The notes under the pieces: model-generated
Seen by the model: the letters and a program-made list of their open reading frames with translations, nothing else
Told to the model about the DNA's origin: nothing
Databases searched by the model: none
Program-made: the position numbers and the translations under genes
Part shown: piece by piece, positions 1 to 64,000 of the stretch
Position numbering within the stretch: the stretch's first letter is position 1
Layout of the letters: every line of letters starts with the position of its first letter
IMG/VR virus record: IMGVR_UViG_3300044825_002608
Coordinates: 35,658-99,657 of that record
Origin: a virus
Reading direction: 5' to 3' (one strand)
DNA length: 64,000 nucleotides

Positions 1-845
1 TTGATCCAACATCTAAGAAGTTTTCAAAATATTTCAAAGATCATGTGAAATATACTCCAAACTTTTTTTCCGAAGATTTGTATAGACAGAATTTTGGTAA
101 TGAAAAGGCAAAGTTGGTCACATCATTTTCTATGTTTTATGACTTAGAAAATCCTTGTCAGTTTGCAAAAGAAGTTAACAACATTCTTGATCCAGAAAAA
201 GGAATCTGGGTGTTGGAGCAAAGTTATATGCCAACTATGGTAGATAAAAATTCCTTTGACACCATATGCCATGAGCATCTTTCTTATTATGGAATGAAGC
301 AAATGAAATACATATTTGATCATTCTAATTTTAAGATTGTGGATTTTGAATTTAATGATGTGAATGGAGGAAGTGTATCCATTGTAGTTGCTAATAAAAA
401 TAGTCAGTATGTTGAATGTAGTGAAAAACTTAATTCAATTTTAAAATTTGAAATAGACGACGGATATAATACCGTTGAATTGTGGAAAAAATTTGAAGAT
501 AATATTAATTCCTGTAAAATTAAATTTTTTGAAATTGTTAATCAACTAAAGACTGATGGTCTAAGAATTGCTGCCTTGGGTGCTAGTACAAAGGGTAATA
601 TAACACTTCAAACTTGGAATCTAAGTGAATGTATAGAAGTAATAGGAGATGTAAATCCTGAAAAAAATGGATCATTTACCCCAGGTACATGGATTCCAAT
701 TAAAGATGAAAATAGTGTAATTGATCAGTACGATGTTTTTGTCATTCTTCCTTGGCATTTTAGAAACTTCTTCATGAATGCCGAAAAATTTAAAGGTAAA
801 AAACTTTTATTTCCTTTGCCAAATCCTGAACTTATCACGGTGTAA
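1..845 (+). CDS. NDP-sugar C-methyltransferase family (class I SAM methyltransferase), 5'-truncated by the window
   Basis: Frame is open from position 3 (DPTSKKF...). Motifs FDTICHEHLSYY, GASTKGN and ILPWHF are typical of NDP-hexose 3-C-methyltransferases. Confidence 0.85.
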   Translation, partial: DPTSKKFSKYFKDHVKYTPNFFSEDLYRQNFGNEKAKLVTSFSMFYDLENPCQFAKEVNNILDPEKGIWVLEQSYMPTMVDKNSFDTICHEHLSYYGMKQMKYIFDHSNFKIVDFEFNDVNGGSVSIVVANKNSQYVECSEKLNSILKFEIDDGYNTVELWKKFEDNINSCKIKFFEIVNQLKTDGLRIAALGASTKGNITLQTWNLSECIEVIGDVNPEKNGSFTPGTWIPIKDENSVIDQYDVFVILPWHFRNFFMNAEKFKGKKLLFPLPNPELITV

Positions 846-848
846 ATT

Positions 849-1790
849 ATGAAAATGAATAAAGATTCTAAAATTTTTGTAGCTGGTCATAGAGGATTAG
901 TTGGATCAGCAATCGTGAGATCTCTAAACGAAAGGGGATACACTAATATAGTAACAAGAACCAGGTCAGAGGTTGATTTGTTAAATCAATCGCAAGTCGA
1001 AGAATTTTTTAAAACAGAAAACATTGACTACGTTTTTGATGCAGCTGCCCGTGTTGGGGGAATTAATGCAAATAATAAATATTCTGCTGAATTTGTATAT
1101 GAGAATATTCAGATTCAAACTAATTTAATTCATTTCTCATGGAAATACGGTGTCAAAAAGTTTCTCTTTATTGGATCTGTTTGCATCTATCCAAAATATG
1201 CAGAAGTCCCTGTAAAAGAAGAATCTTTAATGACTGGTTATCTAGAACCTACAAATGATGCTTATGCCGTCGCTAAAATTTCGGGAATCAAAATGCTTCA
1301 GGCATACCATAAACAGTATGGATTTAAAAGCGTGTCTTTGATGCCATCTAACATCTATGGACCGGGGGACAATTTTCATCCAGAAAATGGGCACGTAATT
1401 CCTGCTATGATAACGAAATTTACCAATTCGAATGGAAAAAACGTTACATTCTGGGGCGATGGAACTCCAATGAGAGAATTTCTGTATTCTGATGATCTTG
1501 CAGATGCTTGTTTGTTTGCAATGGATAGATTTGAAAATGCAGAATTAATTAATGTAGGATCTGGCAATAACGTGAGCATCAAAGAACTATCGCAAATGGT
1601 AGCGTCAGTTGTTGGATATTCTGGTAAAATAGATTGGGACACTTCCAAACCAAATGGCACACCAAATAGACCTTTAGATTATTCCAAAATTAAAGAACTT
1701 GGTTGGCAACCAAAACACACTCTTCATGAGGGACTTAAAAAATCATATAAATGGTTTTTTGAAAACACTTGCTATGATTCATTAAAATAA
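849..1790 (+). CDS. fcl: GDP-L-fucose synthase
   Basis: GHRGLVGSA Rossmann motif, AARVGGI, GSVCIYPK, YAVAK catalytic motif, WGDGTPMREFLY. Confidence 0.96.
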   Translation: MKMNKDSKIFVAGHRGLVGSAIVRSLNERGYTNIVTRTRSEVDLLNQSQVEEFFKTENIDYVFDAAARVGGINANNKYSAEFVYENIQIQTNLIHFSWKYGVKKFLFIGSVCIYPKYAEVPVKEESLMTGYLEPTNDAYAVAKISGIKMLQAYHKQYGFKSVSLMPSNIYGPGDNFHPENGHVIPAMITKFTNSNGKNVTFWGDGTPMREFLYSDDLADACLFAMDRFENAELINVGSGNNVSIKELSQMVASVVGYSGKIDWDTSKPNGTPNRPLDYSKIKELGWQPKHTLHEGLKKSYKWFFENTCYDSLK

Positions 1791-1794
1791 AAAA

Positions 1795-2472
1795 ATGTAT
1801 AATAAAGTTTTTAATTTACAGGATTTTGAGATTTTTAATAAAATTCTATTAGAAAATCAGTGGAATTGTTTTCCACCTCAGCATCAATGGGAACACAGTA
1901 CTCATGTTTGTAAAGTTGTAAGTTTACTTGAAATAGTAAAGCAATTTGATAAACCACAAAAAATCGTAGACATAGGATCTGCTGCTGGAGCCTTTCCACA
2001 CTTAGCACAAAAAATGGGACATGATGTAACTGCTATTGATCTGGAGGGGTATAAGTACTTTTCTCAACTTGGAACAAATGCACTTTCTAAACTAATTACT
2101 GGAGATATTTTTGTAGAACTTGATAAACTGGAAGACAATAGCGTAGATATTTTTTCTGATGTCTGCTCAGTTACTCATTTTAATCACGAATCATTTACAA
2201 ACAAAGTTCATGATTTAAATCAATGGGAAAGAGTTTCTCAAAAAATTCACAGACCTTTGAAAAAGAATGGGCACTTTATAGTTTCAACAGATTGTAATGT
2301 TAGTAATACAAATGGTGAATTTATTTCACCATCCAAAATTATTGAATATGTTGAAAAAAATGGATTTGCTCTAAATGGTGAGTACAAAAAAGAATATGAA
2401 AATACAGATTGTTATATTGTATATAATGGTCAAAAACTTTCAGTAGTGTGCTTGGACTTCATAAAGTTATGA
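1795..2472 (+). CDS. class I SAM-dependent methyltransferase
   Basis: IVDIGSAAG motif I, VTAIDL, LKKNGHFIVS. Confidence 0.75.
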   Translation: MYNKVFNLQDFEIFNKILLENQWNCFPPQHQWEHSTHVCKVVSLLEIVKQFDKPQKIVDIGSAAGAFPHLAQKMGHDVTAIDLEGYKYFSQLGTNALSKLITGDIFVELDKLEDNSVDIFSDVCSVTHFNHESFTNKVHDLNQWERVSQKIHRPLKKNGHFIVSTDCNVSNTNGEFISPSKIIEYVEKNGFALNGEYKKEYENTDCYIVYNGQKLSVVCLDFIKL

Positions 2473-3179
2473 AAAAAAAATTTGCTGTATGTTTTTCTGG
2501 ATATCCTAGATTTGTCAAAAAAACATTTCCTGGGATATCTGAAAATTTATTAAAAGGACTGGGTGATTATGACATATATGCACACTTTCAATGGACTGAT
2601 GATTGGAAAAATAAAAAAATCCATCATTGTTTTGATAAAACATTCGAATCAAATGAATTAGAAGATTTTATTGAAGTATATACTCCATTTAATCTAAAAA
2701 AAATAAATGTAATTAAACCATATAATTTTGACGTATCAAATTACAATGGACTATCGTTATATCCTGGAATGAATTTAACGATTGAACAGAGTAGAGATCA
2801 ATTTTATAGAAGTAAGTGTCAATATCAGGGAATAGTTGATTGTATTAATTTAATTGATAATTTGGAAGATTATGAATACTTTATCAGGATTAGATCTGAT
2901 TTGATTTTTGAAAAGAAGTTAGAACTTAAAAATTTTGATAGCGATTGTATTGTAAATCAAAATGGATATATTGCTGGTTGGGATAGGAAATTTTGCGATT
3001 GGTTTTTTATCTGTCCGCGAAATCAATTAAACTTTTTTAAAGAACTTTCTAATATTGAACACCATTATAAAGACGGAATAGTTGCAATGCATTCTTTAGT
3101 AGAAGAATTGGGTATTCCATATAATATGAAAATTGACGAATTTAATATTCAATTACCATTTAAATTTTACTCTGAATAA
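2469..3179 (+). CDS. putative glycosyltransferase-like protein (AxxxSG[QY]PR...RxD family), paralog 1
   Basis: ATG overlaps the upstream TGA. FAVCFSGYPR...IRIRSD...DWF, similar to ORFs 3185 and 8371. Confidence 0.6.
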   Translation: MKKKFAVCFSGYPRFVKKTFPGISENLLKGLGDYDIYAHFQWTDDWKNKKIHHCFDKTFESNELEDFIEVYTPFNLKKINVIKPYNFDVSNYNGLSLYPGMNLTIEQSRDQFYRSKCQYQGIVDCINLIDNLEDYEYFIRIRSDLIFEKKLELKNFDSDCIVNQNGYIAGWDRKFCDWFFICPRNQLNFFKELSNIEHHYKDGIVAMHSLVEELGIPYNMKIDEFNIQLPFKFYSE

Positions 3180-3184
3180 ACTGT

Positions 3185-3961
3185 ATGAAAGTAGCATTAA
3201 TTTTATCTGGTCAACCCAGATTTGTAAGAGAATCTTTTCCATATCTGCATCAAAATATTATCAATCAATATGATGTTGATATTTTTGCACATTTATGGTT
3301 TGATGAAAATCTAACTAAAAATCCATATAAAGTTGAAGGTAATTGGACTTCTCAAACAATTGATCAAAATGCTGTAGAATATTTCAAAGAACTTTATAGA
3401 CCAAAATTAATTGAAGTTGAAGAAAGTATTCTTTTTAGAAATAAAAATTTAAACTTTGAACCTAGTTTAAAAAAGTATGTGAATTGGCCTACACCAAATG
3501 CTCCTGAAAATATGAAAAATGGAACCGAAGGGTTTTCAAATTTGATTAAATCAAATCAGATATCATATTTTTATAGTTTGAATAAGGCAAATAATTTAAA
3601 AAGAAAATATGAATATACTCATGATTTTAAGTATGATTGGGTAATTAGAACAAGAACAGATATTCAGTTGCATAATGCATTAAGACTAGAAACCTATGAT
3701 TCAAACTTTGTTCATTACACTGACATTAATAATCAAGAGTCTGTAACTCCTGGTTTGATATGTGATTGGATAAATTTTGGAAATTCTTATGTGATGGATA
3801 TATTTAATAGTTGTTTTTCGGTTTATGACCATCTCATAAATATGTGCATAGAAACTAACGAAGGATCCTGGTGTCCAGAATTAGTTCACCGAAAAATGAT
3901 TGAATTGCACGGTATTAAAGCACAAGGGCACTTCATTTCAGCATCTTTACCTAGATTTTAA
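3185..3961 (+). CDS. putative glycosyltransferase-like protein (SGQPR...RxD family), paralog 2
   Basis: KVALILSGQPR, FAHLW, YDWVIRTRTD, DWINFG, PE motif. Confidence 0.6.
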   Translation: MKVALILSGQPRFVRESFPYLHQNIINQYDVDIFAHLWFDENLTKNPYKVEGNWTSQTIDQNAVEYFKELYRPKLIEVEESILFRNKNLNFEPSLKKYVNWPTPNAPENMKNGTEGFSNLIKSNQISYFYSLNKANNLKRKYEYTHDFKYDWVIRTRTDIQLHNALRLETYDSNFVHYTDINNQESVTPGLICDWINFGNSYVMDIFNSCFSVYDHLINMCIETNEGSWCPELVHRKMIELHGIKAQGHFISASLPRF

Positions 3962-3962
3962 T

Positions 3963-4703
3963 ATGAATATAGTAATACCCATGGCAGGAGAGGGAACTAG
4001 ATTTCCCCGAGATCAGTATAAAATACCCAAGCCACTAATAGAGATTAATGGTAAACCAATGATTCAATGTGCTGTTGAATCTCTTGGAATAATAGGAACT
4101 TATCATTTTCTGGTTAGAAAAGATAGTTATTATGATCAGGTATGTACCCTTCTTCACAAAATTCTTCCAGATCCAAAAATTATTAGTGTTGAGGAAACTA
4201 CCGAAGGTCCTGCTTCAAGTTGTCTCTTATTTAAAAACTACATTAATAACGAGGAAGAATTAATTATATGTAATTGTGATCAAATAATGTTATGGGATCC
4301 TGAATTATTCTTGTTAAACGCTAGGTACTATAAGTATGATGGTATGATCGTAACATATAGTACTAATACTCCAAAAAATAGTTTTGCCCGCGTTAACTTT
4401 GAAGGATTTGTGGAACAGATCAAAGAGAAGGAAGTTATTAGTAATATATCTTTAAATGGAATACATTATTGGAGAAAAGGTAAATATTTTGTACACAGTG
4501 CCGAAAATATGATACAATGTGATGATAGAGCTCCTAATGGTGAATTCTACGTTGGTCCAACCTATAACTATATGATAAAGGATGGACTGAAAGTAGGTGT
4601 TCATCATATTCCAAACTACCAACACAATCCAGTGGGAGTTCCAGAAGATCTACAACTTTATATTGAAAAAGTAAAAAACAATGCAAATTACAAAAATCAC
4701 TGA
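3963..4703 (+). CDS. sugar-phosphate nucleotidyltransferase (NTP_transferase family)
   Basis: NIVIPMAGEGTRF...PKPLIEING, ICNCDQ, NGEFYV. ATG at 3963. Confidence 0.85.
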   Translation: MNIVIPMAGEGTRFPRDQYKIPKPLIEINGKPMIQCAVESLGIIGTYHFLVRKDSYYDQVCTLLHKILPDPKIISVEETTEGPASSCLLFKNYINNEEELIICNCDQIMLWDPELFLLNARYYKYDGMIVTYSTNTPKNSFARVNFEGFVEQIKEKEVISNISLNGIHYWRKGKYFVHSAENMIQCDDRAPNGEFYVGPTYNYMIKDGLKVGVHHIPNYQHNPVGVPEDLQLYIEKVKNNANYKNH

Positions 4704-5007
4704 TTATGTTAGGGGGTGGTTTATTGGAAACTTTGAACCTTCGGTATTAAAAACATCAGATTTTGAAGTCGGTGTTTTAACACATAAAAAGGGAGAATAC
4801 TGGGCACCACATTATCATAAAGAAAGTATCGAATATAATGTCCTGATAACTGGTAAAATGGTTGTTCAGGGAAATGAGTTAAATAGTGGTGATGTATTCG
4901 TATTTTCCAAGGGAGAGATTGCTGATCCAATTTTTCTTGAAGATTGTACATTAGTTGTTGTAAAAGTACCTTCTATTCCATCTGATAAATTTGAGGTTGA
5001 AAAATGA
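4681..5007 (+). CDS. cupin-fold protein
   Basis: PHYHKESIEYNVLITG metal-binding cupin motif, GDVFVF. Confidence 0.7.
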   Translation: MQITKITDYVRGWFIGNFEPSVLKTSDFEVGVLTHKKGEYWAPHYHKESIEYNVLITGKMVVQGNELNSGDVFVFSKGEIADPIFLEDCTLVVVKVPSIPSDKFEVEK

Positions 5008-6242
5008 AATTTTTTAGAGAATTAACTGAACAAGAAAAAAATCGCTGTGTAGTTGCAACATATTATATTGAATCTTATGAACAAATTGGTTCACTGAGAG
5101 ATGCTGCTTGGAATCTCGCAATTGGACAAAGTGTAGGTAATCCAAAAGTTCGTAACCGCTGGGAAAGTGATGAACTTTTTGAACTGGCATCTTGCGTCAT
5201 TTATGAAGATGAGCAGGAACTCTCCCAAAAATTTTCTGGAAAAGTTAAAATTGGTTTTCCTAAGGTTAATACTGATTGGGAAGGTGACGGTATTTCTCAT
5301 CTTCTTTGTCAAGTAATGGGTGGGCAGTTAGACATTGATGTTTTTAAAGTTTGTCGTCTTCAGAAACTAGAATTTCCTGCAGATGTAGAATCATTTTTTC
5401 TTGGACCCAAGAATGGTATTGATGGTATCCGTCAGTTTGTTAATCGCTATGACAAACCACTTTCGGGTGCAATTGTAAAACCAAAGACCGGTATTTCACC
5501 ACAAACTCTTGCTGAAATGGTCAAGGAACTTCTTGATGGTGGTGTAGATTTTATTAAGGAAGATGAGATTCTTTCCAATCCTTCATTCTGCCGTCTAGAG
5601 GATCGTGTAGAGTTGATTTCCAATATTGTGAATAACTGTGGAAGAAATGTAATTTATACATTTTGCATTAATGGTGATCACCATACTATTCTTGATCGTG
5701 CTAAGTTTGTTGCAGATAATGGTGGTAATGGAATTCATATCAACTTCTGGTCTGGTCTTGGAGTTTACAACTCCGTAAGAAAAATGAATCTTCCTTTGTT
5801 CATGCATTATCAAAAAAGTGGTGACAAGATTTTGACTGATAAGAGGCACGCATTTGGTATTGATTGGGATGTTCTATGCGATCTTGCTGGACTTTGTGGT
5901 GTGGATACTATTCATGCTGGAATGTGGGGTGGTTATCTGAGTGATGACGAAGATGAACTACGTCAAACTATGGCAACACTTCACAAGAGAAATGTTCTCC
6001 CGGCACTGAGTTGTGGAATGCATCCAGGTATCGTGAATACTACTGCAGAGAAATTTGGAACTGACTTCCTTGCAAATTGTGGTGGTGCAATTCATGGACA
6101 TCCTGGTGGAACTCTATCTGGTGCGTTGGCGATGAGGCAGGCAATTGATAAAACTCCTGGTCCAGAATTCCGTTCCGCTATCGATAAATGGGGTTATGAA
6201 ACTGGTGGTGGATCTTTGCCTGAGTGGGTACTAGATTTTTGA
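5004..6242 (+). CDS. RuBisCO-like protein (form IV RLP; RuBisCO large-subunit fold)
   Basis: KPKTG, GGVDFIKEDE (carbamylation motif), DTIHAG, LSCG, GGAIHGHPGG. Lacks the carboxylase residues E60, H294/R295 and K334. Confidence 0.92.
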   Translation: MKFFRELTEQEKNRCVVATYYIESYEQIGSLRDAAWNLAIGQSVGNPKVRNRWESDELFELASCVIYEDEQELSQKFSGKVKIGFPKVNTDWEGDGISHLLCQVMGGQLDIDVFKVCRLQKLEFPADVESFFLGPKNGIDGIRQFVNRYDKPLSGAIVKPKTGISPQTLAEMVKELLDGGVDFIKEDEILSNPSFCRLEDRVELISNIVNNCGRNVIYTFCINGDHHTILDRAKFVADNGGNGIHINFWSGLGVYNSVRKMNLPLFMHYQKSGDKILTDKRHAFGIDWDVLCDLAGLCGVDTIHAGMWGGYLSDDEDELRQTMATLHKRNVLPALSCGMHPGIVNTTAEKFGTDFLANCGGAIHGHPGGTLSGALAMRQAIDKTPGPEFRSAIDKWGYETGGGSLPEWVLDF

Positions 6243-6243
6243 T

Positions 6244-6738
6244 ATGAAAATTATTTCTCATCGAGGCAATTTAACTGGCATTAATCCAATTAGAGAAAAT
6301 AGTATCGATTATATTGAAGAGGCTATTGCTGAAGGATTTGATGTTGAAATTGATTTGAGAGTTGAGGATCATCAGTGTTATCTTGGTCACGACGATCCTC
6401 AATATTATGTGACCATGGAATGGCTGAGAAAATATAAAGATGTTCTTTGGATTCATTGTAAGAATCGTGAGGCACTTGAAAAAATATCTAGTTCTGTGGT
6501 AGAATTTAACTACTTTTGGCATGAGAGTGATCGATACACTTTAACCAGCAAGGGAATTGGGTGGGTTTTAGTCGGACAACTACCATATTCAAAATCTGTG
6601 ATTGTCTTGCCTGAAAATAGTGAATTGTTCTCTCAAAATCCAGAATACATACAAGAAGGATACGGTATTTGTACTGATAATCCAATTTTTTATAAAAAAA
6701 TAGTAAAAGAGATTAAACCTTATGAAGTGGCAAACTGA
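6244..6738 (+). CDS. glycerophosphodiester phosphodiesterase / PI-PLC-like protein
   Basis: IISHRGN, GFDVEIDL, LGHD, WIHCKN, GICTD. Confidence 0.75.
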   Translation: MKIISHRGNLTGINPIRENSIDYIEEAIAEGFDVEIDLRVEDHQCYLGHDDPQYYVTMEWLRKYKDVLWIHCKNREALEKISSSVVEFNYFWHESDRYTLTSKGIGWVLVGQLPYSKSVIVLPENSELFSQNPEYIQEGYGICTDNPIFYKKIVKEIKPYEVAN

Positions 6739-7363
6739 TCTTATCAAAGATATTAGAAGCAATACCCCATATGATGATACCGAAGCAGGTATCAATCATT
6801 TTCTACATATCTGGCCTGGTATTGAAGAAGATCCTGGTGTTCTAAATCCTTTTGATGGTGTTGAGTGTAGTGAGTGTAACAAAGCAGCTTTGTTGGAGCA
6901 ATTTTTAAAAGTTCGTGATAATTGTGAAGCAATTCTTGAAATTGGAATTGGTAGAAATGGTGAAAATTCTTTTGCTCACGTTTTCTTTAAAAATAAAAAA
7001 GAAGAAACTAAGTATGTAGGAATTGACATTGAAGACCGTAGTTGGCTGATTGATTGTGGTGAAAACATCTACACAATTCAAGGTAGTAGTTCAAACTATG
7101 AGGAAAATGTAGAAATCTTCAAAACTATGGGGATTGAAAAGTTTGATTTTATTTTTATTGATGGCGACCATAGTGTAAATCAAGTTCTTAGAGATTGGGA
7201 ATATTCAAATCTTCTTAATGAAGGTGGTATTGTTGGATTCCATGATACTAGTCATCATACTGGACCTTATCTATTCGTTAGAAATTTAAATAAGGATGTT
7301 TGGGATGTAATTGAAAATGCTTGCCCACAAGACTATGGAATTGGATTTGCTAGAAAAAAATAA
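6722..7363 (+). CDS. SAM-dependent methyltransferase (Methyltransf_24-like)
   Basis: ILEIGIG, FIFIDGDHS, GGIVGFHD. Confidence 0.8.
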   Translation: MKWQTDLIKDIRSNTPYDDTEAGINHFLHIWPGIEEDPGVLNPFDGVECSECNKAALLEQFLKVRDNCEAILEIGIGRNGENSFAHVFFKNKKEETKYVGIDIEDRSWLIDCGENIYTIQGSSSNYEENVEIFKTMGIEKFDFIFIDGDHSVNQVLRDWEYSNLLNEGGIVGFHDTSHHTGPYLFVRNLNKDVWDVIENACPQDYGIGFARKK

Positions 7364-7366
7364 ATC

Positions 7367-8374
7367 ATGAATCACATTGAAAAACTAAAGTCAAAGTATA
7401 AAGTTATTGTTTGGGGATTTAAACCTAATTCCCAAGGAATTTATAAAAATACTGTAGGATATGTTTGGAATGGATTTTATAGAGGTTTCAAATCATTAGG
7501 GTTTGAAACCTATTGGTTTTCTGATGATGATTATGATGAAACAATAGATTATTCTAATTGTATCTTCATCGCTGAAGCCTGGGATAGTAATAAGATACCC
7601 ATTAATGATACTTCTATTTACTATGTGCATTGTGCATACGATCCTGCCAAATATATTGGAAAGGTGAAGAAGTTCGTTGACATGCGTTATAATCAAAAAT
7701 ATATGCGTAATCCAAATTATATTTTTGATCGAAATAAAGATGAAGACGTTAAATTGGGACCATGTTGCTATTATCAACAGTCTACAAATAAAACCATTCA
7801 TCTTAAGAATGGATATGTTGACTATGATATTGAAGACTTTGATAAAATTTACACAAACTGGGCAACCGATTTACTTCCCGAAGAAATGAATGAAAATGAC
7901 ATTTATTTGGAAAGGGAAAATCTAATTGTATTTCTTGGGACAGTCTATTCTGATCAATACACAAATATTCCAGAATTACAGGAATTTGCACAGGTTTGTG
8001 AAAAAAATAATGTCAATTTCTTAGTTAATCCTTACTCTTATGGATCTGACCAAATTTCTGTCAGTGATTACATATCAAATTACAAAAGATCATTATTTGG
8101 ATTGGATTTAAGGGGTAAGGATAATAGAGAAACTGGATATATCCCATGTAGGGTATTCAAAAATGCAAGTTATGGTCTTTTAAGTACAACGAATTCTGAA
8201 GAAGTTTATAAAGAAATGGAAGGTTATTGTGTTTATAATCCTTCCGTGACTCAATTATTTTATGATGCTATGCAAAAAAGAACAGATTTTGAATTCATTA
8301 AAGACTCTTTTTATTATGTAAAAGAAAATCATACTTATATCAATAGATGTTCTGACCTACTGAAAATTTTATGA
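7367..8374 (+). CDS. putative GT-B glycosyltransferase
   Basis: C-terminal RVFKNASYG...VKENHTYINR resembles CgeB/GT1-like C-termini; cluster context agrees. Confidence 0.55.
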   Translation: MNHIEKLKSKYKVIVWGFKPNSQGIYKNTVGYVWNGFYRGFKSLGFETYWFSDDDYDETIDYSNCIFIAEAWDSNKIPINDTSIYYVHCAYDPAKYIGKVKKFVDMRYNQKYMRNPNYIFDRNKDEDVKLGPCCYYQQSTNKTIHLKNGYVDYDIEDFDKIYTNWATDLLPEEMNENDIYLERENLIVFLGTVYSDQYTNIPELQEFAQVCEKNNVNFLVNPYSYGSDQISVSDYISNYKRSLFGLDLRGKDNRETGYIPCRVFKNASYGLLSTTNSEEVYKEMEGYCVYNPSVTQLFYDAMQKRTDFEFIKDSFYYVKENHTYINRCSDLLKIL

Positions 8375-9093
8375 AAGTAGCATTTTGTTTTTGTGGACAA
8401 CCTAGAAATGTTGTTAAAACTCTTGATAACATTAAGGAATCGTGGGGAACTAATCAAGAATTAGATTTTTTCTTCCATACATGGAAACCTGACGGCACAA
8501 CTCCTTATCGGATTGATACGCCGTCTGATTTTTATTTTAAGGGTATTGAGCAATACTTACTGAAAAAATTAAATCCAGTTATGTATGAAATTCAGGAGCA
8601 AATAATCTTCGAAAATCAATATGAAGATTCTCCTCACTGGCCTACCCGTAGTGTTTTTATTCCAAATCCATCTCAAAATATTCAATCATTTTTTTACTCT
8701 TTAAAAAAATCTAATGATTTAAAGAGGCAATATGAAATCGAAAACAATTTTCGTTACGATTGTGTAATTAGATGTAGATTTGATTATATCTTTACAAAGA
8801 AATACAATGTTAAAGATTTTGACTTAAATTATTTAAATGTAAAAAATGATTGTAAGCATACTGAATATGCAATTAATGATCATATTGCAGTATCAAATAG
8901 TGAAAATATAGATGCTTATTGTTCTGTATTTGATAATCTTGAAAAATATTATAATCAGGGTATTGAGTTCAATGCTGAAGTAATGCTAGGATATAATGCT
9001 ATGATGCATGGATTAAAATATCACAAAACTCTTGGTGATGGTAAAGAGTCTTATGTATCAACTCAATTTGAAAGAGCGAAGGTTTTCTCATGA
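8371..9093 (+). CDS. putative glycosyltransferase-like protein (GQPR...RxD family), paralog 3
   Basis: KVAFCFCGQPR, FFHTW, YDCVIRCRFD, INDH. Confidence 0.6.
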   Translation: MKVAFCFCGQPRNVVKTLDNIKESWGTNQELDFFFHTWKPDGTTPYRIDTPSDFYFKGIEQYLLKKLNPVMYEIQEQIIFENQYEDSPHWPTRSVFIPNPSQNIQSFFYSLKKSNDLKRQYEIENNFRYDCVIRCRFDYIFTKKYNVKDFDLNYLNVKNDCKHTEYAINDHIAVSNSENIDAYCSVFDNLEKYYNQGIEFNAEVMLGYNAMMHGLKYHKTLGDGKESYVSTQFERAKVFS

Positions 9094-10049
9094 ATATTGC
9101 TTTTATTGGTCCTGGTGTAATGCCAATCCCACCAGATGGTTGGGGTGCAGTGGAAATGATGATTTGGGATTATGCTACAATTATGGGTGATCTTGGTCAC
9201 ACTGGTGCAATCATTAATACTCCAGATAGGAATGAAATTATTAATGAATTGATGCAGGATAAATTTGATGTGGTTCACTTACATTATGATGTGTTCCATG
9301 ACATAATCCCAATTATACTTGAAACTATAGATACAAAACTAATCGTTTCTAGTCATTATCCATATATTAACAATCCTAGTATGTGGAATCGTGATAATTA
9401 TCATCCAATAATGAATTCTTATGCGAGAAACGATAATTTTTATATCTTTGCATCTAGTCAAAATGACATCAATACATTTATAAACCATGGTGCAAAAGAA
9501 GAAAATTGTTGGATGAGTAGACTAGGAGTTCTTTCTAGTTCTTACAAGTTTGATCAGAATCATACATATGAAAAAACTCTGTGCTTCTCTCAAATTTGTG
9601 ACCGTAAGCGACAGTATTTAATTCAAGATTTTGATGATGTTGATTTTGTTGGTCGTATAGAATATGGTAAATTTAATAATCGAAAAAATTATAAAGGAGA
9701 ATATACTAGAGATACTTTAAATTCTGAAATTACAAAGTATGGTAATTTTACACTATTAAGTTCTATTGAAAATACAACTCCTCTTGCAGTAAAAGAAGCT
9801 CTAGTTTGTGGGTTGGGTGTAGTTGTTTCTGAAGCAGTTTCTTTAGAATTAGATTGCACTCAAAAATTTATTGATGTAATTCCTGAAAATAAGATCAATG
9901 ATTTATCTTTTCTACATGATGTGATTAAATCTAATCGAGAGTATTCTATTTCTCATAGAGAGGAAATAAAACAATATGGTGATAATGTTTTTGGATTGCA
10001 GAGTATCATTGAAAATGAATATATTCCAAAATTAGAATCTCTACTATGA
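9090..10049 (+). CDS. GT4-like glycosyltransferase
   Basis: IPPDGWGAVE N-terminus; ENTTPLAVKEA (EX7E-like). Confidence 0.75.
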   Translation: MNIAFIGPGVMPIPPDGWGAVEMMIWDYATIMGDLGHTGAIINTPDRNEIINELMQDKFDVVHLHYDVFHDIIPIILETIDTKLIVSSHYPYINNPSMWNRDNYHPIMNSYARNDNFYIFASSQNDINTFINHGAKEENCWMSRLGVLSSSYKFDQNHTYEKTLCFSQICDRKRQYLIQDFDDVDFVGRIEYGKFNNRKNYKGEYTRDTLNSEITKYGNFTLLSSIENTTPLAVKEALVCGLGVVVSEAVSLELDCTQKFIDVIPENKINDLSFLHDVIKSNREYSISHREEIKQYGDNVFGLQSIIENEYIPKLESLL

Positions 10050-10990
10050 AAATAAGTATTATTGGTCCAAATACTCCCATCCCTCCTATTGGATGGGGTG
10101 CTGTTGAGAGTTTGATATGGGATGTCAAACTAACATTAGATGAATTGGGACACAATGTTCAGATCATCAACGTTGGAGATCCTTATAAGATCATTCAAAT
10201 GATTAACGAGTATCGTCCAGATTTTGTTCACATCAATTATGATGATTGGATTAGTATCTATCCATATGTTCAATATCCATGTGCGGTAACAACACACTTT
10301 GCATATATTGAACGACCAGAAATGATGGGCGATTATCGCCAAAGAATTTTCGATCAGTTTAAAAAAATTAAACCAAATGTATTTGGATTGTCTGAAGGGA
10401 TTAATCACATCTACGAAAATCTTTCAAATATTCCTAAAAGCAAACTTTATTTGAACCACAATGGTGTTGCCTTAAAAAATTTTAGAGTAACTTCAAATCC
10501 AAAGTATTCTGATAGATCAATCTATCTTGCAAAAATCGATTACAGAAAACGGCAACATATGTTTCAAAAAATTGATTCTCTTTGGTATGCTGGGAATATT
10601 GCAGATTATAGATTTGACTCTAATAAAAATTATCTTGGTGAGTGGCAAAAAAATTATCTTTATGAAAACTTGACTGAGTATGGTAACTTAGTTCTATTGA
10701 GTGATGGTGAGGCACATCCTCTAGTTTGTATGGAAGCATTTGCTGCTGGACTGGGGGTAGTTATTAGTCAGTGGGCAGCGGCAAATTTAGATCTTAAAAA
10801 AGAGTTTATTACGGTTATACCTGAAGATAAAATAAATGATATTGAGTTCGTCGATGAATGTATTAAACGTAATAGGGAATATTCTATTCAAAATAGGAGT
10901 GAGATATTAGAATATGCAAAACAGTTTGATTGGAAAAATGTAATCAGCAATTATTACATACCAAATATTAAAAAGGTTATTGAATTATGA
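10046..10990 (+). CDS. GT4-like glycosyltransferase (paralog of 9090)
   Basis: IPPIGWGAVE; EAHPLVCMEAFAAG EX7E motif. Confidence 0.8.
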   Translation: MKISIIGPNTPIPPIGWGAVESLIWDVKLTLDELGHNVQIINVGDPYKIIQMINEYRPDFVHINYDDWISIYPYVQYPCAVTTHFAYIERPEMMGDYRQRIFDQFKKIKPNVFGLSEGINHIYENLSNIPKSKLYLNHNGVALKNFRVTSNPKYSDRSIYLAKIDYRKRQHMFQKIDSLWYAGNIADYRFDSNKNYLGEWQKNYLYENLTEYGNLVLLSDGEAHPLVCMEAFAAGLGVVISQWAAANLDLKKEFITVIPEDKINDIEFVDECIKRNREYSIQNRSEILEYAKQFDWKNVISNYYIPNIKKVIEL

Positions 10991-11778
10991 TAGGATTTAA
11001 TTCTTTAGGAAAACTTGGAAGATTTGGAAATCAAATGTTTCAATATGCTGCTCTCAAAGGAATCGCTAGTAATCGAGGATATGAAATTTGCATACCAATA
11101 TCTGAGAGTAAAAATGAATGGACTGATCATCAACTTAACTGTGCATTTAAGATGTCAACTTTAAATCAGTTGAACTATCAATACATTGACTATGATCGTC
11201 CTACTGTAGTTGAAAGTGGATTTTCTTTTGATGAAAAATTATTTAATGAGTGTCCTGATTGGGTAACTATTCAAGGGTTTTTTCAAACAGAAAAATACTT
11301 TAAACATATTCGCAATCAACTCTTAATTGATTTTCAATTTCATGATGATATTTTAGAACCTGCAAAAGAAGTTATTCTAAATTGGAAAAATCCAGTTGCT
11401 CTTCATATACGCAGAACGGATTACATTACAAATCCAAATCACAGTGTATTACCTATTGAGTATTACGAAAAATCTTTGAAAGAATTTGATGAAAATTGTG
11501 AAATAATTATATTCTCTGATGATCCTCAGTGGTGTGCAGAGCAAAAACTTTTTGAATCTGATAGATTTATGATTTCTGAAACAGATAATAACTACTTAGA
11601 CATGTGCCTTATGTCTCTTTGCTCTGGGCATATTATTGCCAATAGTTCTTTTAGTTGGTGGGGTGCGTGGTTGTCGAATAGTAAAAAAGTTATTGCCCCA
11701 TCAAATTGGTTTGGTGAGTCTCATAATAAACACCTAGATACTAAAGATCTTATACCGGAAAATTGGATGGTGATTTGA
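10987..11778 (+). CDS. alpha-1,2-fucosyltransferase (GT11)
   Basis: GRFGNQMFQYA, GFFQTEKYF, HIRRTDY, IFSDD, IIANSSFSWWGAWL. Confidence 0.93.
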   Translation: MIGFNSLGKLGRFGNQMFQYAALKGIASNRGYEICIPISESKNEWTDHQLNCAFKMSTLNQLNYQYIDYDRPTVVESGFSFDEKLFNECPDWVTIQGFFQTEKYFKHIRNQLLIDFQFHDDILEPAKEVILNWKNPVALHIRRTDYITNPNHSVLPIEYYEKSLKEFDENCEIIIFSDDPQWCAEQKLFESDRFMISETDNNYLDMCLMSLCSGHIIANSSFSWWGAWLSNSKKVIAPSNWFGESHNKHLDTKDLIPENWMVI

Positions 11779-12494
11779 TGAAAGTTGCAATTGTATTCAT
11801 TGGTACTTCAAAGTATTTAAATTTTCTTCCAAAATACTATGACAATATCCATGAAAATTTTCTTCCCAATTCAGAAAAAACATTTTTAGTTTTTACCGAT
11901 GGTGAGGGAGATTTTCCTGAAGATATTAAAGTCTACCCTCAGGAACATCTTGAGTGGCCTTATATTACATTAACTCGTTTTGAGATTATTAATAGGGCAA
12001 GGGAAGAAATTCTTAAAAATGATTGGTTAGTATTTTTGGATGCCGATACTCTTGTTGTAGATAAAGTATCTGAAGAAGAATTTTTTACAGACAAGCATTT
12101 ATTTGGAGTTTGGCATCCTTGCCATTACTTACAAATGCCTCCGCATAATAAATTGCCTGGAGCATTTGAAACTAATTCAAAATCTTTATCTTATGTTGAC
12201 GTTGAAAAGGAAATGCCATCCATTTACTATCAGGGATGTTTATGGGGAGGAAAAGTTCCTTATGTGCTAGAAATGATTGATGAACTTCAAGATAGGGTAA
12301 ATAAAGATCTTGATAATGATGTTGTTGCTATTTGGCATGATGAAAGTCATTTGAACAAATATTTTATAGAACATAACAACGATGTTCATACTTTAAATTC
12401 TGAATATGCTTATCCTGAAGTATTTTCTGAATATTGTAACTTTGAACCAAAAATTATTCACCTTGCAAAAGATAATTCTAAGTATCAAACTTAA
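11778..12494 (+). CDS. GT6 family glycosyltransferase (alpha-1,3-Gal/GalNAc transferase)
   Basis: VFTD, DAD (DXD) motif, YYQGCLWGG, WHDESHLNKYF. Confidence 0.92.
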   Translation: MKVAIVFIGTSKYLNFLPKYYDNIHENFLPNSEKTFLVFTDGEGDFPEDIKVYPQEHLEWPYITLTRFEIINRAREEILKNDWLVFLDADTLVVDKVSEEEFFTDKHLFGVWHPCHYLQMPPHNKLPGAFETNSKSLSYVDVEKEMPSIYYQGCLWGGKVPYVLEMIDELQDRVNKDLDNDVVAIWHDESHLNKYFIEHNNDVHTLNSEYAYPEVFSEYCNFEPKIIHLAKDNSKYQT

Positions 12495-12497
12495 AAA

Positions 12498-13292
12498 ATG
12501 GACAAAAATAAATCTGCATATAAACTAAAAAACATTGCTCCAATTTATTATCTTAATCTTGATGGGCAACCTGAGAGAATGGAGTACATGGAGGAGCAAT
12601 TTAAATATTGGGAAATAGAAAATTACACTCGCATTTCTGCTTATGATGGACGTGAAGATGATCTAAGCGATATTGTCAAGGGACGTTATCCAGAAAATAT
12701 GACTTCTGGAGAAATTGGATGTACAACTTCTCATCTAAAAGCAATTAAACACTGGTATGAAACTAGTGACTCTCCCTATGCAATTTTCATGGAAGATGAT
12801 GTGGACTTGCAACTTGTTAAATTTTGGAATTTTACATGGAAGGATTTTGCATCTAAATTGCCTTATGATTGGGATGTTATTCAACTTGCAATTATCTGCA
12901 CAGGAAACCTACACGTAAAACTTCACAAAAGGTTTGTAAATGATTTTTCTACCGCTGCATACATGATTACGCGACATCATGCAGAAAAACTCATAAAATT
13001 TCATATTCGTGATGATAAGTACAAATTAGATCAAGGTGTAAAACCTAGAGCAGTTGCAGATGATCTAATTTATAACTCTGGTAATACGTATTCAATACCT
13101 CTATTTCTGTATCGTATTGAACTTGGGTCATCAATTCATCCAGAACATATTGATGTTTTTCATCGAGGTAGTCATGATGGACTGCTTCAATTTTGGGAAA
13201 AGCAGGGGTATGAAATGAATATTGATGATCTGATGGACTATGATCCATATTTGGGAAGAATCACGGAGTCTTCCCAACCGCACGGTCAGTGA
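12498..13292 (+). CDS. GT25 family glycosyltransferase
   Basis: YYLNLD...ER, GEIGCTTSHL, IFMEDD. Confidence 0.88.
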   Translation: MDKNKSAYKLKNIAPIYYLNLDGQPERMEYMEEQFKYWEIENYTRISAYDGREDDLSDIVKGRYPENMTSGEIGCTTSHLKAIKHWYETSDSPYAIFMEDDVDLQLVKFWNFTWKDFASKLPYDWDVIQLAIICTGNLHVKLHKRFVNDFSTAAYMITRHHAEKLIKFHIRDDKYKLDQGVKPRAVADDLIYNSGNTYSIPLFLYRIELGSSIHPEHIDVFHRGSHDGLLQFWEKQGYEMNIDDLMDYDPYLGRITESSQPHGQ

Positions 13293-13308
13293 ATCCTTAC
13301 AAAATCGC

Positions 13309-13337
13309 TTGACAGCAACTCCTCTCTCATATATAAT
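13309..13337 (+). promoter_or_regulatory. sigma70-type (early) promoter for hli
   Basis: TTGACA-17 nt-TATAAT, a perfect consensus. Confidence 0.85.
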
Positions 13338-13361
13338 GTTGTTACAATTCGTAATAAAAAA

Positions 13362-13556
13362 ATGACCGTTACAACTAATGAACGTGGGCAGCAAAATATT
13401 TTTGCTAAAGAACCCACGATGTATTATGAAAATTATGGAATGTATTCCCCTAACGAAATTAAGGAGCGGACTAATGGACGCTGGGCAATGCTCGGCATTA
13501 TTGCTGGGTTTATTTCTTATTCTATCACTGGCAACTTCTTCTTCGGTATCTTCTGA
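13362..13556 (+). CDS. hli: high-light-inducible protein
   Basis: ERTNGRWAMLG chlorophyll-binding motif followed by a TM helix. Confidence 0.93.
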   Translation: MTVTTNERGQQNIFAKEPTMYYENYGMYSPNEIKERTNGRWAMLGIIAGFISYSITGNFFFGIF

Positions 13557-13642
13557 TGACTGAAGTAATCTTTACTTTCACCTCAGTTGCATTTTTTGTG
13601 CTTTTGGGGTATGCTGTTAATCAACTCTCTGAGACATATTGA
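13556..13642 (+). CDS. small membrane peptide (28 aa)
   Basis: MTEVIFTFTSVAFFVLLGYAVNQLSETY; TGATG overlaps at both ends. Confidence 0.6.
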   Translation: MTEVIFTFTSVAFFVLLGYAVNQLSETY

Positions 13643-13899
13643 TGACTGCTGAAATGCTTGAGAAACTTACTATTGCCCTCCAAGAACTTGGTTGGGATGT
13701 TGATGATGAACTTTCTGTAGACATTGGTGGTGTGGCTGTCACAGGAACTGCCACTAACCCTGAAGCAAATCCAAAATGGGCAAAACCATTTGGAACTGTC
13801 TCTTATCAAAATGATGCTTTCATTGTAATTAAAAATAAGAACAGGAACCCAGTTGTTCCTTCAGTTCCAAATCCTGATCTCAAACAAAAACATTCTTAA
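13642..13899 (+). CDS. hypothetical cyanophage protein
   Basis: Translationally coupled ORF with phage-like codon usage. Confidence 0.7.
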   Translation: MTAEMLEKLTIALQELGWDVDDELSVDIGGVAVTGTATNPEANPKWAKPFGTVSYQNDAFIVIKNKNRNPVVPSVPNPDLKQKHS

Positions 13900-13913
13900 T
13901 AAGGAGTAAACTA

Positions 13914-14033
13914 ATGGAAAAAATCTTTACTGAAAAAGCAGAACGCTGGAATGGTCGTCTTGCAATGCTAGGATTCGTCGCCGCTGTTGGTGCATATCTT
14001 ATTACTGGTCAAGTAATTCCTGGAGTATGGTGA
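13914..14033 (+). CDS. hli: high-light-inducible protein (39 aa; absent from the ORF track)
   Basis: AAGGAG RBS; MEKIFTEKAERWNGRLAMLGFVAAVGAYLITGQVIPGVW. Confidence 0.95.
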   Translation: MEKIFTEKAERWNGRLAMLGFVAAVGAYLITGQVIPGVW

Positions 14034-14047
14034 ATCCATAATAATTG

Positions 14048-14083
14048 AAGACCCTCTCTATATAAAGGAGAGGGTCTTTTTTT
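14048..14083 (+). terminator. rho-independent terminator
   Basis: AAGACCCTCTC / GAGAGGGTCTT stem followed by a T tract. Confidence 0.85.
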
Positions 14084-14245
14084 ATGCCTAGAAATATTTT
14101 GACTAAAGATGAAATTCGAGTCCATGTTGAAAAATTGAAAAAAGAGTTGTATAATAGTGAGGTCTCTTGGACTTCGGATCCCAAATCTCTTGCTCACCAG
14201 TATCTCAATCGAGTCTTAGATAAGATCGCTGAGTACAGGGGTTGA
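14084..14245 (+). CDS. hypothetical protein (53 aa)
   Basis: MPRNILTKDEIRVHVEKLKKELY...AHQYLNRVLDKIAEYRG; fills the gap before the psbA promoter. Confidence 0.65.
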   Translation: MPRNILTKDEIRVHVEKLKKELYNSEVSWTSDPKSLAHQYLNRVLDKIAEYRG

Positions 14246-14270
14246 CGGGAAACGAACCAAGTGCTATACT
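14242..14270 (+). promoter_or_regulatory. sigma70-type promoter of psbA
   Basis: TTGACG-17 nt-TATACT. Confidence 0.75.
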
Positions 14271-14347
14271 AAATAAGTGTTAAGGAATGTTAGCAAATAC
14301 TAACAAACCTTAACAATTCATGTAAACCTAACGTTCTTTTTAAAACT

Positions 14348-16597
14348 ATGACTGCTACTATCGCTCGTCAGCGTGGTGGAAGTAACACTTGGGAACAATT
14401 CTGTGAGTGGGTAACTTCTACCAATAACCGTCTTTATGTCGGTTGGTTTGGAACTCTAATGATTCCTACCCTTCTCGCTGCTACTATTTGTTTCATTGTT
14501 GCTTTCATTGCCGCCCCTCCCGTAGACATACTGCTTTAATCTGTGTCCTTCATCCGTAAGGGTGATGTTAAAACTGGGTGAATTGCTGGAAACCGAAAGG
14601 CAATCAGCAGCCAAGCCTTAGGTACACCTAAGGAAGGTTCAGAGACTACCTGAGGGGTTTAGTCCCCTTAATAACAGGCAAGAGTGCCCAGCCCCTTTAA
14701 TAACTTATAAAGGGTGAAGATATAGTCCAAACTTCACAGAGTAATCTGTAACAACCTAAGTCTTATGATATGGTTGTTTATATGAAGTTGAGACGGGATT
14801 CGTGAACCAGTCGCTGGTTCTCTAATGTATGGAAACAACATCATTTCTGGTGCTGTTGTTCCTAGTTCAAATGCGATTGGATTGCATTCGTAAAGGAGTG
14901 CCTTATATCAGAAATGGTATAAGAAAATCGGGTGAATTGCTGGAAACCTAACCCAGTAAAAGGATAAAAATGTATAAATAATAATATGGAATACACTTTT
15001 ATCCTAATGACTATCTACGAACAGTTTATTGAGTATTGTAAATCAAACAACTTTGATAGTGAGTATTATGAAAAACACCATATTGTCCCAAAACATAATG
15101 GTGGAACTGACGAAAAAGAAAATCTGATTTACTTACCTCCTCATATTCATACACTCGCACATTATTATCGTTGGTTGTCATTTCAGGAAATAGGTGACAA
15201 AGTTGCTTATGAAATGAGATGGAACCAAGATATTAAAAGTGTAAAACTTCGTTCTCAACTTGCTGTTAAAAGTAATAAAGAAAAAGGTAATCTTTTTTGG
15301 AATACTGAATGGCAAAGAGAACAAGGATTAAAGGGTGGAAAAAAAGGAGGTTCTGCTAATACTCAAAACCAGTTTCTTGCCAGACAAAAAGTTGGTAAAA
15401 CTTATGGAAAGCAAGTTGGACTTTCAAGACAAAAAGGTGATTTAGTAGAAATGCTAAAAAACTCAACGACTTGGAAACATAAAACTGGAAAAACTGTTAC
15501 TCTTCCTCCACAAGAAAGTATTACTAAACTTTGTGAGAAACTTCAAAGTATTGAATATTTTGAAACTCCTAACAAAGCTCTTATAGGAAAACTTCTTCGT
15601 GCAGAAAAGAAACAACTTTATGGATGGTCTTTTACTGGTATGGCAATCAGCAGCCAAGTCCCAAGTACACTTGGGAAAGGTTCAGAGACTACCTGAGGAG
15701 TTCAGTCTCCTTAATAACAGGTTTAAGTGCCCGACACCCTCAATTTAGGGTGATGATATAGTCCACACCATATGGAAACTTATGGGTTATGTGTTCTATC
15801 CAATCTGGGAAGCTGCTTCCCTTGATGAATGGCTCTACAACGGTGGTCCTTACCAACTTGTAGTCTTCCACTTCCTTATTGGTATCTATACCTATATGGG
15901 TCGTGAATGGGAACTTTCATACCGTCTAGGTATGCGTCCTTGGATCTGTGTTGCTTACAGTGCTCCCGTCGCTGCTGCTTCTGCTGTGTTCCTGGTCTAT
16001 CCTTTCGGTCAAGGTTCTTTCTCTGATGGTATGCCTCTGGGTATCTCTGGTACTTTCAACTTCATGCTTGTGTTCCAGGCAGAGCACAACATTCTGATGC
16101 ACCCATTCCATATGATGGGCGTGGCTGGCGTATTTGGTGGTTCTCTATTCAGTGCTATGCACGGTTCTCTAGTAACTTCAAGCCTAGTACGAGAAACTAC
16201 CGAAAATGAAAGTCAAAATTATGGTTACAAGTTCGGTCAAGAAGAAGAGACCTACAACATCGTAGCTGCACATGGTTATTTTGGTCGTCTTATCTTCCAA
16301 TATGCTTCGTTCAACAACTCTCGTTCACTGCACTTCTTCCTTGCTGCTTGGCCAGTTGTAGGTATCTGGTTCACTGCTCTTGGTGTAAGCACCATGGCCT
16401 TCAATTTGAACGGAATTAATCTAAATCAGTCTATCCTTGATAGTCAGAATCGTGTTATTAATTCTTGGGCAGATGTGCTAAATCGTGCCAACCTCGGGAT
16501 CGAAGTAATGCACGAAAGGAACGCACATAATTTTCCTCTAGATTTGGCTGCTGTTGAGCACACTCCTGTTGCTCTAACTGCACCTTCTATTGGTTGA
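14348..16597 (+). CDS. psbA: photosystem II D1 protein, three exons: join(14348..14529,14791..14887,15794..16597), 360 aa
   Basis: Spliced length 182+97+804=1083 nt restores AAPPVD-I-DGIREP and IGLH-FYPIWE. D1 motifs are clear throughout. Confidence 0.97.
14530..14790 (+). mobile_element. group I intron 1 in psbA (261 nt, no ORF)
   Basis: Exon ends in U and intron ends in G. P1 GACAU/GUGUC has the U.G wobble. P/Q/R/S cores GAATTGCTGGAAAC, AATCAGCAGCCAAG, GTTCAGAGACTA, GAAGATATAGTCC. Confidence 0.93.
14888..15793 (+). mobile_element. group I intron 2 in psbA, carrying an HNH homing endonuclease
   Basis: P1 GCAUUC/GAGUGC with U.G at the splice site; same P/Q/R/S cores; terminal G precedes TTC TAT CCA. 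Confidence 0.93.
14986..15696 (+). CDS. intron-encoded HNH homing endonuclease (true start may be the ATG at 15007)
   Basis: [12 protein letters not shown]...NLIYL...HTLAH. T4 late promoter TATAAATA at 14973-14980. Confidence 0.88.
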   Translation: MEYTFILMTIYEQFIEYCKSNNFDSEYYEKHHIVPKHNGGTDEKENLIYLPPHIHTLAHYYRWLSFQEIGDKVAYEMRWNQDIKSVKLRSQLAVKSNKEKGNLFWNTEWQREQGLKGGKKGGSANTQNQFLARQKVGKTYGKQVGLSRQKGDLVEMLKNSTTWKHKTGKTVTLPPQESITKLCEKLQSIEYFETPNKALIGKLLRAEKKQLYGWSFTGMAISSQVPSTLGKGSETT

Positions 16598-16616
16598 TAA
16601 AAACTTAATAGTTTTT

Positions 16617-16643
16617 AAGACCTCCTTCGGGAGGTCTTTTTTT
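16617..16643 (+). terminator. psbA terminator
   Basis: AAGACCTCC-TTCG-GGAGGTCTT followed by a T tract. Confidence 0.9.
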
Positions 16644-16691
16644 ATGTCTAATTGACTAAATAGTTAAATCTATGGTATAATAAGTTTAACT

Positions 16692-17159
16692 ATGAATATC
16701 CAAACCATGAAAACATGCAATGTATGTGGTAAAATAAAATCACTTTCGGAATATTATCCGACAAGATTTAAAAGTAAAGAGTTTCCTGACAAAACTTATT
16801 ATCATGGAAAATGCAAATCTTGTTTTATTAAGGCAAAACAAAAAGACTATACTCCAGATAAAGGAAGAGATAAAAATCTAAGGCATAAGTATGGAATATC
16901 ATTAGAAGATTATAATATTCTTTTAGAAAAACAGAATAATTGCTGTGCTATTTGTAGAAGCACAGATCCAAAAGGTAGAAAATCTGGCAGGGGAGGAGCA
17001 GTAGAAGTTTTTTATGTTGATCACGACCATAAAACTGGAAATGTGAGAGGATTGCTTTGTAACATTTGTAATAGAACTATGGGGTATATTGGAGAAAATT
17101 CTGGTGTATTAGAAGAAATGATTAAATACCTCGAACAACATAAATCAAATGTCTCATAA
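16692..17159 (+). CDS. free-standing endonuclease VII-type homing endonuclease (F-CphI-like)
   Basis: CNVC N-terminus; YGISLEDY...QNNCCAIC...VDHDHKTGNVRGLLCNICN. Directly downstream of psbA, with a TTGACT..TATAAT promoter at 16652-16681. Confidence 0.88.
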   Translation: MNIQTMKTCNVCGKIKSLSEYYPTRFKSKEFPDKTYYHGKCKSCFIKAKQKDYTPDKGRDKNLRHKYGISLEDYNILLEKQNNCCAICRSTDPKGRKSGRGGAVEVFYVDHDHKTGNVRGLLCNICNRTMGYIGENSGVLEEMIKYLEQHKSNVS

Positions 17160-17271
17160 TAATCAACACGAACCCATGGAAGATTGGGTAATCTGGGCAG
17201 GAGTAGGTATTATGATGTTTACAGTTATTATTTTTGTCGTATTTACTCTATCAATGATGTATTGGGGATAA
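17149..17271 (+). CDS. small membrane protein (40 aa)
   Basis: MSHNNQHEPMEDWVIWAGVGIMMFTVIIFVVFTLSMMYWG. Confidence 0.6.
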   Translation: MSHNNQHEPMEDWVIWAGVGIMMFTVIIFVVFTLSMMYWG

Positions 17272-17303
17272 GATATAACTATTAATGGTTTCTATTAAAA
17301 ACC

Positions 17304-17852
17304 ATGAAGAAAGTAGCAATCTTTGGTTCAGCAAGAACAAATTCCGAATCCGGACTTTATAAGGCAGTAGAAAAACTTGGTAGAAATATCGCAGCAGAAG
17401 GATGGATAGTAGTTACTGGTGGTGGTCCAGGAACTATGGAAGCAGCAAATAAAGGAGCAATGAGTGCTTGTATTGGAAATTCTCTTTGTTCTGTTGCGGA
17501 AGCGATTTATTTGCCCTTCGAGGAAAATGTAAATCCATATGTTCAAGAATATGAGCAGCATCAAACTTTTTATTCGAGGTTGAAAACTTTTGCAGACTGT
17601 GATGCCTTTATTGTAACTCCTGGAGGTATTGGAACACTTCTTGAGATGGCAATGATTTATCAATTGGTTCAAGTGAATCATATCGACAAAAAACCAATTA
17701 TTTGTGTTGGTAAAATGTGGAGAACATTTAAAACTTGGTTAGAAGACGAAATGTTAGATAATGGATTTCTCAATAATGAAGAAATGAAACTCATACATTA
17801 TGTGGATAGATTTTCTGAAGCAACTCATTTACTCAAAGGATTGTTGACTTGA
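17304..17852 (+). CDS. LOG-family (SLOG) nucleotide phosphoribohydrolase
   Basis: VAIFGSAR, TGGGPGTMEAANKGA, PGGIGTLLE signature. Confidence 0.9.
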   Translation: MKKVAIFGSARTNSESGLYKAVEKLGRNIAAEGWIVVTGGGPGTMEAANKGAMSACIGNSLCSVAEAIYLPFEENVNPYVQEYEQHQTFYSRLKTFADCDAFIVTPGGIGTLLEMAMIYQLVQVNHIDKKPIICVGKMWRTFKTWLEDEMLDNGFLNNEEMKLIHYVDRFSEATHLLKGLLT

Positions 17853-17865
17853 GTAATATTACTTA

Positions 17866-17894
17866 TTGACTCTTATGTTAAGAAATGCTAACAT
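17866..17894 (+). promoter_or_regulatory. sigma70-type promoter of psbD
   Basis: TTGACT-17 nt-TAACAT with an extended -10 TG. Confidence 0.6.
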
Positions 17895-17920
17895 AAATAT
17901 GAGAAATTACATTGGAGTCT

Positions 17921-18982
17921 ATGGTATCTTCAACACTTTCACAACCAATTCAACAACGAGGATGGTTTGATGTACTTGACGATTGGCTTAAGCGTGATAG
18001 GTTTGTTTTTGTCGGTTGGTCTGGTTTACTATTATTCCCGACTGCTTATCTCGCTCTGGGTGGTTGGCTTACGGGAACTACGTTCGCAACCAGTTGGTAT
18101 ACTCATGGTATTGCGAGTTCTTACCTTGAGGGTTGCAATTTCCTTACCGCTGCTGTTTCTACTCCTGCTGATGCTCTCGGACATTCCCTTCTACTTCTTT
18201 GGGGTCCAGAAGCTCAGGGAGATTTCGTCCGTTGGATCCAACTTGGGGGACTCTGGACTTTTGTGGCACTACACGGATCTTTCGCTTTAATTGGATTTAT
18301 GCTTCGCCAGTTTGAGATTGCTCGACTGGTTGGTATCCGCCCTTACAACGCAATTGCATTCTCTGGTCCGATTGCGGTGTTTGTGAGTGTGTTTCTGATG
18401 TATCCACTGGGTCAATCCAGTTGGTTCTTTGCTCCCTCCTTTGGAGTTGCTGCTATCTTCCGATTTCTTCTGTTTATTCAAGGATTTCATAATTATCTGT
18501 TAAATCCGTTTCATATGATGGGAGTTGCTGGTATACTAGGTGGAGCACTTCTCTGTGCTATTCATGGTGCAACAGTTGAAAATACTCTATTTGAAGATGG
18601 TGATAAAGCAAATACTTTCAAAGCATTTGAACCGACTCAAGAAGAAGAAACCTATTCTATGGTCACAGCTAATCGTTTTTGGTCACAAATTTTTGGCATT
18701 GCTTTCAGTAACAAGCGTTGGTTGCATTTCTTTATGCTTTTTGTTCCTGTCATGGGTCTTTGGACATCTTCTATTGGGATTATTGGTCTTGCTCTCAATC
18801 TACGTGCTTATGATTTTGTAAGTCAGGAGATTCGTGCAGCAGAAGATCCAGAATTTGAGACTTTCTACACAAAAAATATACTGCTTAACGAAGGTCTTCG
18901 TGCTTGGATGGCACCAGTAGATCAACCTCATGAGAACTTTGTGTTTCCAGAAGAGGTGTTGCCTCGCGGTAATGCTCTATGA
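17921..18982 (+). CDS. psbD: photosystem II D2 protein
   Basis: [23 protein letters not shown] ... [12 protein letters not shown]. Confidence 0.98.
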
Positions 18983-18988
18983 TATAAT

Positions 18989-19011
18989 GGAGGGGAAACC
19001 CTCCTTTTTTT
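18989..19011 (+). terminator. psbD terminator
   Basis: GGAGGG-GAAA-CCCTCC followed by a T tract. Confidence 0.85.
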
Positions 19012-19134
19012 ATGATATCTTCAACAACTCCATATAAACTCGCAGACATACTTAGAGATACCTGGCCACAACTTTACAGGAAACCACAAGTACCGTATAA
19101 TAAGGAAAAGACTTCTAAAAATGAGAAAGTATAA
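19012..19134 (+). CDS. small hypothetical protein (40 aa)
   Basis: MISSTTPYKLADILRDTWPQLY...; overlaps the next start codon. Confidence 0.5.
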   Translation: MISSTTPYKLADILRDTWPQLYRKPQVPYNKEKTSKNEKV

Positions 19135-19414
19135 TGAAGAATATTTTTCAGTAATTAATAGAAATACTGGAAAAAAGATTTGCGATTGTGCCGAGTATTC
19201 AGACGCGATGATGATGTTGGATATTGACCCACATAATCGGCAAATCAAAAGAAATCGATTTCTTATGAGTCCAGTAGTTGATATTGAGATGCCAAAATCA
19301 CTACCGACTAATGAGATTGTAGTCAATATGGATGGTGGTGTTGGTGGTTCTTGGAAAGTAGAAGAACCAGAAAAACTACCAGAAGGGCAAGGTAAACCTG
19401 TGATTGTCAACTAA
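19121..19414 (+). CDS. hypothetical protein
   Basis: Co-oriented ORF with typical codon usage. Confidence 0.7.
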   Translation: MRKYNEEYFSVINRNTGKKICDCAEYSDAMMMLDIDPHNRQIKRNRFLMSPVVDIEMPKSLPTNEIVVNMDGGVGGSWKVEEPEKLPEGQGKPVIVN

Positions 19415-19437
19415 ATAATCACAAGTCGCAGGTACTT

Positions 19438-19809
19438 ATGGTTCCTCTTCATTCTTCAAGAGAATATTTGTTTCAATTACAGGCAACAAGTTCAGGAGAA
19501 GCACGAAGATTATGGAGAAAGCACATTAAAGAAAGTTGGGAAAATAAGTGTGCTTATTGTGGATCAGAAGAAAACCTAACAATTGATCACATTATTCCTC
19601 AGTCAAAAGGTGGTCTAGATACAACTAAAAATGTAGTTTGTTGCTGCCATTCTTGTAATCAAGATAAAGGTCATACTCCTTGGGAAGATTGGTATTCTTC
19701 TCAGGAGTTTTTTAGTATAGAAAATTATGAGAAAGTAAAGAATTGGATGAAACCAGAAGCACCTGCAAATCTTTATGTTTATCGTCCAAGGAGAAATAAT
19801 TTAACATAA
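19438..19809 (+). CDS. HNH endonuclease
   Basis: CAYCG...LTIDHIIPQSKGG...NVVCCCHSCNQDK. Confidence 0.9.
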   Translation: MVPLHSSREYLFQLQATSSGEARRLWRKHIKESWENKCAYCGSEENLTIDHIIPQSKGGLDTTKNVVCCCHSCNQDKGHTPWEDWYSSQEFFSIENYEKVKNWMKPEAPANLYVYRPRRNNLT

Positions 19810-19868
19810 TAAATAGATAAAAGGCGGCAGTAGATACTGTCATTTAAGGTATATACCGAATGTAATAA

Positions 19869-22800
19869 ATGGCAACTCCAATTCGGATTAAAAGATCCGC
19901 AGTACCTAACAAAAGACCAACACTAGCAGATTTGCAGTTAGGCGAACCCGCGATTAATACTTTTGATGGTCGTATCTATTTAAGAAGAGATACCGGAGTT
20001 GCAAGCACAATCACGCTAGTTACTCCTTGGACGGAGAATACGGGAGGATCAATTTATTATAATGACGGTAATATTGGAGTTGGAACAACGAACCCAACTT
20101 CAAAATTAACTGTTTTTGGTGATGCATTATTGGATGGTGTAGTTACAGCAACAACATTTAGCGGGCAGATTAATGCTGGTGTTGCGACTGTTACATCTCT
20201 TAGTATTGGGTCCACACAAGTCATTAGTTCTGGAAGACAACTACAAAATATTCTTTCGCTTGATTCAATTACTGTTGCGACAATTGAATCGGCAATTTCT
20301 AATGCTCCAAATACGTTTAGTGACATTACCGTAACTGGTATTAGTACATTAGGAGTTACAAGTGCCACTAGTTTAAGAGCACAACAACTTAATGTATCGG
20401 GAATTACAACTCTTGGTGTAGTTACTGCGGGTAATATATTCTCTACTGGGATTATAACTGCCAATACTTTTGTAGGAAATTTAACTGGTAATGTAACTGG
20501 AAATCTAAACTCTTCTGGCGTTAATACCGCAACAACATTAAGTGGTACTACTGCTACTTATACAACAGGTAACTTTACTACTGCTAATATAACAACTGGC
20601 ATCGTAACTACTTTAATCGGTACTAATCTCAATTATAGTGGTATAGGCACTATTACAACACTGAATAGTACTAATGCTATATTAACCAATATTAATTCAA
20701 GCGGTATTAGCACTCTTGGAGTTACGAGTGTAACCCGTTTAACATCACAAAGCATTAATTCTTCTGGAATTGTAACTGGATCAACATTTAGACCTTCGAC
20801 TGGTTACATTCAAGCAGCAGATGGAACTAATTCCTTCTACATTTATAATTCAACTGGAAATGTAGCGTTTCAGGGAACAATTGGTGCGTCTCAGATTAAT
20901 AATGCTCAGGGATATAAGGTAATTGGATTCGCTGGAACAAATAACACTACTTTTGAAAATCACGTTTATATTTCTGGTGTTACTACATCTATTGGTGGTT
21001 TTGTAGGAAATCTAACAGGAACTGCAACCACAGCAACTAATCTTTCTGATGCTGCAAATATTACCACTGGCATAATTAGTACTTCTAGATTATCTGGAAC
21101 TTATAACATTAACATAAGTGGTAATGCAGCAACGGCAACTTATGCTACTAATGCTGGCATAGCAACTTATGCTACTTCAAGTGGTATTGCTACTTATGCT
21201 TCAACATCTGGCATTGCTACTTATGCTACTTCAAGTGGTATTGCTACTTATGCTTCAATAGCAGGTATAGCAACTTATGCTACTAATGCTGGCATTGCTA
21301 CTTATTCCGAAACAGCAGGTATAGCAACTTATGCTACTAATGCAGGTATAGCAACTTATGCTACTAATGCTGGTATAGCAACTTATGCAACTTCAAGTGG
21401 TATTGCTACTTATGCTTCAATATCAGGTATTGCTACTTATGCAACTTCACTTCAAAACGTAAGGACTTTTGAAATCACTGGTGATATTATTGCATCTCCA
21501 ATTTCTTTTGATGGAACTGGTAATGTATCTTTGGCAGCAACAATTCAACCAAATTCAGTTGGACTTGGAACTGATACTTTTGGTGATTATGTTAAGGATA
21601 TTTCGGGAACTGCAAATCAAATTACAGTTACTTCTGGGACTGGTGAGGGATCAACTCCTATTATTTCAATTCCCGACAGTCCAATACTTCCTGGAAATGT
21701 TACAATTTCAAATGATTTACAAGTCAATAATAATCTTAATGTAAGCGGAAACATTACAATTGGTGGAACTTCTGCTGTCATTTTCGTAAATGAACTTAAT
21801 GTAAAGGATAAAGAAATTGTATTAGGAATTACTACAATAAATGGCGGCGTAGATAGGTCTACTGATACTACTGCTAATCACGGTGGTATTGCAATTGCTT
21901 CAACTGAGGGAAGTCCCCTAGTTAGTATGAAAGTATCTGGTATTAATACTTTACCAGATACTTATAAACAATTAATGTGGGTTAAGTCTGGCACTATGGG
22001 TGCTGGGACCACTGGTGCTTGGATATTTAATTATGCTGTTGGAGTTGGATCAACACAAGTTCCAAACGGTATAAGATTTGCTGCTGGGTCCGTTCAATTT
22101 ACGGAAAATGATCTATTGGTTATAAGAAATATTAATGCTTCTGGTATTATAACGGCATCAAGTTTTAGTGGTAATGCTTCTAGTGCTACCTATGCTACTA
22201 GTGCTGGTATTGCTACTTATGCAACTTCAAGTGGTATAGCAACTTATTCCGAAACATCAGGCATAGCAACTTATGCTACTTCAAGTGGTATTGCTACTTA
22301 TGCTACTACTGCTGGCATTGCGACTTATGCTTCAACAGCAGGAATTGCCACTTATGCTACTAGTGTTGGTATTGCGACTTATGCTACTTCAAGTGGCATA
22401 GCAACTTATTCCGAAACATCAGGAATATCAACAAATGTTATAGGTGGTATAGGATCTCTTGCACAATTAAGTGTATCAGGTATTGCAACTATCATCACTG
22501 AACTTGATGTAGGTGTTGGTGGAACTATTTTCAATGCACTTCCTACCGGATTTATTGGCATAGGAACCACAAATCCAACATCAAAACTTTATATTGTTGG
22601 TGATACTTTTGTAACAGGTGTTATCACATCTACTGATTACAATTCCGCATCAGACATAAAACTCAAAACTAATATCTCCACAATTTTAAATCCCCTTGAT
22701 AAGGTTTCCAAATTAAATGGTGTAGAGTTTACTTGGAAAGAGACTGGCAAAAAGTCTGCCGGAGTAATTGCACAAGAAGTTGAAAAAGTTCTTCCAAATC

Positions 22801-22919
22801 TTGTAAATGGTGATGAAACTAAAACTGTAAATTATAATGGATTGATTGGGTTACTGATTGAATGTATTAAAGAACAACAAAAAGAAATTGATTTTCTTAA
22901 GCAAAATATATTATCATAA
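19869..22919 (+). CDS. tail fibre protein with C-terminal intramolecular chaperone (peptidase S74-like)
   Basis: IRIKRS...LGEPAIN anchor, GIGTTNP repeats, Ser/Thr/Gly-rich shaft, SDIKLKTNI autocleavage motif and coiled-coil end. Confidence 0.85.
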   Translation: MATPIRIKRSAVPNKRPTLADLQLGEPAINTFDGRIYLRRDTGVASTITLVTPWTENTGGSIYYNDGNIGVGTTNPTSKLTVFGDALLDGVVTATTFSGQINAGVATVTSLSIGSTQVISSGRQLQNILSLDSITVATIESAISNAPNTFSDITVTGISTLGVTSATSLRAQQLNVSGITTLGVVTAGNIFSTGIITANTFVGNLTGNVTGNLNSSGVNTATTLSGTTATYTTGNFTTANITTGIVTTLIGTNLNYSGIGTITTLNSTNAILTNINSSGISTLGVTSVTRLTSQSINSSGIVTGSTFRPSTGYIQAADGTNSFYIYNSTGNVAFQGTIGASQINNAQGYKVIGFAGTNNTTFENHVYISGVTTSIGGFVGNLTGTATTATNLSDAANITTGIISTSRLSGTYNINISGNAATATYATNAGIATYATSSGIATYASTSGIATYATSSGIATYASIAGIATYATNAGIATYSETAGIATYATNAGIATYATNAGIATYATSSGIATYASISGIATYATSLQNVRTFEITGDIIASPISFDGTGNVSLAATIQPNSVGLGTDTFGDYVKDISGTANQITVTSGTGEGSTPIISIPDSPILPGNVTISNDLQVNNNLNVSGNITIGGTSAVIFVNELNVKDKEIVLGITTINGGVDRSTDTTANHGGIAIASTEGSPLVSMKVSGINTLPDTYKQLMWVKSGTMGAGTTGAWIFNYAVGVGSTQVPNGIRFAAGSVQFTENDLLVIRNINASGIITASSFSGNASSATYATSAGIATYATSSGIATYSETSGIATYATSSGIATYATTAGIATYASTAGIATYATSVGIATYATSSGIATYSETSGISTNVIGGIGSLAQLSVSGIATIITELDVGVGGTIFNALPTGFIGIGTTNPTSKLYIVGDTFVTGVITSTDYNSASDIKLKTNISTILNPLDKVSKLNGVEFTWKETGKKSAGVIAQEVEKVLPNLVNGDETKTVNYNGLIGLLIECIKEQQKEIDFLKQNILS
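21130..21450 (+). repeat. 27-bp coding tandem repeat (GIATYAxxx), second block at about 22185-22430
   Basis: ggYatWgcWacttatgc recurs every 27 nt. Confidence 0.9.
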
Positions 22920-22955
22920 ATACTAAAAACTACCTAGTGTAAACGAGGACGGTAG

Positions 22956-25352
22956 ATGGCAATTAAGATTTCTAATTCTACTATTATTGATGATAGTAGA
23001 AATATTGTTAATGCAGGTATTGCAACATTAACCTCAGTAAGCATCGGTAATACTCAGGTTATTAGTTCTGAAAGACAACTGCAAAATATTTCTTCTCTTG
23101 ATGCTGTAACCACAGCAACAATTGAAAGTGCCATCGCAAATGCTCCTAACACTTTTAGTGATCTCAATGTAACTGGAGTTAGTACTCTTGGAATTACTAG
23201 TGCAACAAGTTTAAGATCACAACAACTTAATGTTTCTGGCATTACAACTCTTGGTATAGTTACTTCTGGTAATATATTCTCTACTGGTATTATAACTGCC
23301 ACTACTTTTGCAGGGAATTTAACTGGCAATGTAACTGGAAACTTAAACTCTTCAGGTGTTAATACTGCAACAACATTAAGTGGTACTACTGCTACTTATA
23401 CAACAGGTAACTTTACAACTGGAAACATAGTTACTGGTGTTGTAACTACTTTAAGTGGAACTAATTTAAATTACAGTGGTATAGGTACTATCACAACACT
23501 GAATAGTACTAATGCTACCTTAACAAATATTAATTCTTCTGGCATTTCAACATTAGGAATTACTAGTGCAACAAGTTTAATATCACAACAACTTAGTGTT
23601 TCTGGACTCACCACGACAGCATCATTTAATGTAGGAACTGGTGGAACTATTATTACCACAACTTCCGATGGTAGAATTGGTATAGGAACCACAAATCCAA
23701 CGGCAAAAGTTTATATAGAAGGTGATACTTACATTGCAGGAATTTTAACTGCAAATAGAATTTTCAGCAATGTTTATGGTGAATTTACTGGAGGTGGAAT
23801 TAGTGGAACTAATATAGTTGGAACTGCATTAAGTATTTCTGGAATTTCTACATTCACAAGTGGTCCAGTTCGTATAGGGACTGCATCATCTACTGGAACT
23901 GCAAACCAAGCACTTCAAATTGGAACAGCAACATCTCAATTGGGTGCTTATATTTCTGGTAATCTTGGAATTGGAACCACAAATCCAACAGCAGAATTAC
24001 AAGTAGTCGGAAATACTTTAATACAACCAACAACAGCATTTACTGTTCGAGGTGATACCAACATTAATAATACTTTACCAACAAAAGTTTCTTATGCTTC
24101 ATCATTTAGTGTAGCATCCCAAGAAACTGAACCAAGAGACGTTTTCTTCTCTAATGATGGTAAGACTATGTATGTATTAGGTAATATTGGAAATGATATT
24201 ACCTACTACACTTTGAGTACTCCTTGGTCTATTACATCAGCATCTCATGTAAGTCAATTTAGTGTTAATGGCCAATTAACTAATCCATTAGGTTTTTATT
24301 TTAAACCTGATGGAACTAAATTTTATGTTGTAGGAACTACTGGAGTTGGTGCTGCTGCCACATCAGTCAATCAATACACTTGCTCTACTCCTTGGGACTT
24401 AACTACTGCTTCATATGATTCAGTTGCTTATAGTGTCATAGCACAAGATACAGTTCCACAGGCGGTTGAATTCAAACCTGATGGAACCAGAATGTATATT
24501 GTTGGTTCTACTAATGATAGGGTCTATCAATATTCATTATCAACTCCTTGGAACCTATTAACAGTATCTTATGGTTCTTCATTTAGTGTAACAAGTCAAG
24601 AAACAACAGCAGAAGGAATAAGATTTAGTCTTGATGGAACTAAATTGTTACTTACTGGTTCCACTGGTGATGACGTAAATTATTATACCTTATCTACTCC
24701 TTGGGACATTACAACTACTTCTTTTGTTGGTATTATTACTACTGTTGAGGAACCTCCCTTTAATGAAAAATCACCATCAGGACTTTATTGGAAACCTGAT
24801 GGAACTAAGTTATATCTAAGTGGTTATACAAACGATGCCATATATGAATTCAACATGACTTCTGATGCTGATTTAGAAGTTACAGGTAAAACAAGTCTTT
24901 ATGGTAACTTAGATGTTTATGAGAATACTACTGCTTATGGTGAATTAAGTGCTTATGAGAATGCTTATTTTTATAATAGAATTGGAATAGGAACCACAAA
25001 TCCTTCACAAAAATTAGACGTTGTAGGAAATATAAATGCATCAGGAAATATAAATGCATCAGGAACAGTTACAGCAAACTCAGACCGAAGATTAAAAGAA
25101 AATATAAAAACTATTCCAGATGCACTTTCAAAAGTCTTATCGTTAAGAGGTGTAGAGTACGATAAGATTGATAATGGAGACCATCAAATTGGTGTCATTG
25201 CACAAGAAGTTGAAGCAATTATACCAGAAGTTGTCTATGGTGAAGACATTAAATCAGTTGCTTATGCTAACTTAGTTGGACTCTTAATTGAAGCAATTAA
25301 GGAACAAAATCAAAGAATTGATGAGTTAGAAAGAAGATTAGGAGAACAATAA
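22956..25352 (+). CDS. tail fibre protein with a 5-repeat beta-propeller insert and peptidase S74-like chaperone
   Basis: N-terminal half is homologous to the preceding fibre; five xxDGTK/R.Y...LSTPW repeats; SDRRLKENI. Confidence 0.85.
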   Translation: MAIKISNSTIIDDSRNIVNAGIATLTSVSIGNTQVISSERQLQNISSLDAVTTATIESAIANAPNTFSDLNVTGVSTLGITSATSLRSQQLNVSGITTLGIVTSGNIFSTGIITATTFAGNLTGNVTGNLNSSGVNTATTLSGTTATYTTGNFTTGNIVTGVVTTLSGTNLNYSGIGTITTLNSTNATLTNINSSGISTLGITSATSLISQQLSVSGLTTTASFNVGTGGTIITTTSDGRIGIGTTNPTAKVYIEGDTYIAGILTANRIFSNVYGEFTGGGISGTNIVGTALSISGISTFTSGPVRIGTASSTGTANQALQIGTATSQLGAYISGNLGIGTTNPTAELQVVGNTLIQPTTAFTVRGDTNINNTLPTKVSYASSFSVASQETEPRDVFFSNDGKTMYVLGNIGNDITYYTLSTPWSITSASHVSQFSVNGQLTNPLGFYFKPDGTKFYVVGTTGVGAAATSVNQYTCSTPWDLTTASYDSVAYSVIAQDTVPQAVEFKPDGTRMYIVGSTNDRVYQYSLSTPWNLLTVSYGSSFSVTSQETTAEGIRFSLDGTKLLLTGSTGDDVNYYTLSTPWDITTTSFVGIITTVEEPPFNEKSPSGLYWKPDGTKLYLSGYTNDAIYEFNMTSDADLEVTGKTSLYGNLDVYENTTAYGELSAYENAYFYNRIGIGTTNPSQKLDVVGNINASGNINASGTVTANSDRRLKENIKTIPDALSKVLSLRGVEYDKIDNGDHQIGVIAQEVEAIIPEVVYGEDIKSVAYANLVGLLIEAIKEQNQRIDELERRLGEQ

Positions 25353-25353
25353 G

Positions 25354-28077
25354 ATGCCTGTACAGATTGGTTCTAATCAAATTACTGGAATTACAACAAC
25401 ATCAAACTCAACTGATGCTGCAAGTAAACAGTATGTTGATAATTACTTTCAATCACAAGCACCAAATCCTGATACTTCACAAAATAAGTTTCTAGTAACT
25501 GATGGTTCTACAACTTCTTGGGCAGCAATTGATGGATATAATGAATACACAGCAGCAGGGAATTATACTTTTAATGTTCCAAGTACTGCAAGTGAGTTTC
25601 TAATTGAAGCAACAGGTGCAGGAGGTGGTGGAGGTTCTGCAACAACCGATGGAACTTCTTATCAACCTGCAAGTGCTTGGAGACAAAGAACTTCTGGGTT
25701 TGGTGGAACTCAAATATGGACTTTTACTTATGCAAACAATCTTTATGTTGCTGGTGGTCTTAATGGAGTTTTAACAACATCAACAGATGCAATCACTTGG
25801 ACTCAAAGAACTTCTGGATTTGGTTCAAGTATTATAACAATACTTACTTATGCAAACAATACTTATGTTGCTGGTGGCACTGGTGGAATATTAAACATAT
25901 CAACAGATGCAATTAATTGGACTTTAAGAACTTCTGGATTTGGTACTACTTCAATATTAACAATTGCTTATGGTACAACACCAATTGCAACATATGTTTC
26001 TGGTGGTAATGGTGGAACATTATTTACATCAACAGATACAATCACTTGGACACAAAGAACACCTGGATTTGGTTCAAGTGTAGTTTATGGAATAATATAT
26101 GCAAACAATACTTATGTTGCTGGTGGTACTGGTGGTGTTTTAAATACTTCAACAGATGCAATCACCTGGACTTTAAGAACTTCTGGATTTGGTACAAGTG
26201 GTATATTTTCTCTTACTTATGGAACATCACCAATCACAACTTATGTTGCTGGGGGAAGTGTTGGAATTTTAAATACCTCAACGGATGCAATCACTTGGAC
26301 TTTAAGAACTTCTGGATTTGGTACAAGACCTATAAATCAACAAGCACTTGCTTTTGGAAACAATCTTTATCTTGCTGGTGGTACTGGTGGTGTTTTAAAT
26401 ACTTCAACAGATGCAATCACTTGGGAATTAAGAACTTCTGGATTTGGTTCAAGTCAAATAATTGGCATCTCCTATGCAAGTAACCTTTATCTTGCTGGAG
26501 GAGATAATGGTGTTCTCACAACATCACCAACAACAGTATCAGGATTCTCAGGTGCAGGAGGTGGTGGTGGAGCATCAGCATCCTGGAAGATTTCAAGAGC
26601 ATACATTACTGGTTCTACAATCAATCTAAGTGTTGGTGCTGGTGGTACTGCAAACACAGCAGGAGCAGCAACCACAATATCTTGGACTGGACCATCAGGG
26701 ACTTATACCTTAACTGCAAATGGTGGAGGTGCTGGAAGTAGCACAAGTACCTTTGGTTTTCCTGCTGGTGGTTCTGGTGGAACATTACCAGCAGCAAATA
26801 CAAACTATCTTTCAGCATCTTCTGGAACTAATGGTGGTTCTGGAAGTGTTTTTGAACCAATTGTTGGTGCTGCAACAAACTCAACAATATCAAGTCAAAC
26901 AACAGGTGGTGGTGGTGGAAGAGTGAGTGAAGGAACAGGAAATGTTGGTGGTTCTGGTGGTACAATCAACTATTATGGGCAGACTTATACCAATAACTTT
27001 GCAGCAGTAAATGCGTTAAATTCTCAAAGTATTGCTGGACTTTCTTATGGTGCTGGTGGTGCTGGTGGTGGTGTTCAAAGTTCTGGTGCTGTTGTTTGGA
27101 CTTTAAGAACTTCTGGATTTGGAACAACTACTCCTTATTTACTTACGTATGGGTCTCATAATTCCACCTATGTTGCTGCTGGTGATGTAGGAGTTCTAAA
27201 CACTTCAACAGACGCAATCACTTGGACACAGAGAACATCAGGATTTGGTATTAATCTAAGAAGTTTATTTTATTCAAATAATTTATATCTTGTTGGAGGT
27301 AATAATGGTGCATTAGGAACTTCAACAGATGGAATTACTTGGACTGCAAGAACTTCTGGTGGAGGAGTTACCAGTATAAGGTCATTTACATACGGAAATA
27401 ATCTTTATCTTCTTTCAGGAGGAGATTTAGATCCTGAATCTTCATTATTATCGACTTCAACAGATGGAATTACTTGGACTTTAAGAACTTCTGGTTTTGG
27501 TACAAGTATTATTTGGACACTTGAATTTGGAAATAATATTTATATTGTTGGTGGATACGGTGGAACTCTATCCACTTCAACAGATGCAATTACTTGGACA
27601 CAAAGAACTTCTGGGTTTGGTATTAATGATATCAGAGCATTTCTTTTTGCAAATAATCTTTATGTTGCTGGTGGCACTGCTGGAACTTTAACAGTTTCTA
27701 CTGATGCAATTAACTGGACTCAAAGAACTTCTGGATTTGGTTCAACGCAAATTAATAATCTCAATTTTGGTAATACAAATTATATTTGTATTGGTAATAC
27801 TGGAAGATTAACAACTTCAACAGATGCAATCACTTGGACACTAAGAACTTCTGGTTTACCATTCACTTTAACTTCATCTACTTTTGCGAACAATACTTTT
27901 GTTGTTTGTGGTTCTGGTGCAGTTATTCACACCTCACCAGACTCAGCACTCATAGGTTCAGGAGCATCAGGAGTCAAAGGTGGTGGAGGCGGTGGCGGTG
28001 CATTTGATACCACAACACTTGCAACAGGTACTGGTGGTACTGGTGGTGATGGTTATGTTCGTATCAGTTGGTGGTAA
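25354..28077 (+). CDS. glycine-rich virion/adhesin protein with two 7-repeat beta-propeller units
   Basis: DAASKQYVD anchor, IEATGAGGGG scaffold, 2x7 WTxRTSGFG...STDAIT repeats, GGDGYVRISWW end. Confidence 0.75.
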   Translation: MPVQIGSNQITGITTTSNSTDAASKQYVDNYFQSQAPNPDTSQNKFLVTDGSTTSWAAIDGYNEYTAAGNYTFNVPSTASEFLIEATGAGGGGGSATTDGTSYQPASAWRQRTSGFGGTQIWTFTYANNLYVAGGLNGVLTTSTDAITWTQRTSGFGSSIITILTYANNTYVAGGTGGILNISTDAINWTLRTSGFGTTSILTIAYGTTPIATYVSGGNGGTLFTSTDTITWTQRTPGFGSSVVYGIIYANNTYVAGGTGGVLNTSTDAITWTLRTSGFGTSGIFSLTYGTSPITTYVAGGSVGILNTSTDAITWTLRTSGFGTRPINQQALAFGNNLYLAGGTGGVLNTSTDAITWELRTSGFGSSQIIGISYASNLYLAGGDNGVLTTSPTTVSGFSGAGGGGGASASWKISRAYITGSTINLSVGAGGTANTAGAATTISWTGPSGTYTLTANGGGAGSSTSTFGFPAGGSGGTLPAANTNYLSASSGTNGGSGSVFEPIVGAATNSTISSQTTGGGGGRVSEGTGNVGGSGGTINYYGQTYTNNFAAVNALNSQSIAGLSYGAGGAGGGVQSSGAVVWTLRTSGFGTTTPYLLTYGSHNSTYVAAGDVGVLNTSTDAITWTQRTSGFGINLRSLFYSNNLYLVGGNNGALGTSTDGITWTARTSGGGVTSIRSFTYGNNLYLLSGGDLDPESSLLSTSTDGITWTLRTSGFGTSIIWTLEFGNNIYIVGGYGGTLSTSTDAITWTQRTSGFGINDIRAFLFANNLYVAGGTAGTLTVSTDAINWTQRTSGFGSTQINNLNFGNTNYICIGNTGRLTTSTDAITWTLRTSGLPFTLTSSTFANNTFVVCGSGAVIHTSPDSALIGSGASGVKGGGGGGGAFDTTTLATGTGGTGGDGYVRISWW

Positions 28078-28089
28078 GGAGGAACTCAA

Positions 28090-29889
28090 ATGTCACAAGC
28101 AACAGGTAATTCAATCACAGGGATTTCAACAGTTGTTTCCAATACTGATGTAGTCAATAAGTCTTATGCAGAGAGTGGTATTGGAACACTACCATCACAG
28201 ACTGGTAATGCTGGAAAGGTCTTAACCACAACTGATGGAACCACAGCATCTTGGGATTATGTTTCCAACTATCAGGAGTTTACAAGTACCACACCACAGT
28301 CTTTTACAGTACCAAATCAAGCAAATCTTTTATACATTGAAGCAGTAGGTGCTGGTGGTGGAGGAAGTGCAGGACAGACAACAGCACAGGCAACAGTGAC
28401 TTGGACTTTAAGAACTTCTGGTTTTGGTACAACTCAAATTGTTACAATTACTTATGGAAACAATCTTTATGTTGCTGGTGGTAATGGTGGAATTCTAAAC
28501 ACTTCAACGGATGCAATCATTTGGACTCAAAGAACTTCTGGTTTTGGTACTAATAGTATTCTTGCTCTTGGTTTTGTAAATAACACTTATGTTGCTGGTG
28601 GTACTAATGGAGTAGTAAATACATCAACAGATGCAATCACTTGGACTTTAAGAACTTCTGGTTTTGGTGCTAATACAATCAATGCTTTTACTTTTGGGAC
28701 AGTACCAGTAAATACTTATGCTTTTGGTGGTACTTTAGGAAGAATAATTACTTCAACAGATACAATCACTTGGACTTTAAGAACTACTGGTTTTAGTGGT
28801 ACTGCTATTAGTGCTCTTACTTTTGGAAACAACCTTTATCTTGCTGGTGGTGGTTCTGGAATATTAAATACCTCAACAGATGCAATCACTTGGACTTTAA
28901 GAACTTCTGGTTTTGGTTCTACTATTATTCGTTCATTTAATTTTACAAATAATACTTATATTGCATCTGGTGATAGTGGGGTATTAAATACCTCAACAGA
29001 TACAATAATTTGGACCGCAAGAACTTCAGGAACTACTAGTGCTATTAATGCTCTTACTTTTGGAAATAATACTTATATTGCTGGGGGTGATAGTGGAATC
29101 TTAAATACCTCAACAGATGCAATCACTTGGACTTTAAGAACTTCAAATACCACTAATTCACTTAGATCTCTTATTTTTATAAACAATACTTATGTTGCTG
29201 GTGGTGGTTCTGGAATAGTAGCAACCTCATACACACAAGCATCAGGACAAGGAGGAGCATCAGGTTCTTACACTTCCTGGTATGTTCCAAAATCAATTAT
29301 ATCTTCAAACATCACAGTCAATCCTGGTGTTGGTGGAGCAGGAGGAACTACAGACGCAGCAGCAGGTTCAGCAGGAGCAGGAACCACAGTATCTTGGACT
29401 GGACCTGGGGGAACTTACACAATCACAGCATCTGGGGGAGGTGCTGGTGGTGTAGCAGGAGCAGCACAACTTACAAGTCAATCAAGTTCTTTTTATACCA
29501 CTGCTGGACTTTCTGGAGCAAGTCAAACACCAATAAATGCTGGGGTCACAGCAACATCACAAACCAATCAATTCCAACCAACAGGTGGTGGAAGTGGTGC
29601 TGGTTCTGCTACAAATGCTGGTGGTGCTGGTGGTGCAATTAATGTTTATGGAATCTCAACATCAGCATCTGGTGGAACTGCATCAGGAACAAATGGAACC
29701 ACAGCAGTAGCAATCTCTGGACTTCCTTATGGTTATGGTGGAGGTGGTGGTGGAGCAAGTGTTTCAATCGCAGCAACTGGTGGTAATGGAGTTCGTGGAG
29801 GTGGTGGAGGTGGTGGTGCTTCTATTGGTTCCACTTTTGGTAATGGTGGTAATGGTGGTAATGGTTATGTAAAGATTACCTGGTTCTAA
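28090..29889 (+). CDS. glycine-rich virion/adhesin protein with one 7-repeat beta-propeller unit
   Basis: Same scaffold (DVVNKSYAE, IEAVGAGGGG, GNGYVKITWF) with 7 repeats. Confidence 0.75.
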   Translation: MSQATGNSITGISTVVSNTDVVNKSYAESGIGTLPSQTGNAGKVLTTTDGTTASWDYVSNYQEFTSTTPQSFTVPNQANLLYIEAVGAGGGGSAGQTTAQATVTWTLRTSGFGTTQIVTITYGNNLYVAGGNGGILNTSTDAIIWTQRTSGFGTNSILALGFVNNTYVAGGTNGVVNTSTDAITWTLRTSGFGANTINAFTFGTVPVNTYAFGGTLGRIITSTDTITWTLRTTGFSGTAISALTFGNNLYLAGGGSGILNTSTDAITWTLRTSGFGSTIIRSFNFTNNTYIASGDSGVLNTSTDTIIWTARTSGTTSAINALTFGNNTYIAGGDSGILNTSTDAITWTLRTSNTTNSLRSLIFINNTYVAGGGSGIVATSYTQASGQGGASGSYTSWYVPKSIISSNITVNPGVGGAGGTTDAAAGSAGAGTTVSWTGPGGTYTITASGGGAGGVAGAAQLTSQSSSFYTTAGLSGASQTPINAGVTATSQTNQFQPTGGGSGAGSATNAGGAGGAINVYGISTSASGGTASGTNGTTAVAISGLPYGYGGGGGGASVSIAATGGNGVRGGGGGGGASIGSTFGNGGNGGNGYVKITWF

Positions 29890-29922
29890 TAAATAACTTT
29901 AAGAAAAAAGTATACAAAATAG

Positions 29923-32900
29923 ATGGCGACACTAGACAGTAATAAAGTCACAGGTGTAAGTGTAGTATCTAATTCCACAGATGCTGCAAATAAGTCTTAT
30001 GTTGATGATAGAAGCCTTAAAACAACAGGAATACCTGGAACTTTTTTAAGTGTTTATCCAGAGTCTGGTGTCTATTGGTTTGCAAGAACTTCTGGAATTG
30101 ATGGAAGTTCTGTAAATGCAATTACTTATGATAATAATGTCTTTCTTGCTGCGGGTGGTTCTGCATCTTTAATCTCTTCAACAGATGCAGTCACCTGGTC
30201 TTTAAGAACTTCTGGTGCTCGTGGTGATTTATATAGTGTTTTATATGCAAATAATCAATATCTTTTAGGTGGTGCGACTCCGCCAACAAACTCTTGGACT
30301 TTAAGAACTTCTGGTTTTGGTTCCACAGATGTTAATGATGTAACATTCGGAAATGGATTCTTTGTTGCTGGTGGATTTATTGAAACAGTCACCTGGACTT
30401 CAAGAACTTCTGGATTTGGTGATGCTGATATTAATGATGTAACTTTTGGTCAGGGATATTTTCTTGCTGGTGGTCTTTATGATCCTCTTGCAACTTGGAC
30501 TCAAAGAACTTCTGGATTTGGTTCAACTAATATACTTGGACTTACTTATGCAAATAATCTTTATATTGTTTCTGGTGATACTGGAATCTTAAACACTTCA
30601 ACAGATGCAATTGCTTGGACACAAAGAACTTCTGGGTTTGGTGCAAGTGGTATATTTGCACTTACTTATGCAAACAATCTTTATGTTGCTGGTGGTTCTG
30701 GTGGTGCATTAAACACTTCAACAGACGCAATCACTTGGACACAAAGAACTTCTGGGTTTGGTACAAGTGAAATAAGAACACTTATATATGCATTAAGTCA
30801 AACAAATGCTTATGTTGCTGGTGGTGTCGGTGGAACTCTAACCACTTCAACAGACGCAATCACCTGGACTTCAAGAACTTCTGGATTTGGTACAACTAGA
30901 ATATTACAACTTCTTTATATACCAACAACACCAACAGTAACTTATCTTGCTGTTGGTGATACTGGAACTCTAACTACTTCAACAGACGCAATCACTTGGA
31001 CTCAAAGAACTTCTGGGTTTGGTACTTCTATTATTATTGGACTTACCTATGGGAACAATCTTTATGTTGCTGGTGGTGTTGCTGGAACTTTAACTACCTC
31101 AACAGATTCAGTAACTTGGACACAAAGAACTTCTGGGTTTGGTACAAATAATGTACAAACACTTTTTTATGAAAATAATCTTTATATTGCTGGTTCAAAC
31201 TTTGGTAACTTGGCAATTTCAACAGATGCAGTTACTTGGACTCAAAGAACTTCTGGATTTGGTACGAGTCAAATAAGAGCATTTACATTTGGAAACAATA
31301 TTTATGTTGCTGGTGGTTCTGGTGGAACTCTAACCACAGCATCAGCACTCATAGACACAGGAGCACTTCTTACAGTATCAACAGACGCAGTATCCTGGAC
31401 TACAAGAACCACAACATCTAGTATTTCACAGATTGATTATCTTGCTTCTAATTCTTCTTATTATCTTGCATCAAACAGTACTTATGCTGGTGTAGATGGT
31501 GCGATTTCTGTTTCTACCAATAACATCACCTGGACTTTAAGAACTGCTGGTGTTTATGGAAATACAATTACTTCACTTTATGCTGATGATAATGGATATT
31601 TGGTTGGTGGTTTTATACCAGTCGTGAGTTGGACTCAAAGAACTTCTGGGTTTGGTACAAGTGTTATACTTGGACTTATCTATGCAAATAATACTTATTA
31701 TGCTGGTGGTACTGGTGGAACTTTAACTACTTCAACTGATGCAGTCACCTGGGAATTAAGAACTTCTGGATTTGGTACAAGTCAAATAGGAGCACTTCTT
31801 TATGCAAACAATACTTATGTTGCTTGTGGTAATGGTGGAATCTTATCAACTTCAACTGATGGAATTGCTTGGACTCAAAGAACATCAGGATATGGTACAA
31901 CAAATATTAGATATCTAACTTATGGTACTTCTCCAACAAGTACTTTTGTTGCAGTTTCTCAGGATTTGTCTTCAAACATTATTATCACTTCAACAGATGC
32001 AATTAGTTGGACACAAGTACCATTAGTATATGGAACTAATGGATTTCGTGGACTTGGTTATGGAAACAACCTTTATCTTATTGGTTCTGGTGCTGCAAAT
32101 AATGGGCATTTAGCAACTTCAACTGATGCAATTTCTTGGACTTTAAGAACATCAGGATTTGGTACAGGAACAATTTATTCATTTAATTATATTAACGGCA
32201 CTTATTATGCTGGTGGTTCTATGAGTGGTAGTGTTATTGGTGGTATTCTAAACACTTCAACAGATGCAATTACTTGGACTTTAAGAACTGCTGGATTTAA
32301 TGCTCTTCAAATTAATAATATTTCCTATGAAAATAACCTTTATGTTATTTCTGGTTCTGGTGGAACTTTAAACACTTCAACAGATGCAATCACTTGGACT
32401 CAAAGAACATCAGGATTTGGTACAAGCAGTACATCTAATGGTTCATTTACCTTTGGTAATAATCTTTATGTTGCTGGTGGTTTTGGTGGAACTCTAACCA
32501 CAGCAACCTATGAATCTTTAACCAATCTAGGTAATGGAGCACTTCTATCAACTTCTACTGATACCATCACCTGGAATATAAGAACTTCAATACCAAATGT
32601 TCAACAAGTAGATTCAATTGTATCCACACCAGGACTTTATCTTGCTGCTTTGAGTGATTATAATTCCAATACAACACTTGCAGTTTCGACTGATACTATT
32701 AACTGGGTTGCAAGAACTGCTGCAACTAGTATGCCTTTTAGAGTTGTATTAGGTACGAATGGTTCTAATCTTTATCTTGCTGCTTCTAGAACTGGTGCTT
32801 CTAATACAGTACAAACCTCAACAGATACAATCACTTGGACTTTAAGAACTGCTGGTATTGCTGCAAATTACGTTGATATTTCTTATGGAAATAATGTTTA

Positions 32901-35900
32901 TGTTTTAGCATCAAATGGTGGTTCAACAAGAACTTCAACTGATGCAATTGTTTGGACTTTAAGAACAAGCAATTTCGGTCTTATTTCTAATGCTCAAAGA
33001 AGTTCTGCATTTGGTAATAATACTTTTATTACTGCTGGAAGAATAGGACAACTTCAATCAACAACTTCAAGTATTCTATCCTCACTTGGAAATGGTGCTC
33101 GTTTAAATGTTTCTACGAATGGTATTTCTTGGTCGATAAGAACCACAGGACAAGGATTAGTTAGAATCAATAAACTCACTGCTGGTTCTTCTTATCTTGC
33201 TGCTGGTAGTGATTATATTTCAAATCCTGGTGTGATAATTGCTTCAACAGATAACATCACCTGGACTTTAAGAACTGCTGGTGTTTATGGAAATAGCATT
33301 ACTTCACTTTATGCTGATAGTTCTAGGTATTTGATTGGTGGTTTAAGTCCTGTTGTGAGTTGGACTTTAAGAACTTCTGGTTTTGGTGCAAGTCTTATAC
33401 TTGGACTAACTTATGGGAATAATCTTTATGTTGCTGGTGGTAATGGTGGAGTTCTAAACACTTCAACAGACGCAATCACTTGGACTCAAAGAACTTCTGG
33501 ATTTGGAGTAAGTCAAATAAGAGGACTTACTTATGGAAACAATCTTTATATTGCTGTTGGTGATAGTGGAACTTTAAACACTTCAACAGACTCTATTAGT
33601 TGGACACAAAGAACATCAGGATTTGGTTCAAGTCAAATTGTTACAATTGCTTATGGAAATAATCTTTATGTTGCTAGTGGTTTTAATGGAGCACTAACAA
33701 CTTCAACAGATGCAATTACTTGGGAATTAAGAACTTCTGGTACAACAGTAGGATTATATGGATTAAATTATCTAAACAATCTTTATCTTGTAGGTTCTAC
33801 TACTAGAGTATTTGCATCAACAGACGCAATTACTTGGGAAGCAAGAACATCTGGAATATCTTCTGGAATTGTTCGTTCTTTTGTTTATGCAAATGGTAGA
33901 TATCTTTATGCTGCTGGTGCCCTTGCTGTTGGAGGTGGAATTGCATCTTCAACAGACTCTATTACTTGGGAATTAAGAACATCAGGTCTTGGTACTAGTG
34001 GTCCTATTGCACTTACTTATGCAAACAATCTTTATGTTGCTGGTGGTATTGCTGGTGTCTTAGCAACTTCAACAGACTCCATTACTTGGAGTTCAAGAAC
34101 TTCTGGATTTGGTACAAGTGTTATATATTCACTTCTTTATGCAAACAATCTCTATGTTGCTGGTGGTGATAATGGAACTCTAACCACAGCAACCTACTCA
34201 CAACTCACCAATCTAGGTAATGGAGCACTTCTATCAACCTCTACTGATACCATCACCTGGAATATAAGAACTTCAATACCAAATGTTCAACAAGTAGATT
34301 CAATTACTTCAAGTCCTTCACTTTATCTTGCTGCATTTAGTGATTATAATTCCAATAGTACCTTAGCAGTTTCCACGGATACGATTTCTTGGACTGCAAG
34401 AACATCAGGATTTGGACTTACAACCATTCGTACAGTCACTTTCGGTAATAATCTTTATGTTGTTGCTGGTGATACTGGTATTCTTAACACTTCCACAGAT
34501 ACCATCACCTGGACATTAAGAACTTCAAGTCTCTCAACATCCATTACAGCACTTGATTTTGGCAATAATCTTTATAGTGCTTCTGATACTTCTGGTACAA
34601 ATCTTATTTCCACAGATGGAATTACTTGGATTGCAAGAACATCAGGTATTCCAGCAACAATTAATAATGTTGCATATGGAAATAATACTTATGTTGCAGC
34701 AGCAAACTCTGGATATACCGCATCAGGAACTTATGCATCTCTTACAAATCTTGGAGATGGTGCAACACTTCTCACTTCAACAAATGGTATTGCTTGGACT
34801 TTAAGAACCACAGGAACCAACACTCAAAGTATCAATCGAAAAGGATTGGTTTATGGTGGTAACTCTTACCTCACTTATGGTACTGATTATCTTAACCAAT
34901 TCTTCTTATCAGCATCCACAGATAGTATCACTTGGACTTTAAGAACCTCTGGTATTGATAGTCTCACAACTCTACAATCAGTTTCTTATGGAAACAATCT
35001 TTATATTCTTGGAGCAAATAATGGAATTATCAGCACTTCCACAGATACAATCACTTGGACTTTAAGAACATCAGGATTTGGTGGAGTAAATGTAAATGAT
35101 GTTGAATACTTAAATGGTACTTATGTTGCTGTTGGTGATGTTGGAACGATTACAACATCAACAGATTCTATTGCTTGGACTTATCGAATTAATCCAACCA
35201 ATCTTAACTATCAGTCTGTTAGATATTTGAATGACTTATATGTTGTTATGGGTGATAGTGGTTTATTAGTTACTTCAACGGATGCAGTTGTTTGGTCGAT
35301 TCGTACTTCAAATCTTTCACAAACGATTTGGACATCAGGATTTGGTGCAAGTACTTATGTTCTTGGTGGTGGTTTAGGACAGATTGCAACCTCACAATAT
35401 GTAAGTAAGAAATCAAACTGGACTTCTTTAACTTCTACCAATAGTACTGCAATCACTTATAAAGGAACACAAGAGTTTACATTACCAATTCCACAAACCT
35501 TCTATGTTCCACCAACTGCATCAACTTTTTATATTGAAGCAATTGGTGCAGGTGGTGGTGGAGCATCAGGAAGAGATAGTGGAACATTAGGTTCTGGTGG
35601 TGGTGGAGGTTCTGGTGCTTATAATGCTTGGTTAATACGAAGACCCGAACTTGGTGATGCAACAACACTTACAGTGACTCCTGGTTCTGCTGGAAGTGGC
35701 GGAAGAAGCACTAAACCTTTATGGACAAGTACTGATGCAATCACTTGGACTTTAAGAACTTCTGCTGGATTTGGTACAACAGGTGTTCTTGCACTTACTT
35801 ATGGAAACAATCTTTATGTTGCTGCTGGTGATACTATAAACACTTCAACAGATGGAATTACTTGGACTTTAAGAACTTCTGGATTTGGCACAAGTTTAAT

Positions 35901-38900
35901 TAGAGATATTATCTACGCAAATAATCTTTATGTTGCTGGTGGTTATGGTACTCCTTCTGCACCATTAGCAACCTCAACCGACGCAATCACTTGGACTCAA
36001 AGAACATCAGGATTTGGTTCAAGTCAAATTGTTACAATTGCTTATGGAAATAATCTTTATGTTGCTAGTGGTTTTAATGGAGCACTAACAACTTCAACAG
36101 ATGCAATTACTTGGACTCAAAGAACTTCTGGATTTGGTTCATCAATCATTTATTCTTTACTTTATGCAAATAATCTTTATGTAGCGGGTGGTAGAGATGG
36201 AACTCTAACCACTTCAACAGATGCAATTACCTGGACATTAAGAACATCAGGATTTGGTTCAAGTCAAATTGTTGCAATTACTTATGCCAATAATCTTTAT
36301 GTTGCTGGTGGTAATGGTGGAACTCTAGCAACTTCAACAGATGCAATTACCTGGACATTAAGAACATCAGGATTTGGCACAACTCAAATTGTTACAATTA
36401 CTTATGGAAACAATCTTTATGTTGCTGGTGGTAATGGTGGAATTCTAAACACTTCAACGGATGCAATCATTTGGACTCAAAGAACTTCTGGCGTGATATC
36501 CGGCAGCATTTATGATTTACTCTATCAAAATAATCTTTATATTGCTGGTGCTGGTTTTGCACAATCATCAGGTCTTTCAGGAACCAACACCACAATCACT
36601 TGGAGTTCTAATCTTCTTGATGGAAGAGCAACATATACTTTAAGTGCTGCTGCTGGTGGTGGTGCTTCTGGTACTGCTGTTACAGGAGGAACCGCAGGAA
36701 CCTCAGCAGCATCAACACTCAATCCACTCATTTCAGTTTCTGGTGTTGCAGGTGGTAATGGACTTTCAGCACTTGCAAGTTCTAATAACATCACACAAAC
36801 ACTTCCATTCCAAGTGACTGGTGGTGCTGGTGGTGCTTATAATACCAATACTGGTGGTAATGTTGTTTCTTACTATTACGGAAACACTTATACTGCAACT
36901 GGTGGAACAAATGCAGGTGGTAATGGTGCAAATGGAATTCCTACTTCTTATACTGGAAATATTGGTGGTGGTGGTGGTGCAGGTGGTGGTGCATTATCCA
37001 CAGGTATTAGCAGTTGGTATTTAAGAACTGCTGGTACAACATTAGGTATGAATGCTCTGGGTTCTTTGGGAACCTCATTCTTCGGTGGTGGTCTTGCAAC
37101 AACTGTAAGTTGGACTTTAAGAACTTCTGGGTTTGGTACATCTACAATTCAAGCAGTTACTTTTGGAAACAATCTTTATGTTGCTGGTGGTGGTGGAGGA
37201 GCATTAACAGTTTCTACTGATGCTATTAACTGGACTCAAAGAACATCAGGATTTGGTGCAAGTATTATAAGAGCAGTTACTTTTGGTAACAATCTTTATG
37301 TTGCTGGTGGTATTGGTGGAACTCTAACAACTTCAACAGATACAATCTCTTGGACAGTACAAAATGCAGGATTTGGTACAACCGAAATCTTTTCAGTTGC
37401 TTATGGAGCATTACCAACACCAACTTATGTTGCTGGTAGTAATGGCGGAAGATTAAATACCTCAACCGATGGAATTACTTGGACTTTAAGAACAGCAAGA
37501 TTTGGTACGAATACTATATATGCACTTCTTTATGCACCAACAACACCAACACCAATTTATCTTGCAGGTAGTACTACTTTCCTTAATGCTTCGACAGATG
37601 CAATTATTTGGGAATTAAGAACTTCTGGATTTGGTTCAAGTACTGTACTTGCATTTGCTTATGCATCAGGTCAAACAAATGCCTATGTTGCTGGTGGTCT
37701 TGCTGGATTATTAGTAACTTCAACAGATACAATTACTTGGACTCAAAGAACTTCTGGGTTTGGTGGATCTTCTATAAATGCATTAACATATGCAAACAAT
37801 CTTTATGTTGCTGGTGGTCTTCCTGGAACCTTAACAATCTCAACAGATGCAATCACTTGGACACAAAGAACTTCTAGTACTGGTGGAAATACTATAAACG
37901 CACTTATCTCTGTTGGTAATACTTATGTTCTTGGTGGTGGTTCATTTATAAACACCTCATCAACAGCAATACTTTCTTCTTATGGTAATGGTGCTTATTA
38001 TACCTTCTCAACTGATAGTATCACCTGGTCTATAAGAACCACAGCATCTAATTCACAGCAGATTAATGCTGTTTATGCAGATAATAACTTCTATCTTGCT
38101 GCTGGTGTGAATTATATTAATGAAGCATCCTTAATGGTTTCTACTGATAGTATCAACTGGGTACAAAGAACCTCAGGAGCACAGAGAGGATTGAATGCTC
38201 TGATTAAACAAGGTTCAACTTATGTTCTTGGTGGTGAAGCAATTACCACAACTTGGTTCCAGAGAACATCAGGATTTGGTACGACTGCAATTACTCAATT
38301 AGCATCCAGTGGAACGACTTATGTTGCTGTTGGTAATGCTGGTACTTTAACTGCTTCTACTGATGGTATTAACTGGGTTTCAAGTGTATCAGGATTTGGT
38401 GCAACAAATATTGCTGGTGTAACTTACTTCAATGGTGAGTATTTAATTGGTGGTACTGGTTCTGCTGTTATGTGGACTCAAAGAACATCAGGTACTGCAT
38501 CAGCAATTTATACTTCAATGTATGATGGTACTAATTTCTTTGCTGCTGGTGCATCTGGTATTTTAAGAGTATCCACAGATTCAATTAACTGGACTGCAAG
38601 AACTTCTGGAACAACAGTACAGATTGGTCAAACTACTGGTGGTAATGGACTTCTTTATGTTTCTGGAAAATCTGGCACTGCAACAACAGGTAATGAACCT
38701 TATGTATTAGCAGGTGCTTCTGGTATTTTAAGAACTTCTACTGATGGAATTGCTTGGACTACAAGAACTGCTACCGCTAGTAGCAATATGCAAGCAATTA
38801 CTTATGGCGATTTGCCAACATCAACTTATGTTGTTACTGGGACTGGTGCATTATTTACTTCAACTGATAATATTCGTTGGACTGCAAGAACAACAGGGAA

Positions 38901-40692
38901 TATTACAAACTCCATAGTCAGTCTTTTATATTCATCTTCACCAACAACGACTTATCTTAATGCTCGTCTTAACGGCGTCATACAAACTTCTACTGATGCA
39001 ATTTCTTGGGAAACAAGAACTTCTGGTACTCCAAATAATTTCTTTTCATCTCTTTATGGAAATGTTTATGTTGTTGGTGGTGCTTCTGGAACACTTTTAA
39101 CCTCTACTGATGCAGTTGCTTGGACTTTAAGAACTGCTGGTGTTCTACAAGCTTTTTATGGTCTTGCATATAACAATAATGTTTATGTTGCTTCTGGTTC
39201 TGCTGGTGCAAGTATCAGTTCCACAGATGCAATCACTTGGACTTTAAGAACATCAGGATTTGGTACTTCTGTAATTCAAGCAGTTACTTATGGAAACAAC
39301 ATTTATGTAAATGGTGGTATTGCAGGTCTCATTACGACTTCAACACAAGACACTTTATCTTCTCTTGGTAACGGAGCACTTCTAAATGCTTCTACTGATG
39401 GTTTAACTTGGATTACAAGAACTGCACCACTCAATACTCAAACGATTACTGCAATTGGTTCTGGTGGTTCTTATTCCTTTGCACACGGAACTAATTATAG
39501 AAGTGAAGTTGGTTTCTTAATGACTTCAACCAATAATATCACTTGGTTATTAAGAACATCAGGATTTGGTGCAACAGCAATCACAACCTTTGCGTTTGGT
39601 AATGGTGTTTATCTTGCTGGTGCGAATGCTGGTTTATTAAGAACTTCCACGGATACTATTACTTGGACATTAAGAACATCAGGATTTGGTACTTCTAATA
39701 TCTCTGGTTTAACTTATGGAGGTGTTTATGTTGCTGTTGCAGGTGGTGTCACAAGAACTTCAACTGATGCAATTGCTTGGACGGTAAGAACTGCTACTTG
39801 GGGCACGGCGGCAGTTTATCTTTTATATGGGAATAATCTTTATATTGGTGGAGGTAATACTGGTGGATTTACAAGAACTTCCACGGATGCAATTGTTTGG
39901 ATTGCAAGAACATCAGGTTTCGGTACTTCCAACACTAATACACTAACTTATGGTAATAATCTTTATGTTGCTGGTGGTGCTGGTGGAACACTTACAACTG
40001 CAACTCAAAGTGTTCTTGCTGCTCTTGGAGAAGGTGCATATCTAAGCACTTCAACTGATACAATCACTTGGACTTTAAGAACCACTACAAATAATATGAT
40101 TTCGGTGGTTGCTCTTACTTCTAATAGTTCATTCTATGTTGCAGCAACAACTAACTATGCTGGTGTAGGTCCTGCTTTAATTACCTCCACAGATACAATT
40201 TCTTGGGTAATGAGAACATCAGGATTTGGAACAACTTTAATTAGAGCACTTTCTTATGGTTCAGTCTTTGTTGCTGCTGGTGATGCTGGAATCATTACAA
40301 CATCCACAGATAGAATCACCTGGACTTTACAGACATCAGGATTTGGTGCAACTGCGATTAATGAAATTGGTTATGTAAATAATCTTTATGTTGCTGCTGG
40401 TAATGGTGGAAGAATTATTACTTCTACTGACGCGATTGTGTGGTCTTCAAGGTCATCCAATACAATTGCAAACCTATTAGCAACAACTGCATATGCAAAC
40501 AATTTATATGTAATTGGTGGTGCTTTTGGTGCAATCACTTATGCTTCTGGAACTTCATCAGGAAACGCAGGAAATGGTGGTTCCGGAACTTATGGCGGTG
40601 GAGGTGGTGGAGGTGGATACTCTGCCGAAACCAATACCTATGGAGACGGTGGTGATGGTGGAAATGGATATGTGAAAATTACCTGGTGGTAA
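29923..40692 (+). CDS. giant (3589 aa) glycine-rich virion/adhesin protein with 77 BNR/Asp-box-like repeats (11 nested 7-repeat propeller units)
   Basis: Same scaffold as the two preceding genes; repeats of about 40 aa, W-x-x-R-T-S-G...Y.AGG..G.L..STD; late-promoter-like AATAAATA upstream. Confidence 0.8.
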   Translation: MATLDSNKVTGVSVVSNSTDAANKSYVDDRSLKTTGIPGTFLSVYPESGVYWFARTSGIDGSSVNAITYDNNVFLAAGGSASLISSTDAVTWSLRTSGARGDLYSVLYANNQYLLGGATPPTNSWTLRTSGFGSTDVNDVTFGNGFFVAGGFIETVTWTSRTSGFGDADINDVTFGQGYFLAGGLYDPLATWTQRTSGFGSTNILGLTYANNLYIVSGDTGILNTSTDAIAWTQRTSGFGASGIFALTYANNLYVAGGSGGALNTSTDAITWTQRTSGFGTSEIRTLIYALSQTNAYVAGGVGGTLTTSTDAITWTSRTSGFGTTRILQLLYIPTTPTVTYLAVGDTGTLTTSTDAITWTQRTSGFGTSIIIGLTYGNNLYVAGGVAGTLTTSTDSVTWTQRTSGFGTNNVQTLFYENNLYIAGSNFGNLAISTDAVTWTQRTSGFGTSQIRAFTFGNNIYVAGGSGGTLTTASALIDTGALLTVSTDAVSWTTRTTTSSISQIDYLASNSSYYLASNSTYAGVDGAISVSTNNITWTLRTAGVYGNTITSLYADDNGYLVGGFIPVVSWTQRTSGFGTSVILGLIYANNTYYAGGTGGTLTTSTDAVTWELRTSGFGTSQIGALLYANNTYVACGNGGILSTSTDGIAWTQRTSGYGTTNIRYLTYGTSPTSTFVAVSQDLSSNIIITSTDAISWTQVPLVYGTNGFRGLGYGNNLYLIGSGAANNGHLATSTDAISWTLRTSGFGTGTIYSFNYINGTYYAGGSMSGSVIGGILNTSTDAITWTLRTAGFNALQINNISYENNLYVISGSGGTLNTSTDAITWTQRTSGFGTSSTSNGSFTFGNNLYVAGGFGGTLTTATYESLTNLGNGALLSTSTDTITWNIRTSIPNVQQVDSIVSTPGLYLAALSDYNSNTTLAVSTDTINWVARTAATSMPFRVVLGTNGSNLYLAASRTGASNTVQTSTDTITWTLRTAGIAANYVDISYGNNVYVLASNGGSTRTSTDAIVWTLRTSNFGLISNAQRSSAFGNNTFITAGRIGQLQSTTSSILSSLGNGARLNVSTNGISWSIRTTGQGLVRINKLTAGSSYLAAGSDYISNPGVIIASTDNITWTLRTAGVYGNSITSLYADSSRYLIGGLSPVVSWTLRTSGFGASLILGLTYGNNLYVAGGNGGVLNTSTDAITWTQRTSGFGVSQIRGLTYGNNLYIAVGDSGTLNTSTDSISWTQRTSGFGSSQIVTIAYGNNLYVASGFNGALTTSTDAITWELRTSGTTVGLYGLNYLNNLYLVGSTTRVFASTDAITWEARTSGISSGIVRSFVYANGRYLYAAGALAVGGGIASSTDSITWELRTSGLGTSGPIALTYANNLYVAGGIAGVLATSTDSITWSSRTSGFGTSVIYSLLYANNLYVAGGDNGTLTTATYSQLTNLGNGALLSTSTDTITWNIRTSIPNVQQVDSITSSPSLYLAAFSDYNSNSTLAVSTDTISWTARTSGFGLTTIRTVTFGNNLYVVAGDTGILNTSTDTITWTLRTSSLSTSITALDFGNNLYSASDTSGTNLISTDGITWIARTSGIPATINNVAYGNNTYVAAANSGYTASGTYASLTNLGDGATLLTSTNGIAWTLRTTGTNTQSINRKGLVYGGNSYLTYGTDYLNQFFLSASTDSITWTLRTSGIDSLTTLQSVSYGNNLYILGANNGIISTSTDTITWTLRTSGFGGVNVNDVEYLNGTYVAVGDVGTITTSTDSIAWTYRINPTNLNYQSVRYLNDLYVVMGDSGLLVTSTDAVVWSIRTSNLSQTIWTSGFGASTYVLGGGLGQIATSQYVSKKSNWTSLTSTNSTAITYKGTQEFTLPIPQTFYVPPTASTFYIEAIGAGGGGASGRDSGTLGSGGGGGSGAYNAWLIRRPELGDATTLTVTPGSAGSGGRSTKPLWTSTDAITWTLRTSAGFGTTGVLALTYGNNLYVAAGDTINTSTDGITWTLRTSGFGTSLIRDIIYANNLYVAGGYGTPSAPLATSTDAITWTQRTSGFGSSQIVTIAYGNNLYVASGFNGALTTSTDAITWTQRTSGFGSSIIYSLLYANNLYVAGGRDGTLTTSTDAITWTLRTSGFGSSQIVAITYANNLYVAGGNGGTLATSTDAITWTLRTSGFGTTQIVTITYGNNLYVAGGNGGILNTSTDAIIWTQRTSGVISGSIYDLLYQNNLYIAGAGFAQSSGLSGTNTTITWSSNLLDGRATYTLSAAAGGGASGTAVTGGTAGTSAASTLNPLISVSGVAGGNGLSALASSNNITQTLPFQVTGGAGGAYNTNTGGNVVSYYYGNTYTATGGTNAGGNGANGIPTSYTGNIGGGGGAGGGALSTGISSWYLRTAGTTLGMNALGSLGTSFFGGGLATTVSWTLRTSGFGTSTIQAVTFGNNLYVAGGGGGALTVSTDAINWTQRTSGFGASIIRAVTFGNNLYVAGGIGGTLTTSTDTISWTVQNAGFGTTEIFSVAYGALPTPTYVAGSNGGRLNTSTDGITWTLRTARFGTNTIYALLYAPTTPTPIYLAGSTTFLNASTDAIIWELRTSGFGSSTVLAFAYASGQTNAYVAGGLAGLLVTSTDTITWTQRTSGFGGSSINALTYANNLYVAGGLPGTLTISTDAITWTQRTSSTGGNTINALISVGNTYVLGGGSFINTSSTAILSSYGNGAYYTFSTDSITWSIRTTASNSQQINAVYADNNFYLAAGVNYINEASLMVSTDSINWVQRTSGAQRGLNALIKQGSTYVLGGEAITTTWFQRTSGFGTTAITQLASSGTTYVAVGNAGTLTASTDGINWVSSVSGFGATNIAGVTYFNGEYLIGGTGSAVMWTQRTSGTASAIYTSMYDGTNFFAAGASGILRVSTDSINWTARTSGTTVQIGQTTGGNGLLYVSGKSGTATTGNEPYVLAGASGILRTSTDGIAWTTRTATASSNMQAITYGDLPTSTYVVTGTGALFTSTDNIRWTARTTGNITNSIVSLLYSSSPTTTYLNARLNGVIQTSTDAISWETRTSGTPNNFFSSLYGNVYVVGGASGTLLTSTDAVAWTLRTAGVLQAFYGLAYNNNVYVASGSAGASISSTDAITWTLRTSGFGTSVIQAVTYGNNIYVNGGIAGLITTSTQDTLSSLGNGALLNASTDGLTWITRTAPLNTQTITAIGSGGSYSFAHGTNYRSEVGFLMTSTNNITWLLRTSGFGATAITTFAFGNGVYLAGANAGLLRTSTDTITWTLRTSGFGTSNISGLTYGGVYVAVAGGVTRTSTDAIAWTVRTATWGTAAVYLLYGNNLYIGGGNTGGFTRTSTDAIVWIARTSGFGTSNTNTLTYGNNLYVAGGAGGTLTTATQSVLAALGEGAYLSTSTDTITWTLRTTTNNMISVVALTSNSSFYVAATTNYAGVGPALITSTDTISWVMRTSGFGTTLIRALSYGSVFVAAGDAGIITTSTDRITWTLQTSGFGATAINEIGYVNNLYVAAGNGGRIITSTDAIVWSSRSSNTIANLLATTAYANNLYVIGGAFGAITYASGTSSGNAGNGGSGTYGGGGGGGGYSAETNTYGDGGDGGNGYVKITWW

Positions 40693-40736
40693 AAGTCACC
40701 TAGATATGATATAATGAGTTTGTATGACTTTATCTT

Positions 40737-41453
40737 ATGTTGAATTATTCAAATCAACCGAAGAATGATTTTAAAGGAAAAACAATTGCTTTCTGCCTTC
40801 CGGGTCGTTCATATTCAGGAACATTTCTCACACAGTTTATACGATTGGTTTTTGATTTAAATCAACTAGGTATTAACTTTTATATCTCACAAAAATACAG
40901 TTCAATGGTAAACTTTGCCAGAACTGATTGTTTGCAAGCAGATAATTTTGCAGGTACGATGCTGACTCCTTGGAGAGGTCAGGTCAATTATGATTATATT
41001 ATGTGGATTGATAGTGATATTGTTTTCAATACACAAAATGTTCTAGACCTTCTTGAAATGGATAAGGATATCGCAACTGGTTGGTATGTCCAATCAAATG
41101 GAACTGCAACATCCAATCAATCCACTGTCGTTGTGAATATGGATAAAGAACTTCTTCTTAAATCTGGTTCTTATTATTTTGAAACTGTTGAAGATATGCA
41201 AAGACGACCAGGACCTTTTAAAATTGATTACTGTGGATTTGGTTGGGTTCTGATGAAGAAAGGTGTCTTTGAGAAGATTCCTTACCCTTGGTTTGCACCA
41301 AAGAGAGTACAACTGACCAGAGAAGATGGTGTTCTTCTTGAAGATATGTGCTCCGAAGACGTTGCAATGTGTGAAGATTTTAGAGAATATGGATTTGAGA
41401 TTTGGTGTAATCCAAAAGTTAGAGTTGGTCACGAAAAAACTATTGTACTATGA
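40737..41453 (+). CDS. GT-A fold glycosyltransferase-like protein
   Basis: YIMWIDSDI (DXD), GFGWVLMKKGVFE, SEDVAMC, VGHEK. Confidence 0.75.
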   Translation: MLNYSNQPKNDFKGKTIAFCLPGRSYSGTFLTQFIRLVFDLNQLGINFYISQKYSSMVNFARTDCLQADNFAGTMLTPWRGQVNYDYIMWIDSDIVFNTQNVLDLLEMDKDIATGWYVQSNGTATSNQSTVVVNMDKELLLKSGSYYFETVEDMQRRPGPFKIDYCGFGWVLMKKGVFEKIPYPWFAPKRVQLTREDGVLLEDMCSEDVAMCEDFREYGFEIWCNPKVRVGHEKTIVL

Positions 41454-42133
41454 TGAACTATCAAAATACACAAAAACCACACTTTAATGTGGTCATTACG
41501 ACTCCTGGACGTACATTGGCAGCAGAGTATGTAAAGTCTCTGCTTGTTACTGTTCAAGTTTTAAATGCAAATGGAATTACCTGGCATTATCAAAATGAGT
41601 ATGCTTCAATTGTTACAAATGCAAGAGAAGCAACAATTACTGGTTCAAGAAATCTAGAAATTGTTAATTCTCAACCAGGAAAAGGTCAATATACTTATGA
41701 TAAAATCTTTTGTATTGATAGTGATATTGTTTGGAATCCAGAGCATTTTTTGAAACTTTGTAACACCGATTATGATGTTGTATCAGGCGTGTACTTTGAA
41801 GCACAAGGTGCTGATGTAATGATACACCGAAACAAGAATGATTTTAGACCAATGAGTCGTGATGAGATTTCATTATTGCAACAACTTGGAGAACCATTTG
41901 AAGTTTATGGCGTTGGTCTTGGATTTATGTGCATCAAGCAAGGTGTCTTTGAGTCGCTTAAAAGACCTTGGTATGGACTTGGTAAAGTCGAACAAGAGAT
42001 TGATGGAGTCACTTATTATCTTCCATTAGGCGAAGACCTAGATTGGTGCGAACGAGTTGCACAAAATGGACATAAAGTTTATGTAGACCCGACTGTTGTT
42101 GTAGGTCATATGAAGACAAATCTTGTTTGTTGA
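41450..42133 (+). CDS. GT-A fold glycosyltransferase-like protein (paralog of 40737)
   Basis: IFCIDSDI, GLGFMCIKQGVFE, GEDLDWC, VGHMK. Confidence 0.75.
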   Translation: MMNYQNTQKPHFNVVITTPGRTLAAEYVKSLLVTVQVLNANGITWHYQNEYASIVTNAREATITGSRNLEIVNSQPGKGQYTYDKIFCIDSDIVWNPEHFLKLCNTDYDVVSGVYFEAQGADVMIHRNKNDFRPMSRDEISLLQQLGEPFEVYGVGLGFMCIKQGVFESLKRPWYGLGKVEQEIDGVTYYLPLGEDLDWCERVAQNGHKVYVDPTVVVGHMKTNLVC

Positions 42134-42134
42134 T

Positions 42135-42830
42135 ATGAAAAAACTTGCTGTCTTTTATCATCTAGGTGCGATGAATAGTGCCTGGGATAAAATTGTAAAT
42201 GAACAACTATCTCTGGTTAAATCAAGTGGATTAGCAGATGCAGCAACAGTCAATATGTGTTTTGCTGCTCCTGACTTTGCAATTAATGAAATTAAAATCT
42301 ATATCAAACAAAAGTTTCCTTTCGTTAATCTTTTAACTTCCAGAGTGATGTCTGGAAAAGGTGAACAAGAAAATCTTTTTGAAGGACAAACACTCAAAGA
42401 ACTTCAAACATATTCTAAAACAAATGATGGATATGTTCTTTATGTTCACTCCAAAGGTATGTTGCAATTTGGTTCTCAACCAGTAAATGATTGGAGAGAA
42501 TATATGGACTACTGGATGATTGAGAGGTGGAAAGATTGTATTCAAAAGATTGAAGATGATCAAGTTGATGCAGTCGGCACCAACTGGACTTATGAGTTCT
42601 ATCCACATTTCTCTGGAAACTTTTGGTGGGCAACAACTGATTATATCAAGACACTTCCAAATGTTCTAGATAGGTCTTTATATTATGATGAATCACTAAC
42701 TGAGAAACTAGGTGGGCATAGATTTTGTTATGAAATGTGGTTAGCAACCAACAAACCAAAGGTAAGGTCAATTCATTATAGTGCTGTTGACCATTATCAC
42801 GCACTTTATCCAAGAGAACGTTATGCTTAA
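42135..42830 (+). CDS. putative glycan-modifying protein (HxKG...WR...GNFWW family)
   Basis: YVHSKG, WREYM, HFSGNFWWA; paralogous to the N-terminal half of the next gene. Confidence 0.6.
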   Translation: MKKLAVFYHLGAMNSAWDKIVNEQLSLVKSSGLADAATVNMCFAAPDFAINEIKIYIKQKFPFVNLLTSRVMSGKGEQENLFEGQTLKELQTYSKTNDGYVLYVHSKGMLQFGSQPVNDWREYMDYWMIERWKDCIQKIEDDQVDAVGTNWTYEFYPHFSGNFWWATTDYIKTLPNVLDRSLYYDESLTEKLGGHRFCYEMWLATNKPKVRSIHYSAVDHYHALYPRERYA

Positions 42831-44256
42831 TTATAAAAACGAAAAGAAAGTACAGAAAACTATCACCGTTTTTTATCACCTCTTCATTCCTGATACACAA
42901 AATATGTGGATTTGGTGGGTGGATGAACAAATGGGATTGCTTAAATCCACTGGTCTTGCAGATAAAGCAACAGTGAATATGTGTGTGACTCTACCTTTGG
43001 GTCTTCATAATTCCAAGACTGGACATTCTTATGATGATATGGTTCTTGGATACATCAAAGAAAGATTTCCTTTTGTGAATATTATTGATGTAAGAAATAT
43101 AGGTGAGCAACCAAATCTTTATGAAGGACAGACACTTGCAAAGATTTATGAACACGCATTAGAAGATAATGGATATGTCTTCTACTTTCATAATAAAGGA
43201 ATGAGTTCTTATACAACACATATTCCTGGTGCGATTAAAGATTGGAGACACTATATGCAGTACTTCAATATTGAAAAGTGGGAAGACTGCATTCAAAAAC
43301 TAGATGAAGGATATGATTGTTGTGGTGTTGATTGGGTAGAACGACACGATATTAAACTTGATTTTGTGGTTCAACACTATGCAGGAAACTTCTGGTGGGC
43401 ACGAAATGATTATATTCGTAAACTGAAACATCCATTAAAGATTGAAGAGTATATGGATGTAGAAGCAATGATGAGAGAACTACAAAACTATCGTTATTGC
43501 TTTGAACTTTGGATGGCAACTGGTATTCCAAAACAATATTGCTTCCATTATCGTCGGCATCATCAATACGACAATCAAGGTCTGGAACGATATTTTATCT
43601 ACTATCCAAGAGAGATGTATGATGAAAGTTGTAAGAGTGAAGAAGAAGTTCGTCGATACAATAAAATTCACACACTTACAGAGGTTGGTACAAGAAGTAA
43701 TATGAATTGGAGAGACCATCGGCAGTTTGCTGATTGGTTGGTTCGCAGAAAGAAACCAGAGACTGTTGTAGACCTTGGAGTGGATTATGGATACTCAACT
43801 TTCTGTTTTGCACTTCCAGAAATAGGTCACGTTTATGGTGTGGATAGTTTTGAAGGTGATGACCAAGCAGGTATTAGAAATACTTATGACTATGTTCTAG
43901 AAAAGCAAAAAGAACTTGAACTATCTAATATTACACTCATTAAAGGTTTCTTTGATGATGTAGCAAAGACTTGGAATAAACCAATTGATATTCTTCATAT
44001 TGATGGATATCATACATATGAAGCAGTCAAGAATGACTTTGAAACTTGGTCTAAGTTTGTAAAGGATGATGGTATCATTCTGATGCACGATACTTGCGTT
44101 GATAAAGCAGGTTATGGTGTTGCACAATTTTTTAAGGAAATTAATTTACCAAAAACAAACTTCCACCATTCAAATGGTTTAGGCATTGTTTCAAAGGATA
44201 TAAATCTTATTAATGAAATTAAAAAGAACTTTGGAGAGTTTATCTATGAAATTTAA
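42823..44256 (+). CDS. fusion of an HxKG/GNFWW domain and a Methyltransf_24-like methyltransferase
   Basis: YFHNKG...HYAGNFWWA, then VDLGVDYGYS, ILHIDGYHTYEAV, LMHD. Confidence 0.75.
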   Translation: MLNYKNEKKVQKTITVFYHLFIPDTQNMWIWWVDEQMGLLKSTGLADKATVNMCVTLPLGLHNSKTGHSYDDMVLGYIKERFPFVNIIDVRNIGEQPNLYEGQTLAKIYEHALEDNGYVFYFHNKGMSSYTTHIPGAIKDWRHYMQYFNIEKWEDCIQKLDEGYDCCGVDWVERHDIKLDFVVQHYAGNFWWARNDYIRKLKHPLKIEEYMDVEAMMRELQNYRYCFELWMATGIPKQYCFHYRRHHQYDNQGLERYFIYYPREMYDESCKSEEEVRRYNKIHTLTEVGTRSNMNWRDHRQFADWLVRRKKPETVVDLGVDYGYSTFCFALPEIGHVYGVDSFEGDDQAGIRNTYDYVLEKQKELELSNITLIKGFFDDVAKTWNKPIDILHIDGYHTYEAVKNDFETWSKFVKDDGIILMHDTCVDKAGYGVAQFFKEINLPKTNFHHSNGLGIVSKDINLINEIKKNFGEFIYEI

Positions 44257-45088
44257 TCTTGTAAGAATTGTACCTGATAATGGATTTTATATTCATTCAA
44301 ATGTCTTTCACGAAATCGAAGCAGCAGTCTTCTTTACTTTAAAAAGACTAGGGCACGATGTAACCAATAGTGTAAATGACTTTGCACCAGATTGTAGGAA
44401 TATTGTATTTGGAATGCATCATATTCCTGTGGATGTTGTAAGACACGACCTTCCAAAGAATACAATTGTTTATTCTTTGGAACAGATGCGTGACTCACCA
44501 GAGTGTTTGCGTTGGTGTCGTAAGTATCGTGGTCTTGAAGTCTGGGATTATTCAAAAAGAAATGTAGAAGTTCTTGAAAAGGCAGGTGTAGAAAATATCA
44601 AACACGTCCAAATTGGATACGTTCCTGAGATTTCATATTTTGAAAGAAACAAACCAGAAGAAAGAGATATAGATATTCTTGCTTATATGTCTCCAAGTCC
44701 AAGAAGACTTGAAATTATGAATCAATTTGCGGAAGATAAGAATATTAATTTTGTTGCAGTTCAAAGTACTTACGGTGATGACAGAGACAATTTGATTAAA
44801 AGAGCAAAACTTGTGATGAATCTCCATAATCACGATAATCAAATCTTTGAGATGGTTAGAGTCACACATTTGATTCAAAATAAAGTTCCAGTTCTTGCAG
44901 AAAGAAATGCAACCACAGACTTTCCTGATTATATGGAAGGTACAGTCAATACTGCAACTTATGAAGATTATGTAAAGACTGCTTATGAACTTCTTAAAGA
45001 TACTAAGAAACTTGATGAACAGGCAGAACAAGGACTAGAAATATTCAAAAAATCACCAATGGAAAACTTTTTAAAGGAGGTACTATGA
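44246..45088 (+). CDS. putative glycosyltransferase
   Basis: YSLEQ, VWDYS, RAKLVMNLH...FEMVRV, resembling GT-B C-termini. Confidence 0.55.
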   Translation: MKFNLVRIVPDNGFYIHSNVFHEIEAAVFFTLKRLGHDVTNSVNDFAPDCRNIVFGMHHIPVDVVRHDLPKNTIVYSLEQMRDSPECLRWCRKYRGLEVWDYSKRNVEVLEKAGVENIKHVQIGYVPEISYFERNKPEERDIDILAYMSPSPRRLEIMNQFAEDKNINFVAVQSTYGDDRDNLIKRAKLVMNLHNHDNQIFEMVRVTHLIQNKVPVLAERNATTDFPDYMEGTVNTATYEDYVKTAYELLKDTKKLDEQAEQGLEIFKKSPMENFLKEVL

Positions 45089-46068
45089 CTTTACTTGAAT
45101 CATCTCTGAATAAAGACGGTACAGGCGGCACTGAGATTATGGGTCGTGCGTGGCAAGACCTTGTACTTCCTGCTGCTCCTGACCTTGCTGACTGGCACTG
45201 GTGTGTGATTCCCGGCGATAATGTAATTTCGCCAGATAGTTCTAATATTGTTTGGTTACATCCTCATCATCTAGAAGCAAATCTAGAACAACTGATGGAC
45301 AAACAATTCCAGAAACATTTTAAGGCATATGTCTTTGTTTCTGATTGGCAGTATGAAAGATTTGGTGAACGATTCCAATTACCAATGGAAAAATGTTATG
45401 TGATTAAAAATGCAATTCATACATTTGAACCTCATAAGAAACCAGAAGGTAAATTACAACTAATGTTCCATCCAAATCCTATTCGTGGATTGGATGTTCT
45501 TCTAGAAGCAATTAAATTAATTCCAGAAGAAGATTTTGACCTTCATATCTTTCACGAATTAGATCCTGATGAAAGAAAGAAACAATATGAACAAGGACTT
45601 CAAACTTATGAGTATTCATATGTTGTACCACAAGAAGAACAGTTCCTTCGTTATTGTTTAAAACTTGCAAATGATGATAAAAGAGTTGTTCGTCATACTA
45701 GAACAAACAATTCAAAGATTCGTGAGCAATTAATGAACACTCATATCTTTGCTTATCCTGCATATTTCCAGGAAACATCCTGTATTTGTATGATTGAAGC
45801 ACTTGCTGCTGGATGCTCTGTGCTTACTAGTAATCTTGCCGTTCTTCCTGAAACTGGATTGGGATTTTCTAGACATTATGGATTTATTCCTGATCGTCAA
45901 AAACACATTGAGAGATTTGCAAGAGAACTTAAAAAAACGATTACTGAATATCGAAATGGTGAGTTTGATAATACTCGACAAGTAGAAATCGTAAATAAAT
46001 ATTATGGATGGGATACCCGAGTACAAGATTGGGTACAATTTTCAAAAGAACTTTGGAGGAAAGGTTGA
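45085..46068 (+). CDS. GT4 glycosyltransferase
   Basis: GGTE, RGLDVLL, ETSCICMIEALAAG EX7E motif. Confidence 0.85.
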   Translation: MTLLESSLNKDGTGGTEIMGRAWQDLVLPAAPDLADWHWCVIPGDNVISPDSSNIVWLHPHHLEANLEQLMDKQFQKHFKAYVFVSDWQYERFGERFQLPMEKCYVIKNAIHTFEPHKKPEGKLQLMFHPNPIRGLDVLLEAIKLIPEEDFDLHIFHELDPDERKKQYEQGLQTYEYSYVVPQEEQFLRYCLKLANDDKRVVRHTRTNNSKIREQLMNTHIFAYPAYFQETSCICMIEALAAGCSVLTSNLAVLPETGLGFSRHYGFIPDRQKHIERFARELKKTITEYRNGEFDNTRQVEIVNKYYGWDTRVQDWVQFSKELWRKG

Positions 46069-46286
46069 TGGAAACTAAAACACTTACTTTAAACTTAATG
46101 AGTCTTTATCATTTGACTTATGATCCAAATAATGATACTGGTTATACTCTGGATCAAGTAAGACAGATGATTGAAGAACACGGTGCAGATCATGAAGTAG
46201 AAGCAACTGTAACAGTTGGTCTTAATCCTGTGAATGTTGATGCTACCGAAGTAGTTGAACCTGCACAACTTGAAGAATCTGTATAA
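46068..46286 (+). CDS. hypothetical protein
   Basis: TGATG-coupled start; acidic 72-aa ORF. Confidence 0.6.
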   Translation: METKTLTLNLMSLYHLTYDPNNDTGYTLDQVRQMIEEHGADHEVEATVTVGLNPVNVDATEVVEPAQLEESV

Positions 46287-46304
46287 TCTATTTTAGGTGA
46301 AAAA

Positions 46305-46541
46305 ATGAACTTTACCGTATATTCAAAAGATAGTTGCCCATACTGCTACAAAATTAAACAAGTCTTAGAGTTGACTGGAAGCAACTTTGTAGTGTATAAT
46401 TTGGGAGAACATTTTACCAAAGATGAGTTTTATTCTGAGTTTGGTGAAGGTTCAACATTTCCTCAAGTCCTTTGCGATGATCAAAAACTTGGTGGATGCA
46501 CTGACACAATTGAATACTTAAAAGAGAAGAAAATTGTCTAA
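46305..46541 (+). CDS. nrdC: glutaredoxin
   Basis: CPYC active site, TFPQV, LGGC. Confidence 0.92.
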   Translation: MNFTVYSKDSCPYCYKIKQVLELTGSNFVVYNLGEHFTKDEFYSEFGEGSTFPQVLCDDQKLGGCTDTIEYLKEKKIV

Positions 46542-46713
46542 TACGAATATAAATAATGATAGCCACAAAAATCGTGGTGTTGATTTTATTTTATATGGAG
46601 GAAAAAGGAAGCAAACCTATCCATTTCACATAATATTTCAAAAGGTGGTTTGCTTTCTTAAACGGGAAGTAACCATTTATTTTGAATTTTCCTTTAAATT
46701 GAGGAAAAAATAA
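46534..46713 (+). CDS. hypothetical protein (59 aa, TTG start)
   Basis: Open frame filling the gap: ...NRGVDFILYGGKRK...REVTIYFEFS. Confidence 0.45.
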   Translation: MSNTNINNDSHKNRGVDFILYGGKRKQTYPFHIIFQKVVCFLKREVTIYFEFSFKLRKK

Positions 46714-46734
46714 GTAGTTTCCCGGAGAAAAGAA

Positions 46735-46965
46735 ATGTTGGCAACTAGTTTAGTTTTTGGTTGTTTTTTAACAATCCTATTTCTCATAGTAGGACTTTTA
46801 ACTGGTTGGGTTGCTAGAGAATATATGATGAATTATCAGGATAAACCAAAACTTCATCCAGAATTTTTTGACGACAATGGAAATGTAATACCTGATGAAG
46901 TTTTAGCAGTTAGTTTTAATCCTGATTATTTCGATGACGATGAACTTGATGATGAAGAGGACTAA
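46735..46965 (+). CDS. small membrane protein
   Basis: N-terminal TM helix, HPEFFD motif, acidic tail; GGAG RBS. Confidence 0.7.
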   Translation: MLATSLVFGCFLTILFLIVGLLTGWVAREYMMNYQDKPKLHPEFFDDNGNVIPDEVLAVSFNPDYFDDDELDDEED

Positions 46966-46998
46966 ATAACATACAATCATTTTGGAATTTGATTTTTT

Positions 46999-47604
46999 AT
47001 GACTACAACAACGCAAAAGAAACCCGCAAGTAATTCTAAGAAAGTTGCGGATAAGAAAACTGATAATGCCATTACAGAATTACCTGCAAATCCATTTATT
47101 TTTGAAATTCTTCAACTTACATCTAAGCAACGATCTAATGCAAAGAAAGTAGAAGTTCTTCAAAAATATAATCATCCATCTTTAAAGTCTATTTTTATTT
47201 GGAATTTTGATGAAAGTATAATTTCTATGCTTCCTCCTGGAGAAGTTCCATACGCTAGTGTAGGCGAACAAAATTCTTTTGGTGGAACCATTAGTGGTAA
47301 AATTGAGGATGCTGTAACTAAAATGCAAGAAATTGGATCAAATTCCTTAGGATCTCAAGATCAAGGATTTTCTTCCATTCGTAAAGAATATACTAAGTTT
47401 TATAATTTTGTGAAAGGTGGTAATGATGGACTAAGTTCTCTTCGTAGAGAGACAATGTTCATTAATATTCTTCAGGGACTTCACCCACTTGAGGCTGAAA
47501 TTTTATGTCTTGTGAAAGATAAGCAACTTGAAACAAAGTATAAAATTACAAAAGAAATCGTATCTGAAGCTTATCCTGATATTCAGTGGGGAGGTCGTTC
47601 TTGA
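46999..47604 (+). CDS. conserved T4-like cyanophage hypothetical protein
   Basis: LPPGEVPY, RRETMFINILQGLHPLEAE motifs. Confidence 0.75.
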   Translation: MTTTTQKKPASNSKKVADKKTDNAITELPANPFIFEILQLTSKQRSNAKKVEVLQKYNHPSLKSIFIWNFDESIISMLPPGEVPYASVGEQNSFGGTISGKIEDAVTKMQEIGSNSLGSQDQGFSSIRKEYTKFYNFVKGGNDGLSSLRRETMFINILQGLHPLEAEILCLVKDKQLETKYKITKEIVSEAYPDIQWGGRS

Positions 47605-47954
47605 GTAAACTTCATGATGTAATTAAAAAAGTACAAAATACCGAAGATAAGATGGAATCTTGGACACCTGCAGAAAAAGAAACTTGTAAATCAAAATATG
47701 GATGTGATATTTTGATTCAAAATGGTTCCTATGCTGAAGTGTGTACTAAAGATGCACCAAGTGACGCATATATTGTTAAATATTTTCTTGATGATAAAAT
47801 TTGTTTTGATTTGACACGAGGTTCACGAGTTCGTTTATTTGATATGTATTGGGACAAGTTTCGTGATAATTTGAAGAGTATTAGTTTTGGATATGGTAGA
47901 ATAGGTCCAAAACTTTGGGGATATAAGGCACCTGAAAAGAAAAAGAGAAAGTGA
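47601..47954 (+). CDS. hypothetical protein
   Basis: Co-oriented ORF; start codon uncertain. Confidence 0.65.
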   Translation: MSKLHDVIKKVQNTEDKMESWTPAEKETCKSKYGCDILIQNGSYAEVCTKDAPSDAYIVKYFLDDKICFDLTRGSRVRLFDMYWDKFRDNLKSISFGYGRIGPKLWGYKAPEKKKRK

Positions 47955-48107
47955 TTTCCCAGGGAGTCTAAAAAATTTCCCCAAAAATTTCTCACGCGAT
48001 AGTTTTTATATATAGTAATGCTCTAATAAGGTCGCACTTTTAGAGAAGGGTGGAGAAATCCACCCTATTTTATTATAAATACTATTGCGACCTTAATTTA
48101 GAAGCGG

Positions 48108-48710
48108 ATGAGAAAGTTTTATGTCTACGCATATTTGCGTGAGGATAAATATACACCCTATTATATTGGGAAGGGATGTGGTAAAAGATGCTATCATAAA
48201 AGGGGAAAAAATTGCAATCCTCCAAAAGATAGAAGTAGGGTAATTATTGTAAAAGATGATTTGTTAGAAGAAGATGCGTTTAGTCTTGAAAAGATATTAA
48301 TAAATTTTTGGGGAAGAAAATGTGATGGTGGAATTCTTTTAAATATTTCTCCCGGAGGAAGTGCTCCTCCAATTGGTAATGGTAGCAATCTTTTTTTATA
48401 TAGTAAAGAAAGAAAAATAAAAGGAAGTAAAATTCATCCAGCAAAAAAAGTTATTATTGGCGGGGTTGAATATATTTCTTTAAAACAAGCATCTGAAATT
48501 TTAAATATTAATCATTCAACTTTATCTAAAAGAGTTAGAATGGGAAAAGATTTGGATGTTCCAATTAAAAAAGTAAGTAAAATTTTAGTTTTAATTAACG
48601 ATGAAGAATATTCCGTTAAAGATGCTGCTCAAATTTTAAATATTTCTTCTCATACTTTGAGGGCAAAAATATCAAGAAATCATCCATCGATTAAATATAA
48701 AAAAATTTAA
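48108..48710 (+). CDS. free-standing GIY-YIG-like homing endonuclease with C-terminal HTH repeats
   Basis: FYVYAYLRED..PYYIGKG..R, E...N motifs; two SLKQA/SVKDAA HTH units. Confidence 0.8.
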   Translation: MRKFYVYAYLREDKYTPYYIGKGCGKRCYHKRGKNCNPPKDRSRVIIVKDDLLEEDAFSLEKILINFWGRKCDGGILLNISPGGSAPPIGNGSNLFLYSKERKIKGSKIHPAKKVIIGGVEYISLKQASEILNINHSTLSKRVRMGKDLDVPIKKVSKILVLINDEEYSVKDAAQILNISSHTLRAKISRNHPSIKYKKI

Positions 48711-48742
48711 TAATATACATTTTAGTGTAAATTAATACACTA

Positions 48743-48772
48743 TTGACTAAATATTATTAGGTGTGTTATATT
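48743..48772 (+). promoter_or_regulatory. sigma70-type promoter upstream of the riboswitch-like leader
   Basis: TTGACT-18 nt-TATATT. Confidence 0.55.
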
Positions 48773-48778
48773 ACCACC

Positions 48779-48883
48779 ATCGTTCATCCTCATTAAACAG
48801 GACGCAAGTAGGACGACGCGGAACGCAATATCGTTCATTCGCTATTTCAGAATAGCGAACGGAAACGCCGCCCAAAGGAACGG
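48779..48883 (+). ncRNA. tandem glutamine riboswitch-like elements (glnA / Downstream-peptide class)
   Basis: Two units, each ATCGTTCA...GGAACG (closing stem CGTTC/GAACG) with an internal hairpin, upstream of a YRGV DUF4278-like ORF. Confidence 0.75.
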
Positions 48884-48917
48884 GAATTAAAAATCTCATT
48901 TCTTTAGGAGAATTTCA

Positions 48918-49052
48918 ATGAATAAAACCGTTTATAGAGGTGTCCCCTACGACACCGAAGTTCGTCGCCAGCAACAACAGCAGGCACAGCAACAACCTCA
49001 ACAATACAACGAAACCTATCGCGGTGTTAAGTTTGTAAAGGAGGCAAAGTGA
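48918..49052 (+). CDS. DUF4278-like peptide with a poly-Gln tract (44 aa)
   Basis: AGGAG RBS; MNKTVYRGVPYDTEVRRQQQQQAQQQPQQYNETYRGVKFVKEAK, with two YRGV motifs. Confidence 0.8.
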   Translation: MNKTVYRGVPYDTEVRRQQQQQAQQQPQQYNETYRGVKFVKEAK

Positions 49053-49147
49053 TGAAAAAACTTAATGTTCTTCAACTGATCAAAGATCAAAAACAAAAAG
49101 AAGATCGTCGTCATAAAGCACTCCTTGTAAATGCAGGAGCAAAATAA
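49052..49147 (+). CDS. small basic peptide (31 aa)
   Basis: GGAGG RBS, TGATG coupling; MKKLNVLQLIKDQKQKEDRRHKALLVNAGAK. Confidence 0.6.
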   Translation: MKKLNVLQLIKDQKQKEDRRHKALLVNAGAK

Positions 49148-49230
49148 TGCTAGTTATGGCACAAATAGCAGTATCATCTGCAGCTTTAATTGCACTTTTG
49201 TCATTGTACATACAGTTTATTTACAAGTAA
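49147..49230 (+). CDS. small hydrophobic peptide (27 aa)
   Basis: AGGAG RBS, TAATG coupling; single TM-like segment. Confidence 0.5.
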   Translation: MLVMAQIAVSSAALIALLSLYIQFIYK

Positions 49231-49241
49231 ATTAAACTTTG

Positions 49242-49279
49242 AGGGGGGGATTGACTTCCCCCCTTTTTTTATGTAAAAT
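49242..49279 (+). terminator. terminator overlapping a sigma70 promoter
   Basis: G-rich/C-rich stem plus T tract; TTGACT in the loop, then 17 nt, then TAAAAT. Confidence 0.75.
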
Positions 49280-49302
49280 ACTGGAAACCCTCACATGTAT
49301 GG

Positions 49303-49461
49303 ATGGATAGAGAAAAAGTAAAACTAATTGTTCGCAATCTTGAATTGCTTGTAGATTCTCTAAAGGCAGAAATCTATTCTGATGTTAAATCATGCAAATA
49401 TGATGACATCAAACCAAAATACCTTGATTACGACGAAATTTTTGAAGAGGATAATGACTAA
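49303..49461 (+). CDS. hypothetical protein (52 aa)
   Basis: MDREKVKLIVRNLELLVDSLKAEIYSD...DYDEIFEEDND. Confidence 0.65.
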   Translation: MDREKVKLIVRNLELLVDSLKAEIYSDVKSCKYDDIKPKYLDYDEIFEEDND

Positions 49462-49621
49462 TAGAGCAAAGGAACTTGTAAAACTGCTTGAGAGACTTAC
49501 TAAACAAGATCATCTTTATAGTGGAGAACAACTCAAGGAAATGAAATCACAATTGCGAGTAGTTAAGCAAGAACTCGCAGAACTGGAAGCAAAAACAACA
49601 AAAGGATTTGGAAAGAAATGA
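49454..49621 (+). CDS. hypothetical coiled-coil protein
   Basis: MTNRAKELVKLLERL...KGFGKK; overlaps the thyX start. Confidence 0.65.
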   Translation: MTNRAKELVKLLERLTKQDHLYSGEQLKEMKSQLRVVKQELAELEAKTTKGFGKK

Positions 49622-50370
49622 AACCAATTAAATCAAAGGATCTTCTTGAACTTGACAAGCATCTTGAAGTAGTAAAACTTCAAGGTTATCCAATCCCAGA
49701 GCAAGTTATTTGGCAAGCGGGAAAGGGGGATTATTCTGAAGTTCCCATTCACCATGTAAAAGTTCCTTCTAATCAGGAATGTGGTGAATGGATTGTTGAG
49801 CAACTACTTGCAAATGAGCGTGGTCATTGGGGTCCTATTGAACACCCTGCCATTACTTTTTCAGTAGCGGGTTTTGTTCATAATGTAATTGTTCAGGCAC
49901 GAACTCATCGTATTGGTACTTCTTGGGATGTTCAATCCCAGCGTTATACTGGTAAGCGTGTAGTAAAGGTTTCTAAAGGTGAACTTCCTATTGAAGAAGT
50001 CTTCTACGTGCGTCCTGTAGGGTTCTATACCAATCGTAAGGGTAAGAAGTATGAATGGACTGAAGAACACCGTCAACGCAAACTAGAGCGTATTCTAAAT
50101 GAGTGTGAGGAGTATGCTGAGTATTATGAACAGGGAATGTGTGAAGAACATATCCGTGACTACCTACCACAAGCAATTCGTCAGAACTTTGTAGTAACTT
50201 TTAATCTACGCTCTGTTCTTCACTTCATGGACCTTCGTTCAAAACTTGATGCTCAAATTGAGATTCAAGCATTGTGTGATGCTTTCATTCCCGAACTTCA
50301 GAAGTGGGCACCAAACGTTTGGAAATATTATGAAGAAAAAAGGTTGAAGAAAGCAAAACTGTCTCCATAA
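49618..50370 (+). CDS. thyX: FAD-dependent thymidylate synthase
   Basis: GHWGPIEH, RTHR...SQRY ThyX motif, NLRSVLHF, AQIEI. Confidence 0.95.
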   Translation: MKPIKSKDLLELDKHLEVVKLQGYPIPEQVIWQAGKGDYSEVPIHHVKVPSNQECGEWIVEQLLANERGHWGPIEHPAITFSVAGFVHNVIVQARTHRIGTSWDVQSQRYTGKRVVKVSKGELPIEEVFYVRPVGFYTNRKGKKYEWTEEHRQRKLERILNECEEYAEYYEQGMCEEHIRDYLPQAIRQNFVVTFNLRSVLHFMDLRSKLDAQIEIQALCDAFIPELQKWAPNVWKYYEEKRLKKAKLSP

Positions 50371-50469
50371 ATAATTCCGCCTGAAGTTGACTGCAATCTC
50401 TACGGGTAGGAGAGTAGAAATACTCTCCTTTAAATTATAAATATTAATGCAGTCAACTAAAGAGCAGTT

Positions 50470-51216
50470 ATGGTAAATCCTAACAGATTTTATACTTACG
50501 CTTATTTAAGAGAGGATAGAACTCCTTATTACATAGGTAAAGGTAATGGAGATAGAGTTTATAGAAAAAGACAAAAGGGAGTTAACCCACCAAAAGACAA
50601 ATTCAGAATAATCTTATTAAAACAAAATATTTCAGAAGAAGAAGCATTCAAGCACGAAATCTATATGATTGCTGTTTTTGGTAGAAAAGATTTAGGAACT
50701 GGTATTCTTCATAATAGAACTGATGGGGGTGAGGGAATGTGTGGATATAAACATTCCGAAGAAACTAGAAAAAAAATTGGAGAAATTGGTAAAGGTAGAA
50801 AATGTAAAGATGAAACTAGAAAAAAATTAAGTAAAGCAAGTAAAAATAGAGTTTGTAGTGAGGAAACTAGAAAAAAATTAAGTGCATCGAAGACTGGCAA
50901 AAATAATCCTATGTATGGAAAAACTCCATCCAAAGAAACTAAAATAAAAGCAAGTAAAGCGAATAAAGGAAATAGTGCTTGTGGTTGGAATAAAGGTAAA
51001 AAAATGAAACCCTTTAGTGAAGATCATAAAAGAAAAATAAGTGAATATGCTAAAAATAAAAGTGAGGAACATAGAAAAAAATTGAGCGAATCTTCAAAAG
51101 GTAGAATATCTCCTAATAAAGGTAAAAAAATGAGTGAAGAACATAAAAGAAAAATAGGTGAAGCAAATAAAAAGAGATGGGAAGAAAAAACAACCTATTT
51201 AAATCTTAATAAATAA
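50470..51216 (+). CDS. free-standing GIY-YIG-like homing endonuclease with NUMOD3 repeats
   Basis: FYTYAYLREDRTPYYIGKG...LHNRTDGGEG; repeated SEETRKK/SEEHKRKI. Confidence 0.85.
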   Translation: MVNPNRFYTYAYLREDRTPYYIGKGNGDRVYRKRQKGVNPPKDKFRIILLKQNISEEEAFKHEIYMIAVFGRKDLGTGILHNRTDGGEGMCGYKHSEETRKKIGEIGKGRKCKDETRKKLSKASKNRVCSEETRKKLSASKTGKNNPMYGKTPSKETKIKASKANKGNSACGWNKGKKMKPFSEDHKRKISEYAKNKSEEHRKKLSESSKGRISPNKGKKMSEEHKRKIGEANKKRWEEKTTYLNLNK

Positions 51217-51238
51217 ATTATCTTGAATTCGTAACTTT

Positions 51239-51478
51239 ATGCCTACATATCGCTTTGAAAATACGGAAACTGGAGAAATATTTGAGAAATGGATGCTTAT
51301 GGCAGAAAAAGAACCATATCTCAAAGAAAATCCTCATCTTAAACCACTTATACCAACACAAATGAATGTTGGTGAAGTGGGCGATTGGAAAAATAAATTA
51401 ATTAATAAGCACCCAGATTGGAATACTGTTCTGGATCGTGCAAGTAAAGCACCAAAATCAACCGTAAAGAAAATTTAA
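51239..51478 (+). CDS. conserved T4-like hypothetical protein (FmdB-like MPTY start)
   Basis: MPTYRFEN...YLKENPH; lies directly before phoH. Confidence 0.7.
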   Translation: MPTYRFENTETGEIFEKWMLMAEKEPYLKENPHLKPLIPTQMNVGEVGDWKNKLINKHPDWNTVLDRASKAPKSTVKKI

Positions 51479-52233
51479 TGGCAAGAAAAAACAGAAGAGC
51501 AGATCAACCAATTGGGGTTGGTCTTACTACTCGTCAAATGAAGCGTAGAAAACCATTAAGTAGTGAGTATCTGATAGATATCGATCCTCTTACAGAAAAT
51601 CAAAGAAAACTTTTTAATTCGTATTCTGAAGGTAAGCATCTTGTTGCTTATGGGTGTGCTGGAACTGGTAAAACATTCATCACGCTCTACAATGCACTAA
51701 GAGACGTTCTTGATGAAAGAAGTCCTTATGAAAAGGTTTATATTGTAAGATCTTTAGTTGCTACTAGAGAGATTGGTTTTCTTCCAGGTTCTCATGATGA
51801 CAAGGCAGACATTTACCAAATTCCTTATAAGAATATGGTAAAGTATATGTTCCAAATGCCTAGTGATGCTGACTTTGAAATGCTCTATGGAAATCTGAAA
51901 TCTCAAGAAACAGTTAAGTTTTGGAGTACTTCATTCCTTAGAGGAACAACTCTTGATAACGCAATCGTAATTGTTGATGAGTTCCAAAACGCAAATTTTC
52001 ACGAATTATGTTCTATCATTACTCGTGTTGGTGAAAACTGTAAAATTATGTTTTGTGGAGACGCAACTCAAAGTGATCTTATAAAGACAAATGAAAGAAA
52101 TGGTGTTATTGACTTTATGAAAATTCTTAGATCTATGCCTTCTTTTGATATTATTGAATTTGGTATAGATGATATTGTTAGATCTGGGTTAGTTCGTGAA
52201 TTTATTATCGCCAAAGAAACTTTGGGTCTTTAA
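51478..52233 (+). CDS. phoH: PhoH-family ATPase
   Basis: GCAGTGKT, REIGFLPG, FLRGTTL, DEFQN, GDATQSD, IVRSGLV. Confidence 0.96.
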   Translation: MARKNRRADQPIGVGLTTRQMKRRKPLSSEYLIDIDPLTENQRKLFNSYSEGKHLVAYGCAGTGKTFITLYNALRDVLDERSPYEKVYIVRSLVATREIGFLPGSHDDKADIYQIPYKNMVKYMFQMPSDADFEMLYGNLKSQETVKFWSTSFLRGTTLDNAIVIVDEFQNANFHELCSIITRVGENCKIMFCGDATQSDLIKTNERNGVIDFMKILRSMPSFDIIEFGIDDIVRSGLVREFIIAKETLGL

Positions 52234-52311
52234 TAATGGTATTGATGAAAAACTTATAACAATTGACGAATCCATACCTATGGGATATAATAAAGGAAGA
52301 GTGAGGTCTTA

Positions 52312-52995
52312 ATGTTCAATCATATTGATATTGAATTACCCAAACTTGAAAGAACTACAATTGATGGGGTAAGATATTATGAAGTTCCTGATAATGGGGA
52401 ACTACTAAAATTAGTTTCAATTACTTCTGTAACTAGTCACAAAAATCGCCAGTTTTTTGCAAACTGGCGTAAAAAAGTTGGGGAAGAAAAAGCAAATAAA
52501 ATAACCAAACAAGCAACTAGTCGCGGTACTGATATGCATAGTTTGGTTGAAAATTATCTTTATAACATTCCAAAACTTCCAGAAGTCCAGCCTTTGTCAG
52601 AATTCTTATTTAAAATCGCTAGACCAGAATTAAATAAGATAAATAATATTTACGCTCTCGAAGGTTCTCTATACAGTAAAGTTCTTGGAATAGCAGGAAC
52701 AGTAGATTGTATTGGAGAGTTTGATGGAGAATTGGCAATAATTGACTTTAAAACATCAAAAAAACCAAAGCCCAAAGAATGGATTGAACATTATTTTGTT
52801 CAATGTATGGCATACGGGGCAATGTTTTACGAATTAACTGGAATTCCAATTAAAAAACTTGTAGTTATTATGGCTTGCGAAAATGGAGAATGCGTCGTTT
52901 ATGAAGAAAAAGACAAATCAAAATACATCAAACTCCTCACTGAATACATTAGAGAGTTTGTTAGAGATAGACTGGAACTCTATGGAACAAAATAA
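52312..52995 (+). CDS. PD-(D/E)XK exonuclease (T4-like cyanophage exonuclease A)
   Basis: SITSV, RGTDMH, AGTVDC...IIDFKTS, QCMAY. Confidence 0.88.
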   Translation: MFNHIDIELPKLERTTIDGVRYYEVPDNGELLKLVSITSVTSHKNRQFFANWRKKVGEEKANKITKQATSRGTDMHSLVENYLYNIPKLPEVQPLSEFLFKIARPELNKINNIYALEGSLYSKVLGIAGTVDCIGEFDGELAIIDFKTSKKPKPKEWIEHYFVQCMAYGAMFYELTGIPIKKLVVIMACENGECVVYEEKDKSKYIKLLTEYIREFVRDRLELYGTK

Positions 52996-53242
52996 AGAAC
53001 TAGAACAAGTAATTCAGGATAAGTTTCTTACTCCATCAAGATTTGCGATGGAAATTGAAAAGATTGTAATTGAAGAAAATCTCAATTATATTGATAGCAT
53101 CGTGCATTATTGTGAAATCAATGGTCTTGAAATTGAATCCGTAACGAAACTCATTTCAAAACCATTGAAGGAAAGACTCAAAAATGATGCAATTAATTTG
53201 AACTTTATGAAGAAAACTTCCCGTGCTCGTTTGCCTATCTAA
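52982..53242 (+). CDS. gp33: late transcription coactivator gp33
   Basis: FAMEIE...NYIDSIVHYCE...ISKPLKERL; synteny with gp59-gp32. Confidence 0.85.
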   Translation: MEQNKELEQVIQDKFLTPSRFAMEIEKIVIEENLNYIDSIVHYCEINGLEIESVTKLISKPLKERLKNDAINLNFMKKTSRARLPI

Positions 53243-53838
53243 TGGTGACGCCTTATCAAGTTTATACGGAGTATCTCGCCTTAAAATCGCACTTTACTAA
53301 TAAAAACTACGATTATTTCAAATATAATAAAAAAGTTCGTGCTTCAATAACATCATTTAACCGCCGGACCGATAAATATTGGTTCGAAAAGACAAGTCGC
53401 AAATATAAGGATGAAGAAATTGTTGATTTCTTTGTCTCCAACTTCGTTCAATCAGAAAGTAACTCTAACATATGGATTGGTTCTTTAATAAACGAAGGAG
53501 AAAAAGTCTATTCGGAGTGGAAAAAACGCCAACAGAGTTTGAGTTACTTGTTCAAAGAACAGTCAACGGAATTATTCTCAGAAACAGAATTAGAGAATGT
53601 ATTCAAGTGTTGCAAAGGTCATCCACCAGTTCTCAAAAAGTTTCTAAGCGGGAAACTATCCTTAGAAACCTTCATAATTTACGAAAGAATCTTCCAATTT
53701 GCAAAAGATTTTGATAAGAAACTGATTGACCCAGTGTGGGAAACCGTAAGTATGAAGATCAAGAAGTATTCTCCATTTTTACTACATATTAATATACTCC
53801 AATACAAAAAAATTTTACGGGATATTATAAATGAGTAG
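53242..53838 (+). CDS. gp59: helicase loader gp59
   Basis: YLALKSHF...YDYFKY...RTDKYWF; lies upstream of gp32. Confidence 0.88.
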   Translation: MVTPYQVYTEYLALKSHFTNKNYDYFKYNKKVRASITSFNRRTDKYWFEKTSRKYKDEEIVDFFVSNFVQSESNSNIWIGSLINEGEKVYSEWKKRQQSLSYLFKEQSTELFSETELENVFKCCKGHPPVLKKFLSGKLSLETFIIYERIFQFAKDFDKKLIDPVWETVSMKIKKYSPFLLHINILQYKKILRDIINE

Positions 53839-54160
53839 ATTTTTTGACTCAGAATTGATTCAACAAGAACTTAAAGAAATTAATGAACTTCAAGAATTTC
53901 TTTATGGGAGTATCTTATCTTTCGGTATAATGTCCCGTGAAGATAAATTGGAGCATATTGAAAAAATGACTCAACTGCTTGAAAAACAGCAGATTATGTA
54001 TACTCGTCTTTCTCTTTCTGATGATCCACAAGCGATTGAAATGAAAGAGAACCTTAGGAAATCAATTGCCATTATGGGATTTCCGCCAGAAACTGATATT
54101 GGAATGTTATTTTCAAGTATGAGTAAAACTATTGAGTCTCTCAGAAAGTATCTTGACTGA
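53831..54160 (+). CDS. conserved cyanobacterial/cyanophage helical protein (DUF1825-like)
   Basis: FFDSELIQQE...KQQIMYTRLSLSDDP. Confidence 0.75.
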   Translation: MSRFFDSELIQQELKEINELQEFLYGSILSFGIMSREDKLEHIEKMTQLLEKQQIMYTRLSLSDDPQAIEMKENLRKSIAIMGFPPETDIGMLFSSMSKTIESLRKYLD

Positions 54161-54181
54161 TTGAGTCATCCTTGCTATAAT
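54153..54181 (+). promoter_or_regulatory. sigma70-type promoter of gp32
   Basis: TTGACT-17 nt-TATAAT with an extended TG. Confidence 0.8.
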
Positions 54182-54225
54182 ATCTAAGTCAATCCCCCGA
54201 ATCCAAAACTATCCGAGGTAATCTA

Positions 54226-56304
54226 ATGGGCTTTGCCGATCTTAAAAAACAATCAAAACTTGGTTCCTTGACTGCTAAACTAGTCAAGGAAGTAGAAAAA
54301 ATGAATACTACTGGAGGATCTTCTGATGATCGTCTCTGGAAACTAGAATGCGATAAAAGTGGCAATGGATATGCTGTAATTCGCTTCCTACCCGCACCTG
54401 AGGGAGAAGATCTACCTTTTGTAAAGGTATACTCTCATGCTTTCCAAGGTCCTGGTGGTTGGTATATTGAGAACAGTCTTACCACTCTGGGACAAAAAGA
54501 CCCTGTATCTGAGCACAATACTCTACTCTGGAACAATGGCACTGATGCAGGTAAAGAACAAGCACGTAAGCAGAAGCGTAAACTAACTTATGTTAGTAAT
54601 ATTTACGTTGTAAAAGATCCTGTCAATCCAGAGAACGAAGGTAAAGTATTCCTTTAATTTTTAAAGAGGCATATAGTAGTAATACTATATGAAAACCAAG
54701 TGAATTGCTGGAAACTCTTGTTAGGTAAACTGACTAAAACAGATTCACTGTGAAAGAAAACTGTTCTTTTATAAATAGTTTTATATAAAAGAACACATAT
54801 GAATAAATTGTACTGTGATTTAGATGGAAAATACTATTCTAAAGTGGGAATAGTTCGAATAATAAAAAAATTCGGATTAGAACCAAAAAATTATTATGAT
54901 GAACACTTTAAACTAAATTCTGAAGGCATATGTCCTAACTGTGGAAATTTTACAAAATTTACAAAATTTTCTTATCGTAAGTTTTGCAATTCTAAGTGTT
55001 CTTCTCAGTATAATAAAAATGCTGAGAAAATGTGGAAAAATTCTTCTGAGGAGGATAAGAAATCCATAGTAAGTAAAATGTTGAATACTCGGTTTTCAAA
55101 TAATTCAAAAGAAGATATTGAAAAGAAAAGAGTAGCAACTTTACTTAAAAATACAGGATTTTCCTCTTACTCTGAATTTATTTCGCATCATAAAAAAGAA
55201 TGGTACAAAAGTTTAACTGAAGAAGAATATAATCAATTCTTCGACAATATAACTAAGTCTAGAAATCAATACAAATATCATATGTATACACTGAATGGTA
55301 TACAGGTTCGCACTCAGGGATATGAAAAATATGTCCTTGATGTTCTAACCAAGTATTTTGACAATACAAAAATTAAAGTAGATAGTAAAATATCAATAAG
55401 ATATAAAGATACTAACGGAAAAACAAAACGTTATTATCCAGATATCATAATAGATAATTTACTTTTTGAAGTTAAATCTTCATATACTTTAAAAATACAT
55501 AAAAATAATGTATTGTTAAAAATGGAAGCATCTAAAAATGCAGGATACATACCATTTCTAGTTGTATGGGAACCTAAAGAATCTGAAATGTGTAAAAACA
55601 GTTTAATAGAGACAATCAGCAGCCAAGACCTATCACAGAAGGTAAGGTTCAACGACTATCCGTTTATCGGAGTAGGTTATAAGCAAATGATAACCGAAGT
55701 GCTTGGAATCCATTCAAATGGATTATGATATAGTCTGTTCTATATTGAGAAATATAGCTGAATAAGATCGGGATTGGACTTGCGAACCAATCTGAACATA
55801 AAGTTTAAATACGGTAAAAAAATCTTTGACAAACTTACTGCCGCAATGCAACCCGAGTTTGAGGATGAAGAAGCAATTGATCCCTTTGACTTCTGGAAGG
55901 GTGCTAACTTCAAACTGAAAGCGAAGAATGTTGCTGGTTATCGTAACTATGATTCTAGTGAGTTTGCTTCTGCTGGTGCTCTTCTTGATGATGACGATGA
56001 ACTTGAAGCAATCTGGAAGCGTCAATATTCTCTTGCTGAATTTGTTTCTCCCGATCAGTTCAAATCTTATGAAGAACTGAAAAAGCGTCTTGATTATGTT
56101 CTTGGTAACAAAGGTACTCCACGTTATCAAGATCCTGAAGTTGAAGATGAAGAGGACTATCGTGGTCCTGCTCCAAGTCTGGACGAAGACCTTCGCACTG
56201 AACTCAACAATCTTCAACCCACTCGTCGTGTTGCGGTTGATGAAGATGATGAGGACGCTGATGATACGTTGCAATATTTTGCTCGCCTTGCCTCAGACGA
56301 CTGA
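54226..56304 (+). CDS. gp32: single-stranded DNA-binding protein gp32, two exons: join(54226..54654,55804..56304), 309 aa
   Basis: DDRLW, GNGYAVIRFLP, and NEGKVFL|FKYGKKIFDK restored by splicing; acidic C-terminal tail. Confidence 0.93.
54655..55803 (+). mobile_element. group I intron in gp32 with an endonuclease ORF
   Basis: Exon ends CUU, P1 CCUU/GAGG, terminal G; cores GAATTGCTGGAAAC, AATCAGCAGCCAAG, GTTCAACGACTA, GATATAGTCT. Confidence 0.9.
54799..55728 (+). CDS. intron-encoded putative PD-(D/E)XK homing endonuclease with an N-terminal Cys cluster
   Basis: CPNCG...FCNSKCS; RYYPDIIIDNLLFEVKS. Late promoter TATAAATA at 54770-54777. Confidence 0.8.
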   Translation: MNKLYCDLDGKYYSKVGIVRIIKKFGLEPKNYYDEHFKLNSEGICPNCGNFTKFTKFSYRKFCNSKCSSQYNKNAEKMWKNSSEEDKKSIVSKMLNTRFSNNSKEDIEKKRVATLLKNTGFSSYSEFISHHKKEWYKSLTEEEYNQFFDNITKSRNQYKYHMYTLNGIQVRTQGYEKYVLDVLTKYFDNTKIKVDSKISIRYKDTNGKTKRYYPDIIIDNLLFEVKSSYTLKIHKNNVLLKMEASKNAGYIPFLVVWEPKESEMCKNSLIETISSQDLSQKVRFNDYPFIGVGYKQMITEVLGIHSNGL

Positions 56305-56321
56305 TTCTGTGCTATAATACT

Positions 56322-56348
56322 GGGGAGGCAATGGTCTCCCCCTTTTTT
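56322..56348 (+). terminator. gp32 terminator
   Basis: GGGGAGGC-AATG-GTCTCCCC followed by a T tract. Confidence 0.75.
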
Positions 56349-56939
56349 ATGAAATCTGATTATCATATTGACCGAATCACAAAGAAGCAGGCAGAAGAAC
56401 TTCTTTTAACCCATCATTATCTTAAAGATTTTTCTAAGGGATACAAATCTGGATATAACTATGGTTTGTTTAAAAAGAATGATTTTTCACCTTTGAATAT
56501 TGGTGGTCCTGTGGGGGTCGTAATTTTTACTGGATTGTCAGTCCCAGAAATCGCAAAAGGAGCATTTGGACTTGAAAGAAATCAACAATAAGGACTTTTT
56601 GAACTTTCACGACTTTGTATACACCCTGGAACTCAGCAAGAAGAATACAATATTACTTCCTGGTTTGTATCCCGTTGTATCAAACAACTACGCAAAGAAA
56701 CAATCGTTAGGGCTATTATTTCTTATGCTGATTCAGATTTTCACAATGGTACTATTTACCGTGCTTGTAACTTTAAATATTGTGGACTTACTGACCCCAA
56801 AAAAGATTTTTACTATTCTGATGGAACCAAACATTCAAGAGGTAAAGTAAAAGGTGCCGAGGGAGAATGGAAAGAACGCTCCCGCAAGCACCGTTATGTT
56901 ATGATGTTTGATAAAACTTTAAATCTTTTATGGATTTAG
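56349..56939 (+). pseudogene. Mom-like (GNAT-fold) DNA modification gene interrupted by an in-frame TAA at 56589-56591
   Basis: HHYL...GVVIF | stop | FELSRLC...ISYADSDFHNGTIYRACNF continues in the same frame to a TAG. Confidence 0.75.
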
Positions 56940-56952
56940 TGAATTTATATTT

Positions 56953-57576
56953 TTAATTTTTTATCAATTTATCGTTTATATATTGAGATGACTCACTATA
57001 AGTCATCTCTTTTTTTATGTCAGTTAAAACTTGTTGTAAGTATATTGGTTTTAGAACATAGATGACTCTTTTTTTATTATTTTTATCAACCTCATATTCA
57101 TAATTGGTAATTCCAACCACAGGGTTTAGTGTTTGCAATTTATCTAAAGGGTTAGGAATGGTAAAGTTAGAATCAACAACTTGACCCTTAGGGAGTATTA
57201 GTCTATCTTGAGAATCTTTTACCTCAATAGTTTCATAATGGTGAATTGAATTCAATTCATTACCATAGATATTTTCTGCGTAAAGATAAAGTTGTTGATC
57301 TGATAATGGCCATTGATCTCTGATTTTTGTGATTCCAGCAGTGACTAAGACAACCCAGTCATATTGGGAACTGCCATATAATTCTTCTGCGACCGTATCT
57401 GGTCTAGCACCATCTACTATTTCATACTTATTAAAAATAGTAAAAACATTTTTCAAATCATCACGAAGTTTAACTCTACGAAATAAATTTTTTACAAGTA
57501 AATATTCGTTAGAAGATTTTTTGCTTGATAAAAATGACTCATACTCTAAATTTGGTAACTCTCTGAAATAAGACAT
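56953..57576 (-). CDS. gp53: baseplate wedge subunit gp53
   Basis: YFRELPN, GARPDTVAEELYG, WVVL, QWPL, IHHYET. Confidence 0.88.
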   Translation of the reverse strand: MSYFRELPNLEYESFLSSKKSSNEYLLVKNLFRRVKLRDDLKNVFTIFNKYEIVDGARPDTVAEELYGSSQYDWVVLVTAGITKIRDQWPLSDQQLYLYAENIYGNELNSIHHYETIEVKDSQDRLILPKGQVVDSNFTIPNPLDKLQTLNPVVGITNYEYEVDKNNKKRVIYVLKPIYLQQVLTDIKKEMTYSESSQYINDKLIKN

Positions 57577-58481
57577 TAGTAACCTACTCCTTCTCTACCT
57601 TCTGTAGTATTATCATATTCTTCAGCATAAATTGGGGACAGTTCTTGGAATTGTAATGTCATCTGCATATGAACTGGTGTTGCATCTGGATAACTTGCAT
57701 ATTGAGCAGATCCATTATAATTAACACTCATCTGGGTTAAAGCACAAGGTTTAAATCGATGTAAAAATGGGTGTTGTTTTCCACCACTCATGTATTGTAA
57801 TTTAAAAATATTAGGTGCTTTAACGAAAAGTCCGTTACCATTTTTTTCTGGAGTTCCTTTTTTTGGAGTCATATTTTGCTTGAAAGTTCTGATTATTTTT
57901 TTAATCATATCACTTTCTGATTTTGATCTAGGAACCATATCAAAAGTAAATTGGAATGCAGGTCTCATGGTTACACCATTAAATAATAATTCAACATTTT
58001 GATTGAAAACTTGTCCAGTATTTCTAGAAATAATTTGATTTATGTCTCCTTGACCCAATGCTGCCTGTAATCCTGCGGCAGCTGCTCCTGCTGCCAGACC
58101 TTGTTGACCCTCTCCAGTTGCTACTGCAGATCCAACTTTTTCAAAAAACTTATTTCCAGATTGAAGTATAGATGCTACAATATTCGAACTTAAAACTGCA
58201 TCCGCTCCAGCAGATGTTAAACTAGCCGATATTGGATTCATATTTCCAGAAACCCAATCTGCAGCATTATTATCTTGAATATTCGCTGGCATTGGAAGTA
58301 TAATAGTTTCTATAACAGTTTTTACACTTGCCAATGCCTGCTCTGTTGTCCCTAATGCAAATCCTTCACCAATCAAATCAAGTCCGGGTGCTTTATATTC
58401 TAATATTTGGATTTTAAAATAATCATCTTGACTTCCAATATGTTTAATTGGATATCTCAAAGAAGATTGTTGGAGGGCCAT
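57576..58481 (-). CDS. gp48: baseplate tail-tube cap gp48
   Basis: LPMP...NQNVELLFNG...FQFTFDMVPRS...CALTQMSVNY. Confidence 0.85.
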   Translation of the reverse strand: MALQQSSLRYPIKHIGSQDDYFKIQILEYKAPGLDLIGEGFALGTTEQALASVKTVIETIILPMPANIQDNNAADWVSGNMNPISASLTSAGADAVLSSNIVASILQSGNKFFEKVGSAVATGEGQQGLAAGAAAAGLQAALGQGDINQIISRNTGQVFNQNVELLFNGVTMRPAFQFTFDMVPRSKSESDMIKKIIRTFKQNMTPKKGTPEKNGNGLFVKAPNIFKLQYMSGGKQHPFLHRFKPCALTQMSVNYNGSAQYASYPDATPVHMQMTLQFQELSPIYAEEYDNTTEGREGVGY

Positions 58482-58503
58482 TTATTTTTTTAACTATTTA
58501 TTG

Positions 58504-59100
58504 TTAGTTTTGTACTAATTTTCCGTATGGAATTCTTAGTAGAATTGAAAATTCATCTCTGCTTAATTCATACAATCCGCTAACTAATCGATCTCCATCT
58601 TGAGTATTATATTGTCTGTATTTTCCAAGATGAAAATTATAACCTTTAAATCCTCTTGGTAATAAACTATCAACAATAATTAATGGGTATCTATCATAAC
58701 GAATTCTTGGAGTTTTAGCATAATAAACATAAGTATAATATCTTCCAGGAACAGGAGGAAGAGGTACTTCACTTCCACTAAGTCTGGACAATATTTCATT
58801 CATGAGTTCATCGGGGTTTTCTACTCCTAGTAAAGATTCTTTTAATTCTGTAAGACTTTTTGATTTACTTTTGCTATAAGTAGGACCTTTAACTCTTCTA
58901 GGAAGTTTTGGATTTGCTTCAATATACTCAATATCAACTTTAATGATATTGATAAGTTGTTGCTTAGTTAATTTTTCATATCCTCCAAGTTTTCCTTTTC
59001 CACTTGCTGTCTGATAATAAGGATTATATTCCTTAGCAATTTCTGCTAATTCTTTTTGAGTATATTGATCTAATGGTTTTTCGTATCCTGTGAGTGCCAT
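58504..59100 (-). CDS. gp2: DNA end protector gp2-like protein
   Basis: PGRYYTYVYYAKT...YDRYPLI...GYNFH; synteny with gp4. Confidence 0.65.
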   Translation of the reverse strand: MALTGYEKPLDQYTQKELAEIAKEYNPYYQTASGKGKLGGYEKLTKQQLINIIKVDIEYIEANPKLPRRVKGPTYSKSKSKSLTELKESLLGVENPDELMNEILSRLSGSEVPLPPVPGRYYTYVYYAKTPRIRYDRYPLIIVDSLLPRGFKGYNFHLGKYRQYNTQDGDRLVSGLYELSRDEFSILLRIPYGKLVQN

Positions 59101-59729
59101 TACTTGATATCTTTGATAAATTTTCCACCTTTCTTAAGAATATAATATCTAGAAAGTCCCGTCTGGTTTATTGCTTCGGTCATAGACTTATATATTTTAT
59201 TATTGTATTCTATCGATTTAGCAGCATAAGATTGGTTTTTCATAAATTCACTATGTCTTTTATGCTTTTCTTTATCAGTTCTATTTCTTTCTGCCATTTT
59301 TTTTAAATTTTTACTATAGTAAGATTTTGGTCTTGGATTATTTTTTAATTTTTCTTTCCAAGTATTTGATTGCTTTTGTCTTACTTCTTCCGGAATTTTT
59401 TTTCCTTTTAAACTTATTTTATTTGCTTCTCCTATTTTTTTCTTTGTTTCTTCATTTAAAATTCTTCCAGAAACACCGTCACCACCATTGGTTTTATTGT
59501 GAAGAATACCTGTTTTTAAATCTTTTCTTCCAAATATAAAAATCATATAAATTTCGTGTTTGAATGCTTCTTCCTCTGTTAGATTTTGTTTTAAAAAGAT
59601 TATTCTTGATATATTTTTTGGTTGGTTTATATTTCTTTGTTTGGATTTAATTCTATCTTCTTTACCTTTACCAATATAATATGGAGTACCGTCTTCTCTT
59701 AGATAGGCATATGTATAATATATTTTTAT
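59100..59729 (-). CDS. GIY-YIG-like homing endonuclease lacking a canonical start (ATA at 59729-59727); possibly a pseudogene
   Basis: Frame extends 61 codons upstream of the ORF-track ATG and encodes IYYTYAYLREDGTPYYIGKG; late promoter at 59753-59760. Confidence 0.75.
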   Translation of the reverse strand: MKIYYTYAYLREDGTPYYIGKGKEDRIKSKQRNINQPKNISRIIFLKQNLTEEEAFKHEIYMIFIFGRKDLKTGILHNKTNGGDGVSGRILNEETKKKIGEANKISLKGKKIPEEVRQKQSNTWKEKLKNNPRPKSYYSKNLKKMAERNRTDKEKHKRHSEFMKNQSYAAKSIEYNNKIYKSMTEAINQTGLSRYYILKKGGKFIKDIK

Positions 59730-59761
59730 CTGGTTTTATTTTCAATTTTTATTATTTATAA

Positions 59762-60205
59762 CTAAAAAAGTTCATTCTCAGTAATGACTTTAAACTCATA
59801 TCCACGATCAGCACACCATTCTTTTGCTGCTCCCCATTTTGCTTGATTTTTGGCGTACTCATAGACTTCACTAATATATCTTTTTGTTTGTCTCTTGGGT
59901 TTGGATGGTGGAACAGTTTGTTTTGACGGTTTAATTTCAATCATATATTTTTTGATAGTACCATTAGATTCTCTGACTTTAATTAGAAAATCGGGGTAGT
60001 ACCGGTGGGGTTTCCCGTCCACTGGAGATTTATACCACACAAACATTTCTTCACTGGAATATTCTAAAATATTTTCGTTCATATCACAATAATAAAGAAA
60101 TTTTCTTTCCCAACTTGATCTATAATATATTTCGCAAATATTTCCTTTGTATTTTTCAGGATTTGCTGGTTTATATTTTCCCTGTAAAAATTTTTTTCTA
60201 CTCAT
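59762..60205 (-). CDS. gp4: head completion nuclease gp4
   Basis: GKYKPANPEKYKG, YRSSWE, RYYPDF, IEIKP, NQAKW. Confidence 0.92.
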   Translation of the reverse strand: MSRKKFLQGKYKPANPEKYKGNICEIYYRSSWERKFLYYCDMNENILEYSSEEMFVWYKSPVDGKPHRYYPDFLIKVRESNGTIKKYMIEIKPSKQTVPPSKPKRQTKRYISEVYEYAKNQAKWGAAKEWCADRGYEFKVITENELF

Positions 60206-60776
60206 ATTTTTTCCACCCTTTATGACTTTTATTTCTTCCAGCAACTACTTGTTGTAAGCAACCAATGCTTAAATTATTGTCTTTTGCAAATTTAGTAAGA
60301 TTTTTAATTTCCACTACTTTTCCAGTTGGATCTATTAACTTATATTCTTTACTATTTTTTTCAGATATTTTCTTTTTTATTTCATCTGAAATTTTTTTCC
60401 CTTTATTAGGACTTGTGTTATTTTCATAATATTTTTTTATATTTACACTCATTTTTTCTCTGGTTTCTTTATTGTGGGTTTTTCCATACATTGGATTTAG
60501 TTTTCCAAATCTAGCACTGCCATACATACCATTTTTTTCACCACAATTTATCCTAGAGTTTCTGAAATTTTCATCTGTTTCATGTAAAAATTTTGTCCGT
60601 TCACCTATCATTTTTCTAACTTCTTCTGTATGTGTTTTTCCATAGAACCCATTTTTATAACCACTACATCCACCATCATTATCACTTGTGAAAAACTCTT
60701 CAATAATTTGCTCACTTCCTAGATTGAAAATTTCATTAAGTTTTTTTGTGCTAAATTTATAATAAATTCTTTTCAT
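60198..60776 (-). CDS. NUMOD3/HTH DNA-binding protein (homing-endonuclease derived, no recognisable nuclease domain)
   Basis: NGFYGKTHTEE, NPMYGKTH, PNKGKK repeats; C-terminal NLTKFAKDNNL...HKGW. Confidence 0.7.
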   Translation of the reverse strand: MKRIYYKFSTKKLNEIFNLGSEQIIEEFFTSDNDGGCSGYKNGFYGKTHTEEVRKMIGERTKFLHETDENFRNSRINCGEKNGMYGSARFGKLNPMYGKTHNKETREKMSVNIKKYYENNTSPNKGKKISDEIKKKISEKNSKEYKLIDPTGKVVEIKNLTKFAKDNNLSIGCLQQVVAGRNKSHKGWKKYE

Positions 60777-60872
60777 ATTGAAGATATTTTTATTCCATAT
60801 TATTTATAATTAATATTTCCCCTTATAAGACATCTAAATAACTATACTAAACGCTCATAATAGGTATTTAGA

Positions 60873-61682
60873 GTGGCAACACCACGTAGAATATCGGATA
60901 TTAGACCACTATTTACTAATCTTGCACAAACTTCTCATTATGAAGTAAAGTTTGGAGGTTTACCAAATCAATTAAAATCATACTTAGGTCGAAGAGGAAT
61001 TACCGAAAGATTTATTACTGAAGATGCTGGGTTGCTATGCAATAATGCAGTTTTACCGACAACACAACTAGCAACTGCAGAAATATCAGGTAACTATATT
61101 GGTATTACTGAAACATTTGCACATCGTAGAGTATATCAAGATATAAGTCTTGAGTTCTATGTGGATAAAAATTATAAAACATTAAAGTTTTTAGAACATT
61201 GGATGGAATTCATTGCAAGTGGATCTACAAATCCAATTGATGGTATTAATCAACCAATTAATGGGAACGTTGATGTGGGATACTTTGCAAGAATGCAATA
61301 TCCTGAATACTATAAATCTAATCAAACTAGAATTATAAAATTCGATCGTGACTACCAACAAGAAATAGAATATACTTTTATAGGATTATATCCATACAGC
61401 ATTGCTTCTATCCCAGTTTCCTATACACAATCTGATGTGATGAAAATGCAAGCAACATTTAAAATAGATCGTTATGTAATTGGAAAATCTTATAGTATTG
61501 ATTACTACAGAGAAACTGCAAATAACATTCAACCTGCACAACCCAATCTACCTGTACAAAGTTCTGAAAAAGTTCAAAAACCATTATTAGTTCCAAGATC
61601 ACCTGGATCTATACCATCAAATGGAGTTGAATTTTTACCTAATAATAAATCATTATATGAGTCACTTTATGGTAATAAATAA
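60873..61682 (+). CDS. tail tube initiator / tail-tube-fold protein (gp54/gp19-like)
   Basis: LLCNNAVLP...ISLEFYVD...FLEHWMEFI...LYPYSI; precedes gp26. Confidence 0.7.
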   Translation: MATPRRISDIRPLFTNLAQTSHYEVKFGGLPNQLKSYLGRRGITERFITEDAGLLCNNAVLPTTQLATAEISGNYIGITETFAHRRVYQDISLEFYVDKNYKTLKFLEHWMEFIASGSTNPIDGINQPINGNVDVGYFARMQYPEYYKSNQTRIIKFDRDYQQEIEYTFIGLYPYSIASIPVSYTQSDVMKMQATFKIDRYVIGKSYSIDYYRETANNIQPAQPNLPVQSSEKVQKPLLVPRSPGSIPSNGVEFLPNNKSLYESLYGNK

Positions 61683-61705
61683 TCCTAACTGACTTATAGG
61701 TTGAT

Positions 61706-62425
61706 ATGCCATTACCAAAAATTGAAACTCCATCATATAGTTTAGAAATTCCATCTCTTAAAAAAGAAATTAAATATAGACCCTTTCTTGTTAAAGAAGA
61801 AAAGATTCTAATCATTGCACTGGAAAGTGAAGACTCTAAACAAATTGCTGATGCTGTTAAAAATGTTATTAGCAATTGCATCTTGACAAAAGGAGTAAAA
61901 GTAGATCAACTTGCTATTTTTGACATTGAGTATTTGTTTTTAAATATTCGTGGGAAATCTGTTGGAGAAACTGTTGACGTTTTAATTACCTGTCCAGATG
62001 ATCAAAATACTCAAGTTCCAGTTAGCATTAATCTTGATGATATAAAAATTAATATCAGTAAAGAACATTCTAGAGATATTAAAATAGATGATAATTTAAC
62101 TCTAAGAATGAAATATCCTTCAATGAAGGAATTTATTAAGACTAACTTTGAAAATAATTTTGATATAAGTGTTGATGATACTTTTGATTTGATTCTATCA
62201 TGTATCGAACAAATTTATAGTGAAGAAGAATCTTGGTCAGCATCAGATTGTACGAAAAAAGAACTTTCCGATTTCATTGAGCAATTAAGTCCAAAAAAAT
62301 TCAAAGAAGTTGAAAAATTCTTTGCAACGATGCCTAAACTTTCTCATAAAATCAAGATTAGAAATCCAAACACAGATGTTGAGAGTGAAGTTCTACTGGA
62401 GGGACTAACAAGTTTTTTCGCCTAG
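61706..62425 (+). CDS. gp26: baseplate hub assembly protein gp26
   Basis: MPLPKI.TP.Y, YRPFLVKEEKILI, FDIEYLFLNIRGKSVGE, LEGLTSFF. Confidence 0.9.
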   Translation: MPLPKIETPSYSLEIPSLKKEIKYRPFLVKEEKILIIALESEDSKQIADAVKNVISNCILTKGVKVDQLAIFDIEYLFLNIRGKSVGETVDVLITCPDDQNTQVPVSINLDDIKINISKEHSRDIKIDDNLTLRMKYPSMKEFIKTNFENNFDISVDDTFDLILSCIEQIYSEEESWSASDCTKKELSDFIEQLSPKKFKEVEKFFATMPKLSHKIKIRNPNTDVESEVLLEGLTSFFA

Positions 62426-62427
62426 CG

Positions 62428-62598
62428 ATGGCTCATGAAAATCTTGAGTCATACTATAAAACTAATTTTTCTCTCATTCAACATCATCACTGGTCTTTAA
62501 CTGAAATAGAAAATCTTGTACCATGGGAAAGAGAAGTTTATATTGCTCTTCTCAAACAATATATTGAGCAAGAAAATTTAAAAAATCAACAACAATAA
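62428..62598 (+). CDS. gp51: baseplate hub assembly catalyst gp51-like (56 aa; absent from the ORF track)
   Basis: YYKTNFSLIQHHHWSLTEIENLVPWEREVYIALL. Confidence 0.85.
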   Translation: MAHENLESYYKTNFSLIQHHHWSLTEIENLVPWEREVYIALLKQYIEQENLKNQQQ

Positions 62599-62602
62599 AA
62601 TA

Positions 62603-63229
62603 TTATTTTATTTTTTCAACTTTCACAATATCTTTGTGTTTTTTTCTAATATCTTTATATACACTATGAATGTTTGCAACATTATAATTATTTTCTTTTG
62701 CCCAAGTATATAATCCACATATTGTAGTTATATTTCCATTAGAATGTGTAATTTTCCACCAATTAGAATGTGAATGTTTTTCTCCTAAATGTGATTTGCT
62801 CATTTTTTGCCTTGTTTCGAATGATACCAATTTTCCATATCTAGGATTATTTTTTCCAACATTTGCTTTTCTTAATTTTTCTTTATGTTCATTTGAAAGG
62901 ATTTTATTTTTGTTTACTTTACTCAAATTAGTTTTAAATTCTAAAGAACGAATGGATCCACTGGCACCCTCTCCACCATCAGTTTTATTAAGAAGGATAC
63001 CAGTTCCTAAGTCCTTCCTACCAAGAACAGCAATCATATAAATTTCATGCTTAAATGCTTTCTCTTCTGTTAAATTCTTTTTTAAAAAAATTATTCTACT
63101 TTTATCTTTTGGAGGTTTTACACCCTTTCTACTTTTATATAATCTGTTATTACTTCCCTTACCAATATAATAAGGAGTTTTATTTTCTCTTAAATATGCG
63201 TAAGTGTAAAACCTATTAGGATTTACCAT
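62603..63229 (-). CDS. free-standing GIY-YIG-like homing endonuclease with NUMOD3
   Basis: N-terminal ~90 aa closely match ORF 50470; inserted antisense between gp51 and the next gene. Confidence 0.85.
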   Translation of the reverse strand: MVNPNRFYTYAYLRENKTPYYIGKGSNNRLYKSRKGVKPPKDKSRIIFLKKNLTEEKAFKHEIYMIAVLGRKDLGTGILLNKTDGGEGASGSIRSLEFKTNLSKVNKNKILSNEHKEKLRKANVGKNNPRYGKLVSFETRQKMSKSHLGEKHSHSNWWKITHSNGNITTICGLYTWAKENNYNVANIHSVYKDIRKKHKDIVKVEKIK

Positions 63230-63383
63230 AACTGCTCTTTAGTTGACTGCATTAATATTTATATTGCAAAGGAGAGTATTTCTACCCTCCAAACCTGTAG
63301 AGATTGCAGTCAACTTCAGGCAATGTTATTTATATTGCAATAAATAAAGTATATTGAAGAAGAAAACTTAAAGAACAACGCAA

Positions 63384-64000
63384 ATGGCTGAATTAGATCC
63401 CGAAAAAGTTGGTACATCTGGATTTGATCCAGGAACGGGATCTCCCTTGTCTCAAGAAGTTAGAAATGCACTTTTAAAAAAATCAACAATTGATAGATCT
63501 ATTTTTAGAAATGAGTTACTAGAATCTGAAAATAGAAAAAGAGAAATTGATACACAAAATGTTATAGTGATTCAATCTCAAGAACAAGCACTCTTGGGAT
63601 TTAACTCTAATATTCAAGCACTAAGAAATGATATCGGAAAATTAGGTGTAGGATTATCTAACATTGCACTTTTACTCCGACAAGATAATGCTGAAGAAAC
63701 AGAAAGAATTAAAATTCAACAAGAAAAGGAAAGAAGACTTGTCGAGCAAAGAGTTAGGATTGGTAGAGAAAGTGAAATAGAGCAAAAGATACAAAGTGCT
63801 CTTGTTGCACCAGTTCAAAGACTAGTTCCACAAGTAAACGATGTATTTGGAAGAATAGGAGCAGCTCTTGGAATTTTATTTGGTGGATGGTTAACTAATC
63901 AAGTTGTTCAGGCAATAAAGGCATCTGAAGAAGGTAATACAAAATTATTCAATGATATTAGGTTTAATATTATTAAAAACTTAGCAATAGTTGGTGGAGG
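63384..64000 (+). CDS. long helical structural protein (tape-measure/baseplate-hub-like), 3'-truncated by the window
   Basis: Open from ATG 63384 to the window end; coiled-coil followed by an amphipathic/hydrophobic segment; follows gp26-gp51. Confidence 0.6.
   Translation, partial: MAELDPEKVGTSGFDPGTGSPLSQEVRNALLKKSTIDRSIFRNELLESENRKREIDTQNVIVIQSQEQALLGFNSNIQALRNDIGKLGVGLSNIALLLRQDNAEETERIKIQQEKERRLVEQRVRIGRESEIEQKIQSALVAPVQRLVPQVNDVFGRIGAALGILFGGWLTNQVVQAIKASEEGNTKLFNDIRFNIIKNLAIVGG

What the first reader, a model, noticed from the sequence alone, without database searches (positions are those of the whole stretch)
3963..6738. RuBisCO-like protein inside a phage glycan-biosynthesis operon
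The 412-aa ORF keeps K175/K177 (KPK), the carbamylation motif KEDE, H327 and the phosphate-binding GG loops. It has Q for E60 (GQSVG), HYQK for HxHR, and Y for loop-6 K334, so it should not fix CO2. It is tightly coupled to a nucleotidyltransferase, a cupin and a GDPD-like enzyme, among glycosyltransferases. Characterised form IV RLPs act in methionine salvage (MtnW enolase) or branched-sugar acid catabolism (apionate pathway). Inference: this four-gene module makes an unusual NDP-activated (branched or acidic) sugar or polyol by enediolate chemistry, a biosynthetic role for the RuBisCO fold in a virus.
Basis: partly seen in the sequence, partly recalled or inferred. Interest (0 to 1): 0.82.

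Follow-up and report, generated by a model that had tools for sequence, protein, structure and literature searches.

The report
Phage RuBisCO-like enzyme in sugar-activation module
A freshwater T4-like cyanophage carries an intact RuBisCO relative that cannot fix CO2 and that, in phages, SAR11, Legionella and tiny archaea, sits next to or is fused with a sugar-activating enzyme, so it most likely helps build an unusual activated sugar for surface glycans, a role never tested for this enzyme family.

Summary
Window 3963-6738 encodes four tightly packed genes: an RmlA/GlmU-type nucleotidyltransferase (NTPt), a 108-aa metal cupin, a 412-aa RuBisCO-like protein (RLP) and a 164-aa miniature GDPD-like phosphodiesterase. 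They lie in a 13-kb glycan island of a T4-like cyanophage.

The RLP keeps the carbamate-lysine/Mg core and the equivalents of R295 (as K/R) and H327. It has lost E60, T65, W66, N123, H294 and K334, so carboxylation is not expected.

It belongs to a sharply bounded, monophyletic clade, separate from MtnW-like RLPs and from bona fide RuBisCO. This is probably the 'Form IV-like' phage clade of Jaffe et al. 2019, whose function is unknown.

New here:
- An NTPt lies within 3 kb of the RLP in 93 of 94 loci with enough flank.
- RLP-NTPt, NTPt-RLP, RLP-NTPt-cupin, GDPD-RLP and NTPt-GDPD fusions exist.
- RLP-less variants, including cultured Synechococcus phage B3, carry a beta-phosphoglucomutase-family HAD fused to the same NTPt type.
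- Legionella pairs RLP-NTPt with LicD.

Best reading: the RLP is an enolising isomerase that supplies the phosphorylated substrate which the NTPt activates for glycan decoration. The product is unknown. The scan has met this cassette before on other DNA.

The parts
3963..4703 (+). Nucleotidyltransferase (NTPt), RmlA/GlmU/ManC-type, 246 aa
   Evidence: Pfam NTP_transferase 26.2 bits over cut-off. NCBIfam best matches are rmlA_long and GlmU, all below cut-off. Family profile A5 hits PDB 4evw 'NDP-sugar pyrophosphorylase' at 2e-37, then ManC, GlmU and RmlA at about 1e-11. The G-x-G-x-R and E-K motifs are invariant. An NTPt lies within 3 kb of the RLP in 66/67 viral and 27/27 cellular well-flanked loci.
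4681..5007 (+). Small metal-binding monocupin, 108 aa
   Evidence: Cupin_7/Cupin_2 hits below cut-off. H44, E51 and G58 are invariant and H46 nearly so, forming cupin metal motif 1. AF2 pLDDT is 96.5. The top Foldseek hits include Thermococcus phosphomannose isomerase 7zvm (TM 0.68-0.70) and putative sugar-phosphate-isomerase cupins 3i7d and 3l2h, among many other cupins. Present in 70 of 119 RLP loci. Fused to RLP-NTPt in P0310/P0311.
5004..6242 (+). RuBisCO-like protein (RLP), 412 aa, non-carboxylating, 'Form IV-like' clade
   Evidence: Pfam RuBisCO_large 3.4e-43. Best PDB match is 2cwx at 1e-38. All NCBIfam equivalogs are far below cut-off. Family invariants: Q42 N46 P47 R50 G107 D110 K159 K161 K185 D187 E188 H245 N247 Q270 Y311 S336 C337 G338. 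The clade is monophyletic with 100 SH-aLRT support.
6244..6738 (+). Miniature GDPD-like phosphodiesterase, 164 aa
   Evidence: Invariant H6 R7 G8 N19 E35 D37 G48 H49 H71 K73. The profile hits GDPD 3i10 at 2e-4. AF2 pLDDT is 91.7 and Foldseek's best hits are GDPDs, with TMq up to 0.67. Found in about 83 of 119 RLP loci. Fused to the RLP in P0159 and to an NTPt in L094.
6722..7363 (+). Methyltransf_24 / CmcI-like methyltransferase, overlaps the end of the module
   Evidence: Pfam 8.2e-8. Homologues occur in 38 viral RLP loci. FkbM or TylF methyltransferases hold similar positions in other loci.
3185..3961 (+). DUF7796 protein directly upstream; candidate transferase of unknown fold
   Evidence: Pfam DUF7796 26.9 bits against a cut-off of 27. 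A homologue lies next to the NTPt in 41 viral loci and in SAR11 loci. Not LicD-like by hhalign and no PDB relative.
3..13292 (+). Glycan-biosynthesis island that holds the module: C-methyltransferase, SDR epimerase/dehydratase, methyltransferases, two DUF7796 genes, GT4, GT11, GT6, GT25
   Evidence: Pfam. All genes are on the + strand. The best promoter-like site is at 13309 and terminator-like sites at 14047 and 16617 follow the array.

Best explanation
The 412-aa protein is an active, non-carboxylating member of the RuBisCO superfamily. It keeps the carbamylated-lysine/Mg2+ machinery that abstracts a proton next to a carbonyl, and it keeps most of both anion-binding sites. I infer that it enolises and isomerises a common ketose phosphate or bisphosphate.

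Its product, possibly after an aldose-ketose or epimerase step by the small metal cupin, is the phosphorylated substrate that the adjacent RmlA/GlmU-type nucleotidyltransferase joins to an NMP, giving an NDP-activated sugar or ketose.

That donor is then used by the island's transferases and methyltransferases to decorate a surface glycan of the infected cell. The miniature GDPD-like enzyme has a complete phosphodiesterase active site. It probably acts on the phosphodiester or NDP-linked product, for example by transferring or trimming a sugar-phosphate, the place LicD holds in Legionella.

Shown here: the fold, the residue pattern, clade membership, conserved synteny, the fusions and the glycan-cluster context. 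Inferred: the order of steps, the substrate, the product, and the benefit to the phage (surface remodelling, such as exclusion of competing phages).
For: 1. Active site. K175/K177/K201/D203/E204 are invariant in 99 family sequences. R295 (as K/R) and H327 are kept in nearly all of them, whereas MtnW-like RLPs have P/S/L at these positions. The family-specific invariants Q42, N46, R50, D110, H245, N247, Q270, Y311 and C337 argue for selection on a catalytic site.
2. Synteny. An NTPt lies within 3 kb in 66/67 viral and 27/27 cellular loci with at least 1.5 kb of flank. It is upstream in phages and some SAR11, and downstream in DPANN archaea, Legionella and other SAR11.
3. Fusions in independent architectures. 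RLP-NTPt occurs in at least 27 clusters of 658-672 aa. NTPt-RLP occurs in 8 clusters of 634-651 aa. RLP-NTPt-cupin occurs in P0310/P0311. GDPD-RLP is P0159. NTPt-GDPD lies beside an RLP in a Micrarchaeota MAG.
4. Alternation. RLP-less loci carry a beta-phosphoglucomutase-family HAD, a phosphomutase/phosphatase family that acts on sugar phosphates. It is fused to the NTPt in cultured Synechococcus phage B3 gp358, followed by a GDPD-like gene 77.6% identical in DNA to the window's. In fusions the RLP is joined to this same NTPt subtype. This points to the RLP acting before the NTPt.
5. Context. GT2, GT25, GT17, Wzz, ABC exporter, WavE and FkbM genes surround the module. Legionella and Tatlockia have LicD | RLP-NTPt.
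6. The NTPt is of the sugar-1-phosphate type, with PDB 4evw at 2e-37.
Against: There is no biochemical datum for any member. The substrate and product are unknown, and fusions do not give the order of steps.

The module also works without the RLP. NTPt + cupin + GDPD-like loci have neither RLP nor HAD (12 of 68 GDPD-anchored viral loci). Two alphaproteobacterial genomes have cupin + NTPt and no RLP. Three loci carry both the RLP and the HAD-NTPt fusion, so the two are not strict alternates.

No kinase, reductase or known substrate-supplying gene is conserved beside the module. Cupin fold matches do not discriminate between functions. The HAD could be a phosphatase and not a mutase.
Confidence: 0.68

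Rival explanations
1. The RLP acts after the nucleotidyltransferase. It binds the phosphate of an NDP-linked ketose or keto-sugar and isomerises or epimerises the activated sugar, as RmlC/FdtA-type cupins do. The cupin would be a second tailoring enzyme.
For: Fusions and synteny fit either order of steps. The cupin profile touches WxcM-like NDP-sugar ketoisomerases weakly (E 0.3). The island has other NDP-sugar tailoring genes, a C-methyltransferase and an SDR.
Against: All characterised RLPs act on small phosphate monoesters (established knowledge; R. rubrum and R. palustris example in PMC5893883). The P1 glycine loops and the K/R271 + H304 site look like a RuBP-type two-anion pocket with no room assigned for a nucleotide. 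The alternate partner of the same NTPt is a HAD of the beta-PGM family, which acts on sugar phosphates and not on NDP-sugars.
Confidence: 0.15
2. RLP + cupin form a salvage pair like the MTA-isoprenoid shunt. There a DeepYkr RLP acts as a 5-methylthioribulose-1-P 1,3-isomerase and a cupin acts as a methylsulfurylase. Here the pair would recycle a SAM by-product, and the glycan genes would be neighbours only.
For: An adjacent RLP + cupin pair with exactly this function is proven in R. rubrum and R. palustris (PMC5893883). The island is rich in SAM-dependent methyltransferases, and one related locus has a radical-SAM gene.
Against: No mtnA, mtnP, mtnK or mtnB genes were seen beside the module among the neighbours that were annotated. 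The conserved partner is the NTPt, not the cupin, and the two are fused in dozens of clusters. The family forms a separate clade. The distal site keeps K/R + H, not the hydrophobic residues of methylthio-binding RLPs. The cupin family is rare: 3 strong hits in 401 Alphaproteobacteria, all next to this NTPt. I could not fetch the R. rubrum cupin for a direct comparison.
Confidence: 0.05
3. It is a working CO2-fixing RuBisCO, an auxiliary photosynthesis gene like psbA/psbD.
For: It sits in a cyanophage that carries a photosystem II gene. Its nearest solved relatives by sequence are form III RuBisCOs.
Against: E60, T65, W66, N123, H294, H298 and K334 are all replaced, and are replaced in the same way across the whole family. 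NCBIfam rubisco_III scores 194.5 against a cut-off of 497. The family is common in heterotrophs such as SAR11 and Legionella.
Confidence: 0.01
4. The RLP is a non-catalytic scaffold or regulator of the nucleotidyltransferase.
For: Fusion and adjacency would also fit a regulatory subunit.
Against: The Mg ligands, the carbamate lysine, K175/K177 and a set of new pocket residues are invariant over sequences only 35-45% identical overall. That pattern is typical of an enzyme.
Confidence: 0.04

Closest known systems
'Form IV-like' RuBisCO-like proteins of phages and Beckwithbacteria (Jaffe, Castelle, Dupont & Banfield 2019, Mol Biol Evol, PMC6389311)
   Same: Encoded by phages, with Myoviridae assigned to some. 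Highly divergent from other RLPs and placed outside them. Key residues only partly kept. Found in many environments. My tree gives the same picture.
   Different: That paper leaves the function open. In the passages I read it reports no neighbourhood, fusion or cellular distribution beyond Beckwithbacteria. Here the clade is also found in SAR11, DPANN archaea, Legionella, Verrucomicrobia and others, always with an NTPt. I did not compare sequences with theirs directly.
DeepYkr RLP + cupin methylsulfurylase of the MTA-isoprenoid shunt (R. rubrum, R. palustris; PMC5893883)
   Same: An RLP gene sits next to a small cupin gene. The RLP is an enolising 1,3-isomerase of a ketose 1-phosphate, with no carboxylation.
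   Different: That pathway is catabolic salvage with MtnP and MtnA and has no nucleotidyltransferase. This family is a separate clade, keeps a RuBP-like distal anion site and lies in glycan clusters.
MtnW / YkrW 2,3-diketo-5-methylthiopentyl-1-phosphate enolase
   Same: RuBisCO fold with the carbamate-Mg core. PDB 2oej/2oek match at about 3e-32.
   Different: TIGR03332 scores 122.6 against a cut-off of 513.6. The general-base Lys at the N123 position is Gly here. The MtnW-like clade is separate with 99 SH-aLRT support.
OiaX-type RLPs of apiose and acid-sugar catabolism
   Same: RLPs that act on phosphorylated keto acid-sugars. NF042437 gives 5e-45.
   Different: The score is 154 against a cut-off of 700. 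Those genes sit in transporter-linked catabolic loci: the Azospirillum paralogue lies 2.4 kb from a DctP-type TRAP solute-binding gene. They do not sit with an NTPt and glycosyltransferases.
Lic-type phospho-substituent decoration (LicA/LicC/LicD) and bifunctional ManC (GMP + PMI cupin) sugar-activation cassettes
   Same: An RmlA-fold nucleotidyltransferase makes an NDP- or CDP-linked donor that a LicD transferase or a glycosyltransferase uses. Legionella loci have LicD next to RLP-NTPt. One alphaproteobacterium has an NTPt-like + cupin fusion that resembles ManC.
   Different: Here the supplier of the phosphorylated substrate is an RLP, or a beta-PGM-family HAD, where those cassettes use a kinase or a phosphomannomutase. 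A miniature GDPD-like enzyme is also part of the set.

Membership tests
RuBisCO large-subunit superfamily (Pfam PF00016) | Score over Pfam's gathering cut-off for the catalytic TIM-barrel domain | tested here: met
   148.5 bits against 30.1, residues 138-382. 99 PDB RuBisCO/RLP sequences match at E<=1e-3.
Bona fide RuBisCO (forms I-III) | Full set of catalytic and RuBP-binding residues: E60, T65, W66, N123, K175, K177, K201, D203, E204, H294, R295, H298, H327, K334, S379, G381, G403, G404 | tested here: not met
   Q, N, P, G, Q, K, D and Y stand at E60, T65, W66, N123, H294, R295, H298 and K334. TIGR03326 scores 194.5 against 497.
MtnW/YkrW enolase | NCBIfam equivalog cut-off, Lys at the N123 position, and clade membership | tested here: not met
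   122.6 against 513.6 bits. Gly at that position. The N123K clade is separate with 99 SH-aLRT support.
OiaX 3-oxo-isoapionate-4-phosphate decarboxylase | NCBIfam equivalog cut-off and an acid-sugar catabolic context | tested here: not met
   154 against 700 bits. No transporter or acid-sugar catabolic gene was recognised among the annotated neighbours; no DUF1537 kinase was identified anywhere, the Azospirillum OiaX-like locus included.
DeepYkr RLP (MTRu-1-P 1,3-isomerase) with cupin methylsulfurylase | Clade membership, adjacency to the methylsulfurylase cupin, and mtnP/mtnA in the genome | tested here: inconclusive
   An adjacent cupin is present, but no reference DeepYkr or methylsulfurylase sequence could be fetched. 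The family forms its own clade among 113 representatives.
'Form IV-like' phage RLP clade (Jaffe et al. 2019) | Phage-encoded (Myoviridae); a separate deep clade outside the other RLPs; partial form IV residues | tested here: met
   T4-like phage. 230 IMG/VR contigs carry relatives. Separate clade with 100 SH-aLRT support. No direct sequence comparison with their set was possible.
Sugar-1-phosphate nucleotidyltransferase (PF00483, RmlA/GlmU/ManC fold) | Pfam cut-off; G-x-G-x-R loop and E-K motif | tested here: met
   26.2 against 21.2 bits. G9, G11, R13, E155 and K156 are invariant. PDB 4evw at 2e-37. Substrate not testable.
GDPD (PF03009) for ORF164 | Full (beta/alpha)8 barrel of about 230-250 aa with the H-R ... 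E-x-D ... H-D catalytic set | tested here: inconclusive
   The catalytic set is invariant and GDPDs are the best sequence and fold matches. The protein is only 164 aa and has no Pfam hit at 0.01. It is a shortened relative.
Cupin superfamily, metal-binding monocupin | Double-stranded beta-helix with the H-x-H-x3-E motif | tested here: met
   H44, E51 and G58 are invariant and H46 nearly so. AF2 pLDDT 96.5 and 191 PDB cupin matches at E<=1e-3. Pfam scores are below cut-off.

The most novel reading that the evidence does not exclude
The RLP, with the cupin, is a mutase-free way to make the phosphorylated substrate of a nucleotidyltransferase. It would walk the carbonyl of an ordinary ketose (bis)phosphate by enediolate chemistry, and would be interchangeable in evolution with a beta-phosphoglucomutase-type HAD. 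The miniature GDPD-like enzyme, or LicD in Legionella, would then install the activated unit as a sugar-phosphate substituent on the cell surface. This would be the first anabolic, glycan-building role for the RuBisCO superfamily. It would also be a widespread and unrecognised surface decoration of SAR11, DPANN archaea and the myophages of SAR11 and cyanobacteria.
Probability: 0.3. Interest if true: 0.85.

Novelty: new variant of a known kind. Interest (0 to 1): 0.72.

Why it matters
Every characterised RuBisCO-like protein works in catabolism or salvage: methionine/MTA salvage, or acid-sugar and apiose breakdown. A clade wired and repeatedly fused to a sugar-activating enzyme inside surface-glycan clusters would give the fold a biosynthetic role.

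It would also give a function to the phage 'Form IV-like' clade that was left open in 2019. These genes are abundant. 230 IMG/VR contigs carry them, as do SAR11 genomes, and this phage recurs in freshwater metagenomes of several studies.

They sit in the hypervariable glycan and host-recognition islands thought to shape phage-host recognition (PMC7029224). It also warns against counting phage 'rbcL' hits as carbon-fixation auxiliary genes.

The set is small, soluble and easy to express, so the question can be tested directly.

Tried and rejected
Contexts were taken from the search for related loci and the genome search instead.
- No relative of the RLP was found by tblastn in 50,697 deposited phage records.
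- DUF7796 as a LicD-like transferase: rejected by hhalign (probability 0.04). It has no PDB relative, so its fold stays unknown.
- The N-terminal 330 residues of P0208, upstream of an RLP fragment, gave no match. This may be a gene-calling artefact.
- Direct comparison of the cupin with the R. rubrum methylsulfurylase could not be done. The second RLP of Azospirillum turned out to be OiaX-like and has no such cupin. A profile search of 401 Alphaproteobacteria found only module-linked cupins.
- The extra C-terminal 120 aa of the 'long' NTPt in cupin-only loci gave only a weak Pnkp1 match (7e-4) and is unassigned.
- Sequencing runs: no RNA holder is listed for window 3963-6738.
- ESM Atlas for ORF164 returned only unnamed viral clusters. 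The nearest named cluster has GDPD in 25% of members, at score 0.85.
- The literature searches that named the RLP together with a nucleotidyltransferase or glycosyltransferases found no paper that links the two. 'IV-GOS' retrieved only one review, so identity with Tabita's IV-GOS clade is untested.
- Complex prediction was not used. No claim of physical binding is made.
Full report
WHAT IS THERE

The window is part of a 99.7-kb IMG/VR viral contig with a CheckV completeness of 47%. It is a T4-like cyanomyovirus. It carries a photosystem II gene at 17912-18982, a run of tail-fibre and baseplate genes and a baseplate tail-tube cap.

Positions 3-13292 are one uninterrupted array of genes on the + strand. 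They encode sugar-modifying enzymes and glycosyltransferases: a C-methyltransferase, an SDR epimerase/dehydratase, methyltransferases, two DUF7796 proteins, and GT4, GT11, GT6 and GT25. The best promoter-like and terminator-like sites lie just after the array.

Within the array, 3963-6738 holds four genes that overlap or nearly touch:
- a nucleotidyltransferase (NTPt), 3963-4703;
- a 108-aa cupin, 4681-5007;
- the 412-aa RuBisCO-like protein (RLP), 5004-6242;
- a 164-aa ORF, 6244-6738.

A Methyltransf_24 gene overlaps the end of this set.

THE RLP

Pfam RuBisCO_large scores 148.5 bits. The best solved relatives are form III RuBisCOs (2cwx, 1e-38). Uncharacterised RLPs (4nas, 3nwr) and the MtnW enolase follow. 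Every NCBIfam equivalog (form III, form II, MtnW, OiaX) scores far below its cut-off.

I checked the residues in the alignment to 2cwx and in an alignment with 113 representatives of the superfamily.
- Kept: K175, K177, K201, D203, E204, H327, S379, G381, G403 and G404.
- Replaced: E60 to Q, T65 to N, W66 to P, N123 to G, H294 to Q, R295 to K, H298 to D, and K334 to Y.

Across 99 non-identical family members from phages, bacteria and archaea, the core residues are invariant. So is a set of family-specific residues: Q42, N46, P47, R50, D110, H245, N247, Q270, Y311 and C337. This is the pattern of an enzyme with a remodelled pocket, not of a decaying gene.

The equivalents of R295 (K or R) and H327 bind the distal phosphate in RuBisCO. 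They are kept in nearly all members, whereas the MtnW-like sequences in the same alignment have P, S/A and L there. I infer that the substrate carries an anionic group at both ends, but this is inference only.

THE CLADE

A search of 1.84 billion representatives found 1447 relatives. The family signature is all-or-none. Twenty-two full-length clusters at 50% identity carry it. The next-best hits, at 33-34% identity, are bona fide form III-type sequences with the complete RuBisCO signature.

In an IQ-TREE analysis of 113 rows the family is one branch with 100% SH-aLRT support. It lies apart from the N123K (MtnW-like) clade, which has 99% support, and from the bona fide group.

This matches the 'Form IV-like' clade that Jaffe et al. 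(2019) described. They found about 80 phage sequences, some from Myoviridae, plus Beckwithbacteria, and left the function open. The existence of phage RLPs is therefore already known.

THE LINK TO SUGAR ACTIVATION

I collected 80 viral loci, out of 230 IMG/VR contigs with a relative, and 40 cellular loci. The cellular loci come from SAR11/Pelagibacter, Crocinitomicaceae, Woese-, Pace-, Nano- and Micrarchaeota, Verrucomicrobia, Elusimicrobia, Azospirillum, Turneriella, Balneola, Sphingobacteriales, Francisellaceae, three Legionella species and Tatlockia.

Among loci with at least 1.5 kb on both sides of the RLP, an NTPt of the same family lies within 3 kb in 66 of 67 viral and 27 of 27 cellular loci. 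The gene order differs between lineages. The NTPt is upstream in phages and one SAR11 group. It is downstream in DPANN archaea, Legionella and another SAR11 group. The cupin occurs in 70 of 119 loci and the 164-aa protein in about 83.

Fusions tie the parts together.
- RLP-NTPt proteins of 658-672 aa form at least 27 clusters at 90% identity, from ENA, JGI and Logan.
- A second set of 634-651 aa has the opposite order, NTPt-RLP.
- P0310 and P0311 (813-817 aa) are RLP-NTPt-cupin.
- P0159 is GDPD-like + RLP, cut by a contig end.
- A Micrarchaeota MAG has an NTPt-GDPD fusion beside its RLP-NTPt pair.

THE OTHER THREE PROTEINS

The NTPt family has the loops typical of sugar-1-phosphate nucleotidyltransferases. 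It matches PDB 4evw, an uncharacterised 'NDP-sugar pyrophosphorylase', at 2e-37. ManC, GlmU and RmlA follow at about 1e-11.

The 164-aa protein is a shortened GDPD relative. H-R-G-N, E-N, E-x-D, G-H-D and H-x-K are invariant. Its profile finds GDPDs. A confident model (pLDDT 91.7) has GDPDs as its best fold matches.

The cupin keeps the H-x-H-x3-E metal motif. It folds confidently (pLDDT 96.5). Its top matches include archaeal phosphomannose isomerases and putative sugar-phosphate isomerase cupins, but also many unrelated cupins, so this is only a hint.

The cupin family is rare and specific. In 401 sampled Alphaproteobacteria only three genomes have a strong match, each next to this NTPt.

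VARIANTS WITHOUT THE RLP

Two of those three genomes lack the RLP with this query. Their loci read: GDPD-like (about 205 aa), a HAD of the beta-phosphoglucomutase family, an NTPt or an NTPt-like + cupin fusion, and then the NTPt.

Cultured Synechococcus phages B3 and B23 match the window only over the GDPD-like gene, at 77.6% DNA identity. In B3 the gene before it, gp358, is a HAD_2 + NTP_transferase fusion. It lies in a similar island with GT11, GT6, a TylF-type methyltransferase, DUF7796 and GT25.

I then anchored on the GDPD-like protein and recovered 68 viral loci.
- 18 have the RLP, and 16 of these also have the cupin.
- 27 have the HAD-NTPt fusion without the RLP, and 3 of these have the cupin.
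- 12 have NTPt + cupin only.
- 2 of the 18 RLP loci have both RLP and HAD.

Pelagibacter sp. Uisw_094 also has both. In the RLP-NTPt fusions the NTPt domain is closer to the B3 type (43-53%) than to the window's own NTPt (37-39%).

The RLP and a phosphomutase/phosphatase-type HAD are therefore joined to the same kind of NTPt. I read this as both acting on the sugar phosphate before activation. What I found is a beta-PGM-family HAD.

CONTEXT AND USE OF THE PRODUCT

The neighbours are surface-polysaccharide genes: GT2, GT17, GT25, Wzz, an ABC exporter, WavE, a DegT aminotransferase and FkbM methyltransferases.

In Legionella and Tatlockia the only conserved glycan-related neighbour is a divergently transcribed LicD (6e-44). 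From established knowledge, that family transfers phosphocholine or ribitol phosphate from CDP-linked donors. This suggests that there the activated unit is installed as a phosphodiester-linked substituent.

In phages and SAR11, a DUF7796 protein of unknown fold and the GDPD-like enzyme are the candidates for that role. DUF7796 is not LicD-like.

Glycan genes in the hypervariable host-recognition islands of cyano- and pelagimyophages have been proposed to alter the host surface and prevent co-infection (PMC7029224). That is the most plausible benefit here, but it is untested.

RIVALS

A methionine/MTA-salvage role like the R. rubrum RLP + cupin pair (PMC5893883) is the best precedent for the gene pair. 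It does not explain the near-universal and repeatedly fused NTPt, the glycan context, the separate clade or the retained distal anion site.

Action on the NDP-sugar after activation cannot be excluded. CO2 fixation is excluded by the residues for practical purposes.

VERDICT

- Observation: confirmed.
- Interpretation: partly supported. The functional link to sugar activation is strong, but the product is unknown.
- The module is modular and cellular as well as viral.
- The phage RLP clade itself was published in 2019.
- This stretch of this phage recurs in freshwater metagenomes of five studies from 2019 to 2025.
- The scan has reported the same cassette on other genomes.

Noticed in passing
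P0189 and P0203 (representative-library proteins, not in the window): P0189 is a 583-aa protein that fuses a TIR_2 domain to a RuBisCO-like protein. It belongs to a different RLP clade, with a 483-aa sister, P0203. A TIR-RLP fusion hints at a defence or signalling link for another RLP group.
   Followed up: no
P0156 and P0166 (representative-library proteins): These are fusions of an IF-2B/e2b2-type ribose-1,5-bisphosphate isomerase with a bona fide form III RuBisCO (726-742 aa). They join two consecutive steps of the AMP pathway in one chain.
   Followed up: no
window 3-1790: A Methyltransf_14 C-methyltransferase, cut by the window start, sits next to an NAD-dependent epimerase/dehydratase. 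This is a classical NDP-hexose tailoring pair that could make a C-methyl branched sugar in the same island, independent of the RLP.
   Followed up: no
L133 (Synechococcus phage B3, MN695334) 4940-7453: A GIY-YIG/NUMOD3 homing endonuclease (gp357) sits on the opposite strand, directly before the HAD::NTPt fusion gene gp358 and the GDPD-like gp359.
   Followed up: partly
L096 3525-4472 and L100 7812-8759 (SAR11 single-cell genomes): A Thy1 (ThyX-like, 7e-56) gene lies directly upstream of GDPD-like, NTPt, RLP and a second NTPt. Two different nucleotidyltransferases flank the RLP in this SAR11 group.
   Followed up: no
window 29923-40692: A single 3589-aa ORF follows the tail-fibre genes. It was not examined.
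   Followed up: no
window 17912-18982: This photosystem II reaction-centre gene is named D1 by PHROGs. By megablast it is most similar (about 80-84%) to genes annotated psbD (D2) in S-PM2 and other cyanophages.
   Followed up: partly
window 3963-6738: The exact stretch is held (98-100% of sampled words) in freshwater metagenome runs of five studies between 2019 and 2025. The phage is therefore a recurrent freshwater population. Many relatives of the RLP are marine.
   Followed up: partly
L082 (WTHI01000081, 'Methanobacteriota archaeon' MAG, 4.6-kb contig) and L083 (Crocinitomicaceae MAG, 3.3-kb contig): These are short MAG contigs that carry the phage-type cassette. L082 has an RLP 83% identical to the window's and an NTPt 79% identical. 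They look like phage DNA binned into cellular MAGs.
   Followed up: no

What the first reader, a model, noticed from the sequence alone, without database searches (positions are those of the whole stretch)
29923..40692. A branched, Russian-doll tree of eleven 7-bladed beta-propellers in one 3589-aa protein
The ~40-aa repeats are not a simple tandem array. Eight times a repeat breaks off after its GG turn (about 30270, 30372, 30472, 31608, 33340, 37090, 38235, 38452). Eight times a linker resembling LxxLG[NDE]-GAxL..ST[DN] supplies the missing half (about 31360, 32536, 33094, 34222, 34759, 37990, 39373, 40033). Read as brackets, these nest without conflict and every unit has exactly 7 repeats. 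Tree 1 is root > P1 > (P2 > (P3, P4), P5). One circularly permuted unit sits inside the Gly-rich scaffold (about 35716-36555). Tree 2 is root > (A, B > C). The total is 11 x 7 = 77 repeats. The repeat after each branch point carries an extra loop with DY/NY/TY (SDY, TDY, VNY, TNY, STY), which looks like a dedicated junction module. The parse is seen in the sequence. That it folds as a dendritic multivalent adhesin built by recursive domain insertion is inference; I know of no description of this architecture.
Basis: partly seen in the sequence, partly recalled or inferred. Interest (0 to 1): 0.92.

Follow-up and report, generated by a model that had tools for sequence, protein, structure and literature searches.

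The report
Propellers nested inside propellers, phage fibre
A 3589-residue fibre-like protein of an uncultured freshwater T4-like cyanophage reads as eleven seven-bladed beta-propellers spliced into each other's loops in a branching, Russian-doll pattern. A structure model confirms one inner propeller, but the closure of the outer ones is still inferred.

Summary
ORF 29923-40692 (+) is intact and encodes 3589 aa. It has 77 blade anchors, 8 breaks after strand B and 8 linkers that each supply one orphan strand C. An automated bracket parse gives 11 units of exactly 7 blades, each 276-291 aa once spliced. No random bracket placement out of 2,000,000 did the same.

The same grammar appears in relatives with other tree shapes. 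One example is a family of about 920 aa with the pattern bb(7)bbbbb. Related genes form arrays on IMG/VR viral contigs.

AlphaFold2 on the parent+child pair B>C was confident only for model residues 78-372, which is the child as bracketed. That part superposes on whole 7-bladed propellers at Z about 30 and rmsd 2.5 A. This contradicts a linear reading. The parent halves stayed below pLDDT 50, so parent closure is inferred, not shown.

The propellers sit on a Gly_rich_2 fibre-tip scaffold shared with two upstream paralogs that carry 2 and 1 propellers. An adhesin role is inference.

Recursive same-fold insertion has one known precedent, Si3 of cyanobacterial RNA polymerase (PMC13114784). I found no description of nested propellers. 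This scan has already noted the same architecture on other phage contigs.

The parts
29923..30069 (+). N-terminal ~49 aa with the motif shared by the three paralogs (..N-x-[IV]-T-G-[IV]..S/T-D-A/V-x-x-K-x-Y..). It is the presumed virion-attachment end.
   Evidence: There are weak PHROG hits only.
30070..35400 (+). Tree 1. The root1 propeller spans aa 50-1826 with blades at 50, 86, 1619, 1665, 1706, 1746 and 1785. It hosts P1 in the B-C loop of its blade 2.
30289..34764 (+). P1 (aa 123-1614 including the closing linker). It is a host propeller with children in blade 1 (P2) and blade 3 (P5).
   Evidence: P1 is 58% identical to P2 when spliced, and the two are sisters at 100/97 support.
30388..33099 (+). 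P2 (aa 156-1059). It is a host propeller with children in blade 1 (P3) and blade 3 (P4).
30490..31365 (+). P3, a leaf propeller (aa 190-481 including the linker).
   Evidence: The leaves are 54-64% identical to each other.
31624..32541 (+). P4, a leaf propeller (aa 568-873 including the linker).
33355..34227 (+). P5, a leaf propeller (aa 1145-1435 including the linker).
   Evidence: DNA repeat D14 (32442-32717 versus 34128-34403, 83% identical) links the P4 end plus closer to the P5 end plus closer.
35401..35715 (+). Gly-rich scaffold, piece 1. It is a beta-sandwich-like start followed by the first G-A-G-G-G-G run.
   Evidence: Pfam Gly_rich_2 (PF21722) scores 33.6 bits against a cut-off of 24.3 on aa 1820-1936. 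The piece is collinear with the paralogs.
35716..36570 (+). A propeller plugged into scaffold site 1 and permuted by one strand: it begins with strand C plus S-T-D and ends after strand B. It has 7 blades and 7 Asp-box-like motifs.
   Evidence: DUF6242 match. The nearest PDB sequences are the designed Ika8 and Tako8 propellers.
36571..37002 (+). Gly-rich scaffold, piece 2.
   Evidence: 44% identical to the corresponding piece of the 907-aa paralog.
37003..40548 (+). Tree 2, plugged into scaffold site 2. The root2 propeller (aa 2361-3542) carries children in blade 1 (A) and blade 3 (B).
   Evidence: root2 groups with P1 and P2 at 96/93 support.
37105..37995 (+). A, a leaf propeller (aa 2395-2691 including the linker).
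38248..40038 (+). B (aa 2776-3372). It is a child of root2 and hosts C in its blade 2.
   Evidence: About 13 metagenomic proteins and several IMG/VR ORFs share the same bb(7)bbbbb topology.
38467..39378 (+). C, a leaf propeller (aa 2849-3152 including the linker). It is the only unit with a confident structure model.
   Evidence: AlphaFold2 gives pLDDT 70-89 for model residues 78-372, which is aa 2849-3143. VIA-align gives Z 30.1, rmsd 2.5 A, 275 of 286 residues against 7big_A (a 7-bladed designer propeller), and Z 30.5 against 2z2o_D.
40549..40692 (+). Gly-rich scaffold, piece 3. It is 42% Gly and ends in G-Y-V-K-I-T-W-W, followed by the stop codon.
25354..28077 (+). A 907-aa paralog with the same N-terminus and Gly-rich scaffold. 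It has one plain 7-bladed propeller at each of sites 1 and 2.
28090..29889 (+). A 599-aa paralog with the same scaffold and one 7-bladed propeller at site 1.

Best explanation
The gene encodes a virion fibre or adhesin protein of an uncultured freshwater T4-like cyanophage. Its core is a small glycine-rich fibre-tip domain (Pfam Gly_rich_2), preceded by a short conserved N-terminal attachment motif.

The building block is a portable cassette: a 7-bladed Asp-box-like beta-propeller of about 280 aa. It starts with the outer strand D of its last blade and ends with strands A-B-C of that same blade. Its two ends therefore meet at a 'velcro' seam, so the cassette can be spliced into a hairpin.

Cassettes are plugged into two loops of the Gly-rich domain and into one position before it. 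They are also plugged, recursively, into the B-C hairpin of blades 1, 2 or 3 of other cassettes. Each such socket has three parts:
- a host blade cut after '..Y-L-x-G-G';
- a 9-15 aa return linker that supplies the missing strand C;
- a specialised next blade with a [DN]-Y loop.

The result is 11 propellers per chain arranged as two trees plus one single unit.

Shown here: the sequence grammar, the 7-blade rule, its conservation in relatives, and the fold and boundaries of one child.

Inferred: the split hosts close into propellers; the tree grew by duplicating host-plus-socket cassettes; and the propellers act as multivalent, probably glycan- or surface-binding, receptor-recognition modules.
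For: (1) Parse. There are 77 anchors, giving 11 units of 7 blades. Spliced unit lengths are 276-291 aa. Random placement gave an all-7 nesting in 0 of 2,000,000 trials. The 67 Asp-box-like motifs equal 10x6+7.

(2) Every opener lacks exactly strand C plus S-T-D, and every closer adds exactly one orphan 'A-x-L-x-[STV]' plus S-T-D.

(3) P1, P2 and B are both hosts and children, yet their own opening and closing linkers are as short as those of the leaves. Their ends must therefore meet, as in a closed propeller. This is a geometric inference.

(4) Conservation:
- About 13 proteins of roughly 920 aa parse as bb(7)bbbbb and align to B>C at 40-47% identity over its full length.
- P0005 and P0006 nest four deep in a chain.
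- P0010 has one host with four children.
- L024 parses as b(7)bb(7)bbbb.
- In the other proteins, 57 of 93 innermost bracketed units have 7 blades even with a crude parser.

(5) Structure. AlphaFold2 on B>C is confident only for residues 78-372. That region has 28 strands and superposes on complete 7-bladed propellers at Z 30 and rmsd 2.4-2.5 A.

(6) Spliced hosts behave as evolutionary units. P1+P2 have 100/97 support, root2 joins them at 96/93 and root1 at 90/92, apart from the leaves.

(7) Scaffold. The three Gly-rich pieces are collinear with the 907-aa and 599-aa paralogs at 43-55% identity, and Gly_rich_2 scores above its cut-off.

(8) Context:
- The gene lies downstream of ORFs that hit tail-fibre and baseplate PHROGs, in a psbA-carrying phage.
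- Related blades occur fused to Mtd_N (PF18454) and to the phage tail Collar domain (PF07484).
- All 50 related loci come from IMG/VR viral contigs.
- In Pam3 gp24 the Gly-rich domain is the receptor-binding tip, with variable distal loops (PMC9608196).
Against: - No host propeller was modelled with confidence. The parent parts of B>C had pLDDT below 50, and the whole of tree 2 had a mean of 32.7.
- The long-range order of a 10.8-kb repetitive ORF rests on one metagenome assembly. Logan contigs confirm pieces and 9 of 16 junctions, not the whole.
- The Gly-rich pieces have no sequence match to any solved structure, so likeness to gp38 or gp24 tips rests on the Pfam family and on the literature.
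- There is no direct evidence for virion location or for any ligand.
- The N-terminal motif gives only weak and conflicting PHROG hits: tail fibre assembly at 9e-5 and head decoration at 3e-3.
Confidence: 0.7

Rival explanations
1. Children fold, hosts do not close in cis. The bracketed leaf units are real closed propellers, but the split host segments do not reassemble within one chain. They might stay as open beta-sheets or flexible spacers, or they might complement host segments of neighbouring chains in an oligomeric (for example trimeric) fibre by domain swapping.
For: AlphaFold2 gave no confident fold for the host parts of B>C or for tree 2. Many phage fibres are intertwined trimers, Pam3 gp24 among them (PMC9608196).
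Against: Hosts always sum to exactly 7 blades, and their spliced lengths equal those of the leaves. Hosts that are also children have the same short linkers as leaves. Spliced hosts form a supported clade along their full length. The low pLDDT can be explained by a 20-sequence alignment with edge artefacts and only 3 recycles.
Confidence: 0.17
2. Linear reading. Consecutive repeats simply fold seven at a time into a string of tandem propellers or a solenoid, and the breaks and linkers are only irregular loops.
For: Many bacterial relatives with the same blade type are plain tandem arrays.
Against: In the B>C construct a linear reading puts the first propeller at residues 1 to about 290. AlphaFold2's only confident domain is 78-372, which starts at the break and ends at the linker. 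Each break lacks a whole strand C plus S-T-D, and each closer has one extra. The all-7 nesting is not expected by chance.
Confidence: 0.03
3. Assembly artefact. The tree topology is partly a product of mis-joining near-identical 120-nt repeats in a short-read metagenome assembly.
For: The record is an uncultivated viral contig. Logan contigs break inside the ORF and show many repeat-induced 'joints'.
Against: Repeats are only about 60-83% identical at the DNA level. Exact-match pieces bridge 9 of 16 junctions. Random mis-joins would break the 7-blade rule, yet all 11 units obey it. Independent contigs from other samples carry the same grammar.
Confidence: 0.07

Closest known systems
Si3 insertion of cyanobacterial RNA polymerase beta' (RpoC2): recursively nested hybrid-motif (SBHM/HABAS) domains (PMC13114784; PMC10895346)
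   Same: Domains of one fold are inserted into each other recursively (A1-B1-C-B2-A2). Some hosts carry more than one insert. Up to six levels are reported.
   Different: Si3 uses small domains of tens of residues inside an enzyme's trigger loop. Here the units are 280-aa seven-bladed propellers in a phage fibre-like protein. Here the inserted subtrees are as large as or far larger than their hosts (1500 aa inside a 280-aa host), contrary to the size trend that paper reports. The word 'propeller' does not occur in that survey.
Phage fibre-tip proteins with a glycine-rich receptor-binding domain (Pfam Gly_rich_2, PF21722; Pam3 gp24, Salmonella phage S16 gp38)
   Same: The Gly_rich_2 match is above its cut-off. 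There are G-G-G-G-x-G-G runs and a C-terminal G-Y-V-x-I-x-W strand. In Pam3 the distal loops of this domain vary and are proposed to bind the receptor.
   Different: Here whole propellers, or trees of them, replace loops at two sites. There is no sequence match to solved structures, so the polyglycine lattice fold is not tested.
Asp-box beta-propellers: DUF6242 (PF19755), YCF48/HCF136, sialidases with an inserted I-domain (PMC2716378, PMC4747158)
   Same: DUF6242 matches at 62 bits. There is an S-x-D-...-W hairpin between strands C and D. The modelled child resembles YCF48 (TM 0.66-0.72). Sialidase propellers can host a foreign domain that protrudes from the propeller.
   Different: The motif here is S-T-D-x-[IV]-x-W, without the canonical Gly. 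The inserted domain is another propeller of the same family, and the insertion is repeated recursively.
Double propellers closed across two rings (Aip1/WDR1, EML TAPE domain); recalled from memory, not tested here
   Same: One propeller lies, in sequence, between strands of a blade of the other. That is a one-level nesting.
   Different: That nesting is a single level at a chain end, in WD40-type proteins. There is no dedicated socket and linker, no branching and no recursion.

Membership tests
Seven-bladed beta-propeller, Asp-box-like (Pfam DUF6242, PF19755) | Significant match to the family HMM | tested here: met
   The score is 62.1 bits against a cut-off of 29, E 8.6e-17, in 5 stretches. 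The permuted unit alone scores 32.8 bits.
Seven-bladed beta-propeller, Asp-box-like (Pfam DUF6242, PF19755) | Closed ring of seven four-stranded blades | tested here: met
   This was met for child C only. Residues 78-372 have pLDDT 70-89 and 28 strands. They give Z 30.1, rmsd 2.5 A and 275 of 286 residues against 7-bladed 7big_A. The other ten units rest on sequence only.
Seven-bladed beta-propeller, Asp-box-like (Pfam DUF6242, PF19755) | Canonical Asp-box S-x-D-x-G-x-T-W between strands C and D | tested here: inconclusive
   There are 67 copies of S-T-D-x-[IV]-x-W. S, D and W are kept and the Gly is replaced. The hairpin geometry could not be inspected.
Recursive (nested) domain-insertion architecture, A1-B1-C-B2-A2 | Insert lies wholly between two segments that form one host domain | tested here: inconclusive
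   This is met in sequence: the host is 7 blades when spliced. The host fold was not modelled with confidence.
Recursive (nested) domain-insertion architecture, A1-B1-C-B2-A2 | An inserted domain itself hosts a further insert (two levels or more) | tested here: met
   At the sequence level root1 > P1 > P2 > P3/P4 gives three levels below the root, and root2 > B > C gives two. Relatives reach four.
Phage Gly_rich_2 (PF21722) fibre-tip domain | Match to the family HMM above the gathering score | tested here: met
   aa 1820-1936 scores 33.6 bits against 24.3. Relative P0129 scores 29.1 bits. The 599-aa paralog scores 21.4 bits, just below the cut-off.
Phage Gly_rich_2 (PF21722) fibre-tip domain | Polyglycine-type lattice fold as in S16 gp38 or Pam3 gp24 | tested here: inconclusive
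   No PDB sequence match was found with a single sequence or with a profile.
Phage tail fibre / receptor-binding protein | Encoded in the virion tail or baseplate gene module | tested here: met
   The ORFs at 19869-25352 hit tail-fibre and baseplate-wedge PHROGs (E down to 5e-39), and the three paralogs follow directly on the same strand.
Phage tail fibre / receptor-binding protein | Presence in the virion and binding to a host receptor | not testable with these tools
   This needs virion proteomics, EM and binding assays.

The most novel reading that the evidence does not exclude
This is a natural 'socket and plug' grammar for proteins. A beta-propeller cassette with juxtaposed ends, plus a dedicated socket (cut host blade, return linker, buttress blade), can be inserted into copies of itself without limit. 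Uncultured freshwater cyanophages use it to grow dendritic fibre tips carrying 1 to at least 11 binding propellers, with tree shapes (chain, star, binary) that differ between close relatives. Whole receptor-binding modules would then be gained, lost and swapped as units. That would be a route to host-range change by architecture rather than by point mutation, and a case where inserts are much larger than their hosts.
Probability: 0.5. Interest if true: 0.85.

Novelty: new variant of a known kind. Interest (0 to 1): 0.75.

Why it matters
Beta-propellers are among the best-studied repeat folds, and tandem arrays of them are common. A propeller hosting other propellers, recursively and with branching, was not found in the literature I could search.

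If the hosts really close, the protein shows three things:
- A 280-aa all-beta domain can fold around inserts five times its own size.
- It offers a natural template for designing branched multivalent binders.
- It points to a modular way in which abundant lake cyanophages could diversify host recognition.

It is also a practical warning. Domain callers and gene annotators that assume consecutive repeats belong to one domain will mis-segment such proteins.

Tried and rejected
- AlphaFold2 on the whole of tree 2 (aa 2356-3545, alignment A1, 13 rows) gave mean pLDDT 32.7 and was uninformative.
- The protein-atlas search was unreachable.
- Megablast of the ORF against the phage collection gave no match.
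- tblastn of the 599-aa paralog found only three weak propeller hits in cultured phages.
- The search for related loci with a single sequence found nothing. With alignment A2 it found 50 loci.
- Adding single-propeller paralogs to the alignment scattered their blades over host and child, so I dropped them.
- I asked whether the 599-aa paralog's propeller is closer to hosts or to children of the roughly 920-aa family. The test was inconclusive and was partly spoiled by alignment edge artefacts.
- PDB sequence searches for the Gly-rich part found nothing meaningful.
- Logan contigs do not span the ORF, so the long-range order could not be checked independently.
- The exact late-promoter word TATAAATA is absent upstream of these genes. 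Only a one-mismatch version lies before 29923.
- Six literature searches for nested or inserted propellers found no description.
Full report
WHAT IS THERE

The window is part of a 99,657-bp linear IMG/VR viral contig, about 47% complete. It carries psbA and T4-type tail-fibre and baseplate genes, and the runs that hold it are freshwater metagenomes. ORF 29923-40692 (+) is uninterrupted and encodes 3589 aa. The protein is 28% Ser+Thr and 14% Gly, with one Cys and 12 Lys.

Two smaller paralogs lie directly upstream on the same strand, at 25354-28077 (907 aa) and 28090-29889 (599 aa).

THE REPEAT AND ITS IRREGULARITIES

The unit is about 40 aa. It consists of an Asp-box-like hairpin, S-T-D-x-[IV]-x-W, then strand D (W-x-x-R-T), strand A, strand B (..L-Y-V-A-G-G) and strand C (G-x-L-x-T).

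- There are 67 motifs with S-T-D and 10 further strand-D anchors without it.
- At eight places a blade stops after strand B, and 4-6 residues later a new strand D begins.
- At eight other places a normal blade is followed by a 9-15 aa linker (typically ..L-x-x-L-G-N-G) and then by one extra strand, 'A-x-L-x-[STV]', before the next S-T-D.

Each blade after a closer is 44-46 aa long, lacks S-G-F-G, and has an enlarged B-C loop with [DN]-Y.

THE PARSE

A script treats 'anchor without Asp-box 24-40 aa after the previous anchor' as an opening bracket. It treats 'Asp-box anchor at least 53 aa after the previous one' as a closing bracket.

- This reproduces tree 1 exactly as bb(b(b(7)bb(7)bbbb)bb(7)bbbb)bbbbb.
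- After excluding one long blade at aa 2884, or after requiring the G-x-G motif in the linker, it gives tree 2 as b(7)bb(bb(7)bbbbb)bbbb.
- All 11 units have 7 blades, and spliced lengths are 276-291 aa.
- Random placement of 8 opening and 8 closing brackets gave an all-7 nesting in 0 of 2,000,000 trials.
- The Asp-box count fits: ten D-first units have six each, because the seam has none, and the permuted unit has seven (10x6+7 = 67).

WHY THIS IS STRUCTURALLY SENSIBLE (INFERENCE FROM PROPELLER GEOMETRY)

Every unit except the permuted one begins with strand D and ends with strand C of the same blade. Its termini therefore lie where the C-D hairpin would be. Each unit is inserted into the B-C hairpin of a host blade.

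P1, P2 and B are both hosts and inserts. Their own linkers are as short as those of the leaves. This requires their ends to meet as they do in a closed ring.

RELATIVES

A whole-length search found 148 large relatives. The closest (P0004-P0006, 2.2 kaa) share the N-terminus, the Gly-rich domain and the nesting. P0005 and P0006 nest four deep in a chain. P0009-P0011 have one host with four successive children.

A search with B>C found about 13 proteins of roughly 920 aa. Each parses as bb(7)bbbbb and aligns with B>C over 94-99% of its length at 40-47% identity.

Fifty IMG/VR loci hold arrays of paralogs such as 7|7, then bb(7)bbbbb, then a larger tree. That is the same gene order as here.

Among 95 new 50%-identity representatives from a search of 1.8 billion proteins, only two show a bracketed 7-blade unit, and both end in the Gly-rich ..I-T-W-W tail. 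Nesting therefore appears confined to this phage family, while plain tandem arrays of the same blade are common in bacteria.

With the crude parser, 57 of 93 innermost units in other proteins have 7 blades. The small counts are false closers at long blades.

STRUCTURE PREDICTION

The 1190-aa tree 2 failed, with a mean pLDDT of 32.7.

For B>C (591 aa) I used a 20-row alignment of proteins with the same topology. Three of the five models gave the same picture: pLDDT 70-89 for residues 78-372 and below 50 elsewhere.

- Residue 78 is the first residue after the opening linker, and 372 lies in the closing linker.
- The confident part has 28 strands.
- It superposes on complete 7-bladed propellers: 7big_A at Z 30.1, rmsd 2.5 A, 275 of 286 residues, model range 79-372; and 2z2o_D at Z 30.5. 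The TM-score to YCF48 is 0.66-0.72.

A linear reading would put a domain boundary near residue 290. That was not seen.

The host halves were not resolved, so host closure remains untested.

THE SCAFFOLD

The non-propeller parts are aa 1827-1931, 2217-2360 and 3543-3589. They are collinear with the corresponding parts of the 907-aa and 599-aa paralogs at 43-55% identity, and they match Pfam Gly_rich_2.

- The 599-aa protein has one propeller at site 1.
- The 907-aa protein has one at each of sites 1 and 2.
- The 3589-aa protein has the permuted unit at site 1, tree 2 at site 2, and tree 1 ahead of the scaffold.

In the myocyanophage Pam3 the glycine-rich domain of the tail fibre is the distal, receptor-binding part, and it has variable loops (PMC9608196). 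I could not test the fold here.

HOW THE TREE GREW (INFERENCE)

Spliced P1 and P2 are 58% identical and have the same sockets, in blades 1 and 3. So does root2.

In a maximum-likelihood tree P1+P2 are sisters (100/97), root2 joins them (96/93) and root1 joins next (90/92). The leaves and the paralogs' propellers form an unresolved second group. C and root1 sit on long branches, so their placement is unsure.

An 83%-identical 276-nt DNA repeat links the end of P4, its closer and the next host blade to the same parts of P5. The simplest reading is that a host-plus-socket cassette was duplicated and a copy was inserted into a socket of its own kind.

FUNCTION (INFERENCE)

Several things point to a virion fibre or adhesin whose propellers are the binding modules, multiplied for avidity or for several specificities:
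- the position behind tail-fibre-like genes;
- the shared N-terminal motif;
- the fibre-tip scaffold;
- the fusion of the same blades to Mtd_N and to tail Collar domains in other phage proteins.

Nothing here shows a ligand, virion location or oligomeric state.

COMPARISON WITH WHAT IS KNOWN

Recursive, branching insertion of one fold into itself is documented for Si3 of cyanobacterial RNA polymerase (PMC13114784). That survey of 48,551 insertion events does not mention propellers, and it reports that inserts are consistently smaller than hosts. Here the opposite holds.

Asp-box propellers that host a foreign domain are known among sialidases. I recall one-level cross-ring closures in Aip1 and EML proteins, but that is from memory only.

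Six literature searches found no nested propellers.

Earlier notes of this scan describe the same architecture on other cyanophage contigs. The phenomenon is therefore a family trait and not unique to this window.

RELIABILITY OF THE SEQUENCE

Two or three freshwater runs hold 94-97% of the ORF's k-mers. Two of them have the same size and may be one data set filed twice, and one may be the sample the window was assembled from. Their contigs match at 0 mismatches in pieces that bridge junctions o1, o4, c5, o6, c6, o7, o8, c7 and c8. None spans the ORF. The unbroken 7-blade rule argues against mis-joins.

VERDICT

The nested reading is well supported in sequence, in comparison with relatives, and for one child in structure. 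Host closure and the adhesin role are still inferences.

Noticed in passing
window 25354-28077 and 28090-29889: Two upstream paralogs (907 and 599 aa) share the N-terminal motif and the Gly-rich scaffold. They carry 2 and 1 un-nested propellers. Together with the 3589-aa gene they form a graded series. Related IMG/VR contigs have the same three-gene order, with a bb(7)bbbbb protein in the middle position (L008, L011, L012).
   Followed up: partly
window 40737-42133 (and on to 44256): Two paralogous genes directly downstream match PHROG 1574 (E 2e-75 and 9e-50) and, more weakly, glycosyltransferase PHROGs. The ORF at 42781-44256 has a methyltransferase-like hit. Because the fibre proteins are 28% Ser+Thr, fibre glycosylation is conceivable, but I did not test it.
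   Followed up: no
window 19869-22919 and 22956-25352: Two large ORFs share a C-terminal module of about 100 aa that hits many tail-fibre and baseplate-wedge PHROGs. Their N-termini differ from the motif of the propeller paralogs.
   Followed up: no
proteins P0016, P0019, P0034, P0046, P0051, P0062; P0174, P0198, P0201, P0205, P0209, P0217, P0237: Propellers with 49-57% identical blades are fused to Mtd_N (PF18454, the N-terminal domain of the major tropism determinant). Others are fused to the phage tail Collar domain (PF07484). In those proteins the propellers are un-nested.
   Followed up: no
loci L022, L024, L017/L026, L018: Other viral contigs encode different tree shapes. L022 has a host inside a host carrying three or four children. 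L024 has b(7)bb(7)bbbb followed by two plain propellers. L017 has b(bb(7)bb(7)bbb)bbbbbb. Tree shape clearly varies between related phages.
   Followed up: partly
window 35716-36570: By sequence, the nearest solved structures to the near-consensus leaf propeller are the computationally designed symmetric propellers Ika8 and Tako8 (E 1e-18 and 1e-9). The natural blades are unusually idealised.
   Followed up: no
window 29885-29922: The 33-nt gap before the giant ORF holds T-A-A-T-A-A-A-T-A, which is one mismatch from the T4-type late-promoter word. Exact TATAAATA occurs only 5 times in the window and never upstream of these fibre genes.
   Followed up: no

Follow-up and report, generated by a model that had tools for sequence, protein, structure and literature searches.

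Homing endonucleases need a low dose to spare their own genome, and for decades the model for such restraint has been that of T4, in which a hairpin acting in cis is bypassed by a late promoter. Hairpins of this kind, which sequester the ribosome-binding site (RBS) and enclose a nested late promoter, precede the T-even and Aeh1 genes I-TevI, I-TevII, I-TevIII, segB, and mobE, and similar ones occur at the T4 genes e, soc, 39, 25, and 26 (PMC2988022). In GOS marine metagenomes, Dassa et al. (2009) described free-standing GIY-YIG and Vsr-like endonuclease genes: at 15 of 16 loci a hairpin precedes the start codon, TATAAATA lies inside 10 of these hairpins, and they are interpreted as simple mobE-like translational hairpins (PMC2677866). 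For I-TevI and Aeh1 mobE, the known mechanism is a helix that masks the RBS, with a late promoter set between its two arms.

IS10 RNA-OUT and the RNAs of type I toxin-antitoxin systems, such as Sok, are short terminated antisense RNAs directed at a neighbour's leader. P22 sar is likewise a short terminated antisense RNA that pairs with the leader of its neighbour (PMC12197685). Among T4-like cyanophages, S-PM2 encodes CfrI, an antisense RNA of ~225 nt that links psbA and the endonuclease gene F-CphI (PMC2984593).

Three homing endonuclease genes (HEGs) of a lake cyanophage share a control region of ~105 nt, in which a late-promoter box (P1), a 5' hairpin holding an anti-leader, a tetraloop terminator, a second box (P2), a leader complementary to the anti-leader, and the ATG follow one another. 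As in T4 and Aeh1, long transcripts have their ribosome site covered by an RNA helix (in silico here), the late promoter TATAAATA lies inside the structure and late transcripts are predicted to lack the 5' arm, and the purpose would be restraint of the homing nuclease. Unlike the T-even structures, the module has its 5' arm set apart from the leader by a predicted intrinsic terminator; the first base of the arm coincides with the start predicted for a second, conserved late promoter, and the arm lies within a covarying hairpin of its own. With this separate promoter, hairpin, and terminator, the mask is predicted to be a stand-alone transcription unit of 49-68 nt, which is not described for the T-even cases. 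The initial annotation had taken the arrangement for a departure from T4 I-TevI; the module is better regarded as an elaboration of that logic (PMC2988022; PMC2677866). It shares with the hairpins of Dassa et al. a setting in phage-like aquatic contigs and an association with several nuclease types, while the conserved upstream late box, the inner terminator, and the covarying 5' hairpin are absent from the portion of their text cited here, a distinction drawn from description and not from motifs (PMC2677866).

The predicted RNA resembles sar, RNA-OUT, and Sok in its size of ~50-70 nt, its recognition stem-loop and terminator, its position beside the target, and its complementarity to the 5' leader and ribosome site of that target. 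All three are made from the opposite strand, across their targets, whereas the module is a same-strand inverted repeat 5' of the target promoter; its complementary segment lies upstream on the same strand, not on the opposite strand overlapping the target as in an antisense RNA. In type I toxin-antitoxin systems, a stable toxin mRNA is countered by an unstable RNA whose loss is lethal; the antitoxin-like role initially suggested for the module is a candidate one. Like CfrI, it would add a non-coding RNA associated with a HEG to the T4-like cyanophages, but CfrI is a true antisense RNA, longer, confined to one locus, experimentally detected, and without a common layout (PMC2984593). In aquatic T4-like phages, the hairpin appears to have been turned into a predicted self-contained unit that is swapped between unrelated nuclease genes.

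Three copies upstream of homing endonuclease genes

Searching the window (the whole 64-kb stretch that was analysed) with a covariance model of the layout gives exactly three sites, in agreement with the three occurrences first noted, and the whole 99.6-kb contig gives the same three. Each lies immediately 5' of a HEG: copy A at 50366-50475 on the plus strand, copy B at 63224-63334 on the minus strand, and copy C at 48007-48113 on the plus strand.

In copy A, all on the plus strand, the late-promoter-like box P1, CATAAATA (50366-50373), overlaps the TAA stop of the ThyX gene (49618-50370) and would start the short RNA at G50379. The 5' hairpin, H1 (50379-50407), is closed in RNA folding by the stem GCCUG/CGGGU and carries in its apical part the anti-leader arm AGTTGACTGCA (50385-50395; RNA form AGUUGACUGCA). 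A terminator-like hairpin of 9 bp with a GAAA loop (50408-50429) is followed by TTTAAATT, and the tail UUUAAAUU completes the element to 50435. Between the pairing partners lies box P2, TATAAATA (50436-50443), a putative late promoter with a predicted mRNA start at G50449. The nuclease mRNA leader (50448-50469) consists of arm 2, TGCAGTCAACT (50448-50458; RNA form UGCAGUCAACU), complementary to the anti-leader arm, and an SD-like region, AAAGAGCA, which pairs also with GCCU of the 5' segment; the pairing is therefore longer than the 11-mer, continuing into GCCU / AG.GC adjoining the start codon. The exact 11-mer is found at the copy A and copy B positions only. Direct reading of the sequence bore out the copy A motifs where the initial annotation had placed them, and its hairpin region containing AGTTGACTGCA is present, now refined to H1 with the 11-mer at the apex.

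Copy B occupies 63224-63334 on the minus strand, with P1 at 63334-63327, H1 at 63321-63293, arm 1 at 63315-63305, the terminator hairpin at 63290-63271, P2 at 63263-63256, arm 2 at 63251-63241, and the ATG at 63229-63227. Between copies A and B there are 0 changes in the 25-nt anti-leader block and in the 34-nt block from P2 to the leader, despite differences at 13 of 33 third codon positions (39% silent-site divergence), and this constancy of anti-leader and leader is counted for selection. Copy C (48007-48107, plus strand) has the architecture of A and B with different arm and stem sequences. Its first box, TATATATA (48007-48014), is not a consensus late box; H1 (48021-48045) with the arm UAAGGUCGCA (48027-48036), a terminator hairpin (48049-48066) with a U-rich tail, P2 (48074-48081), arm 2 (48086-48095), and the ATG at 48108 follow. 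For the three copies, RNA folding gives z-scores between -4.5 and -5.6, and none of 200 shuffles folds equally well.

By an ORF-based and noisy assignment of orientation, copies A and C lie 3' of co-directional genes, and the upstream neighbour is divergent for copy B (from 63386 onward on the plus strand) as well as for several relatives. The AT-rich DNA yields spurious antisense frames that make this assignment noisy, and it was used only qualitatively. In masks of the T4 type, the long transcripts arise at early or middle promoters of a co-directional gene lying upstream.

Pairing, covariation, and distribution

Across the cassettes, the outer helix and terminator are paired in 90.6% of cells, compared with 66% in shuffled and 35-52% in slid controls, and compensatory changes occur in 24 of their 25 pairs, giving a covariation score of 0.63 versus 0.21 that 0 of 500 shuffles reached. 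Covariation across homologues, which the initial annotation had named as a check, is thus present. The arm sequences vary between loci with their complementarity kept. Cognate duplexes reach -22.2 +/- 1.5 kcal/mol against -10.3 +/- 3.7 for non-cognate ones, and the cognate partner ranks 1-4 of 56. In the comparative in-silico folds, the outer helix measures 16-19 bp and ends 3-8 nt 5' of the AUG. RNAalifold on a MAFFT alignment recovered 4 terminator pairs only, because indels put the arms out of register, and covariance-model alignments and alignment-free cognate/non-cognate tests were used instead. Chance and recent duplication were also considered as sources of the layout and are ruled out by covariation across ~60 diverged loci.

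G.U wobbles number 40 in the pairing, and for 62 of 63 cassettes the duplex is more stable on the sense strand than on the opposite one, an energy asymmetry that, together with the G.U pairs, places the fold on the sense strand. The probability that the RBS region is unpaired is 0.30 in long transcripts versus 0.63 in P2 transcripts, with P2 higher in 62 of 63; for copy A, nucleotides -18 to +3 give 0.29 in the long transcript versus 0.60 in the P2 transcript. On this comparative sequence evidence, the layout is a conserved, covarying module at the RNA level.

Two boxes at the right spacing are present in 59 of 79 unique HEG-upstream regions from IMG/VR (76 relatives plus the window's three), and the covariance model gives 67 matches. 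Complete genomes of 220-260 kb hold 1-5 copies each; among cultured phages, S-SRM01 has 6, B3 has 3-4, and S-B68 and S-N03 have 1 each. One orphan short-RNA module was observed at L040:3009-3086. At the same ThyX site, S-SRM01 carries a homologue with a single late box and without the module. The link to a single GIY-YIG-like family that was initially proposed does not hold, since the module also stands 5' of PF01541 GIY-YIG, HNH_3/NUMOD4, NUMOD3/HNH-like, and other nuclease genes, and ~20% of the members of the endonuclease family lack it. In the proposed comparison with Rfam, a scan of 47000-64000 against Rfam 15 with an E-value limit of 1 returned no family matching the cassettes; the sole overlapping row was SurA, at chance level (17 bits against a gathering score of 100) and on the opposite strand of copy C. 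As a ~105-nt unit, the module is a reliable marker for free-standing HEGs and their insertion boundaries in cyanophage genomes and metagenomes, and it accounts for many "empty" intergenic gaps of 100 nt. An arrangement in which the module is flanked by late-promoter repeats was rejected, only 10 of 61 nuclease genes ending with a late box.

A proposed mask in cis and a predicted short RNA

In T4, the late promoter box is followed by 5 nt and then by +1, and the P1 and P2 starts given here are predicted positions obtained with this rule. Both boxes, which the initial annotation had called late promoters, match the cyanomyovirus late-promoter motif NATAAATA (PMC2984593). At P1, five of the 8 box bases are invariant (56-60 cassettes), P2 likewise has invariant columns, and within the window 13 of 26 such boxes fall 0-60 nt 5' of an ORF, compared with 3.3% expected by position. 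TATAAATA lies between the arms in 63 unique cassettes and in 3 of 3 copies here. Conservation of P1 equals that of P2, though the sequence 5' of P1 is unrelated between loci, and P1 stands at a fixed 5 nt from the first paired base even where the cassettes have elsewhere diverged to 55% column identity. The predicted P2 +1 is about the first base of arm 2. Nucleotide 0 is where the duplex begins in 63 of 63 predicted P2 transcripts and in 61 of 63 predicted P1 transcripts, a result partly imposed by cutting the segments at the predicted starts; with flanking bases allowed, pairing reaches just 1 nt past each predicted start.

The predicted RNA opens with H1, at nucleotide 1-2, in 62 of 63 cassettes; the hairpin shows compensatory changes in 6 of 7 pairs and has a cognate stem of -6.5 kcal/mol versus -3.7 kcal/mol for non-cognate stems. 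The helix of the predicted terminator (helix 2) is 94% paired, with compensatory changes in 7 of 7 pairs, and has the features of its class, namely a GC-rich stem, a short loop (a tetraloop in 52 of 63; GAAA in 32, UUCG in 10), and a U tract, with a core dG of -12.9 +/- 2.2 and mostly 4-7 U in the next 8 nt. The terminator-like character first ascribed to the copy A hairpin and its Ts is supported by fold and covariation, but the tail is weak, with 3 U in copies A and B against a stronger tract in copy C and most relatives; a terminator scan called copy C and not copy A, copy B lying outside the scanned region. Termination at copies A and B may accordingly be leaky.

The conserved P1, covarying 5' hairpin, and terminator together predict a separate RNA of 49-68 nt, close to the ~55 nt initially suggested, which folds as a 5' hairpin plus terminator. 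Its arm core is predicted to be 71% unpaired in the free state, and an in-silico dimer of short RNA and P2 mRNA yields -13.1 kcal/mol net of unfolding, compared with -2.7 for non-cognate pairs. From these features, the module probably also releases an RNA of ~55 nt.

We consider it somewhat probable that the module is a portable RNA control leader of ~105 nt for the free-standing HEGs of T4-like cyanophages, combining a mask with a short RNA. An anti-leader of 16-19 nt would pair with the late nuclease mRNA over its initial ~19 nt, from nucleotide 1 to the SD-like AGAG(C/U)A just 5' of the AUG, and this pairing would shut ribosomes out. Because P2 lies between the two partners, P2 transcripts would lack the mask in cis, following the logic of I-TevI and mobE. 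The mask would possess a late promoter of its own, P1, placed precisely at the 5' end, together with its own 5' hairpin presenting the arm and an intrinsic terminator stopping just 5' of P2, and with these parts it should also be made as a separate RNA of 49-68 nt. The short-RNA sequence would mask the leader in cis on any read-through transcript, and the RNA itself would, on balance, probably also titrate P2 mRNA in trans, with the net effect that the nuclease dose would be kept low. In copy B, which faces a divergent gene, P1 is the only visible source of the mask.

A further-reaching version, plausible but held tentatively, gives each HEG a dedicated small RNA (sRNA) gene on the same strand, from which a late promoter would produce an RNA of ~55 nt made up of hairpin and terminator. 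The arm displayed in its loop would pair end to end with the initial ~19 nt of the P2 mRNA. The ratio of the two co-fired promoters would in that event determine nuclease dose in trans, and the modules would form a portable class of sense-encoded, inverted-repeat anti-leader sRNAs that pass between nuclease families, with naturally orthogonal arm pairs. Should the short RNA exist and act in trans, it would be a new kind of phage regulatory RNA, sense-encoded and pairing 5' end to 5' end, and its cassettes would offer a ready-made library of orthogonal RNA-leader pairs.

A mask of the T4 type acting in cis only is also possible, albeit doubtful. The upstream arm would then act on read-through transcripts alone, the nuclease would stay silent until P2 fires late, the terminator would merely insulate the gene, and box 1 would be inactive or its products functionless. 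This simpler precedent accounts for the outer helix and P2 without any small RNA; it is experimentally established for I-TevI, I-TevII/III, segB, and Aeh1 mobE (PMC2988022) and was proposed by Dassa et al. for marine HEG leaders (PMC2677866). The nested outer helix is, moreover, the minimum-energy fold of the whole leader, many cassettes lie directly 3' of a co-directional gene, and in a second cassette type (6 loci) a loop pairs with the leader with no upstream box conserved. When just the box1-hairpin-terminator part was modelled, the search found only known full cassettes in five complete genomes and the phage's own contig, and with no free-standing short-RNA modules there, nothing in these sequences shows the RNA working away from its gene. 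What a purely cis-acting mask leaves unexplained is the invariance of box 1 at 5 nt from the first paired base, the covariation of the 5' hairpin, and the perfect mask in modules facing a divergent gene (copy B and several relatives).

It is improbable that the short RNA acts positively, forming a blunt duplex at the 5' end of the P2 mRNA that protects it from 5'-end-dependent decay (RNase E). The duplex does take in mRNA nucleotide +1, but it also covers the SD-like region to about 3-8 nt 5' of the AUG and would thereby block 30S binding, and known HEG regulation all points to down-regulation (PMC2988022).

It is very improbable that the inverted repeat around P2 is a DNA-level element, whether an operator for nuclease autorepression, a cruciform, or a recombination joint or stop-codon donor remaining from insertion at late promoters. 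In favour of this, the I-TevI late promoter is overlapped by an operator to which the nuclease itself binds (PMC2988022), and among 28 co-directional contexts the stop codon of the preceding gene is provided by box 1 in at least 14 and directly adjoins it in 4 more. The G.U wobbles and the energy asymmetry in 62 of 63 cassettes, however, denote RNA pairing and not DNA symmetry; the arms of A and B are identical while the C-terminal DNA-binding parts of their nucleases are unrelated (50% nucleotide identity), and a late box ends just 10 of 61 nuclease genes.

A functional RNA from the opposite strand, a true antisense RNA with terminator like sar or RNA-OUT, is scarcely credible: a GAAA hairpin flanked by A and U runs can terminate transcription in either direction, but the duplex would be less stable in 62 of 63 cassettes, with G.U becoming A.C, and the gene's strand is the only one on which the two conserved boxes read NATAAATA.

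The downstream nucleases

Endonuclease A, a free-standing homing endonuclease of 248 aa (50470-51216, plus strand; ATG at 50470), has an N-terminal GIY-YIG-like domain followed by four NUMOD3 motifs. Endonuclease B (208 aa; 62603-63229, minus strand) is 72% identical to A in its N-terminal domain and unlike it in its C-terminal part, and endonuclease C (200 aa; 48108-48710, plus strand) is 53% identical to A in the N-terminal domain and ends in a NUMOD1/HTH part.

The Pfam GIY-YIG model (PF01541) gave no match to the N-terminal domain, and matches in a PDB profile search (E 0.6) were not significant. In an AF2 model of the domain (pLDDT 78), GIY-YIG domains were the only structural matches with Z >=5 (Z 5.9-7.5 over 69-81 residues, rmsd 2.5-4.1), the next unrelated chain reaching 2.4, and the top 9 Foldseek matches were UvrC GIY-YIG domains, at E 0.07. 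The superfamily is defined by a beta-beta-alpha-beta-alpha core with the Tyr of GIY, the Tyr-x-Gly of YIG, and an Arg, a Glu, and an Asn; among 38 sequences, Y8/Y10, Y20-Y21-I22-G23, R29, E63, and N82 are invariant or nearly so, and the nuclease domain likely belongs to the GIY-YIG superfamily.

The cassettes of the window and their nuclease genes

The window covers part of the DNA of an uncultured T4-like cyanophage from fresh water; its nearest records are the Synechococcus phages S-SRM01, B3/B23 and ACG-2014f, and the sequencing runs containing it are lake metagenomes. A free-standing homing endonuclease gene lies directly 3' of each of its three cassettes, copies A, B and C. The encoded nucleases have a common N-terminal domain of ~100 aa and variable C-terminal parts (NUMOD3, NUMOD1 or HTH). 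No match to Pfam GIY-YIG was found for the N-terminal domain. When its AlphaFold model (pLDDT 78) was compared with known structures, GIY-YIG domains alone rose above noise (Z 5.9-7.5; next unrelated chain 2.4), the top nine Foldseek matches were UvrC GIY-YIG domains, and 38 sequences show little or no variation at the positions of Tyr, Tyr-Ile-Gly, Arg, Glu and Asn. Because of the predicted fold, these matches and the kept positions, the name GIY-YIG-like, used in the initial annotation, is reasonable.

The layout that had been proposed for copy A was recovered element by element on the plus strand. A first late-promoter-like box, P1 (CATAAATA, 50366-50373), overlaps the stop codon of ThyX (PF02511) and is followed by arm 1 (AGTTGACTGCA, 50385-50395), a 9-bp GAAA-tetraloop hairpin (50408-50429), a second box, P2 (TATAAATA, 50436-50443), arm 2, which is the exact reverse complement of AGTTGACTGCA (50448-50458), and the ATG of nuclease A (50470). 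The threefold occurrence of this layout was borne out by a covariance model, which matches exactly copies A, B and C in the window and the same three sites only on the whole 99.6-kb viral contig. The only other occurrence of the 11-mer of copy A is on the minus strand, in copy B. In copy C (48007-48107) the architecture is retained, the arms and stems differ in sequence, and the first box is TATATATA. The folds of all three copies are much stabler than those of shuffled sequences (z-scores of -4.5 to -5.6), and their long-range helix runs past the 11-mer into the SD-like region adjoining the AUG. Copies A and B have only short U tracts.

The stop codon of nuclease A falls inside a late-type box, AATAAATA (51208-51215, plus strand), with the next ATG (51239) 23 nt on, so the gene appears to provide a putative late promoter for the gene downstream.

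Evidence for selected RNA pairing

Around 590 relatives of the nuclease domain are present in IMG/VR, from which 80 loci were sampled; 79 unique upstream regions were compared, comprising 76 from these loci and the three of the window. Two late-type boxes spaced 62-81 nt apart occur in 59 of the 79, and the covariance model matched 67 cassettes.

Comparison across these homologues establishes a selected RNA mask, the predicted pairing of the 5' segment (arm 1, or anti-leader) with the leader of the nuclease mRNA (arm 2). Across the outer helix and terminator, pairing extends to 90.6% of the cells of the model alignment, against 66% with shuffled partners and 35-52% with slid ones. Covariation, set beforehand as a check, is present in the same elements: compensatory changes occur in 24 of 25 pairs, and none of 500 shuffles matched the covariation score (0.63 vs 0.21). 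An alignment-free test gave -22.2 ± 1.5 kcal/mol for the duplex of 5' segment and cognate leader, compared with -10.3 ± 3.7 for the leaders of other cassettes, the cognate partner ranking 1-4 of 56. In H1, the 5' hairpin after P1, 6 of 7 pairs have compensatory changes, and its stem covaries, for example among CCUG/CAGG, CCUUAA/UUAAGG, GCUU/AAGC and GUCUG/CGGAC. Copies A and B serve, at the level of sequence, as an internal control for the pairing: their coding regions are 76% identical with 13 of 33 third codon positions changed, the anti-leader block (25 nt) and the P2-to-leader block (34 nt) carry zero changes, and all 13 differences within the cassette lie in spacers or preserve pairing.

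Owing to 40 G.U wobbles, the duplex is stabler on the sense strand than on the opposite strand in 62 of 63 cassettes; selection has therefore acted on a structure of RNA from the same strand as the gene. An RNA from the opposite strand was rejected on this strand test, and a DNA-level operator or cruciform was rejected on the same wobble asymmetry and because copies A and B share arms while their DNA-binding parts differ. A scar of promoter-repeat insertion was rejected as well, since a late box ends just 10 of 61 nuclease genes.

Anatomy and spread of the module

From 5' to 3', the cassette consists of P1 (NATAAATA or CTAAATA), a 5-nt spacer with a purine next, H1 with an arm of ~10 nt in its apical part, a GC-rich hairpin with a mostly GAAA or UUCG tetraloop and a U-rich tail, P2 (almost always TATAAATA), a further 5-nt spacer, a purine and the complementary arm, and AGAG(C/U)A placed 3-8 nt before the ATG. 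Sequences 5' of P1 are unrelated from locus to locus, which marks P1 as the 5' edge of the module. Among 28 co-directional contexts (loci L002-L081), the stop codon of the preceding gene lies inside box 1 in at least 14 (offsets -4 and -8) and abuts it in 4 more, so the join typically falls precisely where the preceding gene ends.

Complete IMG/VR genomes carry 1-5 copies, and cultured phages carry six (S-SRM01), three or four (B3) or one (S-B68 and S-N03). The module had been thought to travel with one GIY-YIG-like family, a view that must be widened, as in complete and cultured genomes it heads genes of the PF01541 GIY-YIG, HNH_3/NUMOD4 and NUMOD3/HNH-like kinds and at least two further nuclease-like families. 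Its behaviour is that of a portable regulatory part.

At the same ThyX junction in S-SRM01 (MW015081; L001:2270-2305), a homologous nuclease gene has just one late box, CATAAATA, which overlaps the stop codon of ThyX. Its leader measures 24 nt and lacks the module, which is present at six other S-SRM01 sites. A second cassette type occurs ~110 nt 5' of the nuclease ATG in six loci (L022, L034, L048, L054, L065 and L074) as a single compound hairpin resembling a terminator (GGGC..GCAAC..loop..GUUGC..GUCCC with a U tail), whose apex holds an anti-leader matching the late leader by complementarity over 10-17 bp, up to the AUG; it has four covarying sequence variants, and no conserved upstream box was found in these six loci.

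Leader masking and the predicted short RNA

With P2 lying between the pairing partners, transcripts that include the 5' segment would have a paired initiation region, and a transcript from P2, lacking that segment, would be left unmasked. For nt -18 to +3, the predicted probability of being unpaired averages 0.30 in long transcripts and 0.63 in P2 transcripts, the latter being higher in 62 of 63 cassettes. A mask bypassed by an inner late promoter is established for I-TevI, I-TevII/III, segB and Aeh1 mobE (PMC2988022). Dassa et al. 2009 (PMC2677866) gave the same reading to marine metagenome hairpins that precede GIY-YIG and Vsr-like endonuclease genes and contain TATAAATA together with two complementary motifs. 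The bypass by P2 is therefore not new, and the distinction initially drawn from the T4 I-TevI hairpin falls away at this point. These systems share with the module the paired initiation region and the inner late promoter, whereas their descriptions, in the texts compared, are without P1, predicted starts at the mask edges and an inner terminator, all of which the module has. The module is a T4-type leader mask plus a predicted promoter, hairpin and terminator of its own.

Five of the eight P1 positions are invariant although mean column identity in the cassette is 55%, and P1 matches NATAAATA, the late motif of cyanomyoviruses (PMC2984593). Half of the late-type boxes in the window lie just 5' of ORFs. 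In T4, transcription starts at the sixth base after the late box. By this rule, the predicted P1 start coincides with the base at which the pairing of the mask begins, and the predicted P2 start with the first base of arm 2; the duplex test on segments cut at these starts partly imposes this boundary, and with flanking bases allowed the complementarity extends just 1 nt past each. The hairpin between the arms resembles a T4-type intrinsic terminator and ends 1-8 nt 5' of P2. P1, the predicted starts and the terminator together predict an RNA of 49-68 nt (median 56), which folds into 5' hairpin and terminator in nearly all cases, with 71% of the arm core unpaired. Its computed dimer with the P2 mRNA reaches -13.1 kcal/mol net of unfolding (non-cognate, -2.7). 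A divergently transcribed neighbour faces copy B and several relatives, which leaves P1 as the one apparent source of their mask. A separate short RNA is likely made from the module and may act in trans. The initial interpretation is thus supported in part.

A model restricted to the short-RNA part found no free-standing units in ~1.2 Mb of complete genomes. One locus (L040:3009-3086, minus strand) holds an intact orphan unit of box 1, 5' hairpin and terminator, without second box, complementary arm or nuclease gene. It precedes by ~110 nt a conserved structural gene (239 aa) with a GATAAATA box of its own. The unit would be either what remains of a nuclease gene since lost or a small RNA that stands alone.

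Other elements were observed on the plus strand of the window. Two tandem glutamine-riboswitch-like aptamers (48779-48886; 32.4 and 30.4 bits vs the Rfam gathering score of 35) are located between the gene of nuclease C and the ThyX operon, directly 5' of a Gln-rich ORF of 44 aa (48918-49052). A group I intron match (RF00028, 55505-55757; E 1.7e-9) scores 47.3 bits, the gathering score being 50. The direct-repeat search is dominated by a very large array (25350-40700), in which dozens of ~120-nt (40-aa) units have 60-88% identity.
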